This document shows positions 1 through 64,000 of a stretch of DNA of 64,000 nt, piece by piece; within the stretch, counting starts at the first letter, position 1; every line of letters starts with the position of its first letter. This DNA is from an uncultured Thermoplasmatales archaeon. Lineage in GTDB: Archaea; Thermoplasmatota; E2; DHVEG-1. A program made the position numbers and the translations under genes. The stretch lies in assembly GCA_964638155.1 (NCBI GenBank), contig CAZWYI010000010.1, forward strand, positions 1,305 through 65,304. Reading direction: 5' to 3'. Below the pieces are notes generated by a model. The model was not told the DNA's origin, ran no database searches, and worked only from the letters and a program-made list of their open reading frames with translations.

Positions 1-2
1 TC

Positions 3-245
3 TATTATTACCTAGATTGGGGAGACAACACAAATACTGGATGGAAAGGTCCTTTTTCTTCAGGGTCAATTGAGGAATTTACTCATTCATGGGATGATGA
101 AAAAGAATATTTAATAAAAGCAAAATCAAAAGATGAAACTGGGCTAGAGAGCAATTGGTCTACTTTAAAAATTACTACACCTAAAAATAAACCTATTTTT
201 AGAACAATTTTTGATAGATTGGAATCTTTCTTTAATTTTAGATAA
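3..245 (+). CDS. C-terminal 80-aa fragment of a protein whose start lies upstream of the window (product unknown)
   Basis: Open frame 3 from the window edge to TAA at 243-245 (YYYLDWGDNTNTGWKGPFSSG...NWSTLKITTPKNKP). The antisense 71-aa ORF 165..380 is most likely spurious. Confidence 0.35.
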   Translation, partial: YYYLDWGDNTNTGWKGPFSSGSIEEFTHSWDDEKEYLIKAKSKDETGLESNWSTLKITTPKNKPIFRTIFDRLESFFNFR

Positions 246-478
246 TAAATGTAAAGAAATTTGGATAGAATTGTAAAATAATCTTTTTATATAATTTCTT
301 ATAAATAATATTATTGAGTTGGACGGGGTATTTGAAAAAACTCGTTTTTTTCTCATCCTTTCACCTCCTCTCCTTACCACCTCCCCCCGTTCAACATTAA
401 TATTTTTACTAATTTTTTACAAAAATTTTAAATAAAACATATCCTATTAACAAGTGTTAATATTGGGGAGATAGAAGA

Positions 479-2557
479 ATGAAAAGTCTATCAATATTAG
501 TGGTAACATTACTATTAATTAGTAGTTTTGCTGCTATAGGAATTAGTAAAAAGGCTGAAGTCGAAACAAATAGTTTCGAGCAAGAAACAACAATTGAAAA
601 AACTTTTTTAAAACCAACAATTGAAGGAAAAACCATAGAAAATACTCTTTATGCAAATATAAATCTAGAAGGAGCAAATAGCTTTACATATTTACCTGGA
701 AAGCCAATTTTACCAGCATATAATAAAAAACTAAATTTACCATTTGGAGCAACCATTAAAGATATAGATTGCATTCCAAAAAATATACAAACAAAAACAA
801 TAGAAAATAAAATCATTCCTGCGCCAAACGCAGTAATTACTAATATAGAAAATAATAAAGCAGAATACGAAATGGATGAAGAAATCTACAACTCAAACAA
901 TTATTATCCTGAAAAATGGTACACTATATCAACAGGTGCTGGACTTGATGAAAACAGCGAACACAAAACATTTGTAAATATCAAATTCAATCCAGTTAAA
1001 TACAGTCCAAACCAAAATAAAATCCAATACGCCGAAGATATCGAAGTAAATATTAAATATCAAACTTCAGAAGAAACACCTTTCCCAGAAACTGCAAACT
1101 ATGATATGGTAATAATATCACCATCTGAGTTTAAAGGTGAATTACAAAGATTTGTTGCTCATAAAAACAAATATGAAATTGAAACATATTTGAAAACAAC
1201 AGAAGAAATATACAATGAATATGATGGATTTGACAAACCAGAACAAATCAAATATTTTATAAAAGATGCAATTGAAACAGAAGGAATAAAATATGTTTTA
1301 CTTGTTGGCGGCATGACTTCATTAATTTCAGGAAAATCACGAGATGATGAAAATCAAGGATCACAAGATTGGTATCTACCAGTTAGATACACAAATTTAA
1401 GAGAATCTGGTGGAGTATACGATCCAGGTTTTATAAGTGATCTATATTACGCAGATATATATGACTCTGAAGGAAATTTTTCAAGTTGGGACGAAGATAA
1501 ATATGGCGAAAGTGATGGAGTATATGCAAAATGGTCAATGTTTGGATCAAGAGATATAATTGATTTTTATCCAGATGTAATGGTTGGAAGACTCGCATGT
1601 AGAAATTTAAACGAAGTTAAAAACGTTGTAACAAAAATAATAGACTATGAAAGACTAAAACATGAAACAAACTGGTTTGATGACATGGTTTTAATAGGCG
1701 GCGACTCGCACGATGATGCAGAAGATTATGTAGAAGGAGAAGTAGCATGCAGCCACATTGCAGATACTTATATGGAAGAATTTAATCCAATAAAGCTATA
1801 TGCTTCAAATGGAAAAACAAGCCCTAATATCCCTAGTCCTGAAGCAATAAAAAGAGAGATAACTGCTGGATGTGGACATTTATTATTTGAAGGACACGGA
1901 CATCCGGGAAGCTGGAATACACACTGGCCGGGTGAATTCAACTGGGAAGATACACCTGGCGGTATAGATATATTAGATTTTCCATCTCTAAAAAACGATG
2001 TGAAACTCCCAGTATGTGTAATAGGAGGATGCCACAACGGACAATTCAATGTAACATTAACTGCAACATCACTTGATAAGCCATTCATGTGGACACATGG
2101 AATGCCTGTACCAGAATGTTTCGCCTGGCATCTAGTAAAAATGAAAGGAGGAGGAACTATTGCAAGCTTTGGTAACACTGGACTTGGATATGGTGCAGTT
2201 GGAGAAAATGGAGATCTAGACGGAGACGGAGAAAACCTACCTGATACACTTGAAGCATTTGGTGGCCTACAGATAAGACTATTCTATGACACACTTGATG
2301 AGGGAAAAGAAATGCTTGGTGAAGCATGGTTAGGAGCCCAAACAAAATATCTTGATGCAAGGCCTGGTATGGACTATAACATTGATGCAAAAACAGTTGA
2401 GCAATGGCCAATGCTTGGAGATCCAAGCCTTAAAATAGGCGGATATCAAACAGACGACAAAGCAAAAAATATACCTGATTTATTTGAAAGATTCCCAGTG
2501 CTAGAAAAACTTTTAGAAATGCCAATCTTTCAAAGGATCCTAGAGAAAATCAATTAA
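479..2557 (+). CDS. Exported protein with a putative clan-CD (gingipain/C25- or legumain-like) cysteine peptidase core and an acidic Ca-binding-like loop
   Basis: N-terminal signal/TM (LSILVVTLLLISSFAAIG). Hydrophobic block followed by His-Gly (LLFEGHGHPGSW), and ~45 aa later a hydrophobic block followed by Gly-Cys (LPVCVIGGCHNG), the His/Cys dyad layout of clan CD peptidases. DGDLDGDGENLPD acidic loop. GGGGAG SD-like motif upstream of the ATG. Confidence 0.4.
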   Translation: MKSLSILVVTLLLISSFAAIGISKKAEVETNSFEQETTIEKTFLKPTIEGKTIENTLYANINLEGANSFTYLPGKPILPAYNKKLNLPFGATIKDIDCIPKNIQTKTIENKIIPAPNAVITNIENNKAEYEMDEEIYNSNNYYPEKWYTISTGAGLDENSEHKTFVNIKFNPVKYSPNQNKIQYAEDIEVNIKYQTSEETPFPETANYDMVIISPSEFKGELQRFVAHKNKYEIETYLKTTEEIYNEYDGFDKPEQIKYFIKDAIETEGIKYVLLVGGMTSLISGKSRDDENQGSQDWYLPVRYTNLRESGGVYDPGFISDLYYADIYDSEGNFSSWDEDKYGESDGVYAKWSMFGSRDIIDFYPDVMVGRLACRNLNEVKNVVTKIIDYERLKHETNWFDDMVLIGGDSHDDAEDYVEGEVACSHIADTYMEEFNPIKLYASNGKTSPNIPSPEAIKREITAGCGHLLFEGHGHPGSWNTHWPGEFNWEDTPGGIDILDFPSLKNDVKLPVCVIGGCHNGQFNVTLTATSLDKPFMWTHGMPVPECFAWHLVKMKGGGTIASFGNTGLGYGAVGENGDLDGDGENLPDTLEAFGGLQIRLFYDTLDEGKEMLGEAWLGAQTKYLDARPGMDYNIDAKTVEQWPMLGDPSLKIGGYQTDDKAKNIPDLFERFPVLEKLLEMPIFQRILEKIN

Positions 2558-2705
2558 ATTTTCTCTAACTTTTTTTATTTTATTTCTTTTTAATTTTAAC
2601 ACTATTTTTCTGAAAAATTATTCCTAAAAAAATAATACAATTAAGATTTTTCATAATATTCTACAAATAACTTTAAACCACAAAAGATCATTACAAAAAA
2701 TAAGG

Positions 2706-3473
2706 ATGCAAAAAGAAGTAAATTCTCTTTATGAAAAAATTAAAGACAAAATAAGCAAAAAAGATTTTCTTGATAAAATTAAATTATTACAAAAAGAATC
2801 AGACGATCTTTTAGACGAATATACAATAGCTCTTTTATTATTAGATGAAATGGGAGAAAACACAAATATTTCCAAAATTTCTGAAATTAAACCAAATCTA
2901 GAGTTTACAATAAAAGGAAAAATAACAGAAATAATTTCTTTAAGAACATTTACCAGAAAAAAAGGATCTCAAGGAAAAGTTGCTAACTTAGAGATAACAG
3001 ATGAAACAGGCTCATGTAACCTAGTCTTATGGGACAATGATGTAAAACTTTTAGAGGAAAAAAAAATTCAAAAAAATACTTTTATAAAAATTATAAACGG
3101 ATATGTAAAAGATGGTTACAATGGAATTGAGATAAATGTTGGTAAATATGGAATGATTGAGATAATAAAAGAAAATTTTGATAAAAATATATCAAAAGAA
3201 GAACAACAAAAAAACTCGATAAAAGGTGAAATTATTTTAATTAAACCAACAAGAGCCTTTTTTAAAAACAGTGGGAAATTTGGTTTTGTTACAGATATTA
3301 AAATAAAAGAAAAAGAGAATGAAAAACAGATAACTGTATGGGATGAAAAAGTAAAAGAGATACAAGATTACAAAATTGGAGATAAAATAAAAATTGAAAA
3401 CATAGATAACAGAAGCAATAAAGGTAAAAAAGAACTGCATTTAAACGGTTCAGCAAAGATTTCTAGGATTTAG
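2706..3473 (+). CDS. rpa: Replication protein A-like ssDNA-binding protein (two OB folds)
   Basis: Two RPA-type OB-fold signatures: KGKITEIISLRTFTRKKGSQGKVANLEITDETGSCNLVLWDNDVKLL and IKGEIILIKPTRAFFKNSGKFGFVTDIKIKE...ITVWDEKVKEI. Confidence 0.65.
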   Translation: MQKEVNSLYEKIKDKISKKDFLDKIKLLQKESDDLLDEYTIALLLLDEMGENTNISKISEIKPNLEFTIKGKITEIISLRTFTRKKGSQGKVANLEITDETGSCNLVLWDNDVKLLEEKKIQKNTFIKIINGYVKDGYNGIEINVGKYGMIEIIKENFDKNISKEEQQKNSIKGEIILIKPTRAFFKNSGKFGFVTDIKIKEKENEKQITVWDEKVKEIQDYKIGDKIKIENIDNRSNKGKKELHLNGSAKISRI

Positions 3474-3799
3474 CAACCGCCTTGAACATATTTTTTATTT
3501 TTTTCAAGAGCAATTTCAGCAAGTTTAATTTCTCTACCAAGATACATATAATGCTCTGGTAAAAGATTTTTAATATGTTTTGATATGGTGTCACATATGG
3601 CATCTGCTTTTTTTCCAACAAATACCTTATTTAAATTTCCAGAAACAATTTTGTTATTTTTGTAAACATTTTTAAAATACTCAACTCTTATCTGATTATC
3701 CTTTTTATCTATTTCAATTACAAAAAAACCATTAGGATCAAGTTTTACATATTTTTCTTGTGTTTTTTCAGCTTTTATTAATGGAACTTCTTTAGACAT
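3470..3799 (-). CDS. DUF4346-like small protein, last gene of the mtrA/mtrH/metE-like operon
   Basis: 109 aa. Start overlaps the upstream MetE-like stop by 8 nt (translational coupling). Sequence (LDPNGFFVIEID...YFKNVYKNNKIVSGNLNKVFVGKKADAICDTISKHI) matches, from memory, the DUF4346 module often fused or adjacent to MtrH-like pterin-binding proteins. Confidence 0.45.
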   Translation of the reverse strand: MSKEVPLIKAEKTQEKYVKLDPNGFFVIEIDKKDNQIRVEYFKNVYKNNKIVSGNLNKVFVGKKADAICDTISKHIKNLLPEHYMYLGREIKLAEIALEKNKKYVQGGC

Positions 3800-4688
3800 T
3801 TATTTTTTCACCTGCTTTTACAAGATTGGTAAGTTTTTGAAATGCATTTTTTTGAGGAAGAGTTCTAAGACCGCAATCAGGTGCGATTTGACTTATTTTT
3901 CCATCAAAAATATCTATTCCCTTTTTTATATGATCAACTATTTCCTCTACTGGTTCAACCTTTTTTATATCAGATCGAACTGAGCCAAGACATATCTCTT
4001 TATCAACTGAATAATTTTTGAATTCATCAAAAAGTTTTGGTCTAATCTTAAACTCATGAGATAAAATATCTACAGGTAAATTTAGAATCTTAGGAATAAC
4101 TTTTCCTACATCTCCACAAATATGCATTCTAACTTTACAGCTAATATTTTTTGTAACAATTTTTACTAATTCTTCAGCGTAATCAGGGTAATCTACAGAA
4201 AAAAATGGCTCATCTATACTGATCATATCAACATATTTTTCTAAGTTTTTTGCTTCTTTTTGTAAAACGTATGCAAAATCAAAAGCTAGTTTTTGTTCAT
4301 CTTTATAATACAGGTCAACACATGATCTAGAAAGAGTATAGGGGCCTGCGATAAGACCTATCAATTTTGTTTTTTTTGGAATTATTTTTTTTACATATTT
4401 TTGATCTTCAACAGTTATCTCACCGTCGTACTCTATTTTTTTTATAATTTCAGGCCGATTTCTAATACGAATCCCTTTTATTTTTCTATAATAAATATTT
4501 ACAAAAGGATCTCTTGTTTGACCATCGGAAATAATATCTATTCCGGCATTTATCATATCCTTTACTGCATTTTTTATATTTTTATTCCAAGATGTAATTT
4601 TTGAGTTATAAAAATTTTTAATAAATTCAAAATTATTTATATTTGTAGGGTAAGAACCAATTACCGAGGTTTCTATTTTTTTATTCAT
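3792..4688 (-). CDS. metE: Archaeal short (core) MetE-like methylcobalamin:homocysteine methyltransferase / methionine synthase family protein
   Basis: 298 aa. N-terminal TSVIGSYPT motif typical of the archaeal MetE C-terminal-domain-only family. UROD/MetE-like TIM barrel length. 8-nt overlaps with both neighbours. Confidence 0.6.
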   Translation of the reverse strand: MNKKIETSVIGSYPTNINNFEFIKNFYNSKITSWNKNIKNAVKDMINAGIDIISDGQTRDPFVNIYYRKIKGIRIRNRPEIIKKIEYDGEITVEDQKYVKKIIPKKTKLIGLIAGPYTLSRSCVDLYYKDEQKLAFDFAYVLQKEAKNLEKYVDMISIDEPFFSVDYPDYAEELVKIVTKNISCKVRMHICGDVGKVIPKILNLPVDILSHEFKIRPKLFDEFKNYSVDKEICLGSVRSDIKKVEPVEEIVDHIKKGIDIFDGKISQIAPDCGLRTLPQKNAFQKLTNLVKAGEKINV

Positions 4689-5589
4689 TTAAATAAAATT
4701 TCCTCCTAGGGTGAGAAATATCTGGTTTTATTCCAAAATAGGTATCTGTATATTCAGAAATAAGTATATCCTGCCACGTAATTATTGGTAAAACATATTT
4801 TGCATTTTCAACAGGGCCAAATATTGCAAAATCACCGCCGAATAAAGAAATATTAATGTTTGATGCTGAATCAACACTTTGTTTTGCTAGTTTAAAATCT
4901 TTTAGCCAAGTTGACTTTTCTACTACGTTATGAATAGCACAACCTGTTGGATAACCATATTCTTCCTTTATAACAGGTATTACAGCAATTGACGCGCCGC
5001 TGTAATCACCTGGTGCCATTGCAGCAGTATCTATTAGTATTTTTTTAATACCCGTTTTTTTTGTAATATCTAAAAGACCTGTTTCTTTTAAGTGAGCGCT
5101 ATTTTCAAGTACCTCAATTTTACCATCAGGTGATTTATCCTTTGGGTTGAAAGCAACAATTATTGCCATCTCTGGGGTGTTTTTCTTCAAACAATTTATT
5201 TCTTCTTCTGTTGAACCTATATGAATAGAATTGTATATTGTTCTATCTAGCAAATTGTTTTCTTTTAAAATGTTAAGTGTCTTTATCTTTAGTTCAGGCT
5301 CTATTATATCTACGGAAAAAGGATATTTTTCTGGAAGATTATCTATGATAAATTCAACTATTTCTTCTATATATTCTTCTTTTTTTATAAAAAAATCTGG
5401 AATTGCAGGATTTCCAAGTTTTTTACTTAGGTTTAGCATATCTTCTAAGTTTTTCTTTGCAATTTTGAACTTAGGTTTTCCTTTGAAAAAAAACCCGCCA
5501 AAAAGAACCGTTGGGTTTTTACCAGGTTGTCCACCGATTTTAATATCTTTAATATTGTAGATTTTTTGTTTTTTTGTAAATGAAAACAT
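4681..5589 (-). CDS. mtrH: MtrH-like pterin-binding methyltransferase (tetrahydromethanopterin/tetrahydrofolate:corrinoid methyltransferase subunit H homolog)
   Basis: N-terminus MFSFTKKQKIYNIKDIKIGGQPGKNPTVLFGG closely follows the MtrH N-terminal signature (MFKFDK.Q.V.EI.GVKFGGQPGE.PTVL). 302 aa. Confidence 0.65.
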   Translation of the reverse strand: MFSFTKKQKIYNIKDIKIGGQPGKNPTVLFGGFFFKGKPKFKIAKKNLEDMLNLSKKLGNPAIPDFFIKKEEYIEEIVEFIIDNLPEKYPFSVDIIEPELKIKTLNILKENNLLDRTIYNSIHIGSTEEEINCLKKNTPEMAIIVAFNPKDKSPDGKIEVLENSAHLKETGLLDITKKTGIKKILIDTAAMAPGDYSGASIAVIPVIKEEYGYPTGCAIHNVVEKSTWLKDFKLAKQSVDSASNINISLFGGDFAIFGPVENAKYVLPIITWQDILISEYTDTYFGIKPDISHPRRKFYLNE

Positions 5590-6156
5590 TTATTTTCCTC
5601 TTTTTTTTATTTTACCTAAATAATTTATAACTATTTTTGAATGAAGCGCTCTTTTGTCATCAATAGTTGTTTTTTCTTGTTTAATTTTTATTGCAATATA
5701 CGTTTTACCAAAGGGTTTAACATCTTTATTTAAACATTCTTGGATTTCATTTTCTATTACTTTATTTTTTCTTTCATTTATTAAATCGATTATTTCAATT
5801 TGATTTCGAAAGCGATCTACTGCTTTTTTATCAAGATTTTCAATATATGGTATCGCGCCAGGTGCATCAATGATTCTTTTCTCTTTATCTATACCATTTT
5901 TATTTAAAGATAATAAAGATGCTCCAGATCTATGGCCTCTAATCTCATTACCACATACTATTATAAACCTTATATTAGGATTTGATATAGTGTTTGCCAC
6001 AATTTTTTCTATTCCAATGTTTTCTGTTTTTAATGGTCCGTATATCGCTACTTTTTGTGAAGGAGTATAATCGATATTTAGAAGTACTAATGCAACCGGG
6101 CTTGCACTATCTATTTCTGTAAATTCTCCGCCCCATGGATAGTATTTTTCTTTCAT
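5590..6156 (-). CDS. mtrA: MtrA-like corrinoid-binding protein (soluble, no C-terminal membrane anchor)
   Basis: [45 protein letters not shown] matches the MtrA cobamide-binding core (..C.[30 protein letters not shown]..G). 188 aa, ends at nt 5590 directly abutting mtrH-like. Confidence 0.6.
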   Translation of the reverse strand: [188 protein letters not shown]

Positions 6157-6215
6157 ATTCTGTATCTAGTATAATAAAAACCGTTTATAATAGTTTTAAT
6201 GTACCCTACCACAGT

Positions 6216-6226
6216 TTTATAAATAG
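6216..6226 (+). promoter_or_regulatory. Candidate archaeal TATA box (TTTATAAATAG) for radA, ~35 nt upstream of the ATG
   Basis: AT-rich TATA-like octamer at the distance from the start codon expected for short archaeal 5' UTRs. Divergent from the mtr-like operon. Confidence 0.3.
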
Positions 6227-6258
6227 ATAGTTGTTTCCCTTGGATTAGGGTATTTTTT

Positions 6259-7212
6259 ATGAGTAAAGAAACTGACTTTGATAAGATAAATAAAATTCCT
6301 GGTGTTGGGCCAGCTACAGCCGAAAAATTACAAGCCTCAGGTTTTCTTGATGTTATGAGCATAGCTGTTGCTTCTCCATCAGAGCTTGCTGATGCCGCTG
6401 AAATCGGTGATGCTACAGCCTCTAAGATTATACTTAAGGCCAGACAAGAAGCAGACCTTGGAAAATTCGAAACAGGTAGTTCTATTTTAGAAAAAAGATT
6501 AAAAATTGGACATTTAACAAGTGGTTCTAAAACATTTGATGAACTTGTAGGTGGTGGATTTGAATCACAAGCCATAATAGAATTATTTGGTGAATTTGGT
6601 TCTGGTAAAACGCAAGTTGCCCATCAACTTTGTGTAGATGTTCAATTACCTAAAGATAAAGGTGGTATGGATGCGCATGCTTTTTATATTGATACAGAAA
6701 ATACATTCAGACCAGAAAGAATTGTTCAAATGGCTGAAGCAAAAGGGCTTGACCCTGATAAAATTCTAAAAAATATTCATGTGGCTCGCGCATATAACTC
6801 TAGTCATCAGATGCTTCTCGTGGATAAATTAAAAGAGCTTTCAAAAGAAATAAAATCACGATTGCTAGTAGTTGATTCTCTTACCGCACATTTTCGTGCT
6901 GAATATGTTGGACGAGGCGCTTTAGCAGATAGGCAACAAAAACTAAACAAACATATGCATGATTTATTGCGTTGGAGTGACCTTAATAATGGAGTAGTAT
7001 GTGTTACAAACCAAGTATCTGCTAAACCAGATGCTTTCTTTGGAGATCCAACACGGCCAATTGGAGGGCACATTGTTGGACACACCGCTACATTTAGGAT
7101 ATATCTACGTAAAAGTAAAGGACCAAAACGAATCGCAAGACTAATTGATTCACCTCACTTACCTGAAGGAGAAGCAGTATTTACCATAACTAGCGAAGGA
7201 ATTAGTGATTAA
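6259..7212 (+). CDS. radA: DNA repair and recombination protein RadA
   Basis: N-terminal HhH ([15 protein letters not shown]), Walker [15 protein letters not shown], Walker B LLVVDSL, full RecA/Rad51-family core. 317 aa. Confidence 0.95.
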
Positions 7213-7280
7213 AACACTGATTTTTTTGGAAAAACTTAAAAGCATATAGCTATATTCCCTCCAAGGGAGGTAAAAGGTTT

Positions 7281-7466
7281 ATGGCATATACACATGATGG
7301 ATGGACATTATATACAAGAGATGTAGAACTTAAAGGTGGGAGAACACAAACAATATATTTCTTTAGTAAAAGAACACCTAAAAGTGGTACACCTTGTGAA
7401 AAACCAGAAGGTTACACCGTTGGTGTAAATAAAAGAACTGGTCTTCCATATTTAAAGAAGAAATAA
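7281..7466 (+). CDS. Small conserved-looking protein of unknown function (61 aa)
   Basis: Strong SD-like GGGAGGT 8 nt upstream of the ATG. Locally elevated GC. Cys/Gly/Pro-containing sequence MAYTHDGWTLYTRDVELKGGRTQTIYFFSKRTPKSGTPCEKPEGY. Confidence 0.45.
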   Translation: MAYTHDGWTLYTRDVELKGGRTQTIYFFSKRTPKSGTPCEKPEGYTVGVNKRTGLPYLKKK

Positions 7467-7567
7467 GAAAATATTCAAAGCTGATCAGAATTTGGTCAGC
7501 AATTCTTCTATTTTTTTAGTACAATTTTTATATACATTGCTTTCTTTTGTAAATATAAGAGATAACT

Positions 7568-8710
7568 ATGGTAATTAAAATTGGATTTCTAATAAACCCC
7601 ATCGCAGGCATGGGGGGAAGAGTAGGACTAAAAGGTACAGATGAAGTTTATAAAAAAGCAAAAAAACTTGGTGCAAAAGAAATTGCTGAGAAAAAAGCAG
7701 AGGAAACAATTAAGGAATTTACTGAAAACTATGATATAGATAAAAAAATTGAATGGTATACCTGTAAAGGCTCTATGGGATATAACATTTTAAAAAAGTA
7801 TAATTTTAAAAATATTGAAATTTTATATGAGCCTAACAAGAAAACTACTTCTCCAGAAGATAGTAAGAATGCATGTAAAAATTTTCTTGAAAAAGATGTT
7901 GATTTAATCTTATTTTGTGGAGGAGATGGAACAACTAGAGATATCTATAATGTTGTAAAAGATAAAATCCCTCTACTTGGAATACCATCAGGGGTGAAAA
8001 TGCATTCTGGAGTGTTTGGAATTAATACTAGAGCTTCAGCTAAAATGTTATATGAATTTATATGTGGTAGATTGACAATAGGTGAAGCCGAAATAATGGA
8101 TTTGGATGAAAAAAAATATAGAAAAGGGGAATGGAATGTTAAATTATTTGGAATAACTAAAGGGATTGTTGAACCTACCTATGTTCAGGTAGGAAAAGCT
8201 AGTTTTCAATCAGTATCTGACAATACAATTAAAGATGAACTTACGGAACATATTGAAGATGAACTAAAAGAAAATAAAGAATATCTTTATTTATTTGGTT
8301 CAGGTGGAACAATTGAGTACATTTCAAAAAAATTAGGAATAGAAAATACTCTTTTAGGGATAGATGCAATTTATAAAAATGAAAATATTGGCACTGATTT
8401 AAACGAAAAAGAAATTTTAAATCTAATCAAGAAGTATCCTAAAATAAAGGTTATTTTAAGTCCTATTGGAGCGCAAGGTTTTATACTTGGCAGAGGAAAT
8501 TTGCAGCTCAGCCCAGAGGTAATAAAAAAAATTGATATTGACAATATAATTGTTGTTTCTACTCCATCAAAACTTAAATCGACACCAGTTCTTAGAGTTG
8601 ATACAGGAGATAAAGAACTTGATAAAAAATTTTCAGATCATGAATTTATAATGGTAGTTATAGGATACAGGCTTAGTAGAGTAGTAAGAATTCAAACCAA
8701 CAAGTTTTAA
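7568..8710 (+). CDS. ATP-NAD kinase / diacylglycerol-kinase-like family protein (COG3199-like predicted polyphosphate/ATP-dependent NAD kinase)
   Basis: GGDGT motif (LILFCGGDGTTRDI) and N-terminal IGFLINPIAGMGG pattern typical of this family. 380 aa. Confidence 0.5.
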   Translation: MVIKIGFLINPIAGMGGRVGLKGTDEVYKKAKKLGAKEIAEKKAEETIKEFTENYDIDKKIEWYTCKGSMGYNILKKYNFKNIEILYEPNKKTTSPEDSKNACKNFLEKDVDLILFCGGDGTTRDIYNVVKDKIPLLGIPSGVKMHSGVFGINTRASAKMLYEFICGRLTIGEAEIMDLDEKKYRKGEWNVKLFGITKGIVEPTYVQVGKASFQSVSDNTIKDELTEHIEDELKENKEYLYLFGSGGTIEYISKKLGIENTLLGIDAIYKNENIGTDLNEKEILNLIKKYPKIKVILSPIGAQGFILGRGNLQLSPEVIKKIDIDNIIVVSTPSKLKSTPVLRVDTGDKELDKKFSDHEFIMVVIGYRLSRVVRIQTNKF

Positions 8711-8775
8711 TACATTTCTTTAATTCAGTTAGAAATACTAAGATTTATTTAAAATATAGGGAGGAAAATAGTTTT

Positions 8776-9957
8776 ATGAAAGAACAAACAGAATTTTTAG
8801 AACGAGAATATAAAGAGTTAGAAAAGAAAGGTTATACTTGGACTATTAGAAGCCTACTAGGCCCTTCTAAACCACATGTAAATGTTGAAGGAAAAGAATG
8901 CATAATGCTTGCATCAAATAACTATCTAAATCTTGCAAATCACCCTAAACTTAAAAAAGCAGCTTTAGAGGCAGTAGAAAAATATGGTGCAGGAGCTGGT
9001 TCTGATTGGTCTATAGCAGGAAACATGGATATTCATATTGATTTACATGAAAAAATAGCTAATTTTAAAAATACTGAGTCGGCTGTAACTTTTCAAACAG
9101 GTTTTGCAGTGAATTCTGGAGTTATTCCACAACTTGCAGGAAAAGGAGATATTCTAATTTCTGATGAGTTAAACCACGGAAGTATCATTGATGGTGTACG
9201 ACTTACAAAGGCAGATAGAGGGATATATTCTCATTCTGATATGAGTGAACTAGAAAAGGTTTTAAAAGATGCTAGTAAAAAAGATTACAGAAGAGCAATA
9301 GTGATCACCGATGGAGTATTCAGTATGGATGGAGATATTGCCAAGATGGATGAAATCTACAAAATAGCCAATGAATATGGTGCGATGACCTATGTTGATG
9401 ATGCTCATGGAGAAGGAGTACTTGGAGATGGATACGGCATTGGTAAAGAGTTTGATTTAGAAAAAGAAATTGATTTTCAGATGGGTACTTTTTCAAAAGC
9501 TTTTGGAAGTTTTGGAGGAATGCTAGCTGGAAGTAAATATTTAACAAAATATGCATTTAATACTGCTAGAACCTGGCTTTTAAGTGCTGCTTTTCCACCA
9601 CATGTTGCTGCATCAAACATTGCAGCGTTAGAAGTAATTGAAGAAGAACCTGAAAGAATAAAAAAACTCTGGGATAATACAAAATACTTCAAAAAAGAAA
9701 TTGAAAGTCTAGGTTTTGATACAGGTAACTCTCAGACACCAATTATACCCGCTATGATAGGTGATAGTAAGAAAGCACAGGAACTAGCTAATAGAATGTA
9801 CGAGGAAGGTATTTTTGCCCTTGCTATTGTATTTCCAATGGTAGCTCGTGATAAAGCAAGAATTAGAAATCAGATGAATGCAGGCATGACTAGAGAGGAT
9901 TTAGATCAAATATTAAGGGTATATGAAAAACTTGGAAAAGAATTAAAACTAATTTAA
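8776..9957 (+). CDS. kbl: PLP-dependent class-II aminotransferase family acyltransferase (2-amino-3-ketobutyrate CoA ligase Kbl / 8-amino-7-oxononanoate synthase family)
   Basis: 393 aa. Kbl-like N-terminus (EFLEREYKELEKKGYTWTIRSL), PLP-lysine region GTFSKAFGSFGG. SD-like GGGAGG upstream. Confidence 0.8.
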   Translation: MKEQTEFLEREYKELEKKGYTWTIRSLLGPSKPHVNVEGKECIMLASNNYLNLANHPKLKKAALEAVEKYGAGAGSDWSIAGNMDIHIDLHEKIANFKNTESAVTFQTGFAVNSGVIPQLAGKGDILISDELNHGSIIDGVRLTKADRGIYSHSDMSELEKVLKDASKKDYRRAIVITDGVFSMDGDIAKMDEIYKIANEYGAMTYVDDAHGEGVLGDGYGIGKEFDLEKEIDFQMGTFSKAFGSFGGMLAGSKYLTKYAFNTARTWLLSAAFPPHVAASNIAALEVIEEEPERIKKLWDNTKYFKKEIESLGFDTGNSQTPIIPAMIGDSKKAQELANRMYEEGIFALAIVFPMVARDKARIRNQMNAGMTREDLDQILRVYEKLGKELKLI

Positions 9958-9993
9958 TTCCAATTTTCTTTTATTTTTTTAATTGGTAAAAAG

Positions 9994-10383
9994 ATGGATA
10001 AAAATACAACTATTTTAAATCATGTAGCTGTTCAATACGACAACAAGGAAAATGCAGATATATTTTTCAACAAAATATTAAAGATACCTCTTTTAAAAGA
10101 ATTTAAAATATCTGCTGATTTATCAAAAAAAATTTTTGATATAGATAAAGAAACAGACGTTTTAATTTACGATAATAAAAAATTAAGGTTTGAAGTTTTT
10201 TTATCAGATAAAAAAAGAACTTTTTATTTTGACCATATTTGTATCGAGGTAGATGACAGGCGAAAATTCGTAAAAGACTGTAAAAAATATGATGTTGAAA
10301 TCAATTTCATAGATAGAAACGGTAAAAAACTTTTATTTGTAAAAGATTTTGCAGGAAATTTATATGAGGTAAAACAAAAATAG
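9994..10383 (+). CDS. Glyoxalase/bleomycin-resistance (VOC) family protein
   Basis: HVAVQYDN...HICIEVDD metal-ligand pattern of the VOC fold. 129 aa. Confidence 0.4.
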   Translation: MDKNTTILNHVAVQYDNKENADIFFNKILKIPLLKEFKISADLSKKIFDIDKETDVLIYDNKKLRFEVFLSDKKRTFYFDHICIEVDDRRKFVKDCKKYDVEINFIDRNGKKLLFVKDFAGNLYEVKQK

Positions 10384-10386
10384 TTT

Positions 10387-11091
10387 TTATTTTTTCCCCC
10401 ATTTTCCTTTTTTCTTTTGTTTTAAAACTCTATCAATAATAGTTTTTTCATCTGCTTCCACAAATGAATCATCATCTTTATCTTTTTTCTTGTGTTTATT
10501 CAATGCTTTTTCAATGGCATCACCATCTGCTTCAACAATTACTGCGTTATCTTTTGTTGAATCATTTTCCTCTTCGGAATCTTTATCCTTAATATCTTCT
10601 TCAATTTCCTCTTTTGATTTAACATTGACCTTTGGAGTAGGAAAATCAGAGTTTTTCTCATGGAAATTGGTTTTTGGTTCAATATTTTCATCTGGTTTTA
10701 TTTCAGATTCATAGTTTTTTATTTCCTTATTTTGCTCTATAGTTTCTGATTTTTTATTTTCAACTTCAAAAATTGCTGGTTCTTCTTCTTTTTTCTCAAT
10801 TTTTTCTGATTGGAAAGCCGGCGTTATTTCTTTTTTTTGTTCTTCTTTGTTATCTGGTAGGTCTACAGATGGAGTTTTTTTTGAGCCAATGATTAAATCA
10901 AAAGTTTCGTTTAATAAGTCTTTTTCCTCTACTGTTGGCATCCAAAAATATTCATTATTTTCAAGTATAACATTCGGAGCTTTCTTATTAAAATGAGCTA
11001 CTAACTCTATTTTACCATCCTCTTTGTTTTTACATAATTCAATCTTAATATGAACTTTATCCTCACCAGTCATATTTAAATATCTCTCCAA
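10387..11091 (-). CDS. Hypothetical protein: small N-terminal domain followed by a long Lys/Glu-rich disordered tail
   Basis: ORF only. Low-complexity KE-rich C-terminal two thirds. Confidence 0.35.
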   Translation of the reverse strand: MERYLNMTGEDKVHIKIELCKNKEDGKIELVAHFNKKAPNVILENNEYFWMPTVEEKDLLNETFDLIIGSKKTPSVDLPDNKEEQKKEITPAFQSEKIEKKEEEPAIFEVENKKSETIEQNKEIKNYESEIKPDENIEPKTNFHEKNSDFPTPKVNVKSKEEIEEDIKDKDSEEENDSTKDNAVIVEADGDAIEKALNKHKKKDKDDDSFVEADEKTIIDRVLKQKKKGKWGKK

Positions 11092-11164
11092 ATCTAGTTA
11101 TGATATATAATTTTAGAACTTATAGTTTTTCTTTTAAAATTTTATTTATTTAAAAATTTTTCTT

Positions 11165-12163
11165 CTAAAAACTTATTGAATTTAATATTGAAAATATTCT
11201 ACTATTTTTGATTTTTGGGATCTTATTAAATAAATTCTTAATTAAACTAAAATTTATTATTTCATTACTCTCATTTTCTACATTTTCTTTTATACTTTCA
11301 ATTATTTGATTATTCTTAGAGTATTTATTCATAACTATATTTCCATCTAAATTATCTCGTATTTCACAATCGATAATTTCGTTATAACTTGAAGATGAAA
11401 GATAAATTCCATTTACCCTATTATCTATTATTTCACAATCTATAATTTTATTATTGTTGTTTGATGATGCTATTGCGTCTATACCTGTGTGAGTATTTTT
11501 ATAAAATGTACAGTTGCTAATTAAGTTATAAGAAGAATATTGTAATTCAATCCCATCACAGTTTTTATAAAAATTGCAATTTAAAATTTTATTATTGTTA
11601 CATTCATTATTTTCCCATCCAAGTAATGCTATGCCTTCATCTTCACAATTTACAAAATTAGAATTTTTTATTATATTTTCTGATTCCCATACAGCTATTC
11701 CTACAGGAGTATCATATATCTCACATTGATCAACTTCTATATTCGAAGAAGTGATTTTTATACCTGTGCTATATAATCCAGGGGCTCTGTTAACTATTTT
11801 AAGGTTTTTAATTACAATATTTGGAGCCCCTAGTTTAATAGCATATTTATTTTTCTCGGAGATGGGATTTATTAGAGTGCCTTTTTTATCCTCACCTATG
11901 AGGCTTATAGGTTTATAAACATCAATTATCTCATTATATTCTCCATTTTTAATGTAGATTTTTGAGCCTGATTTTGCATTATCAACTGCTTTTTGTATTG
12001 AATTATAATAAATTTCACTATTTTTATCTACTATTATATAATCATCAGTATTTTCATCTTGAGTTATCTTTATGGCATTTGTAACAAATGATAAATTAAT
12101 TAAAAAAAGAATAATTACAATGGTATTAACAGTAATTCTCCTTCCTCTTCTCATTTTTACCAA
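11165..12163 (-). CDS. Exported right-handed parallel beta-helix repeat protein (pectin-lyase-fold/NosD-like)
   Basis: Signal/TM N-terminus. Repeated PbH1-like units (IIDCEIIDNRVNGIYLSSSSYNEIIDCEIRDN; ISNCTFYKNTHTGIDAI; ILNCNFYKNCDGIELQ). Confidence 0.55.
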   Translation of the reverse strand: MVKMRRGRRITVNTIVIILFLINLSFVTNAIKITQDENTDDYIIVDKNSEIYYNSIQKAVDNAKSGSKIYIKNGEYNEIIDVYKPISLIGEDKKGTLINPISEKNKYAIKLGAPNIVIKNLKIVNRAPGLYSTGIKITSSNIEVDQCEIYDTPVGIAVWESENIIKNSNFVNCEDEGIALLGWENNECNNNKILNCNFYKNCDGIELQYSSYNLISNCTFYKNTHTGIDAIASSNNNNKIIDCEIIDNRVNGIYLSSSSYNEIIDCEIRDNLDGNIVMNKYSKNNQIIESIKENVENESNEIINFSLIKNLFNKIPKIKNSRIFSILNSISF

Positions 12164-12264
12164 CCACGTTAATTAATATCGTGTGACTAACTAACGTGAT
12201 TATTTCTATAAAAAACAATATTTAAATGTTAGTTGAGAAAATAACAAAATGGAAAAATAACATT

Positions 12265-13530
12265 TTAATCTAGAACTTTACCATTAATTTTCTTACAATT
12301 AGAGATTAATTTTTCACCTGTTTCTTGGCTGCTTTCAAAGGAAACAGTAACATAATTACTGTAATTTATATCAAGAACATTTGTCTTTTCATATATTTTA
12401 GAAATAAGTGTTTGAGATTTATCATTTATGGGGAGTTTTAATGTATATTTTTCGAGTTTTGGTAGAGATTTATACAAATTTTCTAGCAAATTATCAACAT
12501 TTTTTTCCTTATTTACAGAGATGAGGACAAAAATATTTTTATTGACCTTCGAGAGATTTTCAACAAAATTCATTTTATCCTTTATTTCTTCTCTGGATAG
12601 TAAATCAATTTTATTTAAAGCTACAATAATTGTAGATTCAACACCTAAATCATAAAGCTCTTTAATGCAGACATCTAGTTTTTTCTTAATAATCTCTTTA
12701 TCTTCGCTAAAATCTAATACCAATATTACTATATCTGATCTTTTTATTTCTTCAAGAGTAGAATGAAAGGCATCAATTATTAAGGCTGGAAGATTTTCAA
12801 TGAAACCAACAGTATCTGTCAATAAAATTGGAACGTTTTTACTATTAATCCTCCTAGTAGTAGTAGAAAGAGTTGAAAATAATTTATCTTCAACTTTGAC
12901 TGTTTCATCTGACAAATAATTTAAAAGACTACTTTTTCCCGCATTTGTATAACCAGCCAAGGAAACAATATAAAAACCACTGATATGTCGATGTCTTCTC
13001 CTAATGTTTCTTTCTTTTCTTATATTTTCTAGGTCTTTTTTTATTTTCTTAGTTTGACTTTTAATATTTTCATAATAATCATCAACCTGATATTCCCCAC
13101 CAGCCATAAAACCAGGGTGTTCACCTGCTTTTGATCTATTTATAAGCTCCCGAACAAAAGATTTCTGATATTCCAGTCTAGCTAGTTTTACTTGAAGACG
13201 GGGTTCTTTTCTATCAGCTCTTTTTTCAAAAATATCTAAAATAAGATTAACTCTATCCAGAACAGAAACTTCTAATTTTTTTTCTAATTCAAACCATTGA
13301 GATGGTTTGAGTTTTCCATTAACAACAATAATATCTATAGATTCTTCATATTCATCTACAAACTCTTTTATTTCATCTACTTTCCCTGCCCCTATATAAT
13401 ACTTAACATGTGGCTTCTTATTTTGAATGAAGACTTTTTTAACGCTATATCCATTGGATTTTGTTAAATCTAATATTTCAGAAATATCTGGATTTAATGA
13501 AACTACAATTGCATTTTTTGTTTCAGTCAT
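12265..13530 (-). CDS. hflX: GTPase HflX
   Basis: HflX N-terminal domain followed by G-domain. G1 GYTNAGKSSLLN, G3 DTVGFI, G4 NKID. 421 aa. Confidence 0.85.
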   Translation of the reverse strand: MTETKNAIVVSLNPDISEILDLTKSNGYSVKKVFIQNKKPHVKYYIGAGKVDEIKEFVDEYEESIDIIVVNGKLKPSQWFELEKKLEVSVLDRVNLILDIFEKRADRKEPRLQVKLARLEYQKSFVRELINRSKAGEHPGFMAGGEYQVDDYYENIKSQTKKIKKDLENIRKERNIRRRHRHISGFYIVSLAGYTNAGKSSLLNYLSDETVKVEDKLFSTLSTTTRRINSKNVPILLTDTVGFIENLPALIIDAFHSTLEEIKRSDIVILVLDFSEDKEIIKKKLDVCIKELYDLGVESTIIVALNKIDLLSREEIKDKMNFVENLSKVNKNIFVLISVNKEKNVDNLLENLYKSLPKLEKYTLKLPINDKSQTLISKIYEKTNVLDINYSNYVTVSFESSQETGEKLISNCKKINGKVLD

Positions 13531-13929
13531 CTAATTTTCTAAAAGAAGAACATCCTTTTAAATATAGGTGAAAAAACTTTAAGAAACAGGAATAATTATA
13601 AACCAAAATATAACAATAAATATAGCTAATATTACAACAAAAATTGTATTTAATTTATTTTCCAAATCTTTAGAGAGTTTCATAGCATCCCTATAGAGTT
13701 AATCAAAAATACATTATTAAAGATTTTTTTGTAGGTGAATATGTAACTGTATATTTACAAAATAAAAAGTTGACAATTATAGGGGCCTGAATATCTTGGT
13801 GGAGATGAAAAATGAAAAGTTTAAAAAAATAAACCTTACACTTTTGCTTATCCAGACCCCTATTATGTAAAAGTATTAACACGTTTTATAAAAATTTTGT
13901 GAAATTTTCCACATTTTCATATATAAATT

Positions 13930-14589
13930 TTACTTTTTGTTAAACCATTTTAGAGTTGATAAAAATCTTTGGATGGCTGTAATATTGCCAATTAATGCAA
14001 AATATATCAATACCCATTCAAGTAAATTGAAATTTAAAAAATCACTAATGTAAATGTTTTCTATATTATAAATAAGTAGGATATGAGCCAATATCGGGGC
14101 AATCATTAGTAAAACTAGCCTATCAGCTCTACCAAGAAGTCCAGAATAGTTACGTTTACAACCTACAGCCTGTGATTGTGTACCCATATAACTTGTTAGA
14201 AGCATGCCAACTATTGCAAAGAAGCCAATTCTTAGATCACACCATGGACTTAAAGCTAATCCACCTAAGATTAAAACATCAGCATATCTATCAACTGCAT
14301 GATCTAAAAAATCTCCTTTTAAAGAGGATTTATTTGTAATTTTTGCTACTTTTCCGTCTATTGCGTCAAAAAAACCATTTAAGAATACAAACAATGATGC
14401 AGGAAATAAATAAAAATTTTGTAATTCTGTATTGGGATTTGAAAAATAAAAAAACATTCCTGCTATAAAAGCAAATATTAAGGAAAGCAAAGTCAAAACA
14501 TTTGGATTTATTCCAATAAATAATTTTGATACCTTTGACAAAAGAGGGTCAACATTTTCACGTTGATTATTAAGAACCATTTTATCCAT
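13930..14589 (-). CDS. CDP-alcohol phosphatidyltransferase family protein (archaeal polar-lipid head-group synthase)
   Basis: D-G-x2-A-R...G-x3-D-x3-D signature (DGKVAK...GDFLDHAVDRYAD). Multiple TM helices. 219 aa. Confidence 0.75.
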   Translation of the reverse strand: MDKMVLNNQRENVDPLLSKVSKLFIGINPNVLTLLSLIFAFIAGMFFYFSNPNTELQNFYLFPASLFVFLNGFFDAIDGKVAKITNKSSLKGDFLDHAVDRYADVLILGGLALSPWCDLRIGFFAIVGMLLTSYMGTQSQAVGCKRNYSGLLGRADRLVLLMIAPILAHILLIYNIENIYISDFLNFNLLEWVLIYFALIGNITAIQRFLSTLKWFNKK

Positions 14590-14598
14590 CCAAACTAT

Positions 14599-15144
14599 CT
14601 AAAATCTATTAAGTATTTCTTCAGACCAATCAATTTTACCTATTTTATATTTTTTTATATCTTTGAAATTATTTTTTAGTATATTATATATAGCATTGTA
14701 AATGCCATTTATAGATAAATCTGTTGTATCAATTTCAAAAATATTCTCTTTTTTATGAATATCAACTGCTTCAGTAAGTATTATATCAAGAATTTCAGAC
14801 TCTATATTTTCATTTATTTTTTCTTTTTTCCAGTTTTTAATATTAAGATTTTCTTCTAATTTATTTGGATGACATCTAAGGATAATGACCTTATCAACAT
14901 TTGAAAAAAGATGTGACAGATGACCATCGATAAAAACAAGATCATTTGTCTTATGTTTTTTAAAATATTCATCTGTTTTTTCAATATCTACGATATTAGA
15001 ATTTCTTTTTTCGTCCTTGCCTAATATAAAACTCTTTTCTATTACTAATTCGTTAAGATAGATTACACTAAAACCATTTTTTTCTAAAATTTTTGTAACA
15101 GATGTTTTACCTGTACCCGGTGTTCCAGTAATTGCTATTAACAT
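14599..15144 (-). CDS. Putative adenylate kinase, Fap7/AK6-like P-loop NTPase
   Basis: MLIAITGTPGTGKTS Walker A at the extreme N-terminus. ~180 aa, consistent with the archaeal Fap7 family. Confidence 0.6.
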   Translation of the reverse strand: MLIAITGTPGTGKTSVTKILEKNGFSVIYLNELVIEKSFILGKDEKRNSNIVDIEKTDEYFKKHKTNDLVFIDGHLSHLFSNVDKVIILRCHPNKLEENLNIKNWKKEKINENIESEILDIILTEAVDIHKKENIFEIDTTDLSINGIYNAIYNILKNNFKDIKKYKIGKIDWSEEILNRF

Positions 15145-15147
15145 AGT

Positions 15148-16452
15148 CTAATCTATTTGAAAATAATCATATCCTCGGAATCCTTCCTTAAAACAATAAT
15201 GTAAATTTTGGAAGTTTTTTCTAAATTCCTTTATCTCTCCTTTAATCTTTTTTGTATCCTGATTTTCTAATAGTACTTTTTTATAGAATTCTGCTATTTC
15301 ATCCATTTCATGATCTTTCATTCCAATCCTAGTTAATTCAGGTGTGCCTAATCTTAAACCTGATGGATTTAAAGGATCTTTATCGCCGGGTATAGTATTC
15401 ATATTTGTAATAATTCCTGCTTGTTCTAATTTTTCTGATGCTTCTTTTCCTTTTCCAGGACCAATAGATAATAATATTTGATGCGATTCAGTGAAGCCTA
15501 GTTTTTCCCCAAATACCTTAAAACCTCTTTCATGAAGTGCTTGAGCTAATGCTTTAGCATTTTTTATTGTCTGCTTTGCATATTCTTTTCCGAATTCTAA
15601 ATGTTCTGCAAAGGTAATTGCTTTAGCTGCTACATGATGTAAATGATAAGATGATGTAACACCAGGGAAGACGCCGAAACCAAGCCTCATCAAAAACTTT
15701 TTATCTTCTTCGGTTTCACCCTTATGATCTGATAGAACCATACCGCCTTGTGGCCCAGGCAGAGTTTTATGAGTGCTTCCATTCATAACGTCAGCCCCCT
15801 CTTTTAGAGGATTTTGAAATTCTCCTCCTGCTATTAAGCCGAGTACGTGTGCTGCATCATATATTAAATGTGCTCCAACATCATGTGCTGCTTCTGCAAG
15901 TTCTTTAACTGGGCTTGGAAATAAAAAAACTGATCTCCCATTCAAACATAGTTTTGGCTTAATTTTTTTAATTAATTTAACAGCACCATCTATATCAATA
16001 TTCATCTCTTCATCGTTAAAAGGGTAGGATACAAGGTTAATGCCACGTACTCCTGCACCACCCCATTTGCCAAAACTTATATGTGCTCCATTTGCTAAAT
16101 CCAATACTACTGCTGTTTCACCTGGTTTTATTAAAGCTTTTAAAACCCCTATATTTGCTGTAGTTCCAGCAGTGGGTCTAATATCTGCATATTCACATTT
16201 AAAAAGTTTTTTTGCAAGCTCCATTCCTTTTAACTCAACGTTATCAAAAAATTTACAGCCTTGATAATATCTATTCCCTGGTGTGCCTTCTGCATATCTT
16301 CCATGAAAATCAGATAATAGCATTTCTCTACATAATGGAGATAGAACATTTTCGCTAGCTATCATAGGTATAGATTCAGCAAATAATTTATTATTTAACC
16401 TTGCCTGTTTTCTAACATATTCTGCTTCTTTTAACCAACTCATAAGACTCAC
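15148..16452 (-). CDS. glyA: Serine hydroxymethyltransferase
   Basis: PLP-lysine signature GSTHKTLPGPQGG. Full-length 434 aa. Confidence 0.9.
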   Translation of the reverse strand: MSLMSWLKEAEYVRKQARLNNKLFAESIPMIASENVLSPLCREMLLSDFHGRYAEGTPGNRYYQGCKFFDNVELKGMELAKKLFKCEYADIRPTAGTTANIGVLKALIKPGETAVVLDLANGAHISFGKWGGAGVRGINLVSYPFNDEEMNIDIDGAVKLIKKIKPKLCLNGRSVFLFPSPVKELAEAAHDVGAHLIYDAAHVLGLIAGGEFQNPLKEGADVMNGSTHKTLPGPQGGMVLSDHKGETEEDKKFLMRLGFGVFPGVTSSYHLHHVAAKAITFAEHLEFGKEYAKQTIKNAKALAQALHERGFKVFGEKLGFTESHQILLSIGPGKGKEASEKLEQAGIITNMNTIPGDKDPLNPSGLRLGTPELTRIGMKDHEMDEIAEFYKKVLLENQDTKKIKGEIKEFRKNFQNLHYCFKEGFRGYDYFQID

Positions 16453-16501
16453 ACAGAACAGGTATCTTAATCATTAATAAAAATGTAATGGAAAAAACGA
16501 G

Positions 16502-17596
16502 TTATATTTCTATAAACTCTTTGTTTGACTTAGTGAGAATTTCATAGCCCTTCTCTGTTATTAGAATATCGTCCTCTATTCTTATTCCTCCAATTGTTGG
16601 AACATATACACCTGGCTCGACAGTTAGAACCATGTTCTCAGATAGAGATACCTCACATTCTGAGTTAAAACCGACACCTCGATCATGCACATCTAAACCT
16701 AGAGAGTGCCCAGTGGAATGAATAAATCTTCCTTTAAACTCTGTATTATCTATATAATTTTCAGCAGCTTTGTGGACTATTTTGCCCATTACCCCCGGTT
16801 TTATCTCATCAAAAGCCTTTTTTTGGGCATTAATTACCGTTTCATACATCTTTTTTTGTTTGTTATTTGGTTTCCCAAGAATAAAAGTTCTTGTGGTATC
16901 TGAGTTATATTTTTTGTATGTTGCTCCGAAATCACAGAGAATAATATCTCCTTTTTTTAACTTATAGTCGCCATGGCTATAGTGAGGTTTAGCAGTATTC
17001 TTCCCAAATGATGAAATAGTTAAAAAAGCGGGTTTTTCAGCACCATTTTTTCCAAGATAATAATCTATTTCTGCAGCTAGTTCATACTCATACATCCCTT
17101 CTTTACATAAATCTGGAATTTTTAAAGCAACTTTATCCGCTATATTACATGCTTTTTTAATTATTTTAATTTCATCTTTGTTTTTTTTCATCCGAGTTTG
17201 TACTAATGCATTTGAAACATCGGTAATTTCTTTTTTTGAAAAAAGAGTATTAAAAGTTTGATAAGTAGTATATGTTATTCCTTCGAAATTTAAACCGATA
17301 TTTTTAACATTTTTTAATCTTCTTTCTAAAATTTCATTAAACTCTTCTCTGTTTTTATAGATAAAAATATTATGATCATATTTTTTTGCAATATCTAATT
17401 CAAGTTTTGATACTAAAAGATCTATTTCGCCATTTTTATATAGGATAACTGCGCATCCTTCAAAAAGACCATCTTTTATTTTTGTAACATAAAAAAAATT
17501 CTGATCTATAAATGACTCAGCTTCATTTTTTATTACTACTGCATCAACATTTTCTTCTATAGAAAAAATTTTATTGGTTATTTTCTTCAAGCTCAT
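16502..17596 (-). CDS. pepQ: M24-family Xaa-Pro dipeptidase/aminopeptidase
   Basis: Prolidase signature HSTGHSLGLDVHD. Pita-bread fold metal ligands (D..D..H..E..E pattern). 364 aa. Confidence 0.8.
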   Translation of the reverse strand: MSLKKITNKIFSIEENVDAVVIKNEAESFIDQNFFYVTKIKDGLFEGCAVILYKNGEIDLLVSKLELDIAKKYDHNIFIYKNREEFNEILERRLKNVKNIGLNFEGITYTTYQTFNTLFSKKEITDVSNALVQTRMKKNKDEIKIIKKACNIADKVALKIPDLCKEGMYEYELAAEIDYYLGKNGAEKPAFLTISSFGKNTAKPHYSHGDYKLKKGDIILCDFGATYKKYNSDTTRTFILGKPNNKQKKMYETVINAQKKAFDEIKPGVMGKIVHKAAENYIDNTEFKGRFIHSTGHSLGLDVHDRGVGFNSECEVSLSENMVLTVEPGVYVPTIGGIRIEDDILITEKGYEILTKSNKEFIEI

Positions 17597-17674
17597 TATT
17601 AGCCTACCTACAGACTACAACGTAATGTAAATAAAAAAGGAATATTTTATATTTTTATTTGGATTCAAAAGAAA

Positions 17675-18058
17675 TTATTTATAACCTTTTATGAGAGTGT
17701 GCAACTGATCTAAATCTTTTCTGATGGTATCTACTTGTTTCATTTTCTCTTGTTCAAAGTTTTTTAGAATCTCTGGTAATGGTTTAGTTAATTTATAAAT
17801 ATGAACCGGGCGGCCTTTACCTTTCTTTTTAAGGTCTCTTTTTTTTGCCCAGCCTCTGCGCCTCATCTCCTGCATAGCGACGCTTACTTCTGGTTGTCGT
17901 AGGTCTGCTCCTTGCTCTACCTCTGCAGATCTACATTCTTCGACTTGAGAAATAAACATTAAAGTCTTAGCAAGATTCTTAGGCATCCCAAGATCTGCGA
18001 ATAATCGCACTGCTTTATCGTCTTTTTCATCCAATACAAATGATCTCTTATGCTTCAT
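17675..18058 (-). CDS. Small winged-helix DNA-binding regulator, compositionally foreign (GC ~45% vs ~28% surroundings)
   Basis: 127 aa. HTH-like core ISQVEECRSAEVEQGADLRQPEVSVAMQEMRRRGW. Two 60-nt sub-windows counted by hand give 47-48% GC. Arg codons CGG/CGC/AGG and Ala GCC/GCG, unlike neighbours. Confidence 0.4.
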   Translation of the reverse strand: MKHKRSFVLDEKDDKAVRLFADLGMPKNLAKTLMFISQVEECRSAEVEQGADLRQPEVSVAMQEMRRRGWAKKRDLKKKGKGRPVHIYKLTKPLPEILKNFEQEKMKQVDTIRKDLDQLHTLIKGYK

Positions 18059-18135
18059 ATTCTCCTCATGACTCTAAATCATTCGAGAGTATTTATATTT
18101 TTCTCATTTTTTCAAAGAACGGGAGGGAAATTTAT

Positions 18136-18582
18136 TTATTGAAATTTTCTTATTTTAATTTTACTTTCGCTTAACATTTTCTTTGCAAGCTCGTCGGGGT
18201 AGTCTCCAGCATACACAATTTCTTTTACTCCTGCATTAATAAGCATTTTTACACATACCACACATGGTGTATTTGTACAATATAATACAGAGTTTTTTAT
18301 AGAAACCCCAAAAACAGCAGCTTGTATTATCGCATTTTGTTCTGCATGAAGACCTCTACACAATTCATGTCTTTGACCAGAAGGAACATTTAATTTTTCT
18401 CTAAGACATCCAACCTCTGAGCAATGTTTAAGGCCTTTCGGTGCACCATTATAACCCGTGCTAAGGATATGTTTATCTTTTACAAGTATTGCACCAACTT
18501 TCCTTCTAATGCATGTGCTTCTTTTGGAAACAACAGACGCCATTTCCATAAAATATTCGTCGTAACTTGGCCTCTCACCCAT
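18136..18582 (-). CDS. dCMP deaminase (cytidine/deoxycytidylate deaminase family)
   Basis: Zinc-binding HAEQNAI and PCVVC motifs. 148 aa. Confidence 0.85.
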
Positions 18583-18729
18583 AAAATCATTTCAGAATAG
18601 AGAGAATTCTATAATAAGATTATGATTTTAAAAAGTAAAAATTTTATTTTTTATTTAGCGTTAAAATTAAAAACCTCTACTGCATTCTTTATTTTGTAAT
18701 ATACTAAATTAATTGGGAGCGACATTATT

Positions 18730-19047
18730 ATGGTTTATAGATATGGAATTTATCAATCAAGTCCAAAAAGCTGTGTTTTTTATAAACAAGACGAAGATGG
18801 TAATCAATCAACCTTTAATCTTTTTGTTACACCAGATAAGACAAAACAAAAATCTGTTTCAGCATTCATTGATAATGAAGGGATGAAAAAAGAAAACTGG
18901 TCTAAAAAGATATCAGATGTTAGAGATATAATAGATGCTTTTGGCGGATGGGCTTCTGATGCTCCTCTTATGTTTGAAATAGAGGCAGAGAAAAGCATGA
19001 GCGAATGCTTAGGTTCAGTTTTAAAAAAAGAAGAATCTGAAGAATAA
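18730..19047 (+). CDS. Hypothetical protein
   Basis: ORF with GGGAG SD-like motif upstream. No recognisable motif. Confidence 0.3.
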   Translation: MVYRYGIYQSSPKSCVFYKQDEDGNQSTFNLFVTPDKTKQKSVSAFIDNEGMKKENWSKKISDVRDIIDAFGGWASDAPLMFEIEAEKSMSECLGSVLKKEESEE

Positions 19048-19049
19048 GA

Positions 19050-19970
19050 TTACTTTTTTAATTCTATCTCAAATTTTTGAAAATCTCTTGGAATAACTGT
19101 ATTTTTAAATATTTTTTTTGCTTCTTCTTCAAGTTCTGAGGCATTCATATATCTAGGAGATATATGATTTAAAAAAAGTTTATCCACTTTTGCTTTTTTT
19201 GCAATAGTTGCAGCCTCAGAAACAGTTGTATGACCATATTTTAGAGAACTATCTCCAAATTCTTTTGAAAAAGTTGCTTCGTGGATTAAAACATCAGCTT
19301 TTTCTGAATATATAATTAAATTCTCTGTTGGTCTAGTATCACCTGATAGCACTATCTTTCTTCCTTTTCTAGGAGGACCAAGTATCATATCTGGAGTTAT
19401 CTTTTTACCATTTTCTAGAGTAATAGTTTCTCCTTTTTGTATTTTAGAAAATAACGGACCTTCAGGAACTCCAAGCTCTAAGGCCTTTTTTTTGTTGAAT
19501 TTACCAGGTCTTTTATTTTCTTCAAGTAAATATCCAAAAGAAGGAAGTCCATGGTCTACTCTAAAAGGTTTTATTTTATATTCCTTAAAATTTAATGTAT
19601 CCTCTTGACTTATTTCATGTGCAACGATTTCATACGCGGGTCTAAAATATCCTAAGGACAAAAGTTTTTTTGTAAGTTCTATCATTCCCTTTGGCCCATA
19701 AATGTGAAGCGGTTTTTCTCTATCATTTAATTGCATAGTCTGAATTAGACCAGGTAATCCCAGAAAATGATCTCCATGAAAATGAGTAATAAAAATCTTT
19801 GTAATCTGCATATAGCTAAGTTTTGATTTTTGAAACTGTCGCTGTGTACCTTCCCCGCAATCAAAAAGTAGTATTTCCTTTCCTCTTTTTATTGCAGTAG
19901 ATGCTACATTTCTCTTAGCAGTGGGCCAACTGCCACCTGTTCCAAGAAAGATAATACTAAGTTGAGTCAT
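19050..19970 (-). CDS. rnz: Ribonuclease Z (tRNA 3' endonuclease), metallo-beta-lactamase fold
   Basis: HxHxDH motif ITHFHGDHFLGLPGL. N-terminal IIFLGTGGSWPTAKRN. 306 aa. Confidence 0.85.
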   Translation of the reverse strand: MTQLSIIFLGTGGSWPTAKRNVASTAIKRGKEILLFDCGEGTQRQFQKSKLSYMQITKIFITHFHGDHFLGLPGLIQTMQLNDREKPLHIYGPKGMIELTKKLLSLGYFRPAYEIVAHEISQEDTLNFKEYKIKPFRVDHGLPSFGYLLEENKRPGKFNKKKALELGVPEGPLFSKIQKGETITLENGKKITPDMILGPPRKGRKIVLSGDTRPTENLIIYSEKADVLIHEATFSKEFGDSSLKYGHTTVSEAATIAKKAKVDKLFLNHISPRYMNASELEEEAKKIFKNTVIPRDFQKFEIELKK

Positions 19971-20009
19971 AACAACAAGGGATTGTAATATGTTGTATAA
20001 GATTTATGG

Positions 20010-21014
20010 TCATTTTTCAAAAACTGCAAAAAAACGTGTAAGACTTCTATGGGACCTAAAACTATGAATCTCATATAATTTTAGATATTTTTTGCCGAGA
20101 TTTATCATTTTTTTATCAGATAAACCAATTACCGCCCTATGATTTTCCTTTAATATTTTTGAAATATTTTGAAAGGATCTTTTATATAGTTCTTTCATTT
20201 TCTCACCTTTCGTTGTTGTTGATTTACCATAAGGCATATCTGTAACTACTGCATCAACTCTAGTAAAATATTTATCGATTTTTCCTATATCTGTAGAGAT
20301 AAGTTTATAATTTTTTATATTGTAGTAATCTAATGTTTTTTTACACCCTTCTACCATTTTTTCTTCTATGTCGCTACCAAAAACCTTAATCCCCATTAAG
20401 CCTGCCTCAATTATTATCCCTCCTGTACCGCAGAAAGGATCTAAAATAGTTTGATTTTTTTTAACACATGAAAGATTAACAAGAGCTCTTGCTATTTTTG
20501 GATGAAGAGATATTGGTGAAAAAAAGGGTCTAAACTGAACTTTTCTTTTTTCAAATTTTGATCTATTAACATCATAAATCTTTTTTCCAACATATACTTT
20601 TGAATCAGTAATTAATGCCCGTATTTCAATATCTGGTGTTTTAAGATCAACTTTTCTGTTTTTTGTAAAAACATCTGCAAGAGTTCTTACTATTTTTTGT
20701 GAATTTATATTTTTTGATCTATTTTTGTATCTTATAGCAATTGATCCTTTAAAATCAAAATTTTTGTTTTCTGCATGTTTTCCTAGTTTTTCTTGCTCCG
20801 GGTTACAGGCAAAAAGAAATTTATTTACAAAAAAAGTGAATGATAATCTTCCAAAAGTTTCTTCAATTTTTCTAGAATTTTTAGTTTCTATTAAAAATAT
20901 ATCTTTATTTGACTCAATTATCTTATATTCAACGTTATTTGCCTTCAAAATACATTTTATTTCAGAAGTGGGAAAAGTTTTATGTTCTTTTGAAAGTTCA
21001 AATAAATATTTCAT
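20010..21014 (-). CDS. THUMP-domain tRNA guanine-N2 methyltransferase (Trm11/Trm14 family)
   Basis: SAM motif I DPFCGTGGIIIEAG and motif IV DMPYG, with an N-terminal THUMP-like region. 334 aa. Confidence 0.75.
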   Translation of the reverse strand: MKYLFELSKEHKTFPTSEIKCILKANNVEYKIIESNKDIFLIETKNSRKIEETFGRLSFTFFVNKFLFACNPEQEKLGKHAENKNFDFKGSIAIRYKNRSKNINSQKIVRTLADVFTKNRKVDLKTPDIEIRALITDSKVYVGKKIYDVNRSKFEKRKVQFRPFFSPISLHPKIARALVNLSCVKKNQTILDPFCGTGGIIIEAGLMGIKVFGSDIEEKMVEGCKKTLDYYNIKNYKLISTDIGKIDKYFTRVDAVVTDMPYGKSTTTKGEKMKELYKRSFQNISKILKENHRAVIGLSDKKMINLGKKYLKLYEIHSFRSHRSLTRFFAVFEK

Positions 21015-21034
21015 AAAATCATTTTCTAAATAGT

Positions 21035-22279
21035 TTACTCTTTTTTAAATAAAGCTTTAATAAATACTGGTGCTATAACTGTTGTAACAATAGTTAGAAG
21101 AATTGTTGAAATTAACAATTGCTGGGCAATTTCTCCTTTTATTATACCTTTTGTTGCAACTGCAGCTACAATAATTAAAGCAAGTTCCATTCTAGGTATC
21201 ATTCCAACACCTACTTGTAGTGATTCTATAGTTGACATACCTGAGATCTTTGCTCCAATACTTGATCCAAGCATTTTTCCTATTATGCCTACAACGATTA
21301 TAACCGCCGCAATTAATAAAGTTTCAAATAAAGGTGGCATTTCTCCATTTGTATTTGACCATACGTTCATTCCTACCCATACAAAGAAAAGAGGTATAAA
21401 AAAACCGTATCCAATGGTTTTTATGTCCTCTTCTATCTTTCTTGATTTTATATATTGTCCTATTAAAATTCCTGCAAGAAAAGCACCTATTATACCTGAT
21501 AACTGTACCCAGTTTGCAATAAATGAATATATTAGTAAAATAGCAAGGGATATACTTAAAAAAGCTTTAGGTAAATGAATATGTTCACTAGCATCAAGTA
21601 TCCTATCAAGAATTTTAAATATTAATAAAACTAAAAAGAGTAGGAAAAAAACAGCTATTCTTACTCCAACAAATACAAAATTTATAAGAGTCCCCCCAAT
21701 GCCTAGAGCAAATGCTAATAGAATTATTCCTATAACATCATCTATTACTGCACCTCCAAGTATTGTAGCTCCTACATCCGAATCAAGTACATGTAAATCC
21801 ATAAGTGTTCTAACTGTTACACCAACAGAAGTTGCAGTTAAAATTAGACCTATTACTAGACTTATCTCTAAACTTAGCCCAAGTAAAAGACCACCTAAAA
21901 TCCCAAGTATGAATGGGGTTATCACACCTCCAACTGCTATAGAAGTAGATTTTTTACCCATTTTTTTCATTCTAGAAACACTTATTTCAAGACCTGAAAT
22001 AAATAAAAGAAATATTATGCCTATTTCTGCAAATAGATAAAAAAATTCATATTCTGTTGCTTGAAAATTGAAATTAAAACCAAAGTTTACACCAAAAATA
22101 TCAAGATAATGTCCTGAAAAAGTAACTAGTAACCAACCTAAAATTATTCCTGATATAATTTCTCCAAGAACTGCAGGTTGTTTGATTCTATTAAATAAAT
22201 AACCTAAAACTCTTGCAAATATTAAGGCTATTCCTACCAATAGAAATACATTGAAAATTTCTGTTTCCGTTTCTATCAA
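21035..22279 (-). CDS. Monovalent cation:proton antiporter, CPA2 (Kef/NapA-type Na+/H+ exchanger) family
   Basis: ~12 TM. N-terminal KQPAVLGEIISGIILG motif typical of the Na_H_Exchanger family. Confidence 0.8.
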   Translation of the reverse strand: MIETETEIFNVFLLVGIALIFARVLGYLFNRIKQPAVLGEIISGIILGWLLVTFSGHYLDIFGVNFGFNFNFQATEYEFFYLFAEIGIIFLLFISGLEISVSRMKKMGKKSTSIAVGGVITPFILGILGGLLLGLSLEISLVIGLILTATSVGVTVRTLMDLHVLDSDVGATILGGAVIDDVIGIILLAFALGIGGTLINFVFVGVRIAVFFLLFLVLLIFKILDRILDASEHIHLPKAFLSISLAILLIYSFIANWVQLSGIIGAFLAGILIGQYIKSRKIEEDIKTIGYGFFIPLFFVWVGMNVWSNTNGEMPPLFETLLIAAVIIVVGIIGKMLGSSIGAKISGMSTIESLQVGVGMIPRMELALIIVAAVATKGIIKGEIAQQLLISTILLTIVTTVIAPVFIKALFKKE

Positions 22280-22779
22280 CCTTCTTTATCATCAATAATA
22301 GGTTTGTATTGAGTTGCATCATAATATTTTCTAATAAGTTGATGTAAGGTTAGCTCTCCAACAAGTTTATTATCTTTTAACACTGGAAGCCGCCTAAGCT
22401 TATGCTTTAACATTTTTGTTAACGCTTTTATTATTTTTTCATCTGGGTCGCATGTTATAGCCCTATGACACATAATGTCTTCTGCTGTTTTTGCTGTACC
22501 ATGTTGAATTGAACTTATATCAGGCATACCAAAAACATACGAGGGAAAATGTTTTGGCGCAAGTATTGATAAAACATCATGCTCTGTTATTACTCCAACA
22601 AGCTCTTTTTCTTCTTTATTCTTCACTACCCATATATGATTTCTACCACCAAGTATTGCTAAAACATGATAAACATCCCCATCTTCTTCAATTATAGGAA
22701 GATCCCAGACTCTTCTATCCATTAATTGTTTTACTTTTAGCTCATAAAAATCTGTTATTAACCTATTCTTTTTAACCAT
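22276..22779 (-). CDS. CBS-pair domain protein, overlaps the antiporter start by 4 nt
   Basis: Two CBS motifs (VGVITEHDVLSILA; PVLKDNKLVGELTLHQLI). Stop/start overlap with the downstream CPA2 gene suggests a regulatory subunit. Confidence 0.7.
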   Translation of the reverse strand: MVKKNRLITDFYELKVKQLMDRRVWDLPIIEEDGDVYHVLAILGGRNHIWVVKNKEEKELVGVITEHDVLSILAPKHFPSYVFGMPDISSIQHGTAKTAEDIMCHRAITCDPDEKIIKALTKMLKHKLRRLPVLKDNKLVGELTLHQLIRKYYDATQYKPIIDDKEG

Positions 22780-22830
22780 ATGTCTTTTGTAAACATAAAA
22801 GAAATATTTAAAAACTACTTTAATTAGAAA

Positions 22831-24063
22831 TTATTCTTTTTCTTCTTTTTTCTTTTTGTCTTCTTTTACTTTTTCATCTATTTTCTTTTTTAATTTATCT
22901 ATTCCTTCAAACCATTTATCTACGCCTTCTTCATCTATCTTACCAGTGAGTCTGTTTATTTCATATCTAACATCATCTGTTCCTTCAAACCAATCGTAAT
23001 CCTTACGTTTTTCTTTTTTGTTTTTAATTATTTTTTCTTTTTTATCCTCTTCTGCTTTTATAGGTACTACTTCTTTTTCTTTTCTAGACCTAGAAATTCT
23101 TATTTCTTCTACTTTGGAATCTGGTTTACTATTAACTCTTATTTGATCCATAGACCTTGACTCGTCTTTTGAAGAGTTATTTCCATTTGTATCTAGATCA
23201 TATTTTTTCATTCTTTTTTTCTTTGTTATTTCTTTAGCTCTTTTAAAAACCGATTTTCTTTGTCTGTAATTAACAAATAGTATTACGACTATTAGAAGTA
23301 TAACCGCTATTATTATTGATGCATATCCCGTATCAAAAAATTTTTCTATCGCAGAAGGCTCAGCATTTAATTCAAGTCTTAACGACGCTGTTTCATAATC
23401 TTTATGATCTGTTTTTATTGTAATTTCTTCACGATTTTTTGGAGCCTTAAGAAAAGCTATTCCATTTTCATCAGTAGTATCTTTAGATTCAATAAAACTC
23501 TGTATATACACATCAACTCCTTCAACAGGCTCATTTGTATCTTTATTTTTTATTGTTACAGAAAATTTTTGTTCTTCATCTACTACATAATTCTCTGGAA
23601 TTATAATCAGCGTTGGTTGATCTTTAACAGTAATTGTTTCTTGAGCAAATAAATTATTTTTTGTCGCATTTATCAAAAATTCCTTATCTTCTTCTACATC
23701 TGGTGAAATTATTTCTATTTCTCTAGTTTCAGAACTATTTTTTATGTGATATGTTTCTTCATTAAATTCTATTTTTACGTCTTTTAAGAATACATTTGTT
23801 TCTAAATTGGAATCAAATACACTAACTTTGAAGGTTTCTCCTTCTGTAATTTGATTTATAGAAAAATCAGAAGTATCTGTTATAAGTATCTCGATTTGTT
23901 CACCTTGAGATAGAACATTTATGGAAAAAAATATTGTAAAAATTATCATTAAAATTAGGGTTATTAAAAGAATATTGTAATATCTGTTTGTAGCTCTTTT
24001 TTTATTTGTTCTCCTCATTTCCCACCTATTGTTTGTAAGATTCCTCTTATTATAAGATATCAA
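22831..24063 (-). CDS. Bitopic/2-TM membrane protein with extracellular Ig/CarboxypepD_reg-like region and Lys-rich cytoplasmic tail carrying WFEG-D repeats
   Basis: TM helices near aa 30-50 and 250-275. DENGIAFLKAP motif. YDWFEGTDDV...DKWFEGIDKL repeated motif. KKKKEEKE C-terminus. Confidence 0.4.
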   Translation of the reverse strand: MISYNKRNLTNNRWEMRRTNKKRATNRYYNILLITLILMIIFTIFFSINVLSQGEQIEILITDTSDFSINQITEGETFKVSVFDSNLETNVFLKDVKIEFNEETYHIKNSSETREIEIISPDVEEDKEFLINATKNNLFAQETITVKDQPTLIIIPENYVVDEEQKFSVTIKNKDTNEPVEGVDVYIQSFIESKDTTDENGIAFLKAPKNREEITIKTDHKDYETASLRLELNAEPSAIEKFFDTGYASIIIAVILLIVVILFVNYRQRKSVFKRAKEITKKKRMKKYDLDTNGNNSSKDESRSMDQIRVNSKPDSKVEEIRISRSRKEKEVVPIKAEEDKKEKIIKNKKEKRKDYDWFEGTDDVRYEINRLTGKIDEEGVDKWFEGIDKLKKKIDEKVKEDKKKKEEKE

Positions 24064-24284
24064 ACGATGTATTTATGTTTTTTTAATATTACATTTTTTC
24101 CTTTTAGTTAATATATTTTTGGTTTTTTTATAAAAAATCATTTTTTTAACCAAATATTTATTAAATATTAATTATATTATTATATATTGAAAATACTGGT
24201 TGCAAATAGAAAAATGGTAATTATTGTAAACAAAGATTTATATATAAACAATGCCAAAATAATCTATGTAGGTGAGAAAGCAGA

Positions 24285-27200
24285 ATGATGCTAGCAAAGA
24301 AAACAACAGCATTTACTATTACTTTTATCCTAATTTTTAGTATGTTTTCCTATTTAATATGCCCCATCAAACCAAAGGCAGAACAGACTCCAGATGAAAT
24401 TAGTGAAATCATTGAGCTATTTTCTTCACTTATTGGAGATATTGATTTTAAAAATATTTTAACACCGCATCCTTATAGATTTGTTGGTGTATGGGAATCT
24501 AACGGAACACGCACTATCTCTGGAGATATGGATTTTAAGCTTTATTTTTCTTCAAATATCATTAATGAAATTAACCCTTTAGGTTTTGAAGACAAAGTAA
24601 ATGTGTCTGTATATCACACATCAGGTGGAAAACCTGTGTTAAAAGGTGAAAAAAATGATATTGATATTGATCTAAAAGAAGGAATTCTAAACGATAAGGT
24701 TCAATCTATGAACGTAAAAATAAAAGATATTAATGTATCAATAAACAAGGGAGATTATCTTTTATTTGGAATCGAAATGAATCAATCAAGAAAATGGATA
24801 AGTAAACTTACTGAAAATAGATATGAAAAAGCAATTCAGCCACGATTAGAAAAATTTGCAAGATGGCTGAAAGATAGAGATGATCCAAATTTACGTCAAA
24901 TAGGTAACATTACTAGTTTATTTTTAGAAAATCTTACCGCTTTTGGTGTAGGGGGAGAAGAGTTTTCATATTTAATAAATGCTTTAAGATCATCTAGTTT
25001 TTATTATGGCTCAAAACAGTACAAATCAAATGTAAAATTTTCATCAGAAGAAAATGAGAATTTTACTATATTTTTTAGAAATGAAGGAGATTTTTCTTTT
25101 GAAACAAATTTCTTAGGTGAAAGTATATTTTCATATATTTCAGATATATCTGGCACTCCCTATTTTAAAATTGCAAATAATACAGCTCCAACTACTGGAA
25201 CAAAACACGCATGGCCACCGTTTGTAGGCAGCGTAGAAGATGTATTTCAAAATCTACAAGATACTATTGGAAATTTTGAGGATACTTCCGGTAATTTTAC
25301 GCAGGACTATAACGATCCAATAAACTGGTTAGTAATATTTTTAGTATATTATTTTGAATCTGTCCCTGAGATACCAGAAAACCAGGTTAATTTGTATCTA
25401 AAAGATAATGAATTATCAACTGGCAAGCCGAGTGAAGATACAAAAAGAAAAAAATTATCAGAAAACACATCGAGTACATGGGTAAGTACACCTATTCCAA
25501 GAAATAGAATAATTAAAAATCTCTCTGCTGAATTATATATCCATTATCCAAAATTAATTACTTTTAGTAATTTAGAAGTTAAGGCATCAATTTTAGATGA
25601 AAATGAAGGAATTACAATTGCAGAAGATACGCAAACTCTTGATAGAACTACTTTTTATGAGTTAAGAACAAGGGGGCCAGAATCACCTACTGTGTTTAAC
25701 TTTGATATTAAAGATGGCGGATACGAAATATTTTATGATCATAATCTTAGCCTCAATGTTGTTATTAGCAATGCCCCTCTTATTAACCTCAGACCTGTGA
25801 ATCTATTATACAATTCTGAACAATATCCTTCACATATAACTTATGTGTTTGATGAGACAGATAACATAAAAATAGAAGATGTTGAGGATAAAAAGATCTA
25901 TGCTGGAGGTAGTGCAAAGTTTGAATTCAATGTATCAAGTAATTATTCAGATACATTAAAAATAGATATTTTAGAAAGAGATAATCAAGGAACGCAGTGG
26001 AATGTTGAATACAGCCCTGAAACAATGGAATGTGAAGAAAAAAGCACAACACAGGTAACCGTTTATATAAATTCAACGGCAACAGATGACTCTGTTTATG
26101 GAAATTATTATAGTTTCTATCTAAATGTATCTGGAAATACTGGAATAGATAGCAAATCAGCTTTAGTTACTATCGATATGGAAGCTGTAGAATACGATTT
26201 TGAATTAATTTTACCAGATACACTTCAGATGAAACATGGTGAAGAAAAAACCATAACTCTTGGAATTAAAAACAAAAATAAAGGGCATATACAAGATGAT
26301 TACACGGTAGAAATTGCTTCTAAAAATGAATTTAAAACAGAGTTTTTAAATGAAAGCTATGTAACAAATGTTCCAGTATACGAACAAGATTCTGATATCA
26401 CTAAAATAAAATTAAATGTTTCAATCCCATGGTATACAGATGTAAATAAAGATAAATTAACATTTAATGTTACTTCAACAAAAAGTGTTAATTATCAAAA
26501 AGATCTTATCAAAACAGTTGTTGTAACGGTAAATATAACTAATCCGAATATAGTTGAATCAATCTATCATTTATTTGAAATACTTTCTCAAAAAATCGGT
26601 TTAAGTAACTATACAAGCTATGGAGCATGGATTTTAATAGGTATTTTAGCTTTAATCTTACTTATTATAATTACAATTGCTGTGATACTTATTAGAAGAA
26701 AATACGCTAAATTAACTTGTAAAGAACAGATTAAAGAAATCTATTCAGATGAAACGGCAGTATATGAAATAATAATTAGAAATCCATATAAAAGAACTTT
26801 AACCTATGATATAGAATTTGAAGCAGATGAAGATACAAAAGACAGATGGAAAATAGATCTTGAAAAAACAAAAGTTACTCTTGGCCCAAACAAAAAAGAT
26901 ACAATAAGATTAACAGTCAAACCTACTGACTATGTCAAGCAAGAGGATTTTGCTGAAGTAAAAATAAATATCAAACCAATCCTTAAAAGAAAAATTTCTA
27001 GTATTACCACAGTTACAGTTTTAAAAGATTCAAAAATAGACATATCAATATCGGGGGTTATACATTGGCCTAAAAGATTTAAAAAAGGAGATGTAGTTGA
27101 AACCTCCTTTAAGCTTTTTAATAAAGGTAAAGTTTCTGCGGATAACCTAACAATAGTTTTATATGTAAATGGTGAGGAAAAAAATAAAGTAGAAGAAGTT

Positions 27201-27287
27201 ACTATTCCTATTGGAGGTTATGCAGATATTGAAATACCTTGGATAGCAGAAAAAGGTAAAAACGAAATAAAAATAATAGTTAAATAA
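24285..27287 (+). CDS. Large (1000 aa) cell-surface protein with CARDB/DUF11-like Ig domains and a TM helix near aa 770-800
   Basis: Signal/TM N-terminus. Repeated NPYKRTLTYDIEFEADED / TITLGIKNKNKGHIQDDYTVEIASKNEF beta-sandwich-like segments. TM YGAWILIGILALILLIIITIAVILIRRKY. Confidence 0.5.
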   Translation: MMLAKKTTAFTITFILIFSMFSYLICPIKPKAEQTPDEISEIIELFSSLIGDIDFKNILTPHPYRFVGVWESNGTRTISGDMDFKLYFSSNIINEINPLGFEDKVNVSVYHTSGGKPVLKGEKNDIDIDLKEGILNDKVQSMNVKIKDINVSINKGDYLLFGIEMNQSRKWISKLTENRYEKAIQPRLEKFARWLKDRDDPNLRQIGNITSLFLENLTAFGVGGEEFSYLINALRSSSFYYGSKQYKSNVKFSSEENENFTIFFRNEGDFSFETNFLGESIFSYISDISGTPYFKIANNTAPTTGTKHAWPPFVGSVEDVFQNLQDTIGNFEDTSGNFTQDYNDPINWLVIFLVYYFESVPEIPENQVNLYLKDNELSTGKPSEDTKRKKLSENTSSTWVSTPIPRNRIIKNLSAELYIHYPKLITFSNLEVKASILDENEGITIAEDTQTLDRTTFYELRTRGPESPTVFNFDIKDGGYEIFYDHNLSLNVVISNAPLINLRPVNLLYNSEQYPSHITYVFDETDNIKIEDVEDKKIYAGGSAKFEFNVSSNYSDTLKIDILERDNQGTQWNVEYSPETMECEEKSTTQVTVYINSTATDDSVYGNYYSFYLNVSGNTGIDSKSALVTIDMEAVEYDFELILPDTLQMKHGEEKTITLGIKNKNKGHIQDDYTVEIASKNEFKTEFLNESYVTNVPVYEQDSDITKIKLNVSIPWYTDVNKDKLTFNVTSTKSVNYQKDLIKTVVVTVNITNPNIVESIYHLFEILSQKIGLSNYTSYGAWILIGILALILLIIITIAVILIRRKYAKLTCKEQIKEIYSDETAVYEIIIRNPYKRTLTYDIEFEADEDTKDRWKIDLEKTKVTLGPNKKDTIRLTVKPTDYVKQEDFAEVKINIKPILKRKISSITTVTVLKDSKIDISISGVIHWPKRFKKGDVVETSFKLFNKGKVSADNLTIVLYVNGEEKNKVEEVTIPIGGYADIEIPWIAEKGKNEIKIIVK

Positions 27288-27317
27288 TACTATTGTTATG
27301 CAAGGTAAAGATTTGTA

Positions 27318-28205
27318 GTGTTTCTTATGGCTGAAAAATCTAAAAAGAAAGAAATTGAGCAAATCAAAGATGCAGAAAAAAAGTTCCAGTCATATATTTC
27401 AAAAAGAAATGAATTAAATGACATGGCAAGGCTCTTACGTGAAGAAAGAGATATGATTCATGAGAGTAAAAAAGAGCAAAAAGAAGAGATTAATAACCTA
27501 AAAAAAGAGCGCGACGAATTTGTCAAAAAAATGAAGGGGCATAAAAAAATAAGAAATAAGCTTCAAGAAGAAGCAAAAAAATTAATTAAAGCTAAACAAA
27601 AAAAGAGAGGAGCTGTTTTTAGAAATCTACCTATGAGAGTAGAAGAACTAAAAGCAGATGTGCAAATGCTTGAGTATCGGCAGGAAACTGTTCCTATGGC
27701 CCCTCAAAAGGAAAATGACCTGATCGAAAAAATCCGTGAAAAGAAAAAAGAATTTAAAAAAGTTAAAGAACAAGTAAAGAAACAAGAGAAAATCAAAATT
27801 GATATCTCTGATAAAGATAATGCAATAGATGAACTTTTCAAAAAGGCAGATGAAGAACATGAAAAAGTAGAAAAATATTACAACGAAAGTCAGAAGAAAC
27901 ATGAAAAATATATAAAACTTGTAAAAGAAATGTCTGTGTCTATTGCTGAGGCAAACAAAAAACATGAAGAGTATATATCTGTTAAAAAAGAGGCAGATAA
28001 GGTTCATAACAAAGCCTATGAGATGAAAGGAGAAATTATTGCTATTAAAAACGAGAGGCGTAAGAGATATAAAGAATCAAAACAGGCAATAAAAGATCAA
28101 AACATAAATGCAAGGAAAGCAGTTATGGACAAGGAAAAATTAAAAAAACATGCAGATAAATCTGTTGAAGAACTTAAAAAAGGTAAGAAAATTAAATTAG
28201 GTTAA
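27318..28205 (+). CDS. Lys/Glu-rich coiled-coil protein (archaeal COG1340-like)
   Basis: 295 aa almost entirely heptad-like KE-rich sequence. No enzymatic motif. Confidence 0.4.
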   Translation: MFLMAEKSKKKEIEQIKDAEKKFQSYISKRNELNDMARLLREERDMIHESKKEQKEEINNLKKERDEFVKKMKGHKKIRNKLQEEAKKLIKAKQKKRGAVFRNLPMRVEELKADVQMLEYRQETVPMAPQKENDLIEKIREKKKEFKKVKEQVKKQEKIKIDISDKDNAIDELFKKADEEHEKVEKYYNESQKKHEKYIKLVKEMSVSIAEANKKHEEYISVKKEADKVHNKAYEMKGEIIAIKNERRKRYKESKQAIKDQNINARKAVMDKEKLKKHADKSVEELKKGKKIKLG

Positions 28206-28299
28206 AATATTTTGTTTTTATATTACTATTTTTAAAAATATTAACGTATGTTAACAATCGTTAATCTTATATATTTTAAGAGATATAATACATCTTAGG

Positions 28300-29778
28300 A
28301 TGAAAAATATAAAAAAAATAATTTCAATTTTAATAGTAATAATATTATTAGTATCAATTTTGTTTATTGTTTTTTATCAAAATATTTCAAAAACAAATGA
28401 AAATAAAAATACAAATTTTGACAAAGAACCACCAAAAATAGATACAATCACCGGGAATACAACTGGTACAAACGGTAAAATAACAACTATAATTGCTACT
28501 TTTTCAGATAATTACAATGTAACAAATGCAACTATTTATTATAAAAAATCCAGTGTAAATAATTGGAATTCTAAATCAATTTTATCCGGCAGAGCAGATA
28601 TCAAAATTCCTGACAACTCAATAGAGAATTGGCATTACTATGTAACAATTGATGATAAAGCAGGTAACGGTCCTATTGGTAAACCTTCAGTTGATGGAAG
28701 TAAATATTTTATCATAGATGTTACACGTGCTCAGACAGATCTTGAACATAAAGTATTTGTTGAGCAGGGTTCGGCTAGCTGGTGCTCTAACTGTCCAAAA
28801 ATTGAAAAGATATTAAATAGTTTATATGACCCTGCTGACCCTGATTTTTATTATGTAAGCCTTGTATCTGATAGAAACAAAAAAGCAGAAGAAAGATTAT
28901 ACGATCATTACAACATATATGGTTTTCCAACTGTTTTTTTCGATGGAGGGTATGATGCATGCTGTATCGATGTAGAAGCAGAAGAAAAAGACGCAGATCT
29001 TTTTAATGAAAAACTATCAAAAGTCAAACAGCGCGATCATCCAGAAATTTACATAAATGTAAATGCAACCTGGAATGATGAAAAAAAAGAACTGAAAACT
29101 GATGTAAATCTTGAAAACTATGAAAAAAACAAATATTCTGGAAATTTAAAGGTTTATATAACCGAGATAAAAAGTAGATGGGTTGATTGGGCAGGAAACC
29201 CATATCATTATGCATTTCTTGATTATTCTATTGATAAATCCATTGAAATAGATGCAAACAATCAGGCATTTTTTACAGGGGTTTGGGATTCAAGTGATTA
29301 TTCAGATATTTATCCTGAAAACCTTTGGGTTATAGCTGTTTTGTTTAATTCCAAAGAAGTAAAAAAATATAGCGATCCACCTCAGAATGAAAAAGAATTT
29401 AATGCAAATTTTGCTGATGCTTCTGATGGGACAAAAGTAGCAAATGGAACACTTCCACCGGGTATTGGGATTAGTTTTCCCAATCAATGGAATAGATATA
29501 TTTTTGGAAAAGAAAGAGGTAAATCAATTCTTAGAAAAACAGTGATTATTGGAAAGATTCCTATAAAACTAAATATTGATTCAGAAGAAGAAGTTGAAAA
29601 AGTAGAAATAATTATAAAAGGACTTTTTAGAGAAAAAACTTTTACCCTTGGAAATGAGCCTTATGAATACACATGGAATAGCTTTTCTTTTGGAAAATAT
29701 ACAATAACTGCAAAAGTTTATGATAAAAAACAAAGAACCGCAACAGATGAACTAGAAGTCATAGCATTTATTATCTAA
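28300..29778 (+). CDS. Exported multi-domain protein with an embedded thioredoxin-fold domain (WCSNCP...GFPTVFFDGG) flanked by Ig-like domains
   Basis: Signal/TM. Thioredoxin CxxC with Trp before Cys and a cis-Pro-like FPTV motif ~75 aa later. C-terminal EPYEYTWNSFSFGKYTITAKVYD Ig-like motif. Confidence 0.45.
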   Translation: MKNIKKIISILIVIILLVSILFIVFYQNISKTNENKNTNFDKEPPKIDTITGNTTGTNGKITTIIATFSDNYNVTNATIYYKKSSVNNWNSKSILSGRADIKIPDNSIENWHYYVTIDDKAGNGPIGKPSVDGSKYFIIDVTRAQTDLEHKVFVEQGSASWCSNCPKIEKILNSLYDPADPDFYYVSLVSDRNKKAEERLYDHYNIYGFPTVFFDGGYDACCIDVEAEEKDADLFNEKLSKVKQRDHPEIYINVNATWNDEKKELKTDVNLENYEKNKYSGNLKVYITEIKSRWVDWAGNPYHYAFLDYSIDKSIEIDANNQAFFTGVWDSSDYSDIYPENLWVIAVLFNSKEVKKYSDPPQNEKEFNANFADASDGTKVANGTLPPGIGISFPNQWNRYIFGKERGKSILRKTVIIGKIPIKLNIDSEEEVEKVEIIIKGLFREKTFTLGNEPYEYTWNSFSFGKYTITAKVYDKKQRTATDELEVIAFII

Positions 29779-30401
29779 TCAACAGCTTCTTTGTGAGTGT
29801 TATATAGATCTATTGCTTCTTTGATATAATTTCTTAGTTCTTCTTTTTGATTTTTAGGTTTTTCTTTAAGGCCATATATAGTTGCATATGTTGGTTCTAT
29901 AAACCCATGGTTATATCCATATGTTACAAAAACCATCATTGGATTTCCCGCATCTCCAACTATATCGTAAATATATCTAGATTTATAAAGCAGGCTATCT
30001 TCTTTTACTCTATTTGTATTTATGTGAATAAAAGTGATGTTTGAATTATTGAATTTAACTTTTTTATAAAAAACATCATACGGTCCAAAAGAAATATTTA
30101 AAACATCGATTAAAACTTCTTCAAGTTCATCACAACCTGGGCAAAAATCAATTCTATATGTTATAACTACAGGTCCTTTTGATAAGTTTTCTAAAACAAA
30201 ATCAGGATGAGGCATATTATTAGCTGTTTCAAATCTATATTCTATATCTGTGTCAGGTCCTAATTTGATACAGCTCAAGCATAACTCTTCAACAATTTTT
30301 CTTTTTATTGAATCGTAAACATCTGTATAAGTAAGTAATCCAATTCCTGCAGAAGAAAAAAGAATAATCATTGTTATCTGTAAAACAAATATCTTTTTCA
30401 T
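29775..30401 (-). CDS. Exported thioredoxin-like protein with two CxxC motifs
   Basis: Signal peptide. CLSC and FCPGC motifs. NPMMVFV cis-Pro-like region. 208 aa. Confidence 0.45.
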   Translation of the reverse strand: MKKIFVLQITMIILFSSAGIGLLTYTDVYDSIKRKIVEELCLSCIKLGPDTDIEYRFETANNMPHPDFVLENLSKGPVVITYRIDFCPGCDELEEVLIDVLNISFGPYDVFYKKVKFNNSNITFIHINTNRVKEDSLLYKSRYIYDIVGDAGNPMMVFVTYGYNHGFIEPTYATIYGLKEKPKNQKEELRNYIKEAIDLYNTHKEAVD

Positions 30402-30402
30402 T

Positions 30403-31230
30403 TCAAGCCCTCTTATATTTAATTAGATTGTGTGGACAAGTGCTTATGCATTTTCCACATAAAATACATTCAGGATCTCTATGCATATTTGGTATATCTA
30501 TAGCCATCGGACATACATCTGAGCATAAATTACAGTGAACACATCTTTCCTTGTCAACATCAACATATAAAATACTTATTTTGTTAAAAGGAGCTAGTAT
30601 TGCTCCAACTGGGCAAAAATATCTACACCATCCTCTTTCTATTAGAAAAATTAGTGCTATAAATAAAATAAATACTAAGAGTGCAGGATAAAAATATGAA
30701 GATGGAACGTAAATACCGGGATTTAAAACTAAGATTGGAAATGTTCCTGTTAGCACTCCAACCGGACATATATCCGTAAACATAAAACCAATAAAAATTG
30801 AAGTTATAAATACAAACCCTATTAATACAATATATTTTATGTATCTAAAATATGGTTCATACTTATATTGACCTATTTTTTTAATAAAAGGAAATTTTAT
30901 TTTCAAAAATCGTGCTATTTTTCCTGTTCCTCTTTGAAGTAAACCTATAGGACATACCCATCCGCAAACAGCTCTACCAGAAAAAACGCCTACAACACCT
31001 AATATAAGTAATGGAAATAATAAAAGTTTAAGGCTAAAGTTACCTGGTTTTTTATAGGTGTCAAAAACACTAAGTTCTAAAGATCTTAAAGGACAAGCAG
31101 AGGTTGCAGTAGGGCATGCATTACAATAAAAAAAGGGATAGCAGAAGCCGGTTTTTAGGTTAAAAGCACCTAAATTTGCTGTAAAAAAAAAGATAATTTG
31201 AGCAATTAATCTTTTTATTTGGAGTTTCAT
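30403..31230 (-). CDS. NapH/MauN/CcoG-family membrane FeS protein (two CX3CP motifs plus two [4Fe-4S] ferredoxin motifs)
   Basis: GRAVCGWVCP and GWCRYFCP CX3CP motifs in a >=4-TM N-terminal part. C-terminal CVHCNLCSDVCP and CILCGKCISTCP ferredoxin clusters. Confidence 0.7.
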   Translation of the reverse strand: MKLQIKRLIAQIIFFFTANLGAFNLKTGFCYPFFYCNACPTATSACPLRSLELSVFDTYKKPGNFSLKLLLFPLLILGVVGVFSGRAVCGWVCPIGLLQRGTGKIARFLKIKFPFIKKIGQYKYEPYFRYIKYIVLIGFVFITSIFIGFMFTDICPVGVLTGTFPILVLNPGIYVPSSYFYPALLVFILFIALIFLIERGWCRYFCPVGAILAPFNKISILYVDVDKERCVHCNLCSDVCPMAIDIPNMHRDPECILCGKCISTCPHNLIKYKRA

Positions 31231-31233
31231 TTT

Positions 31234-31758
31234 TTATCTCTTTTTATAAATGAATAACATGCTAATAAAAAGTGCTATTATTACAAATATAAATTCAAAG
31301 CCAGGTGTGCCATTGTCAGAATTTTGATTATCATCTTTTGAATCATTTTTATTTGAATCTATATCTAAATCTACCAACCATGAATCATCTGTTAATTGAT
31401 ATTCTGTACCACTATCCATAACTGTAAAAAAATATTGTATATGATCTGTTCTACCTTGAGTATCTTCTAAGGCTAATGTTTTTACATATTTTCCTTCTGA
31501 ATTAAGCTCCATCTCATAATTATTACTAACATAACATTGTTCAGTATTATAATTACATTCTAAAACAAATAAAGTAACACTTGTTATATTTTCACCAGAT
31601 ATATTGGCAATTACAGTAACAGTTGACTGAGGTTCTGGTTTTTCAGGGTTTGTATTAATATTATTTACAGTTGGCTCAGCTGTAGCAGATATAGCAATTA
31701 CACTAATAATAACACTAACACCTAAACATAATAACATTTTTTTTCCAAGATTTTTCAT
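31234..31758 (-). CDS. Exported protein with PGF-CTERM archaeosortase sorting signal
   Basis: Signal peptide. Asp/Asn/Ser-rich linker then PGFEFIFVIIALFISMLFIYKKR (PGF + TM + basic tail) at the C-terminus. Confidence 0.55.
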   Translation of the reverse strand: MKNLGKKMLLCLGVSVIISVIAISATAEPTVNNINTNPEKPEPQSTVTVIANISGENITSVTLFVLECNYNTEQCYVSNNYEMELNSEGKYVKTLALEDTQGRTDHIQYFFTVMDSGTEYQLTDDSWLVDLDIDSNKNDSKDDNQNSDNGTPGFEFIFVIIALFISMLFIYKKR

Positions 31759-31777
31759 TTTTTCTCACCTCCAATAT

Positions 31778-32299
31778 CTAAATTAATTTATCTAATTTTT
31801 TTGAAATTTCAGGGTACTGAGTATAACCTGAAAAACTATGATAAATATTTCCATTTTCATCAATTAAAACAACTTTTGGAACACCACCATCAGGTACATA
31901 ATCTTTTGCAATGCTACCATCTGAGTCCATACCAAAAATCCAGTCTAATTTCATTCCAAGTTCACGATCAAATGCATCTATAAAAGATTGAAGATATGCT
32001 TCTGTTTCATATTGATATACATCAATAGATATGATAATTATTTCAGTATAATTTTCACTTACAGATTTTAAAGCTGGCATTTGATACACACAATATGGAC
32101 AGTCTACACCCATAAAGTCAAGTAATATTATATTTCCTTTATAATCTGAGAGTTTTATATTTTTTCCCTCTAGAGTTTTTAAAGAAAAATCAGGTGCATC
32201 ACCCCATTCTGAATTTACATCTTTAATATCTGTGCATCCAGCTAAAAAAGATACAGTAATCAATAAAAGAAAAATTACTATAATACCTTTTTTAAACAT
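31778..32299 (-). CDS. TlpA/ResA-like thiol-disulfide oxidoreductase (redoxin), lipoprotein-type signal
   Basis: Lipobox-like LAGC. GVDCPYCV CxxC. Redoxin/AhpC-TSA-like length (173 aa). Confidence 0.7.
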   Translation of the reverse strand: MFKKGIIVIFLLLITVSFLAGCTDIKDVNSEWGDAPDFSLKTLEGKNIKLSDYKGNIILLDFMGVDCPYCVYQMPALKSVSENYTEIIIISIDVYQYETEAYLQSFIDAFDRELGMKLDWIFGMDSDGSIAKDYVPDGGVPKVVLIDENGNIYHSFSGYTQYPEISKKLDKLI

Positions 32300-32317
32300 T
32301 TATTTCTCTTCCATATA

Positions 32318-32728
32318 TTATTTATGTTTTTGTAATCTTTGTTTTAGCTGTTCTTTTGGAAGAGCACCAATTAGTTTATCTACTAAGTCTCCATTTTTAA
32401 ATACTAAAATTGTTGGAATACTCATTATCTGATGCTTCGATGGTATTTGCTGGTTCTCATCTACATTTAATTTTCCAAATACTATTTCTCCTTTCATTTC
32501 TTTGGCAAGTTCTTCTATTACTGGTCCGACCATTCTACATGGTCCACACCAAGGAGCCCAACAGTCTACTACAACAGTATCGTATTTTTTAATTGTTTCT
32601 TCAAAATCGGCATCTGTAACGTCTATTGGTTTATCTGGCATATTTTCCATATTTTTTTCTCCTTTCATGTATTTATTTTTGTATTCTTCCATTTTCTTTT
32701 TCTTTATGTCTTCAAGTTCATTATCCAT
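32318..32728 (-). CDS. trx: Thioredoxin
   Basis: Canonical WAPWCGPC active site, no signal peptide. 136 aa with a short Lys-rich N-terminal extension. Confidence 0.85.
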   Translation of the reverse strand: MDNELEDIKKKKMEEYKNKYMKGEKNMENMPDKPIDVTDADFEETIKKYDTVVVDCWAPWCGPCRMVGPVIEELAKEMKGEIVFGKLNVDENQQIPSKHQIMSIPTILVFKNGDLVDKLIGALPKEQLKQRLQKHK

Positions 32729-32802
32729 TATTCACCTATAATACTTGTTCTAGTATATAACGTTTGTGTATAAATTTAGCACAACCGTTAAATATATGAT
32801 AT

Positions 32803-33174
32803 TTGATAATAAAAAATAGAAAAATGAAATTTATAAATCCCAACAATAACATATGCTGCAATGATGTAATACAATGTGTCTTTGATCTAAACGATTTAGA
32901 CATAAACACATATAAAAAACTAAAAGAAAAAAAAGAACTACAGGCAACGGAACTTGCAGACATTTTAAAAAAAGAAAGAAGTACAGTTTATAGATCACTA
33001 CAGAGACTAGTATGTTGTGGACTATGTAATAAAGAAACTAAAACACTAGAAAAAGGCGGATATTTTCACGTATATTCACCTATTACCAAAAAAGAAACAA
33101 AAAAAAAGATAAACAAATGTATAGATGATTGGTATAAAAAAATGAAAGATACAATAAAAACTTTAGAATCTTAA
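32803..33174 (+). CDS. Winged-helix (TrmB/MarR-like) transcription regulator
   Basis: ELADILKKERSTVYRSLQRLV helix-turn-helix recognition segment. 123 aa. Confidence 0.45.
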   Translation: MIIKNRKMKFINPNNNICCNDVIQCVFDLNDLDINTYKKLKEKKELQATELADILKKERSTVYRSLQRLVCCGLCNKETKTLEKGGYFHVYSPITKKETKKKINKCIDDWYKKMKDTIKTLES

Positions 33175-33177
33175 ACC

Positions 33178-33432
33178 TTAATTATCCTGTAGCCATTTGC
33201 GAATTCTAAGATATCCTACTATTTTTTCACCATTTATCCACATAATTGGTGCAGTACGCTGCAAATCCTCAAACACATTATGATTTTTTGCCTCACTAAT
33301 TTGATTTTCAGACCATTCGTTTAGATCATGAGGATAGGTTACAATCTTAATATCGTCTCTATCAGTAATCAATTTTTTTGTATCATTACACTTCATGCAT
33401 TTTTCAAGTGAAAACAAAATTTTTTCTGCCAT
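33178..33432 (-). CDS. Glutaredoxin-like small redox protein
   Basis: CMKC motif near the N-terminus and PIMWINGEKIVGY resembling the glutaredoxin TVP..I.G..IGG region. 84 aa. Confidence 0.5.
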   Translation of the reverse strand: MAEKILFSLEKCMKCNDTKKLITDRDDIKIVTYPHDLNEWSENQISEAKNHNVFEDLQRTAPIMWINGEKIVGYLRIRKWLQDN

Positions 33433-33454
33433 AGTATGCCTCCTCCTATTTTAG

Positions 33455-33527
33455 TGGGCTAGACCGGAATTGAACCGGTGACCTCCGCGTTGTAAGCGCG
33501 ACGTCATAACCCCTAGACCACTAGCCC
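33455..33527 (-). tRNA. tRNA-Val (anticodon UAC)
   Basis: Hand-folded. 7-bp acceptor GGGCUAG/CUAGCCC. Anticodon arm UCGCG-CUUACAA-CGCGG with U33 and A37. T arm ACCGG-UUCAAUU-CCGGU. Discriminator A, CCA not encoded. Confidence 0.85.
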
Positions 33528-33658
33528 GAAGTACTTAGCATGGAATATAATAGTTGTTTTAGTAATTTACTATGTAAAAAATAAAACTGTGTAGTCCTAA
33601 AATTATTTCCCATCCTCAAAAATAATGAGAAAAACTTAGCGTTTACCTTGAGATAATA

Positions 33659-33680
33659 ACCCCTAGACCACTAGCCCTTA
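33659..33680 (-). repeat. 22-nt exact direct repeat of the 5' end of tRNA-Val (GGGCTAGTGGTCTAGGGGTTAT), 131 bp from the tRNA 5' end
   Basis: The string ataacccctagaccactagccc occurs at 33506-33527 (inside the tRNA) and again at 33659-33680. Flanks diverge immediately. Confidence 0.6.
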
Positions 33681-33730
33681 TATCAAGGGGAAATACAATC
33701 TATGTTATTAATTTACTCTAATGAAATCGA

Positions 33731-34684
33731 TTAATTTAATTCAAAAATTTTACATATATTTTTTAGCTTACTATAAAGCAAATTTTTAAATTTTCTGTAT
33801 TCTTCACTATCGATATCAATTAAAATAAGACGGGAAATATCATCATCTGAATTTCCAAAAACTCCTTTATTTAACAAACTACAATTATTTTGTAAATTCT
33901 CTCTTGCAACTTGAGAAATCAAAAAACTACTTTTGATTTTTCTAGATATTAAAATATTATCCATCTTTAAAATATCTTTTTTAGATTTATTGATAAGATA
34001 CAAATCAAAAACATCTCGTTCTTTAAGTTTTTCTCTAGTGAGAATAGCGCGATATTTCTCAAGTACTACTTCATTTATTGGATATGTTTTAGTTTCAATA
34101 TTTCGTAAATCATAACCAATAGATTTCAGATAAAGATCTTTACCAACGATATTATTTATTTTAGATTTAGAATAATTATTGATGATTTTTTCTAAAAAAT
34201 TTATCTCAATTTTAATTGGAATTTCCTCATCTGTAATTAAGGATTTATAATATATATTTAGTATATATACCGCTCTTGAATTTCTTAAATTAATGTACTT
34301 AGGATTTTTTCTATCGGTTTTAAAATCAAATTTTGCGATATCACATATTGATTTTATTTCTTTAATAAGTAAAATAACTGCCTTTTTTATTTCTTTCTCT
34401 CTTTTATTAACACTTTTAATTAAACGAAAATCATTACATTTATCATATGTAAAATCAATATCTTCACTAATTCTTGGATAATTTAAAAAATTTCTAATCA
34501 GTAATGTTCCGCCTTTAAAAATTAGATTATTTAGACTACGAATGTTTCCAGCGACATTTTGTTTTTGCCAAGTGGAGAGAAATAACGATATAAAATAGTC
34601 TTTTTCAATATAGTAATCATCAATATTTGATCCTTTTTTATTTTTAACATAGGACAGATATTTATTAAAATTTGTTCTATTCAT
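33731..34684 (-). CDS. abiEii: AbiEii/AbiGii-family nucleotidyltransferase toxin (type IV TA)
   Basis: FKGGTLLIRNFLNYPRISEDIDF matches the KGGTAL...R.SeDIDF NTase motif of DUF1814/AbiEii. 317 aa. 4-nt overlap with the upstream gene. Confidence 0.65.
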   Translation of the reverse strand: MNRTNFNKYLSYVKNKKGSNIDDYYIEKDYFISLFLSTWQKQNVAGNIRSLNNLIFKGGTLLIRNFLNYPRISEDIDFTYDKCNDFRLIKSVNKREKEIKKAVILLIKEIKSICDIAKFDFKTDRKNPKYINLRNSRAVYILNIYYKSLITDEEIPIKIEINFLEKIINNYSKSKINNIVGKDLYLKSIGYDLRNIETKTYPINEVVLEKYRAILTREKLKERDVFDLYLINKSKKDILKMDNILISRKIKSSFLISQVARENLQNNCSLLNKGVFGNSDDDISRLILIDIDSEEYRKFKNLLYSKLKNICKIFELN

Positions 34685-35298
34685 AAATAAAATACCTTCT
34701 TTTTAAAATTCTTTGAATAGTTTTTAAGATACAATTTCAATTTTTGTTTTTTCGTAAACTTGGATAATTTTATTGGAGGTATCTTTTTTAGATAAATAAA
34801 ATCAAGGTATGTTTTTTCAGGATTTGAGTAGTAAAAAGTAATTCTATTCTTGGTAGTTTTTTTTATATATCCAAAATCGATTTTATCTCTTTTTATTTTA
34901 CAAAACCTATATCTAATTCCTAGTATTTTTCTTTCACCAGATATTTCAGAATTAATAATTATTGGATTAACAATACCCTGCCACAAAATATTATTTCTTT
35001 CAAGAGCACTATATAGGCCAAGATACCATCTAATATTTAATTTATTAAGAATTGCATAAAGCATTTCATTTGTGGAATAATTTGTATAATCTCCCTTTTT
35101 TTCTTCTATACTTAATATATAGTAATAACCTTTGAAGACATATATAGTGTCTTTATTTCTTCTAAGGTTAACAATAATATTTTCGGTATATTTGTCTTGC
35201 AATACATCTCTAAGTACTTTTTCCAATTGTCTTTTAGATATAAGTTTATCATTAATTGAATCTAAGATATTCCTTATAATCCTTTTATCAATTTTCAT
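34681..35298 (-). CDS. abiEi: Putative AbiEi-like antitoxin/transcription regulator (partner of AbiEii)
   Basis: 205 aa, immediately upstream of and overlapping abiEii, the size and position expected for AbiEi. No strong motif recognised by eye. Confidence 0.45.
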   Translation of the reverse strand: MKIDKRIIRNILDSINDKLISKRQLEKVLRDVLQDKYTENIIVNLRRNKDTIYVFKGYYYILSIEEKKGDYTNYSTNEMLYAILNKLNIRWYLGLYSALERNNILWQGIVNPIIINSEISGERKILGIRYRFCKIKRDKIDFGYIKKTTKNRITFYYSNPEKTYLDFIYLKKIPPIKLSKFTKKQKLKLYLKNYSKNFKKKVFYL

Positions 35299-35462
35299 TT
35301 CAAATTAAAAAAAACTTTATTTACTATTTAAATGTTTTGTTTCAAAAAATGCAAAAAAATGTATTTTTTTAAAACGATTGCTATATAAATGAAAGGAAAT
35401 CCCCCCTCAAAAAAACAATTGTTTTTTTAAAATAACAAAAAAGTAAAGAAAAGAAAAAAAAA

Positions 35463-38400
35463 TTATTTTTTCTTTTTTGATTTTGTTGATTTTTTACTTG
35501 ATTTTTTTGTATCTTTTGTTGGGGTTTTATTTTTTCCTTTTGGTATTTTTTCTTTTTCTTCTTCGATATAGAGATAACCTGTTTTAAACATTATAAAAAT
35601 CACTAAGATAATTACTATAATTATTGTAATAATTATTAATGCCCATACTGGAAAGCCTTTGTCTTCTTTAATATAAACTTCTGTTTCATCTGAGGAAGGA
35701 TTATAAGTATAATCCCATTCTCCATCACCATCTGTATCTATTAGATAGTTACCATCTTCGTATTTTACTTTTACATTATCATTTTCTGAACTGTATATTT
35801 TATCATATATTCCGTCTTTATTTGTATCAACTAGATAATAAGTTATTCCATCAATTACTGGTATTTCTTTTACATCTGTAGGATCATCTGGGTCTGAACC
35901 AAGTTCAGTTTCTATTTCATCATCTATATTATCCCCGTCGTTATCTGAGTCACCTGCATATTTTCCATCAGGTGAAGGATCATCAGGTACTCCGTTTCCA
36001 TCTGTATCCTTTGGTTTATCTGTATCATCATTGATGTCAGTTTCATATGATTCTTCTATTTCATCACTCCATCCGTCAGCATCTGTGTCAAGTGTGATAT
36101 TTGCAGTTGTAATATTAGTATCAGTTAGGCCATCACTATCAGTTACTGTTAAAGTTACATTAAACAAACCTGATTGATTATAAATATGAACAGGGTTTTC
36201 TCCATAACCAAAGGTTTCATCGCCAAAGTCCCAGGTATAGTTTTCTATACCATCACCTGTGGTTGCATCTGGATCTATACTTTCTGATCCGTCAAAAGTA
36301 ATGTTTTCAAAGGTTAATGCTTCATATGGACCTCCTGCATCAGCTGTTGGTTTGTAAGTTGGAGTTGATTGCTCAGAGATATTTACTTCTGCAGTAGCAG
36401 TAGCAGTATCTGAATCATCATCTGTGACAGTTAAAGTTACTGTATATTCTCCTTCTTCACTATAAGTATGTGTAACTGTTTCACCTGTTCCAGTTGAATC
36501 ATCACCAAAATCCCATGAATAACTATATGGCTCTGTTCCATCTGATGCTGAACCTGTGAATTCAACAGAAGAACCAACTGTTCCAGAGTAAGGACCATTT
36601 GCATCAGCTGTAAATGTCGGGCTTGGAGGAATAACTGTACCTCCATTTCCTCCGCCACCTTGATTATTAACAGTGATATCAGCAGTATTTGTAGTATAAC
36701 CTGTTTTTACAGCGGTAACTGTTTTAGGTCCAGTTGAGGAAACAGAAGGAGCATCTAAGGTTACTTCTCCATTTAAATCAGTTGTTCCACTATCGCCGCT
36801 GACACTAACTGTTACACCTTGAACTGGAATATTCCCTCTTGAGGTAACTGTAACATCAAATTGATTGTTTTCTGTTACACTATTTGGAAGTGAAAGTGAT
36901 AAGAAATTATAAGCAATTAATGGATACAAATCTTGAGTGCTACCACCGCTTATATTGTATGGTGTATCACCTATGCCATCACCGTTAGAATCAGTTCCTG
37001 TATAGTTTCCCCAATAATTCCCCTCATTAATATTTGTGTTATACCACGTGTTGTTACTGCAATTATCATAAGAGCTTATATTGTTGTTATATATCTTATT
37101 GTGATACAACGTATTATTTTCAGAAAAGGCATCATAAAAGGTAGTCAGATTAAAACCATATTCGCTGTAAGATATATTATTTTCAATTATTAGGTTGCCA
37201 CTTGAACCTTTAAGTAGAATACCCCACGAGCTTTCTGCTGGGTTGGTGTTATTGTTATTATAGAATTCATTTGAAGAAATAGTGTTATTATTAGAAGATG
37301 GGGCTAAAGAAATTCCTCCACTGTCACAAGAAGATACGTTGTTATCTGTAATTGTGTTAAAATCTGCATAGCTTAAATCAAAGCCATTTGCATAAGGCCC
37401 TAAAGCATTATAACTCATATTGTAAATTGTGTTGTTTGAAATTGTACAATATGTAGAATTAGTAATTTTCATACCTGGTCCTGATTGCAACCTAGTAGAT
37501 TGAGAGACAGCACAATTACTAATGTTAATAAAACTACAGTGACTGCTATTATCGCTTTGGCTGAACCATTCAATCATTCCTAGAGCTATACCACCATGTG
37601 ATGAATTTTCAATGTTACATCCTACTATGTTACAGTTTGTTGCGTTGTCAAAAGCAATACCGATAGTACAGTTATAAATGGTAATATTTGTTATGTTAAT
37701 ATTACTAATATCCAAAGGGTTAGAAGAGTTATAAACATATATTCCTACAGCATAATCAGGTAATGCTTTGATACAATTTCTTATAGTAATATCTTTTATG
37801 TTAACGTTACTTGTAGTTATATTAATTCCAAATCCATAATTACCATCTAAAATTGCCAATTCAGTTCCATCAATTGTTATACTTTTATCAACGAGAAGAT
37901 TTTCATAATAGGTTCCATTATAAACAAAAACAGATCCATCTGCAGAAACTGCATTTATACCTTCTTGAATGGTATCAAAGTGATCAACGTTCCAGCCGGG
38001 TGTTGAACTTGTGTAATCATCATCCACCCATACAAAAGTAGGTGGTGTTGTACGTTTGTTTGTTAAGGGATATACGTCCTGATTGCTACCAGATGCAATA
38101 TCATACGGTGTATCACCTATGCCATCACCATCAGAATCAGTTCCCGCGTAGTCTCCCCAATAGTTACCCTGGAAAATAGTTGTATTGTACCAATCGTTAT
38201 TACTACAGCGGTCAAAGGAGTTATTTAGCGAATTATTATAAACATTATTGAAATAAATTGTATTATTTTCTGAACAAACTGATAACCAAGATGAAACATA
38301 GATACCTTCATCATTGTAATACACATTATTTCTAGTGATTGTATTATTGTCTGATGCTAAAACACAAATACCATATGCCATAGCATTCGTATTGTTATAG

Positions 38401-40394
38401 ATATTATTTGACTCAATGTTATTATTACTTGAATTCAAAATATGGATACCTGTTTGATCATATTGAGTAATGGTATTATTCATGATCATACAATTAGTAG
38501 AATTTGTTAATTGTATAGCCTCACCAGTCGGACCAGCAGAAGAATTATAAGTCGAGTTTATCAATTGATTGTTTGATATATTGCAGTTTTCAGATTCGAG
38601 GATATACATACCCATCCGCTCTATTGAATAAATCATATTATTTGTAAAGTTTGAATTTGTTATATTGTAATACATAAATGCCAACCATGAATTATTTGAT
38701 ATATTGCTATTTACAACATTTACAATAGATGAATCTCTAGCATATATGCCTATACTACTGTTTTTTATATGAACATTATTCAATGTCACATTTTGAATAG
38801 AGGTCGTAGAATTATAAATAAAAATTCCTGCGGTATTTTCACCAGTACAGTTGCTAATAGTAAGATTTAGAATTGTAACATTACTTACAGTTATATTCAT
38901 TCCATTATTGTACTGCCCATCTAATGTGACCGATGTATTAGCATTAAGAGTTACAGAGTTGTCAATAATTAAATTCTCAGTATATGTTCCATCCCAAACA
39001 TAGACTATGCCATTACTTGTTACATTATCTATTCCTTCTTGGATGGTTCTAACATGTGTTTCATCATACCAGGATGAATCAGCGTTGTCATCAACATATA
39101 CAATAGTAGGTTGCTGTACATCAACAGTATATGGGCCATAAACCTTAGAATTACTTGATGTGTCATTTATTTGAATAGAATAAGTCATATCAATAGAACT
39201 ACTATCCAAAGTTATTGTCCCAAGCCAATATCCATTATTAAGAGTTAGATTTGCATTACCTGAAAATGTATTATGAGACCATGAAACATTGACTCCGGAG
39301 ACACCAATATTATCTGATGCAGAAATGTTGAAAGTAAAACTTTCACTTGCATTACCCGTTGAAGGGGTATTATCACTAACTAGAGAAGGATCAATGATAT
39401 CATCTACCTCCAATGGAGAACCGGTAACAGTTTCATTCCAGTTATTGCTGGTATCATTTGCTGATATGTTATAATAAAAATAAGTTGCAGTAGTTGAGAT
39501 AATTGAAATGTTATACCAATACTTGCTTGTAATTGAACTAAAGTTCATAGAATAGTTATCCCAAGAGCCAGTATAATTAGAATTCAGATAAACATTTGAA
39601 ACAGCTATATTATCTGTGACATTTACAGTGAAGTTATAACTATCGCCTGTTGTTGGGTTAGTGCTGAGTATATCACTAAATTCTGGTGGATCATTATCTG
39701 TAACATTTACTGTATAAATTGACGAGTTTACAACATGCCCTGAGGTATCATTTACCCATATTTGATATGTCAAATCACTAATATTATGTGCAAGTCTAAT
39801 ATTTCCATTAAAATAATCAAAAACTGAATTATTTAATGTTAGATTACCAGACGAACCAGCATGGACCCAAGAAACATTAACAGTTAATTCTTGAGGTGAA
39901 TCAACATAATCAATTACAGTTGAATTAAAGTAGTATAAATCACCTGTTGTTGCATTTGATCTATTTGTGTTATCTGTAAGTTGAGGTTGATCAACGATTG
40001 TTAAATTATAAAAGGAGCTTTGATCAGGATAATTATCATTTCCATTTATAAAAACTGAGTCATTTGTTGTGTTTTCATTACCTATAAACCAAAATATCGG
40101 GCAATCCTGATATATATCATCATCAGGTCTTATTTCGATGTAATAATTTTTATTCACAAGGGAATTATTTACTACAGTAGATTGATTATGCCAAAATCTT
40201 GAACCATCATCTCCTGTTTTTAAAACACAAGCAGTAATCATGGTTCCATCTTCGATTAGTTTATTAGGCTCATTATCATCTGTTGCATAACCATAGTAAT
40301 AATGGACTGAAGCAGCAGATACGCAAATTGTAATAAGTATCAAAAAAATAAATGATACTAGCAAAAACATTATTCCTCTTTTTAATAATTCCAT
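35463..40394 (-). CDS. Giant (1643 aa) exported surface protein: two parallel beta-helix modules, two PKD domains, thrombospondin-type-3/dockerin-like Ca-binding repeats, C-terminal TM anchor + Lys-rich tail
   Basis: Signal/TM. PbH1 repeats (NVTLNNVHIKNSSIGIYARDSSIVNVVNSNISNN). PKD signature YSWDFGDDSTGTGETVTHTY and WDFGDETFGYGENPVHIY. DTDADGWSDE / DTDGNGVPDD repeats. TM WALIIITIIIVIILVIFIMF then KK-rich tail. Confidence 0.7.
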   Translation of the reverse strand: MELLKRGIMFLLVSFIFLILITICVSAASVHYYYGYATDDNEPNKLIEDGTMITACVLKTGDDGSRFWHNQSTVVNNSLVNKNYYIEIRPDDDIYQDCPIFWFIGNENTTNDSVFINGNDNYPDQSSFYNLTIVDQPQLTDNTNRSNATTGDLYYFNSTVIDYVDSPQELTVNVSWVHAGSSGNLTLNNSVFDYFNGNIRLAHNISDLTYQIWVNDTSGHVVNSSIYTVNVTDNDPPEFSDILSTNPTTGDSYNFTVNVTDNIAVSNVYLNSNYTGSWDNYSMNFSSITSKYWYNISIISTTATYFYYNISANDTSNNWNETVTGSPLEVDDIIDPSLVSDNTPSTGNASESFTFNISASDNIGVSGVNVSWSHNTFSGNANLTLNNGYWLGTITLDSSSIDMTYSIQINDTSSNSKVYGPYTVDVQQPTIVYVDDNADSSWYDETHVRTIQEGIDNVTSNGIVYVWDGTYTENLIIDNSVTLNANTSVTLDGQYNNGMNITVSNVTILNLTISNCTGENTAGIFIYNSTTSIQNVTLNNVHIKNSSIGIYARDSSIVNVVNSNISNNSWLAFMYYNITNSNFTNNMIYSIERMGMYILESENCNISNNQLINSTYNSSAGPTGEAIQLTNSTNCMIMNNTITQYDQTGIHILNSSNNNIESNNIYNNTNAMAYGICVLASDNNTITRNNVYYNDEGIYVSSWLSVCSENNTIYFNNVYNNSLNNSFDRCSNNDWYNTTIFQGNYWGDYAGTDSDGDGIGDTPYDIASGSNQDVYPLTNKRTTPPTFVWVDDDYTSSTPGWNVDHFDTIQEGINAVSADGSVFVYNGTYYENLLVDKSITIDGTELAILDGNYGFGINITTSNVNIKDITIRNCIKALPDYAVGIYVYNSSNPLDISNINITNITIYNCTIGIAFDNATNCNIVGCNIENSSHGGIALGMIEWFSQSDNSSHCSFINISNCAVSQSTRLQSGPGMKITNSTYCTISNNTIYNMSYNALGPYANGFDLSYADFNTITDNNVSSCDSGGISLAPSSNNNTISSNEFYNNNNTNPAESSWGILLKGSSGNLIIENNISYSEYGFNLTTFYDAFSENNTLYHNKIYNNNISSYDNCSNNTWYNTNINEGNYWGNYTGTDSNGDGIGDTPYNISGGSTQDLYPLIAYNFLSLSLPNSVTENNQFDVTVTSRGNIPVQGVTVSVSGDSGTTDLNGEVTLDAPSVSSTGPKTVTAVKTGYTTNTADITVNNQGGGGNGGTVIPPSPTFTADANGPYSGTVGSSVEFTGSASDGTEPYSYSWDFGDDSTGTGETVTHTYSEEGEYTVTLTVTDDDSDTATATAEVNISEQSTPTYKPTADAGGPYEALTFENITFDGSESIDPDATTGDGIENYTWDFGDETFGYGENPVHIYNQSGLFNVTLTVTDSDGLTDTNITTANITLDTDADGWSDEIEESYETDINDDTDKPKDTDGNGVPDDPSPDGKYAGDSDNDGDNIDDEIETELGSDPDDPTDVKEIPVIDGITYYLVDTNKDGIYDKIYSSENDNVKVKYEDGNYLIDTDGDGEWDYTYNPSSDETEVYIKEDKGFPVWALIIITIIIVIILVIFIMFKTGYLYIEEEKEKIPKGKNKTPTKDTKKSSKKSTKSKKKK

Positions 40395-40407
40395 TTGTTT
40401 TTCCTCC

Positions 40408-41937
40408 CTATTTTAATTTCCATTTTATTATCAACCCTAAAAAAATAATTATAAATAAAGAAATTATGCCCATAATTAATATAAGATTATTTGGCTGTGA
40501 TTTTGTTTCTTTTATATATTCGCTAAATTCTCCAGATAGACTATTATACTTGTATTCATATTTATTGTCATTATTTGAGTTTATTAAATAAAAACCATTT
40601 TCCAGAATAAGATCCGTAACATATCCTTTAGTTCTATTGTAATATCTATCTAATTTTCCGTCACCATCGATATCTATAAGATAAAATAAACCAAATTCAT
40701 TTAAAATTCTAATAACATCTTCTGGATTAGTAACATTGGTACCCAATTTATTTTCTATAACATCACTTAAACCATCATTGTCATCATCAGCATCCCATTC
40801 ATCAGGGATTCCATCGCCATCGAAATCTGAAGGAAAATCATCTGGATCAAATGGATCTGTACCATAATATTGTTCTGCCTCATCACTCCAACCGTCATTA
40901 TCAGAATCATCAGATGTAACATTTACTTGTGTTTCAATAGAATTGCTTGTTCCATTATTATCAATGACTTTTAATATAACGATAAATTGCCCTACATTTG
41001 AATAAATATGATCAGTTGTAACATCATTTGTTTTAACACCTGTTCCATCGCCAAAGTCCCAAACATATTCAATTATATATCCATCTGAGTCAGTACTATC
41101 TGAGGCATCGAAAGTAACAGTCTCATTTGTTTTGCTATAATATGGTCCTCCTGCATTTGCAACTGGTGGTATATTTTCAATGTTTTCATCTGAGGGAGGA
41201 GGAGCAGGAATAAAATCATTACTCGGGGGGGTAGTACTTCCTCCGTTTCCACCATTGCCACCATTTTGAGTGTCACTTTTAGTCTTAAATTTATAATAAT
41301 TGGAAGAATTATCATCTATACCAGTATTTCCAGATATATCAAAAGACGAAACCTCAAAATAATACGTAGTGTCAGTATTTAAATCAGAAATAATTATATT
41401 ATGATTTTTTACATAAGAAGAGTCTTTTTTAGTATTTAGAGGAGGAACTGAACTACCATAATTTACTATAGAATTAGATTTCTCATTAGTTATCCAAGTG
41501 ATACTTGCCTGAGTTTTACTAACCGATGAAACAGATACTTCGCTTATGACCGGGGAAGTAGTATCAAAAGATAAATTAAAAAACAATGAATAATCTACAT
41601 TTTCACCACCTGCCTGAAATTTTGCTGTTTTACCAGTTAAGGTGTCATTTATATAAAAATAGATAGTTTTATCAGCATCGCTATTAGACCCCTTTATAGG
41701 AAAACCTTCTGTTATTGGCACATATCCATAGGCCCCATCTTTGATAGGGGTTGTAAAAATTTTAGACCCCAGTTTTGCTGTAACGGTACCATTCTGAATA
41801 AGTTCACCATTTTTATCAAAAACATATCCATAGAAATAATGTGGAAGAACTGGAATGTCATCTCCATTTATAGTTGGAACTAATAACAAAGATAAAATGA
41901 ATGTAGTTAATATCATACTCGTAAGTACTTTTTGCAT
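40408..41937 (-). CDS. Exported surface protein (509 aa): FN3-like + PKD domain + Ca-binding Asp-rich repeats + C-terminal TM anchor
   Basis: Signal peptide. TSPVISEVSVSSVSKTQASITW (FN3-like). YVWDFGDGTGVKTNDVTTDHIY (PKD). DSDNDGWSDEAEQYYGTDPFDPDD. C-terminal TM LILIMGIISLFIIIFLGLII. Confidence 0.6.
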   Translation of the reverse strand: MQKVLTSMILTTFILSLLLVPTINGDDIPVLPHYFYGYVFDKNGELIQNGTVTAKLGSKIFTTPIKDGAYGYVPITEGFPIKGSNSDADKTIYFYINDTLTGKTAKFQAGGENVDYSLFFNLSFDTTSPVISEVSVSSVSKTQASITWITNEKSNSIVNYGSSVPPLNTKKDSSYVKNHNIIISDLNTDTTYYFEVSSFDISGNTGIDDNSSNYYKFKTKSDTQNGGNGGNGGSTTPPSNDFIPAPPPSDENIENIPPVANAGGPYYSKTNETVTFDASDSTDSDGYIIEYVWDFGDGTGVKTNDVTTDHIYSNVGQFIVILKVIDNNGTSNSIETQVNVTSDDSDNDGWSDEAEQYYGTDPFDPDDFPSDFDGDGIPDEWDADDDNDGLSDVIENKLGTNVTNPEDVIRILNEFGLFYLIDIDGDGKLDRYYNRTKGYVTDLILENGFYLINSNNDNKYEYKYNSLSGEFSEYIKETKSQPNNLILIMGIISLFIIIFLGLIIKWKLK

Positions 41938-42005
41938 ATATCTCCTGTGATTACCCCCTTGAAAATAGTAATAAGATATAAAAGAAAGGGAGAATTTTTT
42001 TAAAT

Positions 42006-45000
42006 TTAGCTTGGTGTATACGTTTTATCTCCACTACTCTCTTTCCACAGCCAATAGCCTTTACCAGGTTCCATATCCTGTGAACTTATGAGAATATTTG
42101 TATATCCTCCACCTACATTATACCTCCATACTGAACTTACATCAGAATCTGATAAACTTGCTAGCGCACCTCCATAGCTTGTCGAAGCAGATTGATTGTA
42201 GGTTTGCCATTGACCGATTAAATTCCATGATTCTCCTTTCAATGTATGATAAGGCATACTATATCCCGGATCTGGGAAAAGATCAAAATTACCCTCCAGA
42301 ATTTGAGCCGTTCCAACATTTAACCAATAACCTTCTCCACCAGTCAAATTCCAATGGTCTGTAGAGGTATCATCATATCCTTGAGTTGAGTGATAAGATT
42401 GCCAATCATCTATTGTTGCGTTATATCTATAAATACGCCAATTTCCAGTTAATCCTGCTAATACAGAGGTTAGAGTTTCCGATGAAACATCACATGGGAA
42501 TGATATTAGATTTAATCCAGATGAAAGACTGATTCTAAACGTTTTTATTATTTTTGTACCAGACGTAATAGTATTTCCTGCTAGATCTGCAATTGAACCA
42601 GCTATTCCAATTGTAGGCGAATCACCAGTCTGAAATGTTGTATCAAATCTAATGGTAGTTCTGTTACCACTTGTTGATTGAATTGCTGCAGGATTTACGT
42701 TGCTTAAGCTAATATTAAAATCAGTATAATCAATAGTAGAATTATCCATATATAATTCATTGAAATGTACATCTACATATGTATGATCTGTTCCATCATT
42801 ATCTGAATCAAGTACTGCATAATTCAATGTAGGTGCTGTATTATCAGCAATTATCGTATCACTCCCAGTATTGTTATAGTTACCAAAATCATCAGTTACA
42901 TTAATTGTCACAGTAACCGTATAATCACCACTACCTGAAACAGTACGTTCCCACCATGCATGAGTATCATTATGTCCAGAAGCATTATCAGAAGTAGTTC
43001 CACCAAGACCACTTAAATCAGCCTTAAATAGACTATTTGCACTACTTGAATCAAGAGTTGCATCTGAATAGGTGATAGTAACATTCACTGTATCAGTATC
43101 TTTTACATAACTAGTACTACTAATTGTTGTATCAGTTATAGTTACAGAAGTAACTAGTGGATCTCCTTCATCAAAAGTAAACGAATCATTAACTGTTGAT
43201 CCAACATTTGTTAGATTATCTGTAGACTTTGCATAGACTTTATATTGATTTCCATCTACCCAAGTAATCGTAGACGTGTCAAGAGTCCAAGTACTATATC
43301 CTGTTGCATTATTCCAGTTATCTGCATCTGTCCAAGCTGTACCAGTCCAATTTGTATTATCTGTCATATTATAGATCTTAACTTCAGTCTTGTTTATTCC
43401 AACACCTGAACCATCATTGGAAGTACCAGTGATCTCAGTTAAAGAAGTTACATAATCAGAAATATCATCAATTGTAGCTGTTGGACCTGAGTTATCTACC
43501 TTTTTATCATTATTTGTGTTACTTTTAGCAGATAGGGAAACGTTGTCAGTTGCGGTAATTGTTACAGTAAATGTACCATTATTATTTGCAGGCATTGTTA
43601 AATTATAATACCATTCAAGATTATTTGTTTTATTCATATCTTGATCGGTAATATCAGAATCACCATCATTATATGCAACTGAAATTTTTACAGGTTCAGT
43701 TATACCAGATCCAGTTTCAGTGAAATTAGCAAAAACTTTTAACAAATCGTTTTCTTTGAAATATGTAGCAGTTTTATTATACTGTATTTCACAAACCGGT
43801 GCTGTGTTATCAATAGTTTTTGTTGAATTAGTCCCAGAGACAGATTGAGATACATTATCAGAAGCATTCACATATACAGTTACATCACAGTTTTCACCAC
43901 TCTGTACATGCCAGTCAAAGTAGTAATGAGTATTATCATCTTTTTCCATGCTTTCACTTGAATTCAACCAACTACTACCCGTACTATTTTCAATAGACAA
44001 TTCAACTGTAGACTCATCTATGCCAGATCCATCTTCTGTAAAGTTTGCAAATACTCTAACTGTATCTCCATATATAACATATGTCGCTTTATTCATCTCT
44101 ACGGTAACAGTTGGAGCTGTTGTATCAAGTGTGAAATTTATATATTTTTGAGTACTTGTTCTAGATGCATTATCTGTAGTTGTAGCATTGACTAAATATG
44201 ATACAGCATCCTGCCAAGTAACACTACTAGAATCATATGTCCAAAGTGTATTTCCTTCAGAAAGTGAAGTTGTAAGCCAGGTTTTACCATCCGCCCATGC
44301 AGCATTATCCCAGTATTTTCCTGAAGAAGTGTTATAAATTGTTATGTTTACTTCTTTAACACCAGAATAACCTGAGTCACTGCAGTTACCTTCTATAGAG
44401 CTGACATCAGCATAATAGGTATGGTTAACAGGTAAAGTGATATTCACAAAAGGATTTGTGTCATCATATCCACAAATAGCATCTGCACTACCTGGAGCAA
44501 TTTCTTCATTTGAAGCATTATCTGTAGCTATAGAATAAAACTGATAATATCCTGCATCACTTGGAAAATCAAAATTCCAAGTCACTGGACTATAAGGTGT
44601 TGTATCGGGATTATTTGCACCACTCCATTTAGTCCAAACACTACTGACCCAAGAAGTATTATCATTTGTATATCTATAATATAGTGTAACATTATTTAAT
44701 CCGCTTCCAGCATCAGAAGCAACATATGTAATTGAAACAGTACTACTAGTCTGCCAGTATGTTGATATGTCAGTTACTTCAGATGAGAGATCATTTGTAT
44801 CGTAACTAAAAGTATGACTTGTTTCAGATCCTATATTTCCAGCATAATCAGTAGCTGACGCATTTATTGTATAGTTGGTACCATTGAAAAATGTTGGAAA
44901 AGCAGTACTATCTTCATAATACCAATTTTTAGTCCAACTAGAACCAGTGATATTTGCTGTAAGATTAGTTTCAACACCCCAAGCTAGTCCTGCCCAATAA

Positions 45001-47828
45001 TTTCCACTTGATTCGTTATAAATAGTAATGTTTACTGTTTCTATTTTAGATCCTCCATCATCAGAAGCGGTACCTGATATATTTGTTAGAGAGTTATACC
45101 AATCTCCATCCACAGGAATACTAATTATTGGTGCAGAGGGCTGAGTTGTATCATATGTAAATGTTGAAGTTGCCGCAGTTAGGTTCCAGTTACCTGCTGT
45201 ATCTTTTGCACTTATATTTATTATATATGATTTATTATTAGCCCAATTTGGAAAAGCACTTTGATTATCATACCACCAATCAATAGTTTCTCCAGAGCCA
45301 GACATATTTGCAGAAAGATTTGTTTCAGCACCCCAGCCTGAGCCTGTATAGTAAGTGCCATCTGTTGAGTTATAGATTGTAAGATTAACAGTTGAAATAC
45401 TTTGAGGATCACTAGCATTACCTGTAATATTAGTAACAATTGATGAACCTGATTTATAAAACTCATTATTAACTGGAAGAATAATATTTGCGGTTGGATC
45501 AACAACATCATAGCCTATTATAGTATCATTGCTACCTGGCGCAACTTCAGAGTTAGTAGCATTGTCAGTTGCAACTGTATAAAATTCATAATATCCACTA
45601 TTATCAGGGAAATCAAAATCCCATGTTTTTGTTGTCCATGGATCTATATCGGGATTACTTGAATTAACCCACTTGGTCCATCCACCACCCCATGTTTCAT
45701 TATTCTCTGAAAATTTATAGTACAAAGTTACGTTATTTAATCCGCTGCCGTTGTCATCAGCATTGTACGTGATAGTTTTTGGATTTGAGCTATCTGTGTA
45801 CCAATATGGTGAAATGGAGTTTACATTTGAATAAGGATCTTCAGTATCATATAAGAAATATGAAAAAACTTCTGTTGCAACGTTGCTTGAGTTATCAATA
45901 GCAGTAACATTTACATAGTAATATGTTCCATTGTACCATGTTACACTTGATGAATCATTTTGCCAGGCAGTATATCCTGAAGTTAGTGTTGCCTGACTCC
46001 AGTTTTTACCATCTGCCCAACCTGATCCATTCCAGTATTTATTAGAAGTACAGTTATATATTGTGAAATTAACATTAGAGATACCTGAATAAGAGTCACT
46101 ACATTCACCAGATATAGTGTTCAAACTATTTGATTTGTAATAACCATTATGTACAGGTATCGTTATTGTAACAGTAGGATCATAGGTATCATAAAAAATC
46201 GTACTTTTTACTTCAGTTCCTACATTACTTGCATTATCGGTTCCTGATGCATTAATAATATATGAACTTGCATTATACCAGGTTACACTACTTGAATCAT
46301 ATGACCAGGAACTATAAGGAGAGCCTGATAACGTAGTACTAAGCCAGGTTTTACCTGATGCCCAATCAGTATCATTCCAATAGTATCCTGAAGACGCATT
46401 ATAAATTGTAATATTTACAGTGCTGACACCTGACTTTGTATCTTCGGATTCAATATCGTTACATGTACCATTGATATAATTCACTGGTTTATTTGTACCA
46501 TTATGGGCTCCATCAGCAGGAAAACTAATTGCAACTGTTGGACCCGTACCATCATATGCACATTCAGTATCATTTAGGTTTGGAGCGGTTTCTACATTCC
46601 CAGCAGTATCGGTTCCAATTGAGTAGAATTTATACCATCCAGATCCATTATCAAAATTAAAAGTCCAATCATATGTAGGACCAGAGCTATCCGTGCCAAC
46701 AGACCAAGGACCAGTATACGTAGAATTATCACTACTGTTATAATAGTGTAAAGTAACAGAATCCACACCGCTTAAATTATCATTCGCGGTAGCACTTATG
46801 TCTAAAGACCCAGTGTTATTCCAATATGGAGATATTGAATCCACTGATGTTTCAGGTGCAAATGTATCAATTAAAATACCATTTGAGTTTGTAATAGGTC
46901 CCGTGTCATTAGTACCTGCTAAGAACAGACCTTGGTCAGACCAATTATAATATCCATCTGAATTAGCATCGTTTAAGGTTGGAATTTGCATTACAATATT
47001 TTTGTAATGCTGGGCGCTTGCTGAAATATTAACAGCCACATAAAACGTTGCAGAGGTATTAATATCCTGTGTAAGACCTGTAATATTCCAAGAGCTAGTT
47101 CCAGAAGAATAAGATGTATTTCCAAGAAGAGTATCCTGAGCGGAACTAAATCCCCCTCCTGCAGTTTCCATCCATAATGTTAAATCAGCTATATCTGAGC
47201 TACTTGCGTTACCCGTTCCACTTAATTTGAACGTGACATCATTTAATTCATCGTGTACTGCGCTGTTATTATCTGATCCTTCCAAAATAATTGCATCTGT
47301 TGCAGCGTTCCATGCTCCACCATCGGCGGGATCATAAGCTTTTACTTTTTTCCAAGCTGTTGGATGTTTACATCCTCTACCAGTCCCAAAAGTTCCAGAT
47401 GCAGGTGCAGTTCCTGCAATAACAGTTTCTCCGTTATTATAACGATCATTATCAATTGAACTATCAAGGAAAATACAATCTTCTGATGCATTCCATGGAC
47501 CTAAATCTTCAACAGCATCATAAAACCACATATCTCCGCCTGCAGCAGTTTCAGATCCCCAATCATTACTTTGATCACTATATTCAAGAACGGTTCCATC
47601 AGCAGGCCAAATTCCGGCCAATTTAGTATCTGATTGTGTTGTTATAGTAAAATTCATCACTAGTACATTAGTATCACTTTGCTTTTTATAAGCAGAAGGT
47701 GCATTATTATTTGTTACAGATGTGGTATTAACATTTATTGAGGTAAAAGAAACAAAAATCAACAATGCAACTACCACCATGCTTATAGCTTTACTAGCTT
47801 TAAAAGAACTGTTCATATTATTTTCCAT
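42006..47828 (-). CDS. Giant (1940 aa) Ser/Thr/Asn-rich exported protein built of tandem Ig-like repeat domains, dense in N-glycosylation sequons (S-layer/adhesin candidate)
   Basis: N-terminal signal/TM. Three ~340-aa super-repeats (SISPYW...SGLNNVTLYY... followed by two N[IL]TIYN domains). Very many N-x-S/T sequons. No C-terminal TM. Confidence 0.6.
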   Translation of the reverse strand: MENNMNSSFKASKAISMVVVALLIFVSFTSINVNTTSVTNNNAPSAYKKQSDTNVLVMNFTITTQSDTKLAGIWPADGTVLEYSDQSNDWGSETAAGGDMWFYDAVEDLGPWNASEDCIFLDSSIDNDRYNNGETVIAGTAPASGTFGTGRGCKHPTAWKKVKAYDPADGGAWNAATDAIILEGSDNNSAVHDELNDVTFKLSGTGNASSSDIADLTLWMETAGGGFSSAQDTLLGNTSYSSGTSSWNITGLTQDINTSATFYVAVNISASAQHYKNIVMQIPTLNDANSDGYYNWSDQGLFLAGTNDTGPITNSNGILIDTFAPETSVDSISPYWNNTGSLDISATANDNLSGVDSVTLHYYNSSDNSTYTGPWSVGTDSSGPTYDWTFNFDNGSGWYKFYSIGTDTAGNVETAPNLNDTECAYDGTGPTVAISFPADGAHNGTNKPVNYINGTCNDIESEDTKSGVSTVNITIYNASSGYYWNDTDWASGKTWLSTTLSGSPYSSWSYDSSSVTWYNASSYIINASGTDNASNVGTEVKSTIFYDTYDPTVTITIPVHNGYYKSNSLNTISGECSDSYSGISNVNFTIYNCTSNKYWNGSGWADGKNWSQATLTSGYTAWQNDSSSVTWYNGTYYYVNVTAIDNSSNVATEVFSYFLYDTEDPYSNVNSISPYWYTDSSNPKTITYNADDNGSGLNNVTLYYKFSENNETWGGGWTKWVNSSNPDIDPWTTKTWDFDFPDNSGYYEFYTVATDNATNSEVAPGSNDTIIGYDVVDPTANIILPVNNEFYKSGSSIVTNITGNASDPQSISTVNLTIYNSTDGTYYTGSGWGAETNLSANMSGSGETIDWWYDNQSAFPNWANNKSYIINISAKDTAGNWNLTAATSTFTYDTTQPSAPIISIPVDGDWYNSLTNISGTASDDGGSKIETVNITIYNESSGNYWAGLAWGVETNLTANITGSSWTKNWYYEDSTAFPTFFNGTNYTINASATDYAGNIGSETSHTFSYDTNDLSSEVTDISTYWQTSSTVSITYVASDAGSGLNNVTLYYRYTNDNTSWVSSVWTKWSGANNPDTTPYSPVTWNFDFPSDAGYYQFYSIATDNASNEEIAPGSADAICGYDDTNPFVNITLPVNHTYYADVSSIEGNCSDSGYSGVKEVNITIYNTSSGKYWDNAAWADGKTWLTTSLSEGNTLWTYDSSSVTWQDAVSYLVNATTTDNASRTSTQKYINFTLDTTAPTVTVEMNKATYVIYGDTVRVFANFTEDGSGIDESTVELSIENSTGSSWLNSSESMEKDDNTHYYFDWHVQSGENCDVTVYVNASDNVSQSVSGTNSTKTIDNTAPVCEIQYNKTATYFKENDLLKVFANFTETGSGITEPVKISVAYNDGDSDITDQDMNKTNNLEWYYNLTMPANNNGTFTVTITATDNVSLSAKSNTNNDKKVDNSGPTATIDDISDYVTSLTEITGTSNDGSGVGINKTEVKIYNMTDNTNWTGTAWTDADNWNNATGYSTWTLDTSTITWVDGNQYKVYAKSTDNLTNVGSTVNDSFTFDEGDPLVTSVTITDTTISSTSYVKDTDTVNVTITYSDATLDSSSANSLFKADLSGLGGTTSDNASGHNDTHAWWERTVSGSGDYTVTVTINVTDDFGNYNNTGSDTIIADNTAPTLNYAVLDSDNDGTDHTYVDVHFNELYMDNSTIDYTDFNISLSNVNPAAIQSTSGNRTTIRFDTTFQTGDSPTIGIAGSIADLAGNTITSGTKIIKTFRISLSSGLNLISFPCDVSSETLTSVLAGLTGNWRIYRYNATIDDWQSYHSTQGYDDTSTDHWNLTGGEGYWLNVGTAQILEGNFDLFPDPGYSMPYHTLKGESWNLIGQWQTYNQSASTSYGGALASLSDSDVSSVWRYNVGGGYTNILISSQDMEPGKGYWLWKESSGDKTYTPS
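44109..46838 (-). repeat. In-frame tandem super-repeats (~1.0 kb period, 3 copies, diverged) inside CDS 42006..47828
   Basis: Protein repeats at aa 331-670, 671-1015, 1021-1240: SISPYWNNTG.../SISPYWYTDS.../ISTYWQTSST... and five NxTIYNxSxGxYW units. Confidence 0.6.
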
Positions 47829-48005
47829 ATTCTAATTCACCACCAAATAATTTTCATATTATATTCTCTATCTAAACACGATAAGATATCTCTCATCTCA
47901 CCCTTCCATTTTTATCTAATAATTGAGATATCAAAACAGTTCTCCCTTTATAAAAATTGTTATTATTTTAGATTGTATACCAATGTATAAAGTGTTCAAA
48001 AAATA

Positions 48006-48224
48006 TTACAATTTTTGTAAATCTTTATTTTCAAAATTGGATTTATCGTAATCAATATTTCTTTTTGTTGCACTCTCAAGCTCAATTGTTTCCTGCTTTA
48101 CAAGTTCAAGCATCCCTAGAACTGATACTATACCAATATCTCTTTGATATTTTCTGCAAACACCTGCCAACTCTCTATGAAAATTACTTTCAAGTTCTCT
48201 AACGTAATTAATACTTTTTTCCAT
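48006..48224 (-). CDS. Small hypothetical ORF (72 aa), possibly not a gene
   Basis: ORF only, in a 538-bp otherwise non-coding AT-rich interval. Confidence 0.2.
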   Translation of the reverse strand: MEKSINYVRELESNFHRELAGVCRKYQRDIGIVSVLGMLELVKQETIELESATKRNIDYDKSNFENKDLQKL

Positions 48225-48375
48225 AATAATTATTCTCCAATCATCTAATTTTGTAATAGATTTTAGTATTTATAAATAGTTTCAAAAAAACAAAGAATAT
48301 AAAGCTAGAAAATACTCTAATAATATAATTTAGAAAAAACTAAATCTAGAACAATATTCACAAAATTTGATATCA

Positions 48376-49071
48376 ATGAAACCAAGTGATCTTTACAAAA
48401 AACTAACAAAAATTTATGATAATTTAGAATGGTGGCCAATGGATCACAATTATCATAAAAAAAATAATACTGATCCAAGATTTGAAGTAATAATTGGTGC
48501 TATTCTTACCCAAAACACTAATTGGTCAAACGTGGAAAGAGCAATAAAAAATCTTAAACAAGAAGATAAGTTAGACATAGAGTCAATTCTAAACACAGAT
48601 TCTAAAGAAATAAAAGAACTGATTAAACCATCTGGTTTTTATAATCAAAAAGCGGGTAGAATAAAAAAAATTTGTAAATATCTATATGAAAAATATTCAC
48701 GAGATTTAAATCTTTTTTTTGATAAAGACATAAAAACTCTTAGAAAAGAACTCTTAAATATAAATGGAATAGGACCTGAAACAGCTGACTCAATTATTTT
48801 ATATGCAGCAGAAAAACCAATATTTGTAGTTGATGCTTATACAAAAAGATTATGCAAAAGACTACCTATAAACGTAGAAAAATCTTATGAAAAAATACAA
48901 AATTTTTTCCAAAAAAATTTATCAAAAAACTACAGTAAAAATCTAACAAAAATATACAATCAAATGCATGCTATGATTGTTGAACTTTCTAAAAATTATT
49001 GTAAGAAAAAACCATTATGTAAAAAATGTCCTATAAAAAAAGACTGTAGTTATTCCAAAAATCTATTTTAG
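48376..49071 (+). CDS. HhH-GPD superfamily base-excision repair protein, endonuclease III-related (COG2231-like) with C-terminal [4Fe-4S] loop
   Basis: AILTQNTNWSNVERA and INGIGPETADSIILYA HhH-GPD motifs. C-terminal CKKKPLCKKCPIKKDC cluster loop. ORF-track start 48367 is TTG; first ATG is 48376. Confidence 0.7.
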   Translation: MKPSDLYKKLTKIYDNLEWWPMDHNYHKKNNTDPRFEVIIGAILTQNTNWSNVERAIKNLKQEDKLDIESILNTDSKEIKELIKPSGFYNQKAGRIKKICKYLYEKYSRDLNLFFDKDIKTLRKELLNINGIGPETADSIILYAAEKPIFVVDAYTKRLCKRLPINVEKSYEKIQNFFQKNLSKNYSKNLTKIYNQMHAMIVELSKNYCKKKPLCKKCPIKKDCSYSKNLF

Positions 49072-50238
49072 AATTTCTTTTACTTTTTCTCCAACAACTT
49101 CAGCAGGAATATCAGGTAAGGAAATAAATTGTGTGGTACCAAGTTTTCCCTTACCAGATGGTTTTAAATAAATAAAACCAGCGTTTTCAACACCTTTTAA
49201 ATAATTCCAAAACATGGTATGAGACCTTGGTTTTTCACTGTATTCTTCACAAGTTACTCTATATGTTTTTTCTGCATCACCAGTGCTAGTATAAGCTGTT
49301 CCATCATTTTTTAATCTTTTAGCAATAGAATAAAGGGTTAATAATTCATGAAGTTTAAGATTTTTAAGTTTTGTTTCTGTGACAAACGAATATGTTTCTG
49401 CTTTTGCAGCACGCACATGCTCAGGTGTCACCATATCCATATGCTGATTATCACAGGCAATAGCTGCTTTTGAAAGTAGTTCAATTGCAAATCGTGCATC
49501 ACCCCATTCTGAAGAAATATCAGCTATCAAATTAAGACTATCTTCTTCTACAGTATTTGGATGAAAAGCTAAATTTGTTCTATCTTTTACTATATCAAAA
49601 AGCTCGTTTCTACTATATTTTTCAAGTGTTAAAACATTACTTCTTTTAAAAGTGCTAAGTGAAGAAGAATCAAGCCTTAAAAGAACATCTTTTTGAGAAA
49701 TTAAGATAAGTGAGATTGGTATTTTACCGGTTTGAGATTCATCAGAAAAACGAGTAAGATTATAGATTAAGTCTGACTCTTTTTTAAGAAGTGCATCTAC
49801 CTCATCAAGGACAACTAAGAGTTGAGCTTCTTTTCTTATAAGCTGTTTTTTTAAAACTTCCAGCATTTCATCAACTGAAAAGCCTCTATCTGGAAAACGT
49901 GGATCAAAATGATTAAGAATTCCAAGAAGGGCCATAGAATCAGTTGATCTTTTTCTACAGTTTATATGTACATATTCAATGTTAATTCCTTTTTTTCTTG
50001 CAATATTTCTAATAGTACTACAGAATTTTTTTGCAATAACTGTTTTACCTGATCCAACTGGTCCCTTTATAATAGCATTTTGTGAAACATTTGAAAGAAG
50101 GGGTTTAAACATTTGAGATAAATATTTTAGTTTATCATCCCGGTGGATAATATTCTCTGGAACGTAGTCAAAATCTAAGATATCTGGGTTTTTAACAACC
50201 GTTGCTGAGAGTAGTTCGTCCTCGATTATATTGCTCAT
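49063..50238 (-). CDS. cdc6: Orc1/Cdc6 replication initiator
   Basis: AAA+ Walker A KGPVGSGKTVIAKKF, Walker B LVVLDEVD, C-terminal winged helix. 391 aa. Confidence 0.9.
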   Translation of the reverse strand: MSNIIEDELLSATVVKNPDILDFDYVPENIIHRDDKLKYLSQMFKPLLSNVSQNAIIKGPVGSGKTVIAKKFCSTIRNIARKKGINIEYVHINCRKRSTDSMALLGILNHFDPRFPDRGFSVDEMLEVLKKQLIRKEAQLLVVLDEVDALLKKESDLIYNLTRFSDESQTGKIPISLILISQKDVLLRLDSSSLSTFKRSNVLTLEKYSRNELFDIVKDRTNLAFHPNTVEEDSLNLIADISSEWGDARFAIELLSKAAIACDNQHMDMVTPEHVRAAKAETYSFVTETKLKNLKLHELLTLYSIAKRLKNDGTAYTSTGDAEKTYRVTCEEYSEKPRSHTMFWNYLKGVENAGFIYLKPSGKGKLGTTQFISLPDIPAEVVGEKVKEILK

Positions 50239-50349
50239 TATTATTGTGTATAAAATTGCTGTTCATAAAACTTTATCCTAAAAAAATATAGAAAAACTAA
50301 GATTTTTCAATAAAGATTAAAAAAGAAAAAAGTGTTATAATTTTTTGTA

Positions 50350-51540
50350 ATGAACAAATACAGCAGTCAAAAAAAATCTTTAGAATTTCTAAAAAACAAG
50401 TTTTCAGAGTACTATAAAACAAATGAAATAGTACTGCCTGATCGTTTCAGCCGCCGTGAATATGCCTTTGTATATTACGGGAGAAAAGGAATGGTTAGAC
50501 ATATTGGTTTTAACAAAAAAACAGATTTTAAAAAATTTGTAAAAAAACAAGCACCTGCTCATGCATATTATTCTTCAGCCTATTATAAAATCCCTGATGC
50601 AGCAAAGATGCAGGATAAGGATTGGATGGGAGCTGAACTAATTTTTGATTTAGATTCAGATCATCTACCAGATGCAGAAAAATTAACATATGAAGAGCAG
50701 CTTGATTCAGTTAAAACAGAGTTTTTTAAACTTGTACATGATTTTTTGTTAAATGATTTTGGTTTTAATGAAAAATATATTGAACTATATTTCAGCGGTG
50801 GACGAGGTTATCACTGTCATGTAAAAGATCCGAAGATTCTATCACTAGACAGCAGTGAAAGACGTGAAATTGTTGATTATATAACAGGTAGAGATATACA
50901 TGATTCACTAGTTTTTAGAGAACATGTGACCGGAACAAAAAAATACGGTCAAAGACGCTATCCAAGCACAAAAAGCCTAAAAATGCCGTCTCCAGATAGC
51001 CCAGGTTGGAAAGGAAGAATCAGCAGAGGCATAATTGAGATAGTTGATGAAATAAAAAAAAGTGATGATCCATATAAAAAACTAAAAGAATACGGCGTAA
51101 ACAAAAAAGATTCTAAAAAACTTTTAGAGGATTTATCTGATGAAAGGATGAATAGAATTAAACAAGGAAACCTTGATCAAACAAAAACAATCCGTAAGTT
51201 TTTTTTAAATAATGCACTTAGAAAAACAGCTGTTTCTATGTCTGCTGGTGAAACAGATGAGCCAGTAACCTGTGATATTAAAAGACTTATTAGGCTACCC
51301 GGCTCGCTTCATGGAAAAACTGGTTTTAAGGTTGTAGAGATAACACTTGACTCTTTAGATGATTTTGATCCTTTAATAGATGCAGTAGTTTTTTCAGATG
51401 ATTTAGTTAAAGTAGAAATGCAGGATAAATCTAAAATTAAACTAAATAGTGAAGAATTTAGGCTTAGTAAAGGTGAACAAGAAATACCTGAATTTTTAGC
51501 TGTTTTTTTAGTAGCTAGAAGAATGGCAACAATAGCTTAG
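50350..51540 (+). CDS. priS: DNA primase small (catalytic) subunit PriS
   Basis: Archaeo-eukaryotic primase catalytic motif ELIFDLDSDH (DxD), plus conserved SGGRGYH. 396 aa. Divergent from cdc6. Confidence 0.85.
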   Translation: MNKYSSQKKSLEFLKNKFSEYYKTNEIVLPDRFSRREYAFVYYGRKGMVRHIGFNKKTDFKKFVKKQAPAHAYYSSAYYKIPDAAKMQDKDWMGAELIFDLDSDHLPDAEKLTYEEQLDSVKTEFFKLVHDFLLNDFGFNEKYIELYFSGGRGYHCHVKDPKILSLDSSERREIVDYITGRDIHDSLVFREHVTGTKKYGQRRYPSTKSLKMPSPDSPGWKGRISRGIIEIVDEIKKSDDPYKKLKEYGVNKKDSKKLLEDLSDERMNRIKQGNLDQTKTIRKFFLNNALRKTAVSMSAGETDEPVTCDIKRLIRLPGSLHGKTGFKVVEITLDSLDDFDPLIDAVVFSDDLVKVEMQDKSKIKLNSEEFRLSKGEQEIPEFLAVFLVARRMATIA

Positions 51541-52364
51541 CCTTTTAAAAAATCAAAAACTTTTTTATTAAATAAATCTGATTTTTCATAATGCATTCCA
51601 TGGGTTCCATCTTCAATTTTATAAAGTTTGGAGTTTGGAATTTTTTCAGCAAGTAAATCTGAAGAATTAGGAGGTAAAATTTTATCTTTTTTACCTGTTA
51701 TAACAAAAGTATCTGATTTTATTTTAGATAGATTATCTACCACATCATGGCGAAGTATTGCCCGAGTTTGTTTAATAAATGTTTCAAAATATCTAGGGTT
51801 TTTAGTCATATCATTAATAATATCTTCAATTAGGTTTTTATTTACCTTAATAAAACTATCACTAAAAACCTGTTTTAGAAAAAAACTAAACATTTTTTTT
51901 CCAAGTCTTCCACGTGGCTTAAGATTTATTATATCTTCATCTTTAAAATCAGCTAAATCTTTCAATCCTTTTTTTATAGTATCTAATACATTTCTTTCAG
52001 GCCTGGCAGATGTAGAAGAGAGAACTAATTTATCAACAATTTCAGGATATTTAATAGCTATTTGTTGAGAGATCATGCCACCCATTGAGCTACCTAAAAT
52101 ATGAGTTTTTTCTAGTTTTAAATAGTCAATTAAAGCCTTTGTATCATCAGCCATCATCTCAATAGAATATGGACCTATTGTTCCAGTGCTTTTTCCTATA
52201 CCTCTATTGTCAAATACAATTACTTTAAAATATTCCTGAAAAAAAGGTATCTGAAAAATCCATGTTCTGTGATCAACACCTAACCCCGATATTAAAACTA
52301 ATGGTTTACCCTGGCCAATCACATGATAATTTATTTTTATTTTTCCAATATTAACTAATGGCAT
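51537..52364 (-). CDS. Alpha/beta-fold hydrolase
   Basis: Nucleophile elbow GSSMGG, HGxP-like oxyanion region, C-terminal His. 275 aa. Confidence 0.75.
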   Translation of the reverse strand: MPLVNIGKIKINYHVIGQGKPLVLISGLGVDHRTWIFQIPFFQEYFKVIVFDNRGIGKSTGTIGPYSIEMMADDTKALIDYLKLEKTHILGSSMGGMISQQIAIKYPEIVDKLVLSSTSARPERNVLDTIKKGLKDLADFKDEDIINLKPRGRLGKKMFSFFLKQVFSDSFIKVNKNLIEDIINDMTKNPRYFETFIKQTRAILRHDVVDNLSKIKSDTFVITGKKDKILPPNSSDLLAEKIPNSKLYKIEDGTHGMHYEKSDLFNKKVFDFLKG

Positions 52365-52441
52365 ACAATTAAACTCCTCAAATTAAATACGCTATCGAAA
52401 ATCTATATAAAAATATTGGTCATACAAGATAGTTAGAAAAT

Positions 52442-53056
52442 ATGGATGAAGAAGATATAAACTATAGATTTTTAAGAAAGATTCAGCAGCTGGAAAAAAA
52501 ATCACCAAAATTATCAGATATAACAGATGATTTCTACAGTGAAGTTTTAGACTATATTAAAGATTTAGATAAAAGACTAAAAAACGAAGATTCAAAACAA
52601 AAACAAAGAATCTTAGAAGAAGAAATAGATAATACAAAAAAGATATTTTTTAGTGTTTATGAATTTAGAGAAAAAAAGATTATTCTAGCAGCTATGTCAA
52701 AAGCCAGAAGCGGAAAACCCGCTGTTGAAAATATGATTGATAGTGAAAAAGAATTATTCAATAATGTTTTAGAAACAATTAAAAATTCTAGAGAAAAAAA
52801 TTTATCAAAAAAAAATGAAACAAAAGTTAAAGAAGAGGAAAAAATAGAAAAAAAAGAAGAAAAAGGCAATAACAACGATTTAAAACAAAAAGGAAAAGAT
52901 TTAAATCCAATAGTAAGAGTAAAAAAAGATATTCCTGAATTTGTTGGAACAGATAAAAAGAAATATAAGTTAAAAAAAGACGATGTTTTAACAATATCAG
53001 AAGACATGTGTGATATGCTCTCAAAAAGAAAAGCATGTGAAAAAATTGAAATTTAA
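52442..53056 (+). CDS. Putative GINS subunit (Gins51/Gins15-like)
   Basis: 204 aa. N-terminal helical A-domain pattern (L..L...E..S..L.DITDDFY...LDYI) and C-terminal B-domain-like IVRVKKDIPEFVGTDKKKYKLKKDDVLTI resemble archaeal Gins51. Sits beside priS as in other archaea. Confidence 0.5.
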   Translation: MDEEDINYRFLRKIQQLEKKSPKLSDITDDFYSEVLDYIKDLDKRLKNEDSKQKQRILEEEIDNTKKIFFSVYEFREKKIILAAMSKARSGKPAVENMIDSEKELFNNVLETIKNSREKNLSKKNETKVKEEEKIEKKEEKGNNNDLKQKGKDLNPIVRVKKDIPEFVGTDKKKYKLKKDDVLTISEDMCDMLSKRKACEKIEI

Positions 53057-53130
53057 GATAACATTATACTTTATATATCACCTCCATATTACGTCTTCAC
53101 TCTGGTATTAAATAATTAAAGGAGTTTAGT

Positions 53131-53412
53131 ATGAAAAAACCAAGGAAAATCAAAAGATACTGTCCAAAATGCAAAAAACATACCATTCATGAAGTACACA
53201 AAATAAAAAAGAGAAAAGCAAGTGAATTTAAACAAGGACAAAGACGTTTCAGAAGAGTTATGAGAGGATACCGAGGTTTTCCAAGGCCAAAACCTGAGGG
53301 AAGAGAAAAAACAAGTAGAAGGGCAAACTTAAAATATACTTGTACAGAATGTAAAAAAAGTACTCAACCAGCAAGCATAAGAGCTAAAAAAGTTGAGGTG
53401 AGCGAAAGATGA
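53131..53412 (+). CDS. rpl44e: 50S ribosomal protein L44e (eL42)
   Basis: Zinc-ribbon CPKCKKHT...CTECKK and KKxK-rich sequence characteristic of L44e. 93 aa. Confidence 0.9.
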   Translation: MKKPRKIKRYCPKCKKHTIHEVHKIKKRKASEFKQGQRRFRRVMRGYRGFPRPKPEGREKTSRRANLKYTCTECKKSTQPASIRAKKVEVSER

Positions 53413-53585
53413 GAGAAACTAAAAGCAAATTTATAAAGGTTCGTTGTAAAGACTGTGAAAACGAACAAATTCTTTTCAACAATGCATCTACTACAGTTTC
53501 ATGTCATATATGTGGAAGTAAACTTGCTGTTCCAAAAGGCGGTAGAGCAAAAATAAAAGGCGAGATTTTAGAAGTAATTGAATAA
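53409..53585 (+). CDS. rps27e: 30S ribosomal protein S27e (58 aa; not in the supplied ORF track)
   Basis: ATG at 53409 overlaps the L44e stop (ATGA). Translates to MRETKSKFIKVRCKDCENEQILFNNASTTVSCHICGSKLAVPKGGRAKIKGEILEVIE with the C4 zinc finger of S27e. TAA at 53583-53585. Confidence 0.85.
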   Translation: MRETKSKFIKVRCKDCENEQILFNNASTTVSCHICGSKLAVPKGGRAKIKGEILEVIE

Positions 53586-53605
53586 AAATCACAGGTTTTA
53601 TTAAT

Positions 53606-54403
53606 ATGGAAAATAAAACAAAAAAAGATTATCCTGAGGAAGGAGAGCTAATTGTAGGCACAGTAAAAAATGTACAAAATTTTGGTGCATTTATACTTTT
53701 AGATGAGTATCCTGGTAGAGAAGGATTTATTCATATTGCAGAAATAGCTACAGGATGGGTAAAAAGAATAAGAAACCATATTAAAGAAAAACAAAAAGTT
53801 GTATGTAAAGTTTTAAATGTTGATACTCAAAAAGACCATATTGATTTATCATTGAAAAGAGTAAATGAACATCAAAAGCGAGATAAAATACAGGAATGGA
53901 AAAATTCTCAAAAAGCAGAAAAACTTTTAGAGATGGTTGCAAAAAAATTAGATATAACACTTGATCAAGCATACTCCCAATTTGGTAATAAGCTAAAAGA
54001 CAGATATGGTACACTTTATACTGCTTTTGAAGAAGCAGCATTTGATATAGAAACGCTAAAAAAAGACGGATTTAAAGGCCCATGGTTAGATGCATTTAAA
54101 GAAATAGCTAACCAAAATATAACCATACCTTTTGTAGATATCAAGGGTTATGTTGATGTACAATCTTTTCTACCTGATGGATTAAAACATATAAAAGAAG
54201 CACTTTCTGATGGTGAACAAACAAAGTTTGAAGATGTTGAGATAACAATAAAATATATTGGAGCACCACATTATAGTATTAATGTTAAAGCACCTGACTA
54301 CAAAATTGCTGAAAACGAACTTAAAAAAGCAGTAGAAAAGATTCAAGCAAATATCGAAAAACATGATGGAATCTGTAAATTCCATAGAAAACTTGAGGAT
54401 TAA
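53606..54403 (+). CDS. eif2a: Translation initiation factor aIF2 alpha subunit
   Basis: N-terminal S1 domain GELIVGTVKNVQNFGAFILLDEYPGREGFIHIAEI followed by helical and alpha/beta domains. 265 aa. Confidence 0.9.
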   Translation: MENKTKKDYPEEGELIVGTVKNVQNFGAFILLDEYPGREGFIHIAEIATGWVKRIRNHIKEKQKVVCKVLNVDTQKDHIDLSLKRVNEHQKRDKIQEWKNSQKAEKLLEMVAKKLDITLDQAYSQFGNKLKDRYGTLYTAFEEAAFDIETLKKDGFKGPWLDAFKEIANQNITIPFVDIKGYVDVQSFLPDGLKHIKEALSDGEQTKFEDVEITIKYIGAPHYSINVKAPDYKIAENELKKAVEKIQANIEKHDGICKFHRKLED

Positions 54404-54568
54404 ATGCCTGATATATTCTATTGTAAAAACTGTAAAACCTATACTTTAAAAAAGATTTGTGATAACTGCATGGGAAAAACTATTTCAAAAAATCCCCCCA
54501 GGTTTTCAATACAAGATCATTATGGTAAATATAGAAGAAAACTTAAAAGACTAGAAAATAAGAGTTGA
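54404..54568 (+). CDS. nop10: H/ACA ribonucleoprotein subunit Nop10 (54 aa; not in the supplied ORF track)
   Basis: ATG at 54404 immediately after the eIF2a stop. MPDIFYCKNCKTYTLKKICDNCMGKTISKNPPRFSIQDHYGKYRRKLK matches the Nop10 zinc ribbon + PPRFS motif. TGA at 54566-54568. Confidence 0.8.
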   Translation: MPDIFYCKNCKTYTLKKICDNCMGKTISKNPPRFSIQDHYGKYRRKLKRLENKS

Positions 54569-54574
54569 TAAAAT

Positions 54575-55339
54575 ATGGATTACGTATCTGTAAGATATAT
54601 AGATAAAAAACCCAAGCTAAAAAAACCTATTCTAATCGAAGGATTACCAGGTATTGGAAATGTCGGTAAGCTTGCTGTCGAGCATTTAATAGATACAATC
54701 AATGCTAAAAAATTTGCAGAACTACATTGTAAAGACTTTCCACCACAGGTTTTTATAAACCCTGATGGCACAATAGAATTAGTAAATAATGAGTTCTACT
54801 ATTATAAAGCTAAAAACAAAAAACAAAGAGATATGATACTTATAACTGGTGACTACCAAGGTCTTTCATCACAAGGACAATACGAACTTGTTGAAAAAAT
54901 ACTAGATATATCAGAAGAATTTGATATACAAGAACTATTCACCTTAGGTGGATATGGACTCGGCCATGATATTCAAAAGCCAAAGGTGCTATGTGCTACA
55001 ACAGATAAAAGTTTAGTAAAAGAAATGAAAAAACATGGAGCAGTATTTAAGAAAAATGAACCAGGCGGTGGAATAGTTGGCGCAAGTGGTCTTTTACTTG
55101 GACTTGGGAAAATTAGAGGACTTAAAGGCACCTGCTTTATGGGTGAAACACCAGGTTATTTGGTTGATCCAAAGAGCGCTAAAGCGGTATTAAAAATACT
55201 TGCAAAAATAACAAACATTAAAGTTGATCTATCTGCCTTAGAAGAAAAAGCAAAAGAAATCGAGCATATTGCACATCAACTAAAAGAAATGGAAAATATA
55301 TCAAAAGAAAAAACAGAAGAACTAAAATATATAGGTTAA
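54575..55339 (+). CDS. PAC2-family proteasome assembly chaperone
   Basis: IEGLPGIGNVGKLAVEHLI N-terminal motif of the PAC2 family. Conserved position after eIF2a-nop10. 254 aa. Confidence 0.75.
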   Translation: MDYVSVRYIDKKPKLKKPILIEGLPGIGNVGKLAVEHLIDTINAKKFAELHCKDFPPQVFINPDGTIELVNNEFYYYKAKNKKQRDMILITGDYQGLSSQGQYELVEKILDISEEFDIQELFTLGGYGLGHDIQKPKVLCATTDKSLVKEMKKHGAVFKKNEPGGGIVGASGLLLGLGKIRGLKGTCFMGETPGYLVDPKSAKAVLKILAKITNIKVDLSALEEKAKEIEHIAHQLKEMENISKEKTEELKYIG

Positions 55340-55347
55340 AAAAATTT

Positions 55348-55764
55348 TTAAATAAATTTTATTTCTGATGCAATCAATTCTACAATTGGCGGACCTATCT
55401 CACTGATATCAACTAATTCTCCAGAGACAGCATAATTGTTGCCGGTTGTAAAGTTTTCTAATGTATTATTATCAACAATGTTTTCAAGATTTAATAAAAG
55501 CATTTCATCGGGATTAGGTTTAGCAGTAGTTGTAACCGCAGGTATTAAATAATCATCATCACCAGATGTATAATACACTCCTTTTACTGTGATTTCTTTA
55601 CCTATGTAGTTTTCTTTATTTCTAATTACCTCACCTACAGATAAATATTTTTCAGGACCTGTCGGCGGGTTTAAAGCAATATATGCTATACCTAGGATAA
55701 CTAAGATTACGATTACTATATATATAAAAGTTCTTGGTTGAATTTTTGGTTTTTTTACAGCCAT
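55348..55764 (-). CDS. Hypothetical N-terminally anchored membrane protein
   Basis: ORF with one TM (FIYIVIVILVILGIAYIAL). Confidence 0.3.
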   Translation of the reverse strand: MAVKKPKIQPRTFIYIVIVILVILGIAYIALNPPTGPEKYLSVGEVIRNKENYIGKEITVKGVYYTSGDDDYLIPAVTTTAKPNPDEMLLLNLENIVDNNTLENFTTGNNYAVSGELVDISEIGPPIVELIASEIKFI

Positions 55765-55811
55765 AACATCCTACCTCTAACAAAACTAAAATAAAAAACT
55801 TGTTAATAACC

Positions 55812-56660
55812 CTATCCATCTAAACAAATATTATATGTATTTTCAGGGTTTTCTTTATGGATAATATTAGCCTCATCACAAGTTAAAAGTCCTTTTTCAA
55901 TGAAATCTTTTGTTCTTTTAGGAACAGTTTTAGGCCCAAGTACCGCTCCTGGTCTTTTTAAATCATCAATGTAATCTGTCTCCATCATGAAACGCGTACC
56001 TTTACCTAATGCTTTTCTAATATTTTTTTTAGATGCAAGAACAGACGGCATAAGACCATAGTTTTCCTCTTCTAAAACAAATGGTGGAGAAAAATGTTTA
56101 ACAATCTTATCTGGTTTTAACCCAACTTTTTTACCCATTTCTACAAATTCTTTACAGTTTTCTTTGGTAGTTGACTCAGTATGTAAAACTACTGGAACAT
56201 TAATTTCTTTAGCAATTTTCATACCATATGAAAGAATAAGGTCGGAATCATCAATTACCTGTTTATTACATTCAAAATGAGGTCTTCCTATTTCACCAAT
56301 TCCAATGCAAATATCATATTCTTGGCACAATTCAGCTGCTTCATCCATACCTTTCTTCATAATATCAATTGTTTTTTTTATTCCAAATTTTTTAGAAAGC
56401 GCTAAGTAATCTACAGGATAAGGACCTACTGTTACAAAAACTCCTACATCAATTTTTTTACTAATTTCATGTGCCATATCTAGGGTAATCTTGTAACAAC
56501 TAAGGTAGCTTTTTTCTTCAATTACTTTTTCAACCATAGGATATTGACATAATACAAAATGAGTTCCACCTGCTTTTTTGAAATCTTTAATTGCATCAAG
56601 ATATCTTCCATCTTTTCTTAGATGCAGATGGTTGTCAAAAATTATCAATAAATAATACAC
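55812..56660 (-). CDS. TatD-related metal-dependent hydrolase (TIM-barrel, COG1099-like)
   Basis: FDNHLHL, GEIGRPHF, VLHTES and METDYI blocks in TatD-family order. 282 aa. Confidence 0.5.
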   Translation of the reverse strand: MYYLLIIFDNHLHLRKDGRYLDAIKDFKKAGGTHFVLCQYPMVEKVIEEKSYLSCYKITLDMAHEISKKIDVGVFVTVGPYPVDYLALSKKFGIKKTIDIMKKGMDEAAELCQEYDICIGIGEIGRPHFECNKQVIDDSDLILSYGMKIAKEINVPVVLHTESTTKENCKEFVEMGKKVGLKPDKIVKHFSPPFVLEEENYGLMPSVLASKKNIRKALGKGTRFMMETDYIDDLKRPGAVLGPKTVPKRTKDFIEKGLLTCDEANIIHKENPENTYNICLDG

Positions 56661-56711
56661 CTCAGACTATTCAATTCTTGAAATTTATTAGAATAAACAA
56701 AAAGATGTTTT

Positions 56712-57071
56712 TTAAAATTTATTGTTTTTTTTGTATTTTCTTACATAATATGAGTAACCTTTTGCAGATATATCTTCTTCTTTTCCGGTTATCATCTCAA
56801 TTATTGCCTGAGCTAATAGCCATCCAAAATAACCCATAAAAAACGTAAAAAAACCAGCTATACTATATCCTAATATAACCTGCATATAATTTTGACCGCC
56901 AGTTACAAACAATACAAATATACCTATTGTTATAAATAAGAAAATTAAAAGAAAAACCCATCTCAATGCATGCATAGTTAATTTCACTGTTTTACTAGGT
57001 AATTCTTCCAATGATATTTTTTTGTCAAAAAGTTTTGATATATTATTCTGTTTAAATTTATTCCTATGCAT
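56712..57071 (-). CDS. Hypothetical small membrane protein (3 TM)
   Basis: ORF only. Confidence 0.3.
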   Translation of the reverse strand: MHRNKFKQNNISKLFDKKISLEELPSKTVKLTMHALRWVFLLIFLFITIGIFVLFVTGGQNYMQVILGYSIAGFFTFFMGYFGWLLAQAIIEMITGKEEDISAKGYSYYVRKYKKNNKF

Positions 57072-57277
57072 TTTTTCCCTCCTAGATACTCAAAATTATT
57101 GTTAATAGAGCAATCCCGATTAGAGTAACATAATGTAAAGATCTAAGGCTTTAAAAGATTAGTTTGTATCTAATAATGCAGATACACTGCATTTGCATAT
57201 GCACATAACTAAATAAGGCTTACATTTTAAAAAATTTTATAAGAAAACATGTGATTTGCACTTTTGAAGGAGAGTCA

Positions 57278-58096
57278 ATGACTACTAAAGGTGATGAGGA
57301 GTTTACTATCAATATTATTCCAAGAAATAAAGATAAAAACAAAATAAAGGATGAAGTGTTAGATGAAAACTTCAAAAGAGCTGAAAAAAAAATAAATGAT
57401 AATGGGAATGACTTAGGTAAAAAAAAGAAACAGACTTTTTTAAAAATAGGCATCATGATTTTTATAGTAGCAATTCTCTGTTTAGGTATAATAAGGTATG
57501 TACCATGGATGTATATAAATTACAGTCCAACAGAAGAGGATAGTGAAAATTTTGAAAATTTTTATTACAAAAATTTTTACCATGAAGAAAAAAATATAAA
57601 CCAAACCGTAGAAAAATTTTTTAACTCTCAAAATAGCAGTAAATTAACTGGAATAGACATTAATGATTTCACAATTGTGCCAAACCTTAGCAACTATATT
57701 TTTTATTTACTTGGTTTGATGGGTATTGTTTTTACCGCAATAGTATTAGTTGATAAGAAAAAAGATTTTTTCTCATTCAAAAATTTGACTATTTTTCATA
57801 CTCTTTTTTCAGCTATAGTAGCAATTTTATTAATATATCTAATATTTGTAAATATAAGATTTCTTGGCGCCCAAATTCTAATTTTCAAAAATATAGATTT
57901 ACTTAACGACATTTTTACTAAACTAATACTAACATTTCCTGCCTCTATTTTTTTAATAGGTATCTCATCTTTTTTCCTTAAAATCTGTCTTACAATTATA
58001 AAATCAAATTTCCAAGAGATTAACAAATTACACGATAAAAAATATATACGTAGGTATCTTGAAAAAACTAAATTACAAGGAGAAACAAGATTATGA
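57278..58096 (+). CDS. Hypothetical polytopic membrane protein
   Basis: ORF-track start 57251 is GTG. In-frame ATG at 57278 is preceded by GGAGAG and is the likelier start. Several TM helices. Confidence 0.35.
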   Translation: MTTKGDEEFTINIIPRNKDKNKIKDEVLDENFKRAEKKINDNGNDLGKKKKQTFLKIGIMIFIVAILCLGIIRYVPWMYINYSPTEEDSENFENFYYKNFYHEEKNINQTVEKFFNSQNSSKLTGIDINDFTIVPNLSNYIFYLLGLMGIVFTAIVLVDKKKDFFSFKNLTIFHTLFSAIVAILLIYLIFVNIRFLGAQILIFKNIDLLNDIFTKLILTFPASIFLIGISSFFLKICLTIIKSNFQEINKLHDKKYIRRYLEKTKLQGETRL

Positions 58097-59289
58097 AAAA
58101 ATCTTACTCTGAAATAATAAAAAATTTATGCATATTATTACTTCTCCTTAGTATTACTATTTTGATGTTGAACTCTATTTTACCAGTGGTAAAAATAGAT
58201 AATTACAATGGAGGCAAATCACTTTTTTTAAACATTGCAAACATGCAAGAAAATGATAATCTAGAAGTTCAAGATACTTACAATATACTTGAAAAAAATA
58301 ATATGTTACTTTGGATTGTTATAATATTGTTAATGCTGAATTTACTGGCATTGATAATTGAGCAGTCAGAAATCTCTTTTTTATTTTCAAAATTTTTATT
58401 AGGATTAGGATTGCCTATTTTTGTCATATCTTGTTTAATTGGGTATAATTACTATCTTATTAACATGGAAATTATTAACATAAATTCCCTTAGTTTTACA
58501 AATATAATTTTTCCGATAAAATGCATGTATATAATTTGGATTTTCTTATTTGCATTGTTATTGATTTCATTTTTACATTTCTTCAATTTGTTAAAAAGCC
58601 TATTTAAAGAAATGAAAAAATACACAGATTTTAGAAAAGAGAAAAAAAGGCATATCAAAAAATCTAAAAAAGAAAGTGAGTCAAAAGATAAAGAAGGAAA
58701 GGTTTTATTTGAAGAAAAACAAGAAGAAAATATAAACACAAAAAAAGAGAAAATAGAAAATTGGCTAAGAGAAGAAGCTAAAACAGTTGCCAGTAAAGAT
58801 AAACAAAAACTAGAAAATGAAAAAGGAAAAATGGAACTTAATTTTGAGGAAAATAAAAGTCAAACAAAACCAGAAAAACTAGACGTTGAAATTGAAAAAG
58901 ATGAAAAAAGTTCTGAGACAGATGAGATACGGGAAGATAAAAAGGTAGAATATATAAAAAAATCTTCAACTAATGTCTTTAAAGAAGATAAAAATAAAAC
59001 AAAATCAGATAGTTTAGAAAAACTAAACACTGATAAATCATTGGAAGAGGCGTTAAATAACGCTATAAAAAAGAAAAAAGGAAAGGGAAAATCTGATTCT
59101 ATAGATAAAGAAAATAAACAATTGAAAGAAGTAGAAGAAAAAAAAGATAAAGCAAAAACAGAAGAAGAAATAGATAAATATGACGTTAAATGCCCTAAAT
59201 GCAACCATGTTTTTTCAATAGATAAAAAAGAAGGAATTAATAAAATCAAATGCCCAAAATGCGGTAAAGAAGGTATTGTAAAGCTTTAA
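58093..59289 (+). CDS. Membrane protein with KE-rich cytoplasmic region and C-terminal C4 zinc ribbon
   Basis: 4 N-terminal TM helices. CPKCNHVFSIDKKEGINKIKCPKCGKEG at the C-terminus. 4-nt overlap with the upstream gene. Confidence 0.4.
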   Translation: MKKSYSEIIKNLCILLLLLSITILMLNSILPVVKIDNYNGGKSLFLNIANMQENDNLEVQDTYNILEKNNMLLWIVIILLMLNLLALIIEQSEISFLFSKFLLGLGLPIFVISCLIGYNYYLINMEIININSLSFTNIIFPIKCMYIIWIFLFALLLISFLHFFNLLKSLFKEMKKYTDFRKEKKRHIKKSKKESESKDKEGKVLFEEKQEENINTKKEKIENWLREEAKTVASKDKQKLENEKGKMELNFEENKSQTKPEKLDVEIEKDEKSSETDEIREDKKVEYIKKSSTNVFKEDKNKTKSDSLEKLNTDKSLEEALNNAIKKKKGKGKSDSIDKENKQLKEVEEKKDKAKTEEEIDKYDVKCPKCNHVFSIDKKEGINKIKCPKCGKEGIVKL

Positions 59290-59296
59290 AATTTTT

Positions 59297-60502
59297 TTAC
59301 TTATCAGATATTATTCTTACTACGTCTCCATCTTTTAGTTTATGATCAGAACCAATTGTTCTTTGTGTTTTTGCATCTATTGCTCTGATAAAATTATCAC
59401 CTAGATCAGTGTGCACTTTGTATGCTAAATCCTTAGCTGTAGTTCCTCTTTTCATAAAATAAGCATCAGGTAATATTCTTCCTTCTTTATCTGTTAAATG
59501 GGTTTCATCTTCAACAGGATATACTACAATCAAATCAAGCATTTCTACAGCTTTTTCTATACATTTTTGTATGCCTGTAGAGCCGTATTTTTCTAAAACA
59601 TTTTGTTTTATAAAATCAAGAGCTTTTATTTGTTTTTCATTCAAATTTGCATTATCTAGTAATTTAAAGTCGCTATCACCCGGTTTGTATTCTATTAAAT
59701 TTTTATTTGCAGCATTTGATAATGCAAGCTCTGACTCGGCACTTGTTGGAACAACTATGTATCCTCTTTTTTGTATCTCATTTATTTTTGATTTAATAGT
59801 ATCTTGTGCGTTATCAATTTTGTTGAAAGCTATAATCATTGGTTTACTTAGTTTTCTTAGGTCATCTGAAAAATCCATAAGCTCTTTTTCTGTCCATTCA
59901 TTTGGCCTATCTTTTTTTAATTTTAAATCACGGATTGCTTTATTTATATGATCCTCAGTTATACCAAGACCTGTTAACTGCTCTGCAAGCATTTTATCTA
60001 TTTTTCTATTTTCTAGTTTGCACTTTCTTGAAATAGTGCCCCAGTTTTTTTTTAGGATTCCTAAAAGCCAATACGTTATTTCCTTTTCCAAAAAAACTAC
60101 ATCTTTTACAGGATCATAATCCTTATTTTTACATACATTTCCTTCTTCATCTGTACAACCTGAAGAATCTACTATATGTATAAGTGCATCTGCTCTTCTT
60201 AAATCATCTAAAAATTTATTTCCAAGACCTCTTCCTTTAAATGCGTCTGGTACAAGCCCTGCTACATCTATTGCTTCAATTGGTACAAAGCGAGTGCCAT
60301 CTATACATTTTGAATTATGTGGCGTGCATGTTACATTGAACTGTTTACATGGGCAAGGTTTTCCTACATACATAACCCCCATATTTGCATCAATTGTTGT
60401 AAAAGGATAATTAGCTATTTCAGCATGAGCATCTGTTGCAGCGTTAAAAAATGTAGATTTGCCTACATTTGGTTTTCCAACTATCCCTATTTGCATGCTC
60501 AT
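59297..60502 (-). CDS. ychF: Obg-like ATPase/GTPase of the YchF/OLA1 family with C-terminal TGS domain
   Basis: G1 IGIVGKPNVGKSTFFNA, ANYPFTTIDANMGVMYV, C-terminal TGS-like KDGDVVRI. 401 aa. Confidence 0.85.
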   Translation of the reverse strand: MSMQIGIVGKPNVGKSTFFNAATDAHAEIANYPFTTIDANMGVMYVGKPCPCKQFNVTCTPHNSKCIDGTRFVPIEAIDVAGLVPDAFKGRGLGNKFLDDLRRADALIHIVDSSGCTDEEGNVCKNKDYDPVKDVVFLEKEITYWLLGILKKNWGTISRKCKLENRKIDKMLAEQLTGLGITEDHINKAIRDLKLKKDRPNEWTEKELMDFSDDLRKLSKPMIIAFNKIDNAQDTIKSKINEIQKRGYIVVPTSAESELALSNAANKNLIEYKPGDSDFKLLDNANLNEKQIKALDFIKQNVLEKYGSTGIQKCIEKAVEMLDLIVVYPVEDETHLTDKEGRILPDAYFMKRGTTAKDLAYKVHTDLGDNFIRAIDAKTQRTIGSDHKLKDGDVVRIISDK

Positions 60503-60508
60503 ATTTAT

Positions 60509-61438
60509 TTACTCCAACATATCTTTTACTTCATCTACTATATCAGTATCATTTTCAAATCTTTTTATTTTTTTATCAGATGATGATTTTTTTTCTGTTG
60601 TAAAGGATATTCCTTTTTTTGCAAATAGTTCTCCACCTACATTTGCTTTTTTTGAAAGATAAATTTTTTCTCCTGATATATTTCCTGTAATATTTGATTC
60701 ATCCTCAATTTTTACGTCTTTTTCAGATTCGACGTTTCCCTCTATCTTTGTTTTTTTCCCACAGAATATGTCACCCGTCGCTCTTAATGTTCCTTTCATC
60801 TGTGAATTGTTATCAACAAAAACATTTCCTTTTACATCATAGTTTCCTAGTATTATTGATTTTTTTCCTGCTCTTAAATTAAAATCTACTTTTGATTTTT
60901 GGATTCCGATTATTGAATTGTTTGGTATGAAGAAAAATGTCTCTGATATTGGTATTGTATCGCCATTGTTTTCTTCTATTTCATCAAGTATTCTTTCTAT
61001 TTCTTCACTATGCCCCATTTTTAACAATTGTGAAAGATATATAAAAATATATATGACCATTGGTATAGGGCTTCTAATATTTATCCATCCTTTTGCTTCA
61101 AATCCCTCCTTTATTTCAACACTGTCGCCGACATCTAAATCTCCATTAAGAGAAAGTTTTCCTTTCACCTTTACTTTTTCACCAAGATAAACATTACCGC
61201 CACTTTTAACATTACCACCTATATTTGAAAAAATATCTACACGAACATCATTTGTTGCATCTAACTCACCATCAATTATTGCATGTTCACCGACAAAAAT
61301 CCGCCCATTAGTCTTAATTCCAAATCTAATTAAACATCTATCACCAATTACTACGTCACCATTTGTAACAATCATTTTTTCTTCGAATTTTGTTTTATCA
61401 GGAATTACCAAAGTTTTTCTGTCAAAAGTCATTAACAA
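60509..61438 (-). CDS. Bactofilin-like (polymer-forming cytoskeletal, CcmA/DUF583-type) protein with two beta-helical repeat blocks split by a hydrophobic segment
   Basis: Repetitive G-x-hydrophobic pattern (IFVGEHAIIDGELDATNDVRVDIFSNIGGNVKSGGNVYLGEKVKVKGKLSLNGDLDVGD), repeated in the C-terminal half. Central IPMVIYIFIYL hydrophobic stretch. Confidence 0.5.
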   Translation of the reverse strand: MLMTFDRKTLVIPDKTKFEEKMIVTNGDVVIGDRCLIRFGIKTNGRIFVGEHAIIDGELDATNDVRVDIFSNIGGNVKSGGNVYLGEKVKVKGKLSLNGDLDVGDSVEIKEGFEAKGWINIRSPIPMVIYIFIYLSQLLKMGHSEEIERILDEIEENNGDTIPISETFFFIPNNSIIGIQKSKVDFNLRAGKKSIILGNYDVKGNVFVDNNSQMKGTLRATGDIFCGKKTKIEGNVESEKDVKIEDESNITGNISGEKIYLSKKANVGGELFAKKGISFTTEKKSSSDKKIKRFENDTDIVDEVKDMLE

Positions 61439-61508
61439 AAAGGTATAAAATTACTTATTATAAAACCAACGATTAAGAATTAAAAAATAAAAATTAGAAA
61501 ATGGTTAT

Positions 61509-61973
61509 TTACTCAGTTAACCATTCTTCATCGACACGGTTGTAATCCGTTATCTCTTCAGGTTTAAACCATAAATTTATTTCAAATTCTGCAGTATCTT
61601 CACCATCTGATCCATGAACTATATTACGGCCAATAAACTGTCCATAATCACCACGGATACTTCCAGGTGTTGCTTCTGCCGGATTAGTCTTACCCATCAT
61701 TTTACGTACTATTTCAATTGCATTAAAACCTTCAAGAACCATTGCAACAACTGGAGAAGATGTAATATATTTAACAGTTGGCTCAAAAAATGGTTTACCC
61801 TTATGAACACCATAGTGTTTTTCAGCAAGATCTTTATCTACAGATACCATTTTCATAGCAACAACTTTAATCCCTTTTTTTTCAAAACGATTAATTATTT
61901 CACCTATAAGACCACGCTGGACTGCATCTGGTTTAATCATTACAAATGTTCTTTGTTTTTCCATAAATTTCAC
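61509..61973 (-). CDS. ndk: Nucleoside diphosphate kinase
   Basis: RTFVMIKPDAVQRGLIGEIINRFEKKG and NIVHGSD (active-site His) motifs. 154 aa. Confidence 0.9.
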   Translation of the reverse strand: MKFMEKQRTFVMIKPDAVQRGLIGEIINRFEKKGIKVVAMKMVSVDKDLAEKHYGVHKGKPFFEPTVKYITSSPVVAMVLEGFNAIEIVRKMMGKTNPAEATPGSIRGDYGQFIGRNIVHGSDGEDTAEFEINLWFKPEEITDYNRVDEEWLTE

Positions 61974-62020
61974 CTGAATAATTGATACGTGGATATATCA
62001 AATATATTTAGATTTAACGG

Positions 62021-62770
62021 CTAAACAAGATGTCTAGCAAACATATACAAACCAAAACTAATTACATTGAAAAAAATATGAGCAAAGATAGAAGCATAAA
62101 GATTCTTAGTTTTTAAAACAATAAATGCAAATATTAAACCAATTATAATAGGGAATACAGCAGGATATAACTTACCATAACCTAGATGAGCAATTCCAAA
62201 TAATATAGATGTAGAAATAATGGCAATATATTTACCTGCAAACACTTCAACTTTTTCTAAAAGAAAACCTCTAAAGAAAATTTCCTCAGCCACAGGTTGG
62301 ATTGCAATTAACAAAAATAAACTAACTGGAGAAAAGAGACCTTCTAAATCCTGAATATTTCCAAGTTCATCTGGATTAAAACCAAGTACTATTAAGATAA
62401 GTTCAACAATAAAAAATATTCCAAAAATTATTATTATTGACAAAACAGCCCATAGAAAAGCGATATCTATATTTTCTAGAGTTAATCGCATCTTTTTTAA
62501 AGATTGTTTAAAAGATAGGTTATTTACAAACATATACCAAAATATTGGTATTAATATTAGAGCTATAATAACAATAGCAAACTGAAATAATAGGAAAAAT
62601 ATTTCTAAGAAAATCCCACCTTGAGATATTATATTTCCAGTCTGTTCTAATTGATCAGAAGCATCAAAAGTAAAAAATGTCACAATAGGAAATATGACAA
62701 TAAAAAGAATTGTCAAGCCCATTAAGAATAATGCTAATAAGTGCAGTGGTTCATTTAGCCTAAAATCCAT
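62021..62770 (-). CDS. CPBP-family (CAAX/Abi) intramembrane metalloprotease
   Basis: EEIFFRGFL motif 1 and FGIAHL motif 2 of the CPBP family. Polytopic. 249 aa. Confidence 0.8.
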   Translation of the reverse strand: MDFRLNEPLHLLALFLMGLTILFIVIFPIVTFFTFDASDQLEQTGNIISQGGIFLEIFFLLFQFAIVIIALILIPIFWYMFVNNLSFKQSLKKMRLTLENIDIAFLWAVLSIIIIFGIFFIVELILIVLGFNPDELGNIQDLEGLFSPVSLFLLIAIQPVAEEIFFRGFLLEKVEVFAGKYIAIISTSILFGIAHLGYGKLYPAVFPIIIGLIFAFIVLKTKNLYASIFAHIFFNVISFGLYMFARHLV

Positions 62771-62884
62771 AAAAAATGGTATTTACTAATATTTGATAAA
62801 AGTTTGTAAATTCACCAGCTAATTTAATGGTTCAAACGCAAATAAAGTTAAATATTGCTTTGCAATTCCCAAAACAAAACATAG

Positions 62885-62959
62885 GGGCCCGTGGGGTAGC
62901 TTGGCCCATCCTCGTGGCTTTGGGAGCCATGAACCCCGATTCAAATTCGGGCGGGCCCA
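62885..62959 (+). tRNA. tRNA-Pro (anticodon UGG)
   Basis: Hand-folded. Acceptor GGGCCCG/CGGGCCC. Anticodon arm GUGGC-UUUGGGA-GCCAU (U33, G37). T arm CCCGA-UUCAAAU-UCGGG. Discriminator A. Confidence 0.85.
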
Positions 62960-62993
62960 TATTCATTCTATCTATAGGTTTTGTCAAGGTGTT

Positions 62994-63887
62994 TTAGAAT
63001 TCAAAATCTTTTTTACCACCTTCTTGGTATAAAACATTGCCTAGTTTTGTTTGTCTTATTGCTTGTCTGATATCGTATTCTACGGCATGCAAGTATCTTG
63101 ATGTTGTTTTGATGTTGGAGTGTCCTAGTATTACTTGTACGATTTTTACATGAATTCCATGTTTTAGAAGATTAGTTGCATAGAAATGTCTAAAACTATG
63201 TGGATGAACCCAACCTACACCTGCTTTTCGAGCAGCTTTCTTGATATCTTTTCTTGCTTGTGCTGTTGTTAGTTTTCCTGTTTTTTGTGTGAAAAAATAT
63301 GATTTATGGGTTTTGTATCTATGATATTTGACATAGTTGAGTAGGCTTGGATGTTGTTTTCCATGTAAAATGAAAGATTTTACTGGTATTATTCTTGTTT
63401 TATTTCCTTTACCTGTTACGATTAATTCATTTTTATTCCCGTCAATATTGTCTAGTTTAAGACTGCATAGTTCTCCTATTCTCATTCCTGTGTTTGCTAG
63501 AAGATAAATTACAGACTTGGTTCTTTTTCCTTTTCTACTTCTATTACAGCATTTTAGCATTTGATTAATATCTTTTGCAGTTGGAATTTTTATTGGCTTT
63601 TCATATTCTTTGTATGATTTGAATTCATGATCGATTTCTCTGAATTTACACCAGTTGTTTAATGCTTTAATATAGTGGTTTAGTTGGTATCCTTGAGTGC
63701 CATTTCCTATTCTTTCTGCGAAGTAATCATATGCTTGTTCTGGGTTGAAATTTAATAGATCTATTCCTTGTTTTTCTAGATGTTTTAGTTTTCTTAATCT
63801 ATCTTTTATTGTTGTTTTTGGATTGTATTGAAGTCTTGTCAACATGAACCTTTCTAACTTTGTCCATGTATCATTTTCTACTGTCAT
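62994..63887 (-). CDS. int: Tyrosine-type site-specific recombinase/integrase (XerC/D-like fold)
   Basis: R...HxxR...Y catalytic pattern: HPHSFRHFYATNLL and LGHSNIKTTSRYLH. Stop 35 bp from the 3' end of tRNA-Pro. Confidence 0.85.
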   Translation of the reverse strand: MTVENDTWTKLERFMLTRLQYNPKTTIKDRLRKLKHLEKQGIDLLNFNPEQAYDYFAERIGNGTQGYQLNHYIKALNNWCKFREIDHEFKSYKEYEKPIKIPTAKDINQMLKCCNRSRKGKRTKSVIYLLANTGMRIGELCSLKLDNIDGNKNELIVTGKGNKTRIIPVKSFILHGKQHPSLLNYVKYHRYKTHKSYFFTQKTGKLTTAQARKDIKKAARKAGVGWVHPHSFRHFYATNLLKHGIHVKIVQVILGHSNIKTTSRYLHAVEYDIRQAIRQTKLGNVLYQEGGKKDFEF

Positions 63888-64000
63888 TTGCCTCCCTTAA
63901 AAACTTTACAAATCCTTACAGATTTTGTATGTTTTATGGGTTTAAATACCTTACGGATATGTACAAAAATGTAAAGAATAAATATTTAAGGAAGTGAACA

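Follow-up and report, generated by a model that had tools for sequence, protein, structure and literature searches.

What do relatives of mtrA and mtrH do in an archaeon that makes no methane? The role of MtrA and MtrH in non-methanogenic archaea has been termed unclear (PMC9635834, 10.1101/2020.03.09.984617, PMC11291895), and what donates the methyl group to the core methionine synthase of archaea under physiological conditions, a question since 1999, has so far been predicted from co-occurrence only. In the stretch of 64,000 nucleotides analysed here (the window), both kinds of gene lie in one compact block, which the initial annotation described as a candidate corrinoid-dependent methionine synthase outside methanogenesis.

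Organisation of the locus

The block consists of four open reading frames, packed end to end on the minus strand from position 6156 to 3470 (Table 1), and is flanked by radA and by a gene for an OB-fold protein. The start codon of the mtrH-like gene abuts the stop codon of the mtrA-like gene (0 nt, TAA/ATG). The two following junctions are 8-nt overlaps, ATGAATAA between the mtrH-like and core-metE genes and ATGTCTAA between the core-metE and DUF4346 genes. The four genes and their 8-, 8- and 0-nt junctions, as first annotated, are thus borne out by the ORF coordinates, and the proposed translational coupling by the abutting and overlapping stop and start codons; all the peptide strings that had been quoted are present. 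The three internal starts have Shine-Dalgarno-like sequences (GAGG, AGGAGG and AGGTGA) 7–13 nt upstream. No extra gene, MtxX included, is located in the interior of the cassette.

Table 1. Features of the four-gene block and its upstream region (window positions).
Feature	Position	Strand	Details
Predicted soluble MtrA-like corrinoid (cobamide-binding) protein, first gene	5590-6156	minus	188 aa; PF04208
MtrH-like methyl-pterin:corrinoid methyltransferase, second gene	4681-5589	minus	302 aa; PF02007
Predicted MesA-type core-MetE (methylcorrinoid:homocysteine methyltransferase), third gene	3792-4688	minus	298 aa; PF01717
Stand-alone PterinBD-DUF4346 protein, last gene	3470-3799	minus	109 aa; PF14251
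Presumed operon promoter: AT-rich divergent intergenic region, common to radA	6157-6258	.	102 nt

Upstream of the ATG of the mtrA-like gene, the TATA-like elements TTTATAAA and TTTTATTATA are found, and the divergent region between this gene and radA is presumed to act as the promoter of the operon; a sigma-70 promoter scan is uninformative, the host being archaeal. No riboswitch was found near the cassette by Rfam, for which a single tRNA is the only match in the window. In the explanation favoured here, which we regard as likely as a whole, the four genes form one operon.

The host is a Thermoprofundales/MBG-D-like Thermoplasmatota archaeon from sediment. This placement bears out the claim of a non-methanogenic host, since the Thermoprofundales have been described as non-methanogenic peptide degraders (PMC6461988). 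A C25 peptidase gene is present at positions 479-2557. Pfam scans of the 51 other ORFs of the window revealed no MtrB–G, Mcr, CODH/ACS or cobamide genes, so that the reported absence of other mtr subunits and of mcr holds within the window. MtrB–G are absent from the orthologous loci too and the MtrA-like protein has no membrane anchor, which sets the locus apart from an ordinary methanogen Mtr. A check for cobamide genes had also been proposed, and none was found within the window.

Conservation of the cassette

Orthologous loci were gathered by an alignment-based scan of contigs; a query with a single protein had found none. The gene order is complete in 68 of 80 species-representative genomes, while nine loci run off the end of a contig and in three the order is broken by an insertion or gap. 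The complete chromosomes CP070712, CP070836 and CP070724 are among those with the cassette. Over the approximately 80 species, the junction between the mtrA-like and mtrH-like genes measures 0–9 nt, the one between the mtrH-like and mesA-like genes is mostly -4 or -1 nt and the one between the mesA-like and DUF4346 genes -8 or -11 nt. The orthologs, of which sets of 66–78 were compared, are 48–76% identical, and at many of the loci radA is again the divergent neighbour. In a second archaeal clade the identical gene order occurs, with protein identities of 36–49% and a GC content of 47–56%. The four-gene arrangement is not due to chance, since 68 of the 80 genomes and this divergent second clade share both the order and the tightness of the junctions. 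In the same scan, canonical mtr operons and lone mtrA paralogs had no MesA nearby.

Four loci were rejected as natural departures from this order: L020 contains an assembly gap (a run of N), and L033, L038 and L092 have insertions between mtrA and mtrH.

The corrinoid protein and the DUF4346 protein

Profile searches place all four proteins, above the Pfam cut-offs, in the families after which they had been named (PF04208, PF02007, PF01717 and PF14251). The MtrA-like protein matches PF04208 with an E-value of 7.7e-52 and scores 169.5 bits with the NCBIfam subfamily model NF002126, above its cut-off of 161. In an alignment to 5laa, its H75 corresponds to the Co-ligand His84, E45 to Glu54 and I102 to Ile111; in MtrA, His84 is the ligand of the cobalt, and Glu54 and Ile111 belong to a hydrogen-bond relay (PMC4915002). 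E45, H75 and I102 are invariant in 67 orthologs. The protein does not contain a transmembrane helix: its maximal 19-residue hydropathy is 0.89, compared to more than 2.3 in canonical MtrA of 230–260 amino acids, and the carboxy-terminal membrane anchor that MtrA has in the Mtr complex is absent. Judged by its hydropathy, the protein is a soluble form and not a truncated membrane form.

The DUF4346 protein matches positions 1–85 of the 86 in profile PF14251 (E 1.3e-21, 77.6 bits, cut-off 29.6). Both it and the MtrA-like protein match the 390-residue MtrA+DUF4346 fusion model NF002128, at positions 277–368 and 120–272, respectively. In 50 of 150 cluster representatives of MtrA-like proteins the DUF4346 domain is fused directly behind MtrA, and because such fusions make up a third of these representatives, it is, by its domain context, assigned as partner of the MtrA-like corrinoid module and not of MetE. 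The initial annotation was right about the family, and the partner that the fusions indicate within the cassette is the MtrA-like domain rather than MetE.

The AF2 model of the DUF4346 protein (pLDDT 80) has three long strands and two helices, and neither its fold nor its sequence has a match in the PDB. Invariant residues are D21, E40, H83, R89, E90, Q106 and the carboxy-terminal C109. This last residue (in QGGC) was considered as a functional thiol and dropped, being specific to the clade; in the fusions, as in the second clade, the sequence closes with Y-x-Q-D/E. A literature search by name found no paper on DUF4346.

Fused MtrA+DUF4346 proteins also occur away from methionine synthesis genes. 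In three contexts examined, a position beside MtrH and MesA was ruled out; there, the fusions follow ArsR-type regulators and adjoin metal transporter or efflux genes. Elsewhere, some MtrA+DUF4346 proteins are fused to ThyA-like domains. Given these unrelated contexts, the corrinoid module alone is no proof of methionine synthesis.

The two methyltransferases

The MtrH-like protein matches PF02007 over its full length (residues 6–282, E 3.9e-59). Its D94 and N221, which we take to be the pterin-site Asp and Asn from the roles of such residues in MeTr and MetH, do not vary among 66 orthologs; the counterpart of N221 in MtgA is the Asn that was exchanged in the deposited variant 6sjp. The protein scores 146.8 bits against MtrH of M. 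mazei (9qtp) and 143.9 bits against MtgA (6sj8), which uses tetrahydrofolate; it is about equally close to both, and its sequence favours neither pterin. Thermoprofundales MAGs are reported to have folate-type C1 enzymes and to lack Cdh/Acs (PMC6461988), so the pterin donor is probably folate or a folate analogue rather than H4MPT, and CoFeSP would not be available as a donor.

The core-MetE protein consists of a single Meth_synt_2 domain (PF01717, E 8.6e-33, residues 6–294 of 298), and Pfam detected no amino-terminal folate domain or any other domain. Its best NCBIfam model is the methionine synthase equivalog NF002119, which we take to be the MesA model; the score of 243 bits is just under the cut-off of 258, with Thermoprofundales orthologs scoring 220–251 bits and those of the second clade 234–270. 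All 78 orthologs compared have the zinc ligands H189, C191, E212 and C272 and the homocysteine-binding residues S12, Q57 and D159. These positions agree with the ones given for MesA, including a glutamine (Q57) where MetE has Glu484 (PMC7857596). In vitro, MesA accepts methylcobalamin and not methyl-pterins, and MtrA was predicted to be its methyl donor (PMC7857596); the two also tend to occur together, with "a few genomes" in which they lie side by side (PMC11378808). The third protein of the cassette is thus most likely a methylcorrinoid:homocysteine methyltransferase of the MesA type, as predicted from its sequence.

Proposed pathway

These assignments suggest that the cassette, whose function we infer from its families, is likely to be a soluble cobamide-dependent methionine synthase made up of separate proteins. 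The MtrH-like TIM-barrel enzyme would transfer the methyl group of a methyl-pterin to a Co(I) cobamide held in His-on fashion by the soluble MtrA-like protein. In its methyl-Co(III) state, the latter would dock on the MesA-type core-MetE, whose zinc site would activate homocysteine to accept the methyl group, yielding methionine and regenerating Co(I). The DUF4346 protein would be an accessory of the corrinoid module, possibly with a docking or capping function, rather than a catalytic methyltransferase. The route from pterin via the MtrH-like, MtrA-like and core-MetE proteins to homocysteine, as laid out in the initial annotation, is supported by the families, the conservation and the invariant residues; 5-methyl-tetrahydrofolate or a folate analogue is likelier than methyl-H4MPT in the first step. 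Retention of the cassette in approximately 80 species and in the second clade, with catalytic and ligand residues invariant, lends it further support. The description of the synthase as "self-contained" is unproven, because neither a corrinoid reductive activase nor a cobamide supply is encoded nearby: cassette and window contain no gene for such an activase, for a ferredoxin partner or for cobamide synthesis or uptake.

More tentatively, and with rather less than even confidence, MtrA+DUF4346 may be read as a widespread modular methyl-cobamide carrier, joined to different acceptor enzymes. With MesA as acceptor it would give methionine, as in the cassette; fusions to thymidylate-synthase-like and dCTP-deaminase domains might point to B12-dependent pyrimidine methylation, and the Cys-rich, ArsR-linked forms adjoin metal efflux genes. 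"MtrAH" outside methanogens could then mark soluble systems of B12 methyl transfer that have gone unrecognised as a group; the cassette would replace MetH in full without being homologous to it, and DUF4346 would be a new corrinoid cap or docking domain.

Alternative explanations

The methyl acceptor might be another thiol, such as coenzyme M, with the MesA-like protein playing an MtaA-like part. A role as methyl-tetrahydrofolate:CoM methyltransferase has been proposed for soluble MtrAH in Lake Pavin Methanomassiliicoccales, a related order (Speth and Orphan, PMC6147122), and the MesA-like protein has a weak likeness to methylcobamide:CoM methyltransferases of the URO-D/MtaA type (PF01208, 21 bits, below the cut-off; NF040654 MtaA, 36.7 bits). 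However, methionine synthase is by far the best family match, with 243–270 bits for NF002119 against 37 bits for MtaA, and the host lineage lacks Mcr and so has no known use for methyl-CoM, which makes this acceptor very unlikely.

A catabolic direction, in which the MesA-like protein demethylates a methylthio compound (methionine, methylmercaptopropionate or similar) and the methyl group passes via the corrinoid and the MtrH-like protein to tetrahydrofolate for oxidation, is very unlikely. It would suit hosts that degrade peptides and have plentiful methionine (PMC6461988), the C25 peptidase at 479-2557 included; the MtrH family contains MtgA, which works from corrinoid to folate in glycine betaine demethylation, and mtrH of non-methanogens is often found beside substrate:corrinoid methyltransferases (PMC4632066). 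By the established thermochemistry of the MetH and MetE reaction, however, a thioether that has not been activated is a strongly unfavourable source of a methyl group for Co(I). None of the characterised enzymes of the MetE family is known to be a demethylase, and the conserved amino-acid-binding residues rule out substrates without an amino group.

It is highly improbable that we are looking at a methanogenesis system (Mtr) in decay or at fortuitous neighbours without joint function, even if one paper (PMC9635834) has termed MtrAH outside methanogens a "remnant" of ancestral methanogenesis: gene order, tight junctions and catalytic residues are kept in approximately 80 species and at 36–49% identity in the second clade, disruptions are rare and caused by insertions, and the MtrA-like protein has the soluble rather than a truncated membrane form.

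Comparison with known systems

One close counterpart is MesA (Schroeder and Thauer 1999; Price, Deutschbauer and Arkin 2021, PMC7857596). It shares with the core-MetE of the cassette a single Meth_synt_2 domain of around 300 amino acids, the zinc ligands, the Ser/Gln/Asp homocysteine set, NF002119 as best model and an MtrA corrinoid protein as predicted donor. MesA has been reported in methanogens only, where its presumed donor is the membrane Mtr complex and it has no dedicated operon, whereas in the cassette, in a non-methanogen, the core-MetE gene belongs to a dedicated operon that also encodes a soluble MtrA, a separate MtrH and a DUF4346 protein. In another system a core-MetE is likewise fed by a corrinoid protein and not directly by a methyl-pterin, but both the core-MetE family and the corrinoid protein are different ones, and Thermoprofundales MAGs have been reported without Cdh/Acs.

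MetH and the cassette have in common the overall chemistry and the modules: one barrel for the pterin, a B12 module of the His-on type and a second barrel, with zinc, for homocysteine. The MtrH family is distantly related to the folate module of MetH (PMC4632066). In the cassette the modules are separate proteins, there is no recognisable AdoMet reactivation module, and neither the B12 module (MtrA fold) nor the homocysteine module (MetE type) is homologous to its MetH counterpart. Functionally, the proposed pathway would probably make the cassette a split analogue of MetH that is not homologous to it.

A soluble MtrA paralogue that is paired with an MtrH paralogue outside mtrEDCBAFGH is also found in the MtxXAH operon of Methanosarcinales and among cytoplasmic methanogen MtrA homologues (Harms and Thauer 1997; Wagner et al. 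2016, PMC4915002; PMC12978539); in contrast, the cassette contains MesA and DUF4346 instead of MtxX and its host is not a methanogen. The glycine betaine system MtgABC of Desulfitobacterium (MtgA, PDB entry 6sj8) resembles it in the methyl exchange between tetrahydrofolate and a corrinoid protein by an MtrH-family enzyme, but its MtgC has a classical B12-binding domain, it works in the direction of demethylation and it has no MetE-type partner.

Significance

No description of the four-gene cassette in non-methanogens was found in the literature searched; it is a variant on the link between MesA and MtrA that Price et al. had already predicted in 2021 and 2024. Occurring as an operon in at least two archaeal clades, it joins the question of the core-MetE methyl donor to that of what MtrA and MtrH do outside methanogens, and its proteins are a minimal kit with which to attempt reconstitution directly. 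Metagenomic matches to mtrA and mtrH from sediments should not be taken as markers of methanogenesis. If the proposed function is correct, the "MtrAH" or "methanogenesis" genes of these non-methanogens would have a physiological job, and one of the most abundant groups of benthic archaea would need cobamides, presumably obtained from its community, to make methionine.

Organisation of the cassette

The four genes of the cassette follow each other on the minus strand, in the transcription order MtrA-like, MtrH-like, MesA-type (MesA being the core methionine synthase of methanogens) and DUF4346. The stop codon of the first gene abuts the start codon of the second (TAA/ATG), and at each of the other two junctions the genes overlap by 8 nt (ATGAATAA and ATGTCTAA, respectively). 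The initial annotation, which had described four minus-strand genes with junctions of 8, 8 and 0 nt, is right in all details. Shine-Dalgarno-like motifs (GAGG, AGGAGG and AGGTGA) are located 7–13 nt 5' of the internal starts. All four proteins are far over the Pfam gathering scores and an NCBIfam search is consistent with the Pfam families, upholding the earlier MtrA-, MtrH-, core-MetE- and DUF4346-like assignments. For the MesA-type protein, the top NCBIfam model is the methionine synthase equivalog NF002119, whose cut-off is 258 bits; the protein scores 243. The spacer between the mtrA-like gene and radA is 102 nt long, AT-rich and contains TATA-like elements. The 140-aa ORF that overlaps the mtrA-like start is almost certainly spurious, a low-complexity translation of the antisense strand of radA.

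Features of the window and insertions in other cassette loci
Feature	Sequence	Position	Strand	Description
C25 (gingipain-type) peptidase gene	window	479-2557	+	secreted
OB-fold protein gene	window	2706-3473	+	255 aa; convergent with DUF4346 gene, 4-nt overlap with its stop codon
PterinBD-DUF4346 gene	window	3470-3799	-	109 aa; PF14251, E 1.3e-21
MesA-type gene	window	3792-4688	-	298 aa; PF01717 Meth_synt_2, E 8.6e-33, match over entire protein
MtrH-like gene	window	4681-5589	-	302 aa; PF02007, E 3.9e-59
MtrA-like gene	window	5590-6156	-	188 aa; PF04208, E 7.7e-52
140-aa ORF	window	6153-6575	-	antisense to radA
radA	window	6259-7212	+	divergent from cassette
Class I/II aminotransferase gene	window	8776-9957	+	
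Serine hydroxymethyltransferase gene	window	15148-16452	-	
tRNA/AbiEii region	window	33455-35298		tRNA gene adjoins AbiEii toxin gene; 205-aa ORF overlapping upstream
AbiEii toxin gene	window	33731-34684		
Two giant predicted surface protein genes	window	35463-47828	-	1643 and 1940 aa; PKD, beta-helix/NosD and Ig-like domains
Tyrosine integrase gene	window	62994-63887		close to window end
Insertion	L033	2500-5100		360-aa Cys-rich ORF
Insertion	L038	2700-5100		693-aa secreted protein
Insertion	L092	5570-7200		514-aa integrase-like gene

Functional residues and proposed methyl relay

When aligned with MtrA, residue H75 of the MtrA-like protein corresponds to the cobalt ligand His84, and E45 and I102 to the Glu54/Ile111 relay (PMC4915002); none of the three varies among 67 orthologs. 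No hydrophobic helix is present in this protein, in contrast to the membrane-anchored MtrA forms of 230–260 amino acids. The MtrH-like protein retains D94 and N221, the latter aligning with the Asn substituted in a variant structure (PDB entry 6sjp) of the tetrahydrofolate-using enzyme MtgA, and is equally similar to MtgA (PDB entry 6sj8) and to true MtrH. The MesA-type protein retains the four zinc ligands and the homocysteine-binding Ser/Gln/Asp set, with the Gln that characterises MesA and MesC.

The simplest interpretation is a proposed methyl relay, in which the MtrH-like enzyme would accept a methyl group from a methyl-pterin and hand it to the cobamide carried by the MtrA-like protein, from where the MesA-type enzyme would pass it on to homocysteine. 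This is consistent with the donor preference of Methanothermobacter MesA, which in vitro uses methylcobalamin and not methyl-pterins, and whose very high Km for methylcobalamin suggested that the true donor is a corrinoid protein (PMC7857596; PMC7005905). The pterin is more likely to be a folate than H4MPT, because the lineage has folate-type enzymes. Neither the cassette nor the window contains anything to account for the re-reduction of oxidised Co(II) or for the source of the cobamide.

A role with coenzyme M has been proposed for MtrAH of Lake Pavin Methanomassiliicoccales (PMC6147122), but this or another thiol is an improbable acceptor here, given that the amino-acid-binding residues of the MesA-type protein are conserved and that methionine synthase models match much more strongly. 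Operation in the catabolic, demethylase direction is slightly less probable still, both on thermodynamic grounds and since the MetE family offers no precedent.

Conservation of the cassette

An alignment-based scan in which a single genome represented each GTDB species yielded 80 loci, all from Thermoplasmatota MAGs. The order MtrA-MtrH-MesA-DUF4346 is complete in 68, truncated at contig ends in nine and disrupted in three. The orthologs are 48–76% identical to the window proteins, and the junctions, tight in all cases, measure 0–9 nt (MtrA/MtrH), mostly −4 or −1 nt (MtrH/MesA) and −8 or −11 nt (MesA/DUF4346). One disruption (L020) is a run of N; the other two (L033 and L038) are insertions at the mtrA/mtrH junction, a site that is occupied by an integrase-like gene in an additional, metagenomic locus, L092. 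These three insertions are independent of one another and the cassettes otherwise intact, with mtrH-mesA-DUF4346 contiguous in L033 and L038; in L092 these genes were not found in the 5 kb downstream of the insertion. This site is possibly a hot spot for insertions.

Scanning metagenomes with divergent soluble MtrA-like proteins as anchors added 27 Thermoprofundales-like cassettes and a second clade of four archaeal loci (L087, L090, L091 and L094). The latter have the same gene order, with 36–49% identity to the window proteins, a GC content of 47–56% and different neighbours; their MesA proteins score 234–270 bits on NF002119, two of them over the equivalog cut-off. At eleven other MtrA loci with sufficient flanking DNA (canonical mtr operons and lone mtrA paralogues), a MesA gene is absent. 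The conservation pattern of the cassette makes a decaying remnant of methanogenesis very improbable.

DUF4346 and its fusions

The MtrA-like protein matches the middle part of the 390-aa MtrA+DUF4346 fusion model NF002128, and the DUF4346 protein its positions 277–368. An exhaustive HMMER search (E-value <=0.001) gave 633 MtrA-like cluster representatives; in the best 150 of these the cobalt-ligand His is retained in nearly all, and DUF4346 is fused straight behind the MtrA domain in 50. As an accessory, DUF4346 therefore belongs with the soluble corrinoid module and not with MetE. The AF2 model of the domain (pLDDT 80) consists of a three-stranded sheet against two helices, with no PDB match by fold or sequence; a cap or docking domain is a speculation. 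The invariant C-terminal Cys of DUF4346 is confined to the window's own clade.

A large family of proteins of 370–410 amino acids (L082-L086, contexts of P0415, P0402 and P0500; alignment A4) combines a Cys-rich N-terminal extension, containing six invariant Cys (KCxxCGC ... YDCLGCxxCxPA), with MtrA and DUF4346, and occurs in Deltaproteobacteria, WOR-3, Anaerolineae and archaeal MAGs. All three genes examined start inside or directly after an ArsR/HTH_5 regulator gene and adjoin genes for P-type ATPase, cation-efflux or MacB/FtsX transporters; neither MtrH nor MesA is encoded in their vicinity. The family has the appearance of a corrinoid iron-sulfur-type protein, as yet unexplored, that is tied to metals or metalloids. 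Among other fusions (P0259, P0290, P0310, P0303 and P0288), MtrA+DUF4346 is joined to a thymidylate-synthase-like domain in five of the best 150 of 633 representatives (three checked) and also to dCTP deaminase, a hint that the module may serve to methylate pyrimidines in a cobamide-dependent way or have some other use. An MtrA-TusA fusion is without DUF4346, its TusA match being weak and under the Pfam cut-off.

Host and genomic surroundings

The 80 loci include SG8-52-3, SM1-50, M9B1D and M11B2D, genomes that served to define Thermoprofundales/MBG-D, which are described as non-methanogenic peptide degraders whose MAGs all have folate-type C1 enzymes, H4MPT pathway fragments being present in one only, and are without Cdh/Acs (PMC6461988). 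The window has a GC content of about 30%. Pfam scans of 51 further ORFs in it revealed only housekeeping and surface-protein genes (among them radA, cdc6, primase, eIF2-alpha, SHMT, NAD kinase, C25 peptidase and two giant PKD/beta-helix proteins) and no mtrB-G, mcr, cdh/acs or cobamide genes, bearing out the earlier statement that other mtr subunits and methanogenesis genes are missing from it. Rfam detected one tRNA and no riboswitch. The OB-fold gene lies beside the cassette in most Thermoprofundales species and radA in many; neither is a neighbour in the second clade.

The giant surface proteins and the C25 peptidase are consistent with reports that MBG-D archaea live by degrading proteins outside the cell. 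The tRNA/AbiEii and tyrosine integrase regions are possible integrated elements. Less than 10 kb from the cassette, serine hydroxymethyltransferase and the aminotransferase, whose sequence suggests a 2-amino-3-ketobutyrate ligase-type enzyme, could possibly supply C1 units to the pterin pool.

Relation to earlier proposals

MesA, reported in methanogens only, was predicted by Price et al. to receive methyl groups from MtrA (PMC7857596), and Price and Arkin later noted that MesA and MtrA co-occur and that "in a few genomes" they are adjacent (PMC11378808). As cited in PMC7005905, Schroeder and Thauer (1999) already had MtrH as a candidate partner. The role of non-methanogen MtrAH has been termed unclear (PMC9635834, 10.1101/2020.03.09.984617, PMC11291895), with supply to the Wood-Ljungdahl pathway or CoM methylation proposed elsewhere. 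The literature searched contained no description of the four-gene cassette, no paper on the role of DUF4346 and no account of methionine synthesis in Thermoprofundales. Compared with the MesA-MtrA link of Price et al., itself a hypothesis, the cassette extends the link to non-methanogens and adds two components; as a comparative result, it lends strong support to the existing MesA-MtrA prediction.

Follow-up and report, generated by a model that had tools for sequence, protein, structure and literature searches.

NapH, of the NapGH quinol dehydrogenase, is reported to have four transmembrane (TM) domains with its clusters on the cytoplasmic side (PMC5449189), and the NapH superfamily also includes the cupric reductase CcoG/FixG, which carries two [4Fe-4S] clusters, Cys motifs, and an outer Ig-like domain (PMC7558416). 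In the flavinylated "NapH-like" systems (NosR, PceC/RdhC, and others), a membrane apparatus links electron pools to an extracytosolic mediator; in that study, DsbD rather than a NapH-like protein was the partner of thioredoxin-like mediators (Meheust et al. 2021, PMC8238504). Here, we analyzed a 64,000-nucleotide stretch of DNA from an uncultured Thermoplasmatales archaeon (the window), in which a NapH-like protein is encoded together with exported thioredoxin (Trx)-fold proteins, a pairing for which we found no description in the literature. As in the flavinylated systems, a modular membrane apparatus would stand between cytoplasmic or membrane electron pools and an extracytosolic mediator. 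However, those systems rely on an ApbE-flavinylated FMN-binding domain as the mediator, whereas here it would be a set of Trx-fold CxxC proteins, and both FMN-binding domain and ApbE are absent from the system described here.

Gene content and conservation of the locus

A first-pass annotation had described seven redox-fold ORFs in ∼5 kb, and a check of the window sequence confirmed all seven, coordinates and Cys motifs included. Six form a minus-strand operon in the order Grx-like, Trx, TlpA-like lipoprotein, Y174, NapH-like, and X208, interrupted after the first gene by a divergent regulator. Intergenic gaps are short (Trx-TlpA, 18 nt; TlpA-Y174, 19 nt; Y174-NapH, 3 nt; NapH-X208, 1 nt), and in relatives the Y174 and NapH genes overlap by 4 nt. 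The seventh, Ig492 (492 aa; 28300..29778), lies on the plus strand, convergent with the operon, and the stop codons overlap at 29775-29778. Neither this opposite orientation nor the regulator at 32803-33174 (+) had been mentioned in the annotation.

About 80 species-level genomes of Thermoplasmatota strictly share the gene order Trx-TlpA-Y174-NapH-X208, a recurrence that is not due to chance. Whether the NapH-like, TlpA-like, and Trx genes stay together in related archaea had been raised as a question at the outset; in these genomes they do. Across 80 loci, many of which are cut by contig ends, we counted NapH-like in 80, X208 in 78, Y174 in 75, TlpA/Trx in 69, Ig492 in 45, and Grx84 in 39. 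All redox Cys residues are conserved across the operon orthologues, and the operon is conserved in sediment archaea (Thermoprofundales).

The cytoplasmic thioredoxin (32318..32728, minus strand; DCWAPWCGPC) matched TIGR01068 at 128 bits (cut-off, 96.8), and it has neither a signal peptide nor a TM segment. C61 and C64 were kept in 68/70 orthologues; conservation does not extend to the first 33 residues, suggesting that the true start may lie further downstream. Grx84 (33178..33432, minus strand) is a small cytoplasmic protein with the expected CMKC motif, and its CxxC is conserved (C12 in 45 and C15 in 48 of 50 orthologues), but the likeness to glutaredoxin with which it had been annotated is weak (E = 0.009 with Pfam and 0.046 for the family profile versus PDB glutaredoxins). 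In most loci its gene immediately precedes Trx in the same orientation, and in relatives without the regulator it is the first gene of the operon. The regulator, Reg123 (32803..33174, plus strand), is a winged-helix protein of the TrmB/Lrs14/Sta1 type (Pfam TrmB, 45.6 bits; NCBIfam Sta1 and Lrs14 below threshold) with conserved C19, C75, and C106. Flanked by the Grx-like gene and Trx, it is divergent from the Trx operon, occurs at the same position in about 24-26 of the 80 loci, and likely starts at the ATG at 32824.

The DsbD/CcdA profile PF02683 matched none of the about 58 ORFs of the window, so the reported lack of CcdA/DsbD holds within it; nor was a DsbD/CcdA domain found in the flanks of related loci or in four bacterial fusion loci. 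With E. coli DsbD as the query, phmmer matched only via the DsbD gamma domain.

The NapH-like protein and its exported partners

The NapH-like polytopic protein (30403..31230, minus strand) matched Fer4_5 twice and carries two CxxCxxCxxxCP ([4Fe-4S]) motifs in its C-terminal domain. Like NapH and MauN, it combines four TM helices with CX3CP motifs following TM2 and TM4 and a cytoplasmic C-terminal domain for two [4Fe-4S] clusters, and it is 25% identical to E. coli NapH over 222 residues. However, it scored far under the family cut-offs (96.9 versus 213; 84.6 versus 234), and no NapG, NapAB, NapC, or mau gene was found near it. The outer partner in NapGH is an FeS protein, whereas here it is a thiol protein, and quinone use in the Thermoprofundales clade is doubtful. 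The CX3CP motifs (C89/C93 and C202/C206) are predicted to sit where TM2 and TM4 end on the inner side, with positive-inside counts (K+R) of 11 for the TM2-TM3 loop and 0 for the TM3-TM4 loop. On the predicted outer face lie Cys residues specific to this subfamily (C30, C36, C39, C46, and C155, after TM1 and TM3). C36, C46, and C155 were found in 113-114 of 123 representatives and in 35/35 fusions; in contrast, E. coli NapH lacks their equivalents and so differs from the subfamily in having no conserved outer-face Cys. Relatives differ in the outer N-terminal Cys motif, which has 2 to 4 Cys, and in the AF2 model of the protein it is placed at pLDDT below 50.

Four exported proteins accompany this membrane protein. 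The TlpA/ResA-like lipoprotein (31778..32299, minus strand; CPYC) has an N-terminal hydrophobic segment with an LAGC lipobox, matches Redoxin and AhpC-TSA above cut-off as well as ResA and Etrx structures (E = 1e-8 to 1e-11), and keeps its CxxC in 71/74 cases. Y174 (31234..31758, minus strand) had been annotated as a PGF-CTERM exported protein; export with a C-terminal sorting signal stands, but that signal is borderline (Heimdall-CTERM, 24.2 versus a cut-off of 24) and PGF-CTERM itself is below threshold. Its domain is presumably beta-rich, and its Cys pair (C68 and C75) is invariant. In hhalign comparisons this pair falls on the catalytic pair of nDsbD, at a similarity below significance (probability 28%; E = 6e-4), and PF11412 was weakly matched by 3/45 members, making Y174 a candidate equivalent of the Ig-like domain at the DsbD N terminus. 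X208 (29775..30401, minus strand), assigned from fusions and conserved Cys residues, is an N-in signal-anchor protein with a juxtamembrane LCLSCIKLG followed by an extracytoplasmic thioredoxin fold with CPGC; it corresponds to the DsbD gamma domain.

Ig492 is exported and anchored in the membrane; its N-terminal part is a beta-rich domain, followed by a Trx-like core (WCSNCP) and, at the C terminus, a Big_7/FN3-like domain (Big_7 above cut-off). As a single sequence the core was below threshold; its family profile matched PDB thioredoxins (E = 8.6e-5), which upholds the embedded thioredoxin core proposed initially. The CxxC was kept in 42/47 members, and in 45 loci the gene adjoins the operon or sits about 3 kb downstream. 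The first-pass annotation lacked four features: the outer-face Cys residues, the probable docking role of the juxtamembrane CxxC in X208, the likeness between Y174 and nDsbD, and the regulator.

Gene fusions across the membrane

Gene fusions provide the decisive evidence that NapH-like and Trx-fold proteins are coupled. In P0220 (964 aa; other Thermoplasmata), a single polypeptide contains the NapH-like module (residues 2-261; E = 6e-67), a TM helix (277-295), X208 (275-453; 4e-27), the Ig492 core (480-678; 1e-11), Y174 (802-908; 1e-6), and a C-terminal TM helix, and similar fusions occur in P0221, P0216, and locus L086. P0216, P0220, and P0221 each have a single TM helix that links the NapH-like module to the X208 domain behind it; the Ig492 core is joined to NapH-X208 in P0221 (E = 3e-14) as in P0220; and L086 (E = 5e-8), like P0220, unites the Y174 domain with the NapH-like protein. 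A further protein, P0258, carries a GltD-like NAD(P)H flavoprotein at the N terminus of the NapH-like module.

Among 150 representatives (50% clustering), 35 consist of a NapH-like module, one TM helix, and 1-2 Redoxin (TlpA-type) domains, confirmed with Pfam. Their bacterial hosts are Oscillospiraceae and Lachnospiraceae (source annotation, "redoxin family protein"), and the CxxC of the fused domains is mostly CGPC or CxPC, of the reductase type. A whole bacterial fusion protein, redoxin domains included, returned 5024 matches at E <= 1e-10; all 120 among the matches listed combined PF12801 with a redoxin family. Such NapH-like::TlpA fusions are common in Clostridia. Immediately upstream of the fusion gene, a small membrane protein is encoded that ends in ICTEC[IV]GLG in 4/4 loci, sharing with archaeal X208 the motif phi-CxxC-I-x-L-G; the juxtamembrane CxxC of X208 is the probable docking element. 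NapH-NapG fusions show the same layout of an extra TM helix followed by an outer redox domain (PMC5449189). In the fusions of NapH-like and Trx-fold proteins, a single TM helix separates the ferredoxin domain from the Trx-fold domain, which places the two on opposite sides of the membrane and bears on the topology question left by the first-pass annotation.

A proposed relay and its alternatives

We consider it probable (roughly 0.6) that the island is one machine that carries reductant from the cytoplasm to Trx-fold domains on the outer face, doing the work of DsbD/CcdA though unrelated to them. This reading builds on gene content, Cys conservation, synteny, fusions, and the positions of the ferredoxin and Trx-fold domains relative to each other across the membrane. 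A relay of this kind had been suggested initially: synteny, spacing, fusions, and topology support its coupling of NapH-like and exported Trx-fold proteins, but electron transfer and its outward direction are what we infer from them, as are donor, order of outer steps, and clients.

A cytoplasmic donor would first reduce the two [4Fe-4S] clusters in the C-terminal part of the NapH-like protein. The likeliest donor would be reduced ferredoxin produced by amino-acid fermentation, with the operon's Trx and Grx-like protein as the alternative; the operon-encoded cytoplasmic Trx is no less consistent with a DsbD-like thiol route than with the ferredoxin route. Electrons would then cross the membrane module from the inner CX3CP motifs (TM2 and TM4) to the outer C36, C46, and C155, possibly with C30 and C39. 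This step is without a precedent mechanism, because no intramembrane cofactor has been shown in the NapH family and CX3CP has been variously proposed as a disulfide, cluster, or Cu site (PMC5928378, PMC7558416). From there, electrons may pass to the juxtamembrane CLSC of X208, on to the CPGC of its thioredoxin fold, and finally to the Ig492 core, the Y174 Cys pair, and the TlpA-like lipoprotein, which would reduce putative surface or extracellular disulfides. In Thermoprofundales, POR, VOR, KOR, and IOR generate reduced ferredoxin, and the genomes also encode extracellular cysteine peptidases (PMC6461988); a C25 peptidase is encoded within the window. The large glycosylated surface proteins nearby, earlier put forward as clients, are unsupported, with only 11-18 Cys in 1600-1900 residues.

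The proposed job matches that of DsbD, CcdA, and ScsB, which deliver cytoplasmic reductant to extracytoplasmic Trx-fold proteins of the TlpA/CcmG/ResA type, and here, too, a cytoplasmic thioredoxin is encoded alongside. As in DsbD, a membrane-proximal Trx-fold (X208, like DsbD-gamma) is paired with a Cys-pair domain (Y174, possibly like the Ig-like DsbD-alpha). However, the membrane parts are not homologous, being here of the NapH type with two [4Fe-4S] and CX3CP motifs, and ferredoxin or NAD(P)H, instead of thioredoxin, may be the likely source of electrons.

The architecture and the fusions are symmetric as to direction, and the module could instead be an analogue of DsbB/VKOR for quinone-less anaerobes, in which outer Trx-fold proteins oxidize secreted proteins and the NapH-like protein hands the electrons inward to an acceptor in the cytoplasm. 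The Thermoprofundales genome paper has no mention of quinones or cytochromes (PMC6461988), so chemistry of the DsbB type may be unavailable, and exported proteins with several Cys are encoded in the window. We nevertheless judge this oxidative direction unlikely: the cytoplasmic Trx and the NAD(P)H-flavoprotein fusion P0258 resemble donors, not acceptors. The CGPC/CxPC motifs that prevail in the fused bacterial domains are of the TlpA/Trx type, whose characterized members are reductants, versus the CPHC of DsbA. Inward flow would also be uphill, given that ferredoxin-type [4Fe-4S] potentials are usually far below those of thiol/disulfide couples.

In ferredoxin:thioredoxin reductase (FTR) and heterodisulfide reductase (Hdr), electrons pass from [4Fe-4S] to a disulfide. 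These enzymes supply the chemical precedent for the FeS-to-Cys hand-over required by the relay, although they are soluble or peripheral, unrelated in sequence, and without transmembrane transfer. The same established chemistry would serve a membrane-bound ferredoxin:thioredoxin reductase, in which the clusters and CX3CP motifs, predicted to face the cytoplasm, reduce the Trx and Grx-like protein encoded in the same operon, while reductant crosses by another route or the outer proteins merely anchor or regulate. This arrangement seems improbable, since it leaves unexplained the covalent fusion of NapH-like to exported Trx-fold proteins via a TM helix, the conserved outer-face Cys residues, and the partner's juxtamembrane CxxC, and no Trx or TlpA-like gene was found within 8 kb of the L086 fusion.

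Metal handling, with CcoG-like reduction of Cu or another metal and the Trx-fold and Ig-like proteins as Sco/TlpA/PCuAC-like chaperones, we judge highly unlikely. CcoG/FixG shares with the system described here the superfamily, the two [4Fe-4S] clusters, the Cys motifs, and an outer Ig-like domain; the NapH-like protein scores very weakly against it (28.5 versus 316.7), a cbb3 oxidase context is lacking, and the partners are CxxC redoxins, not Cu chaperones. A co-regulated redox or oxidative-stress regulon of independent products is scarcely credible: stress operons often group Trx, Grx, and TlpA-type genes, and a Cys-containing regulator sits in the cluster of some genomes, but four genes united in one polypeptide, hundreds of NapH::redoxin fusions, and gaps of 1-3 nt all speak against it.

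Should CcdA be present elsewhere in the genome, the NapH-like protein may serve the same Trx-fold partners in another way. The relay reading suggests that the operon is probably an undescribed route by which reducing power crosses the membrane without DsbD/CcdA.

Gene order and conservation of the redox island

The seven redox reading frames that the first-pass annotation had placed at 28300-33432 are all present, with the motifs it described. Six lie on the minus strand, in transcription order: Grx84, a glutaredoxin-like protein (33178-33432; CMKC); a thioredoxin (32318-32728; WCGPC); a TlpA/ResA-like lipoprotein (31778-32299; CPYC; hydrophobic N terminus with LAGC); Y174, an exported protein with a signal peptide, an invariant Cys pair, and a PGF/Heimdall-type C-terminal anchor (31234-31758); the NapH-like protein (30403-31230; Fer4_5 twice and two CxxCxxCxxxCP motifs); and X208, a signal-anchored thioredoxin-fold protein outside any Pfam family (29775-30401; CLSC and CPGC). 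The seventh, the 492-aa Ig492 (28300-29778), is on the plus strand, convergent to X208, and the two stop codons overlap. Spacing is tight: 18 nt between the thioredoxin and TlpA-like genes, 19 nt between TlpA-like and Y174, 3 nt between Y174 and the NapH-like gene, and 1 nt between the latter and X208.

With 128.1 bits against the TIGR01068 cutoff of 96.8 and its WCGPC motif, the thioredoxin belongs to that family; a third cysteine, C56 (DC56WAPWCGPC), is kept in 68 of 70 orthologues. The TlpA-like protein has the domain score (PF08534/PF00578, 54.1 and 55.9 bits versus a Pfam cutoff of about 26), conserved CxxC, and export signal of a TlpA/ResA-type redoxin and matches ResA/Etrx structures (E = 1e-8 to 1e-11), while staying under the cutoffs of the specific ResA, TlpA, and DsbE equivalogs. 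Grx84 falls under the PF00462 glutaredoxin gathering cutoff (16.6 versus 22.9), and the top PDB matches of its family profile are glutaredoxins at an E value of only 0.046. The thioredoxin core that had been read into Ig492 was borne out, since its family profile matches PDB thioredoxins (E = 8.6e-5); a profile search also found a C-terminal Ig/FN3-like module (E = 1.7e-14).

Between Grx84 and the thioredoxin sits a TrmB/Lrs14/Sta1-type regulator (32803-33174, plus strand) with conserved cysteines C19, C75, and C106, which may be redox sensing. Its conserved start is probably the ATG at 32824, and no operator-like inverted repeats were seen in the 74-bp divergent promoter region. The regulator is found in about one-third of related loci; elsewhere it is missing and Grx84 abuts the thioredoxin gene.

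Hundreds of close homologues of the NapH-like protein (63 to 100% identity) are listed under Thermoplasmatales or Thermoplasmatota as "4Fe-4S binding protein." We scanned one genome per species for synteny, finding 101 relatives and keeping 80 loci. Every one of the 80 comes from an archaeal MAG of the Thermoplasmatota type, with titles that in some cases read Methanobacteriota, Euryarchaeota, or uncultured archaeon; among them are SG8-52-3, SM1-50, M9B1D, and M11B2D, members of the MBG-D/Thermoprofundales. Complete genomes with the cluster include the Thermoplasmatales MAG chromosomes CP070724.1 and CP070798.1. The association of NapH-like, TlpA-like, and thioredoxin genes for which a synteny check had been proposed proved general: the order Grx84-(regulator)-thioredoxin-TlpA-Y174-NapH-X208 is kept almost without exception across the 80 loci. 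Contig ends cut many loci, and with this limit the NapH-like gene was counted in 80, X208 in 78, Y174 in 75, TlpA-like/thioredoxin in 69, Ig492 in 45, and Grx84 in 39. The Ig492 gene is either directly convergent or about 3 kb downstream. The cysteines are similarly stable: X208 C41, C44, C87, and C90 are kept in 80 to 81 of 81 and Y174 C68 and C75 in 74 of 74, and the CxxC motif is kept in 71/74 (TlpA-like), 68/70 (thioredoxin), 45 to 48/50 (Grx84), and 42/47 (Ig492).

Related loci share further conserved neighbors: MetK, an HD hydrolase, a radical SAM protein, and a 460-aa PaaK-like adenylating enzyme. These were rejected as parts of the system, since they are missing from the window and carry no redox motifs; they form an ordinary synteny block. 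An AbiEii-type nucleotidyltransferase toxin (PF08843) and its upstream 205-aa partner of unknown family (33731-35298, minus strand) had no counterpart by tblastn in the 80 related loci, and the pair therefore looks like a mobile insertion beside the island. A phage-integrase-family recombinase lies close to the window end (62994-63887, minus strand). On the other side of the island, a 1,000-aa exported protein outside Pfam families is followed by a very Lys/Glu-rich DUF7121 protein (24285-28205, plus strand), and this pair adjoins the redox island in 10 to 14 related loci. Farther off, MtrA- and MtrH-like methyltransferase subunits, Meth_synt_2 (MetE-like), and PterinBD-DUF4346 form a methyl-transfer cluster (3470-6156, minus strand) in a lineage that, to our knowledge, is not known as a methanogen.

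A NapH-type membrane module with additional outer cysteines

The NapH/MauN/CcoG architecture ascribed to the membrane protein held for the overall plan but not for membership in either named family. The protein has four transmembrane (TM) helices, CX3CP after TM2 and TM4, and a C-terminal pair of CxxCxxCxxxCP motifs, the features that define NapH/MauN; PF12801 (Fer4_5) matches two stretches at 50.7 bits against a gathering score of 22, and Escherichia coli NapH shares the same plan at 25% identity. However, it scores far below TIGR02163 NapH/MauN (96.9 versus 213.05 bits), NF007013 (84.6 versus 234), and TIGR02745 CcoG/FixG (28.5 versus 316.7). Genomic context agrees with neither assignment: no NapG/NapAB(C) or mau genes occur in the window or in related loci, and no oxidase genes are present in the window, the CcoG/FixG context being cbb3 oxidase. 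CcoG links the family to copper reduction (PMC7558416); copper handling was rejected as the main explanation. Flavinylated NapH-like systems of the NosR/PceC type carry an FMN-binding domain and/or ApbE, whereas neither FMN-binding PF04205 nor ApbE had a Pfam match in the island or window.

In a set of 21 homologues, 17 cysteines are invariant; in a larger set of 119, this holds for 16, and C233 is nearly invariant, with C89/C93, C202/C206, and both cluster motifs among the invariant positions. Four cysteines follow TM1 (GFC30-x5-C36-x2-C39P-x5-C46P) and one follows TM3 (D-I-C155-P), and none of these five is found in E. coli NapH. A "...CP(I/V/L)(G/R)xL" unit lies behind each of the four TM helices, two facing inward and two outward. 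We placed the ferredoxin domain and CX3CP inside and the extra cysteines outside on the basis of positive-inside counts (11 Lys plus Arg in the TM2-TM3 loop, 0 in the TM3-TM4 loop) and the published NapH topology of four TM domains with cytoplasmic clusters (PMC5449189). C36, C46, and C155 are present in 113 to 114 of 123 representatives and in 35 of 35 fusion proteins. The number of N-terminal outer cysteines ranges from 2 to 4 among relatives, which favors thiol chemistry over an obligatory four-Cys cluster at that site. The AF2 model has moderate confidence in the membrane core (mean pLDDT, 78.5) and values under 50 in the N-terminal Cys segment, and the membrane module had no match among solved structures.

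Fusion proteins and outer partners

Natural fusions connect the module to thioredoxin folds directly. When 1.84 billion cluster representatives were searched exhaustively with HMMER, 1,848 relatives were returned at E ≤ 1e-10, and architectures were taken from the best 150. Among these, P0216, P0220, and P0221 are single polypeptides from Thermoplasmata and metagenomes. Mapping P0220 (964 aa) with HMMs of the island's own families placed the NapH-like module at residues 2-261 (E = 6e-67), one TM helix at 277-295, X208 at 275-453 (4e-27; CLGC and CPGC both present), the Ig492 core at 480-678 (1e-11; CVNC), and Y174 at 802-908 (1e-6; Cys pair present), followed by a C-terminal TM anchor. The genomic counterpart of this type, locus L086, has the same layout (Y174 domain, E = 5e-8), so that four island genes form one protein elsewhere. 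A 752-aa protein upstream in L086 had looked Y174-like by eye; it had no Y174 HMM match, and the domain lies inside the fusion.

A second fusion type consists of the NapH-like module, one TM helix, and one or two TlpA/Redoxin domains, mostly carrying CGPC or CxPC. It accounts for 35 of the best 150 representatives, and for 35 of the 57 among them that reach at least 400 aa; the source entries call these proteins "redoxin family protein" of Oscillospiraceae and Lachnospiraceae, and P0351 and P0388 are clostridial examples. A word-based search with a whole fusion as the query, redoxin domains included, found 5,024 proteins at E ≤ 1e-10, and all 120 matches listed combine PF12801 with a redoxin family. 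In P0258 (789 aa; cluster members P0383 and P0384), a GltD-like NAD(P)H flavoprotein (Fer4_20 plus Pyr_redox_2) is joined to the N terminus of a NapH-like module of the outer-Cys type, which hints at NAD(P)H as the donor in some lineages.

At four of four bacterial loci, the fusion gene is directly preceded (gap of 1 to 13 nt or a short overlap) by a gene for a small, conserved but uncharacterized polytopic protein outside Pfam families that ends in "...KAI(N/R/T)ICTEC(I/V)GLG" (L096, 6235-6999; L097, 6541-6999; L105, 4539-4988; L106, 4244-5008). X208 shares this nine-residue pattern as "LCLSCIKLG," about 15 residues past its TM helix, and its C41, L42, S43, C44, K46, and L47 show little or no variation. 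We infer that this juxtamembrane CxxC contacts the outer cysteines of the membrane module.

By current understanding, cells depend on the DsbD/CcdA family to bring reductant to their surface. The reported absence of such a protein from the island was confirmed, as PF02683, the polytopic domain with two conserved cysteines embedded in the membrane, had no Pfam match among about 58 open reading frames of the window; E. coli DsbD matches related loci through its thioredoxin domain only. The sequence evidence hints at a possible resemblance between Y174 and the Ig-like N-terminal domain of DsbD. In a profile-profile comparison by hhalign, the Y174 family consensus "V-x-E-C-x4-G-I-C-Y" falls on "T-Y-Q-G-C-A-D-x-G-x-C-Y-P-P" with the Cys pairs superposed, the DsbD cysteines being presumably the catalytic Cys103 and Cys109 of the E. 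coli protein. The single E. coli sequence gave a probability of 1%, and a seven-sequence DsbD alignment one of 28% (E = 6e-4); PF11412 was matched weakly by 3 of 45 Y174 members (best E = 0.14), and sequence and profile searches of Y174 against the PDB gave nothing significant. If the resemblance is real, the outer side would copy the gamma-to-alpha logic of DsbD, X208 taking the gamma role and Y174 the alpha role.

Previous work treated NapH-like proteins as modules for transmembrane electron transfer that pair with flavinylated domains, and it paired thioredoxin-like mediators with DsbD (Meheust et al. 2021; PMC8238504), and NapH-NapG fusions have the same extra-TM layout as the NapH-like fusions here (Tooke et al. 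2017; PMC5449189). No account of NapH-like proteins in partnership or fusion with thioredoxin folds turned up in the open-access literature. We therefore regard the system as a modular membrane unit that is already known but is joined here to a new class of outer mediator, and as functionally convergent with DsbD.

Proposed electron route and its meaning for sediment archaea

In the proposed route, a cytoplasmic donor would supply electrons to the two [4Fe-4S] clusters of the NapH-like protein, from which they would pass to the inner CX3CP pair, the outer cysteines, the CLSC and then the CPGC of X208, and finally the Ig492 core, Y174, the TlpA-like lipoprotein, and clients. Outward, reducing flow is favored by the reductase-type motifs of the fused domains, by the low potential of ferredoxin-type clusters, and by the cytoplasmic NAD(P)H module of P0258. 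The ferredoxin-rich fermentative metabolism of Thermoprofundales (PMC6461988) argues for the same direction. The role of CX3CP has not been settled even in NapH, NosR, and RdhC (PMC5928378).

Secreted cysteine peptidases are reasonable candidates for clients, and disulfide-bonded detrital proteins are a further candidate. The window encodes an exported gingipain-like cysteine peptidase (479-2557, plus strand; Peptidase_C25, E = 6.5e-56, plus Propeptide_C25), which fits the C10, C11, C13, and C25 peptidases and extracellular cysteine peptidases reported for Thermoprofundales (PMC6461988) and might be among the clients of a surface reductant system. The suggestion that the giant surface proteins nearby are clients found no support, their cysteine content being ordinary (18 and 11). 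Three consecutive large surface proteins (1,643, 509, and 1,940 aa; 35463-47828, minus strand) carry NosD/beta-helix, PKD, TSP3, and Ig-like domains, with 86 to 98 N-x-S/T sequons in the two giants.

A bolder reading, to which we give roughly a one-in-four chance, is that the island represents a third and so far unrecognized class of extracytoplasmic thiol-redox membrane machinery, beside DsbD/CcdA and DsbB/VKOR, which in Thermoprofundales may have a role beyond housekeeping. The machinery would be a transmembrane disulfide reductase that is FeS based and driven by ferredoxin or NAD(P)H, widespread in strict anaerobes (sediment Thermoplasmata and gut Oscillospiraceae and Lachnospiraceae). In Thermoprofundales, which ferment protein, its substrates may be extracellular disulfides or polysulfides. 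Such activity may make cross-linked detrital proteins accessible, maintain secreted cysteine peptidases in an active state, and provide an outlet for surplus reducing equivalents.

Surface Cys reduction is poorly understood in strict anaerobes and in archaea without obvious DsbD-type systems, and thioredoxin folds connected to a NapH-type FeS module would be a new solution for delivering reductant to the surface. Through such a system, the enigmatic CX3CP motifs of the NapH, NosR, RdhC, and CcoG superfamily would become accessible to functional study for the first time. The single-polypeptide fusions of gut Clostridia are versions of it that lend themselves to genetics and biochemistry. Where sediment archaea feed on detrital protein by means of secreted cysteine peptidases, the system suggests a power source for extracellular thiol chemistry.
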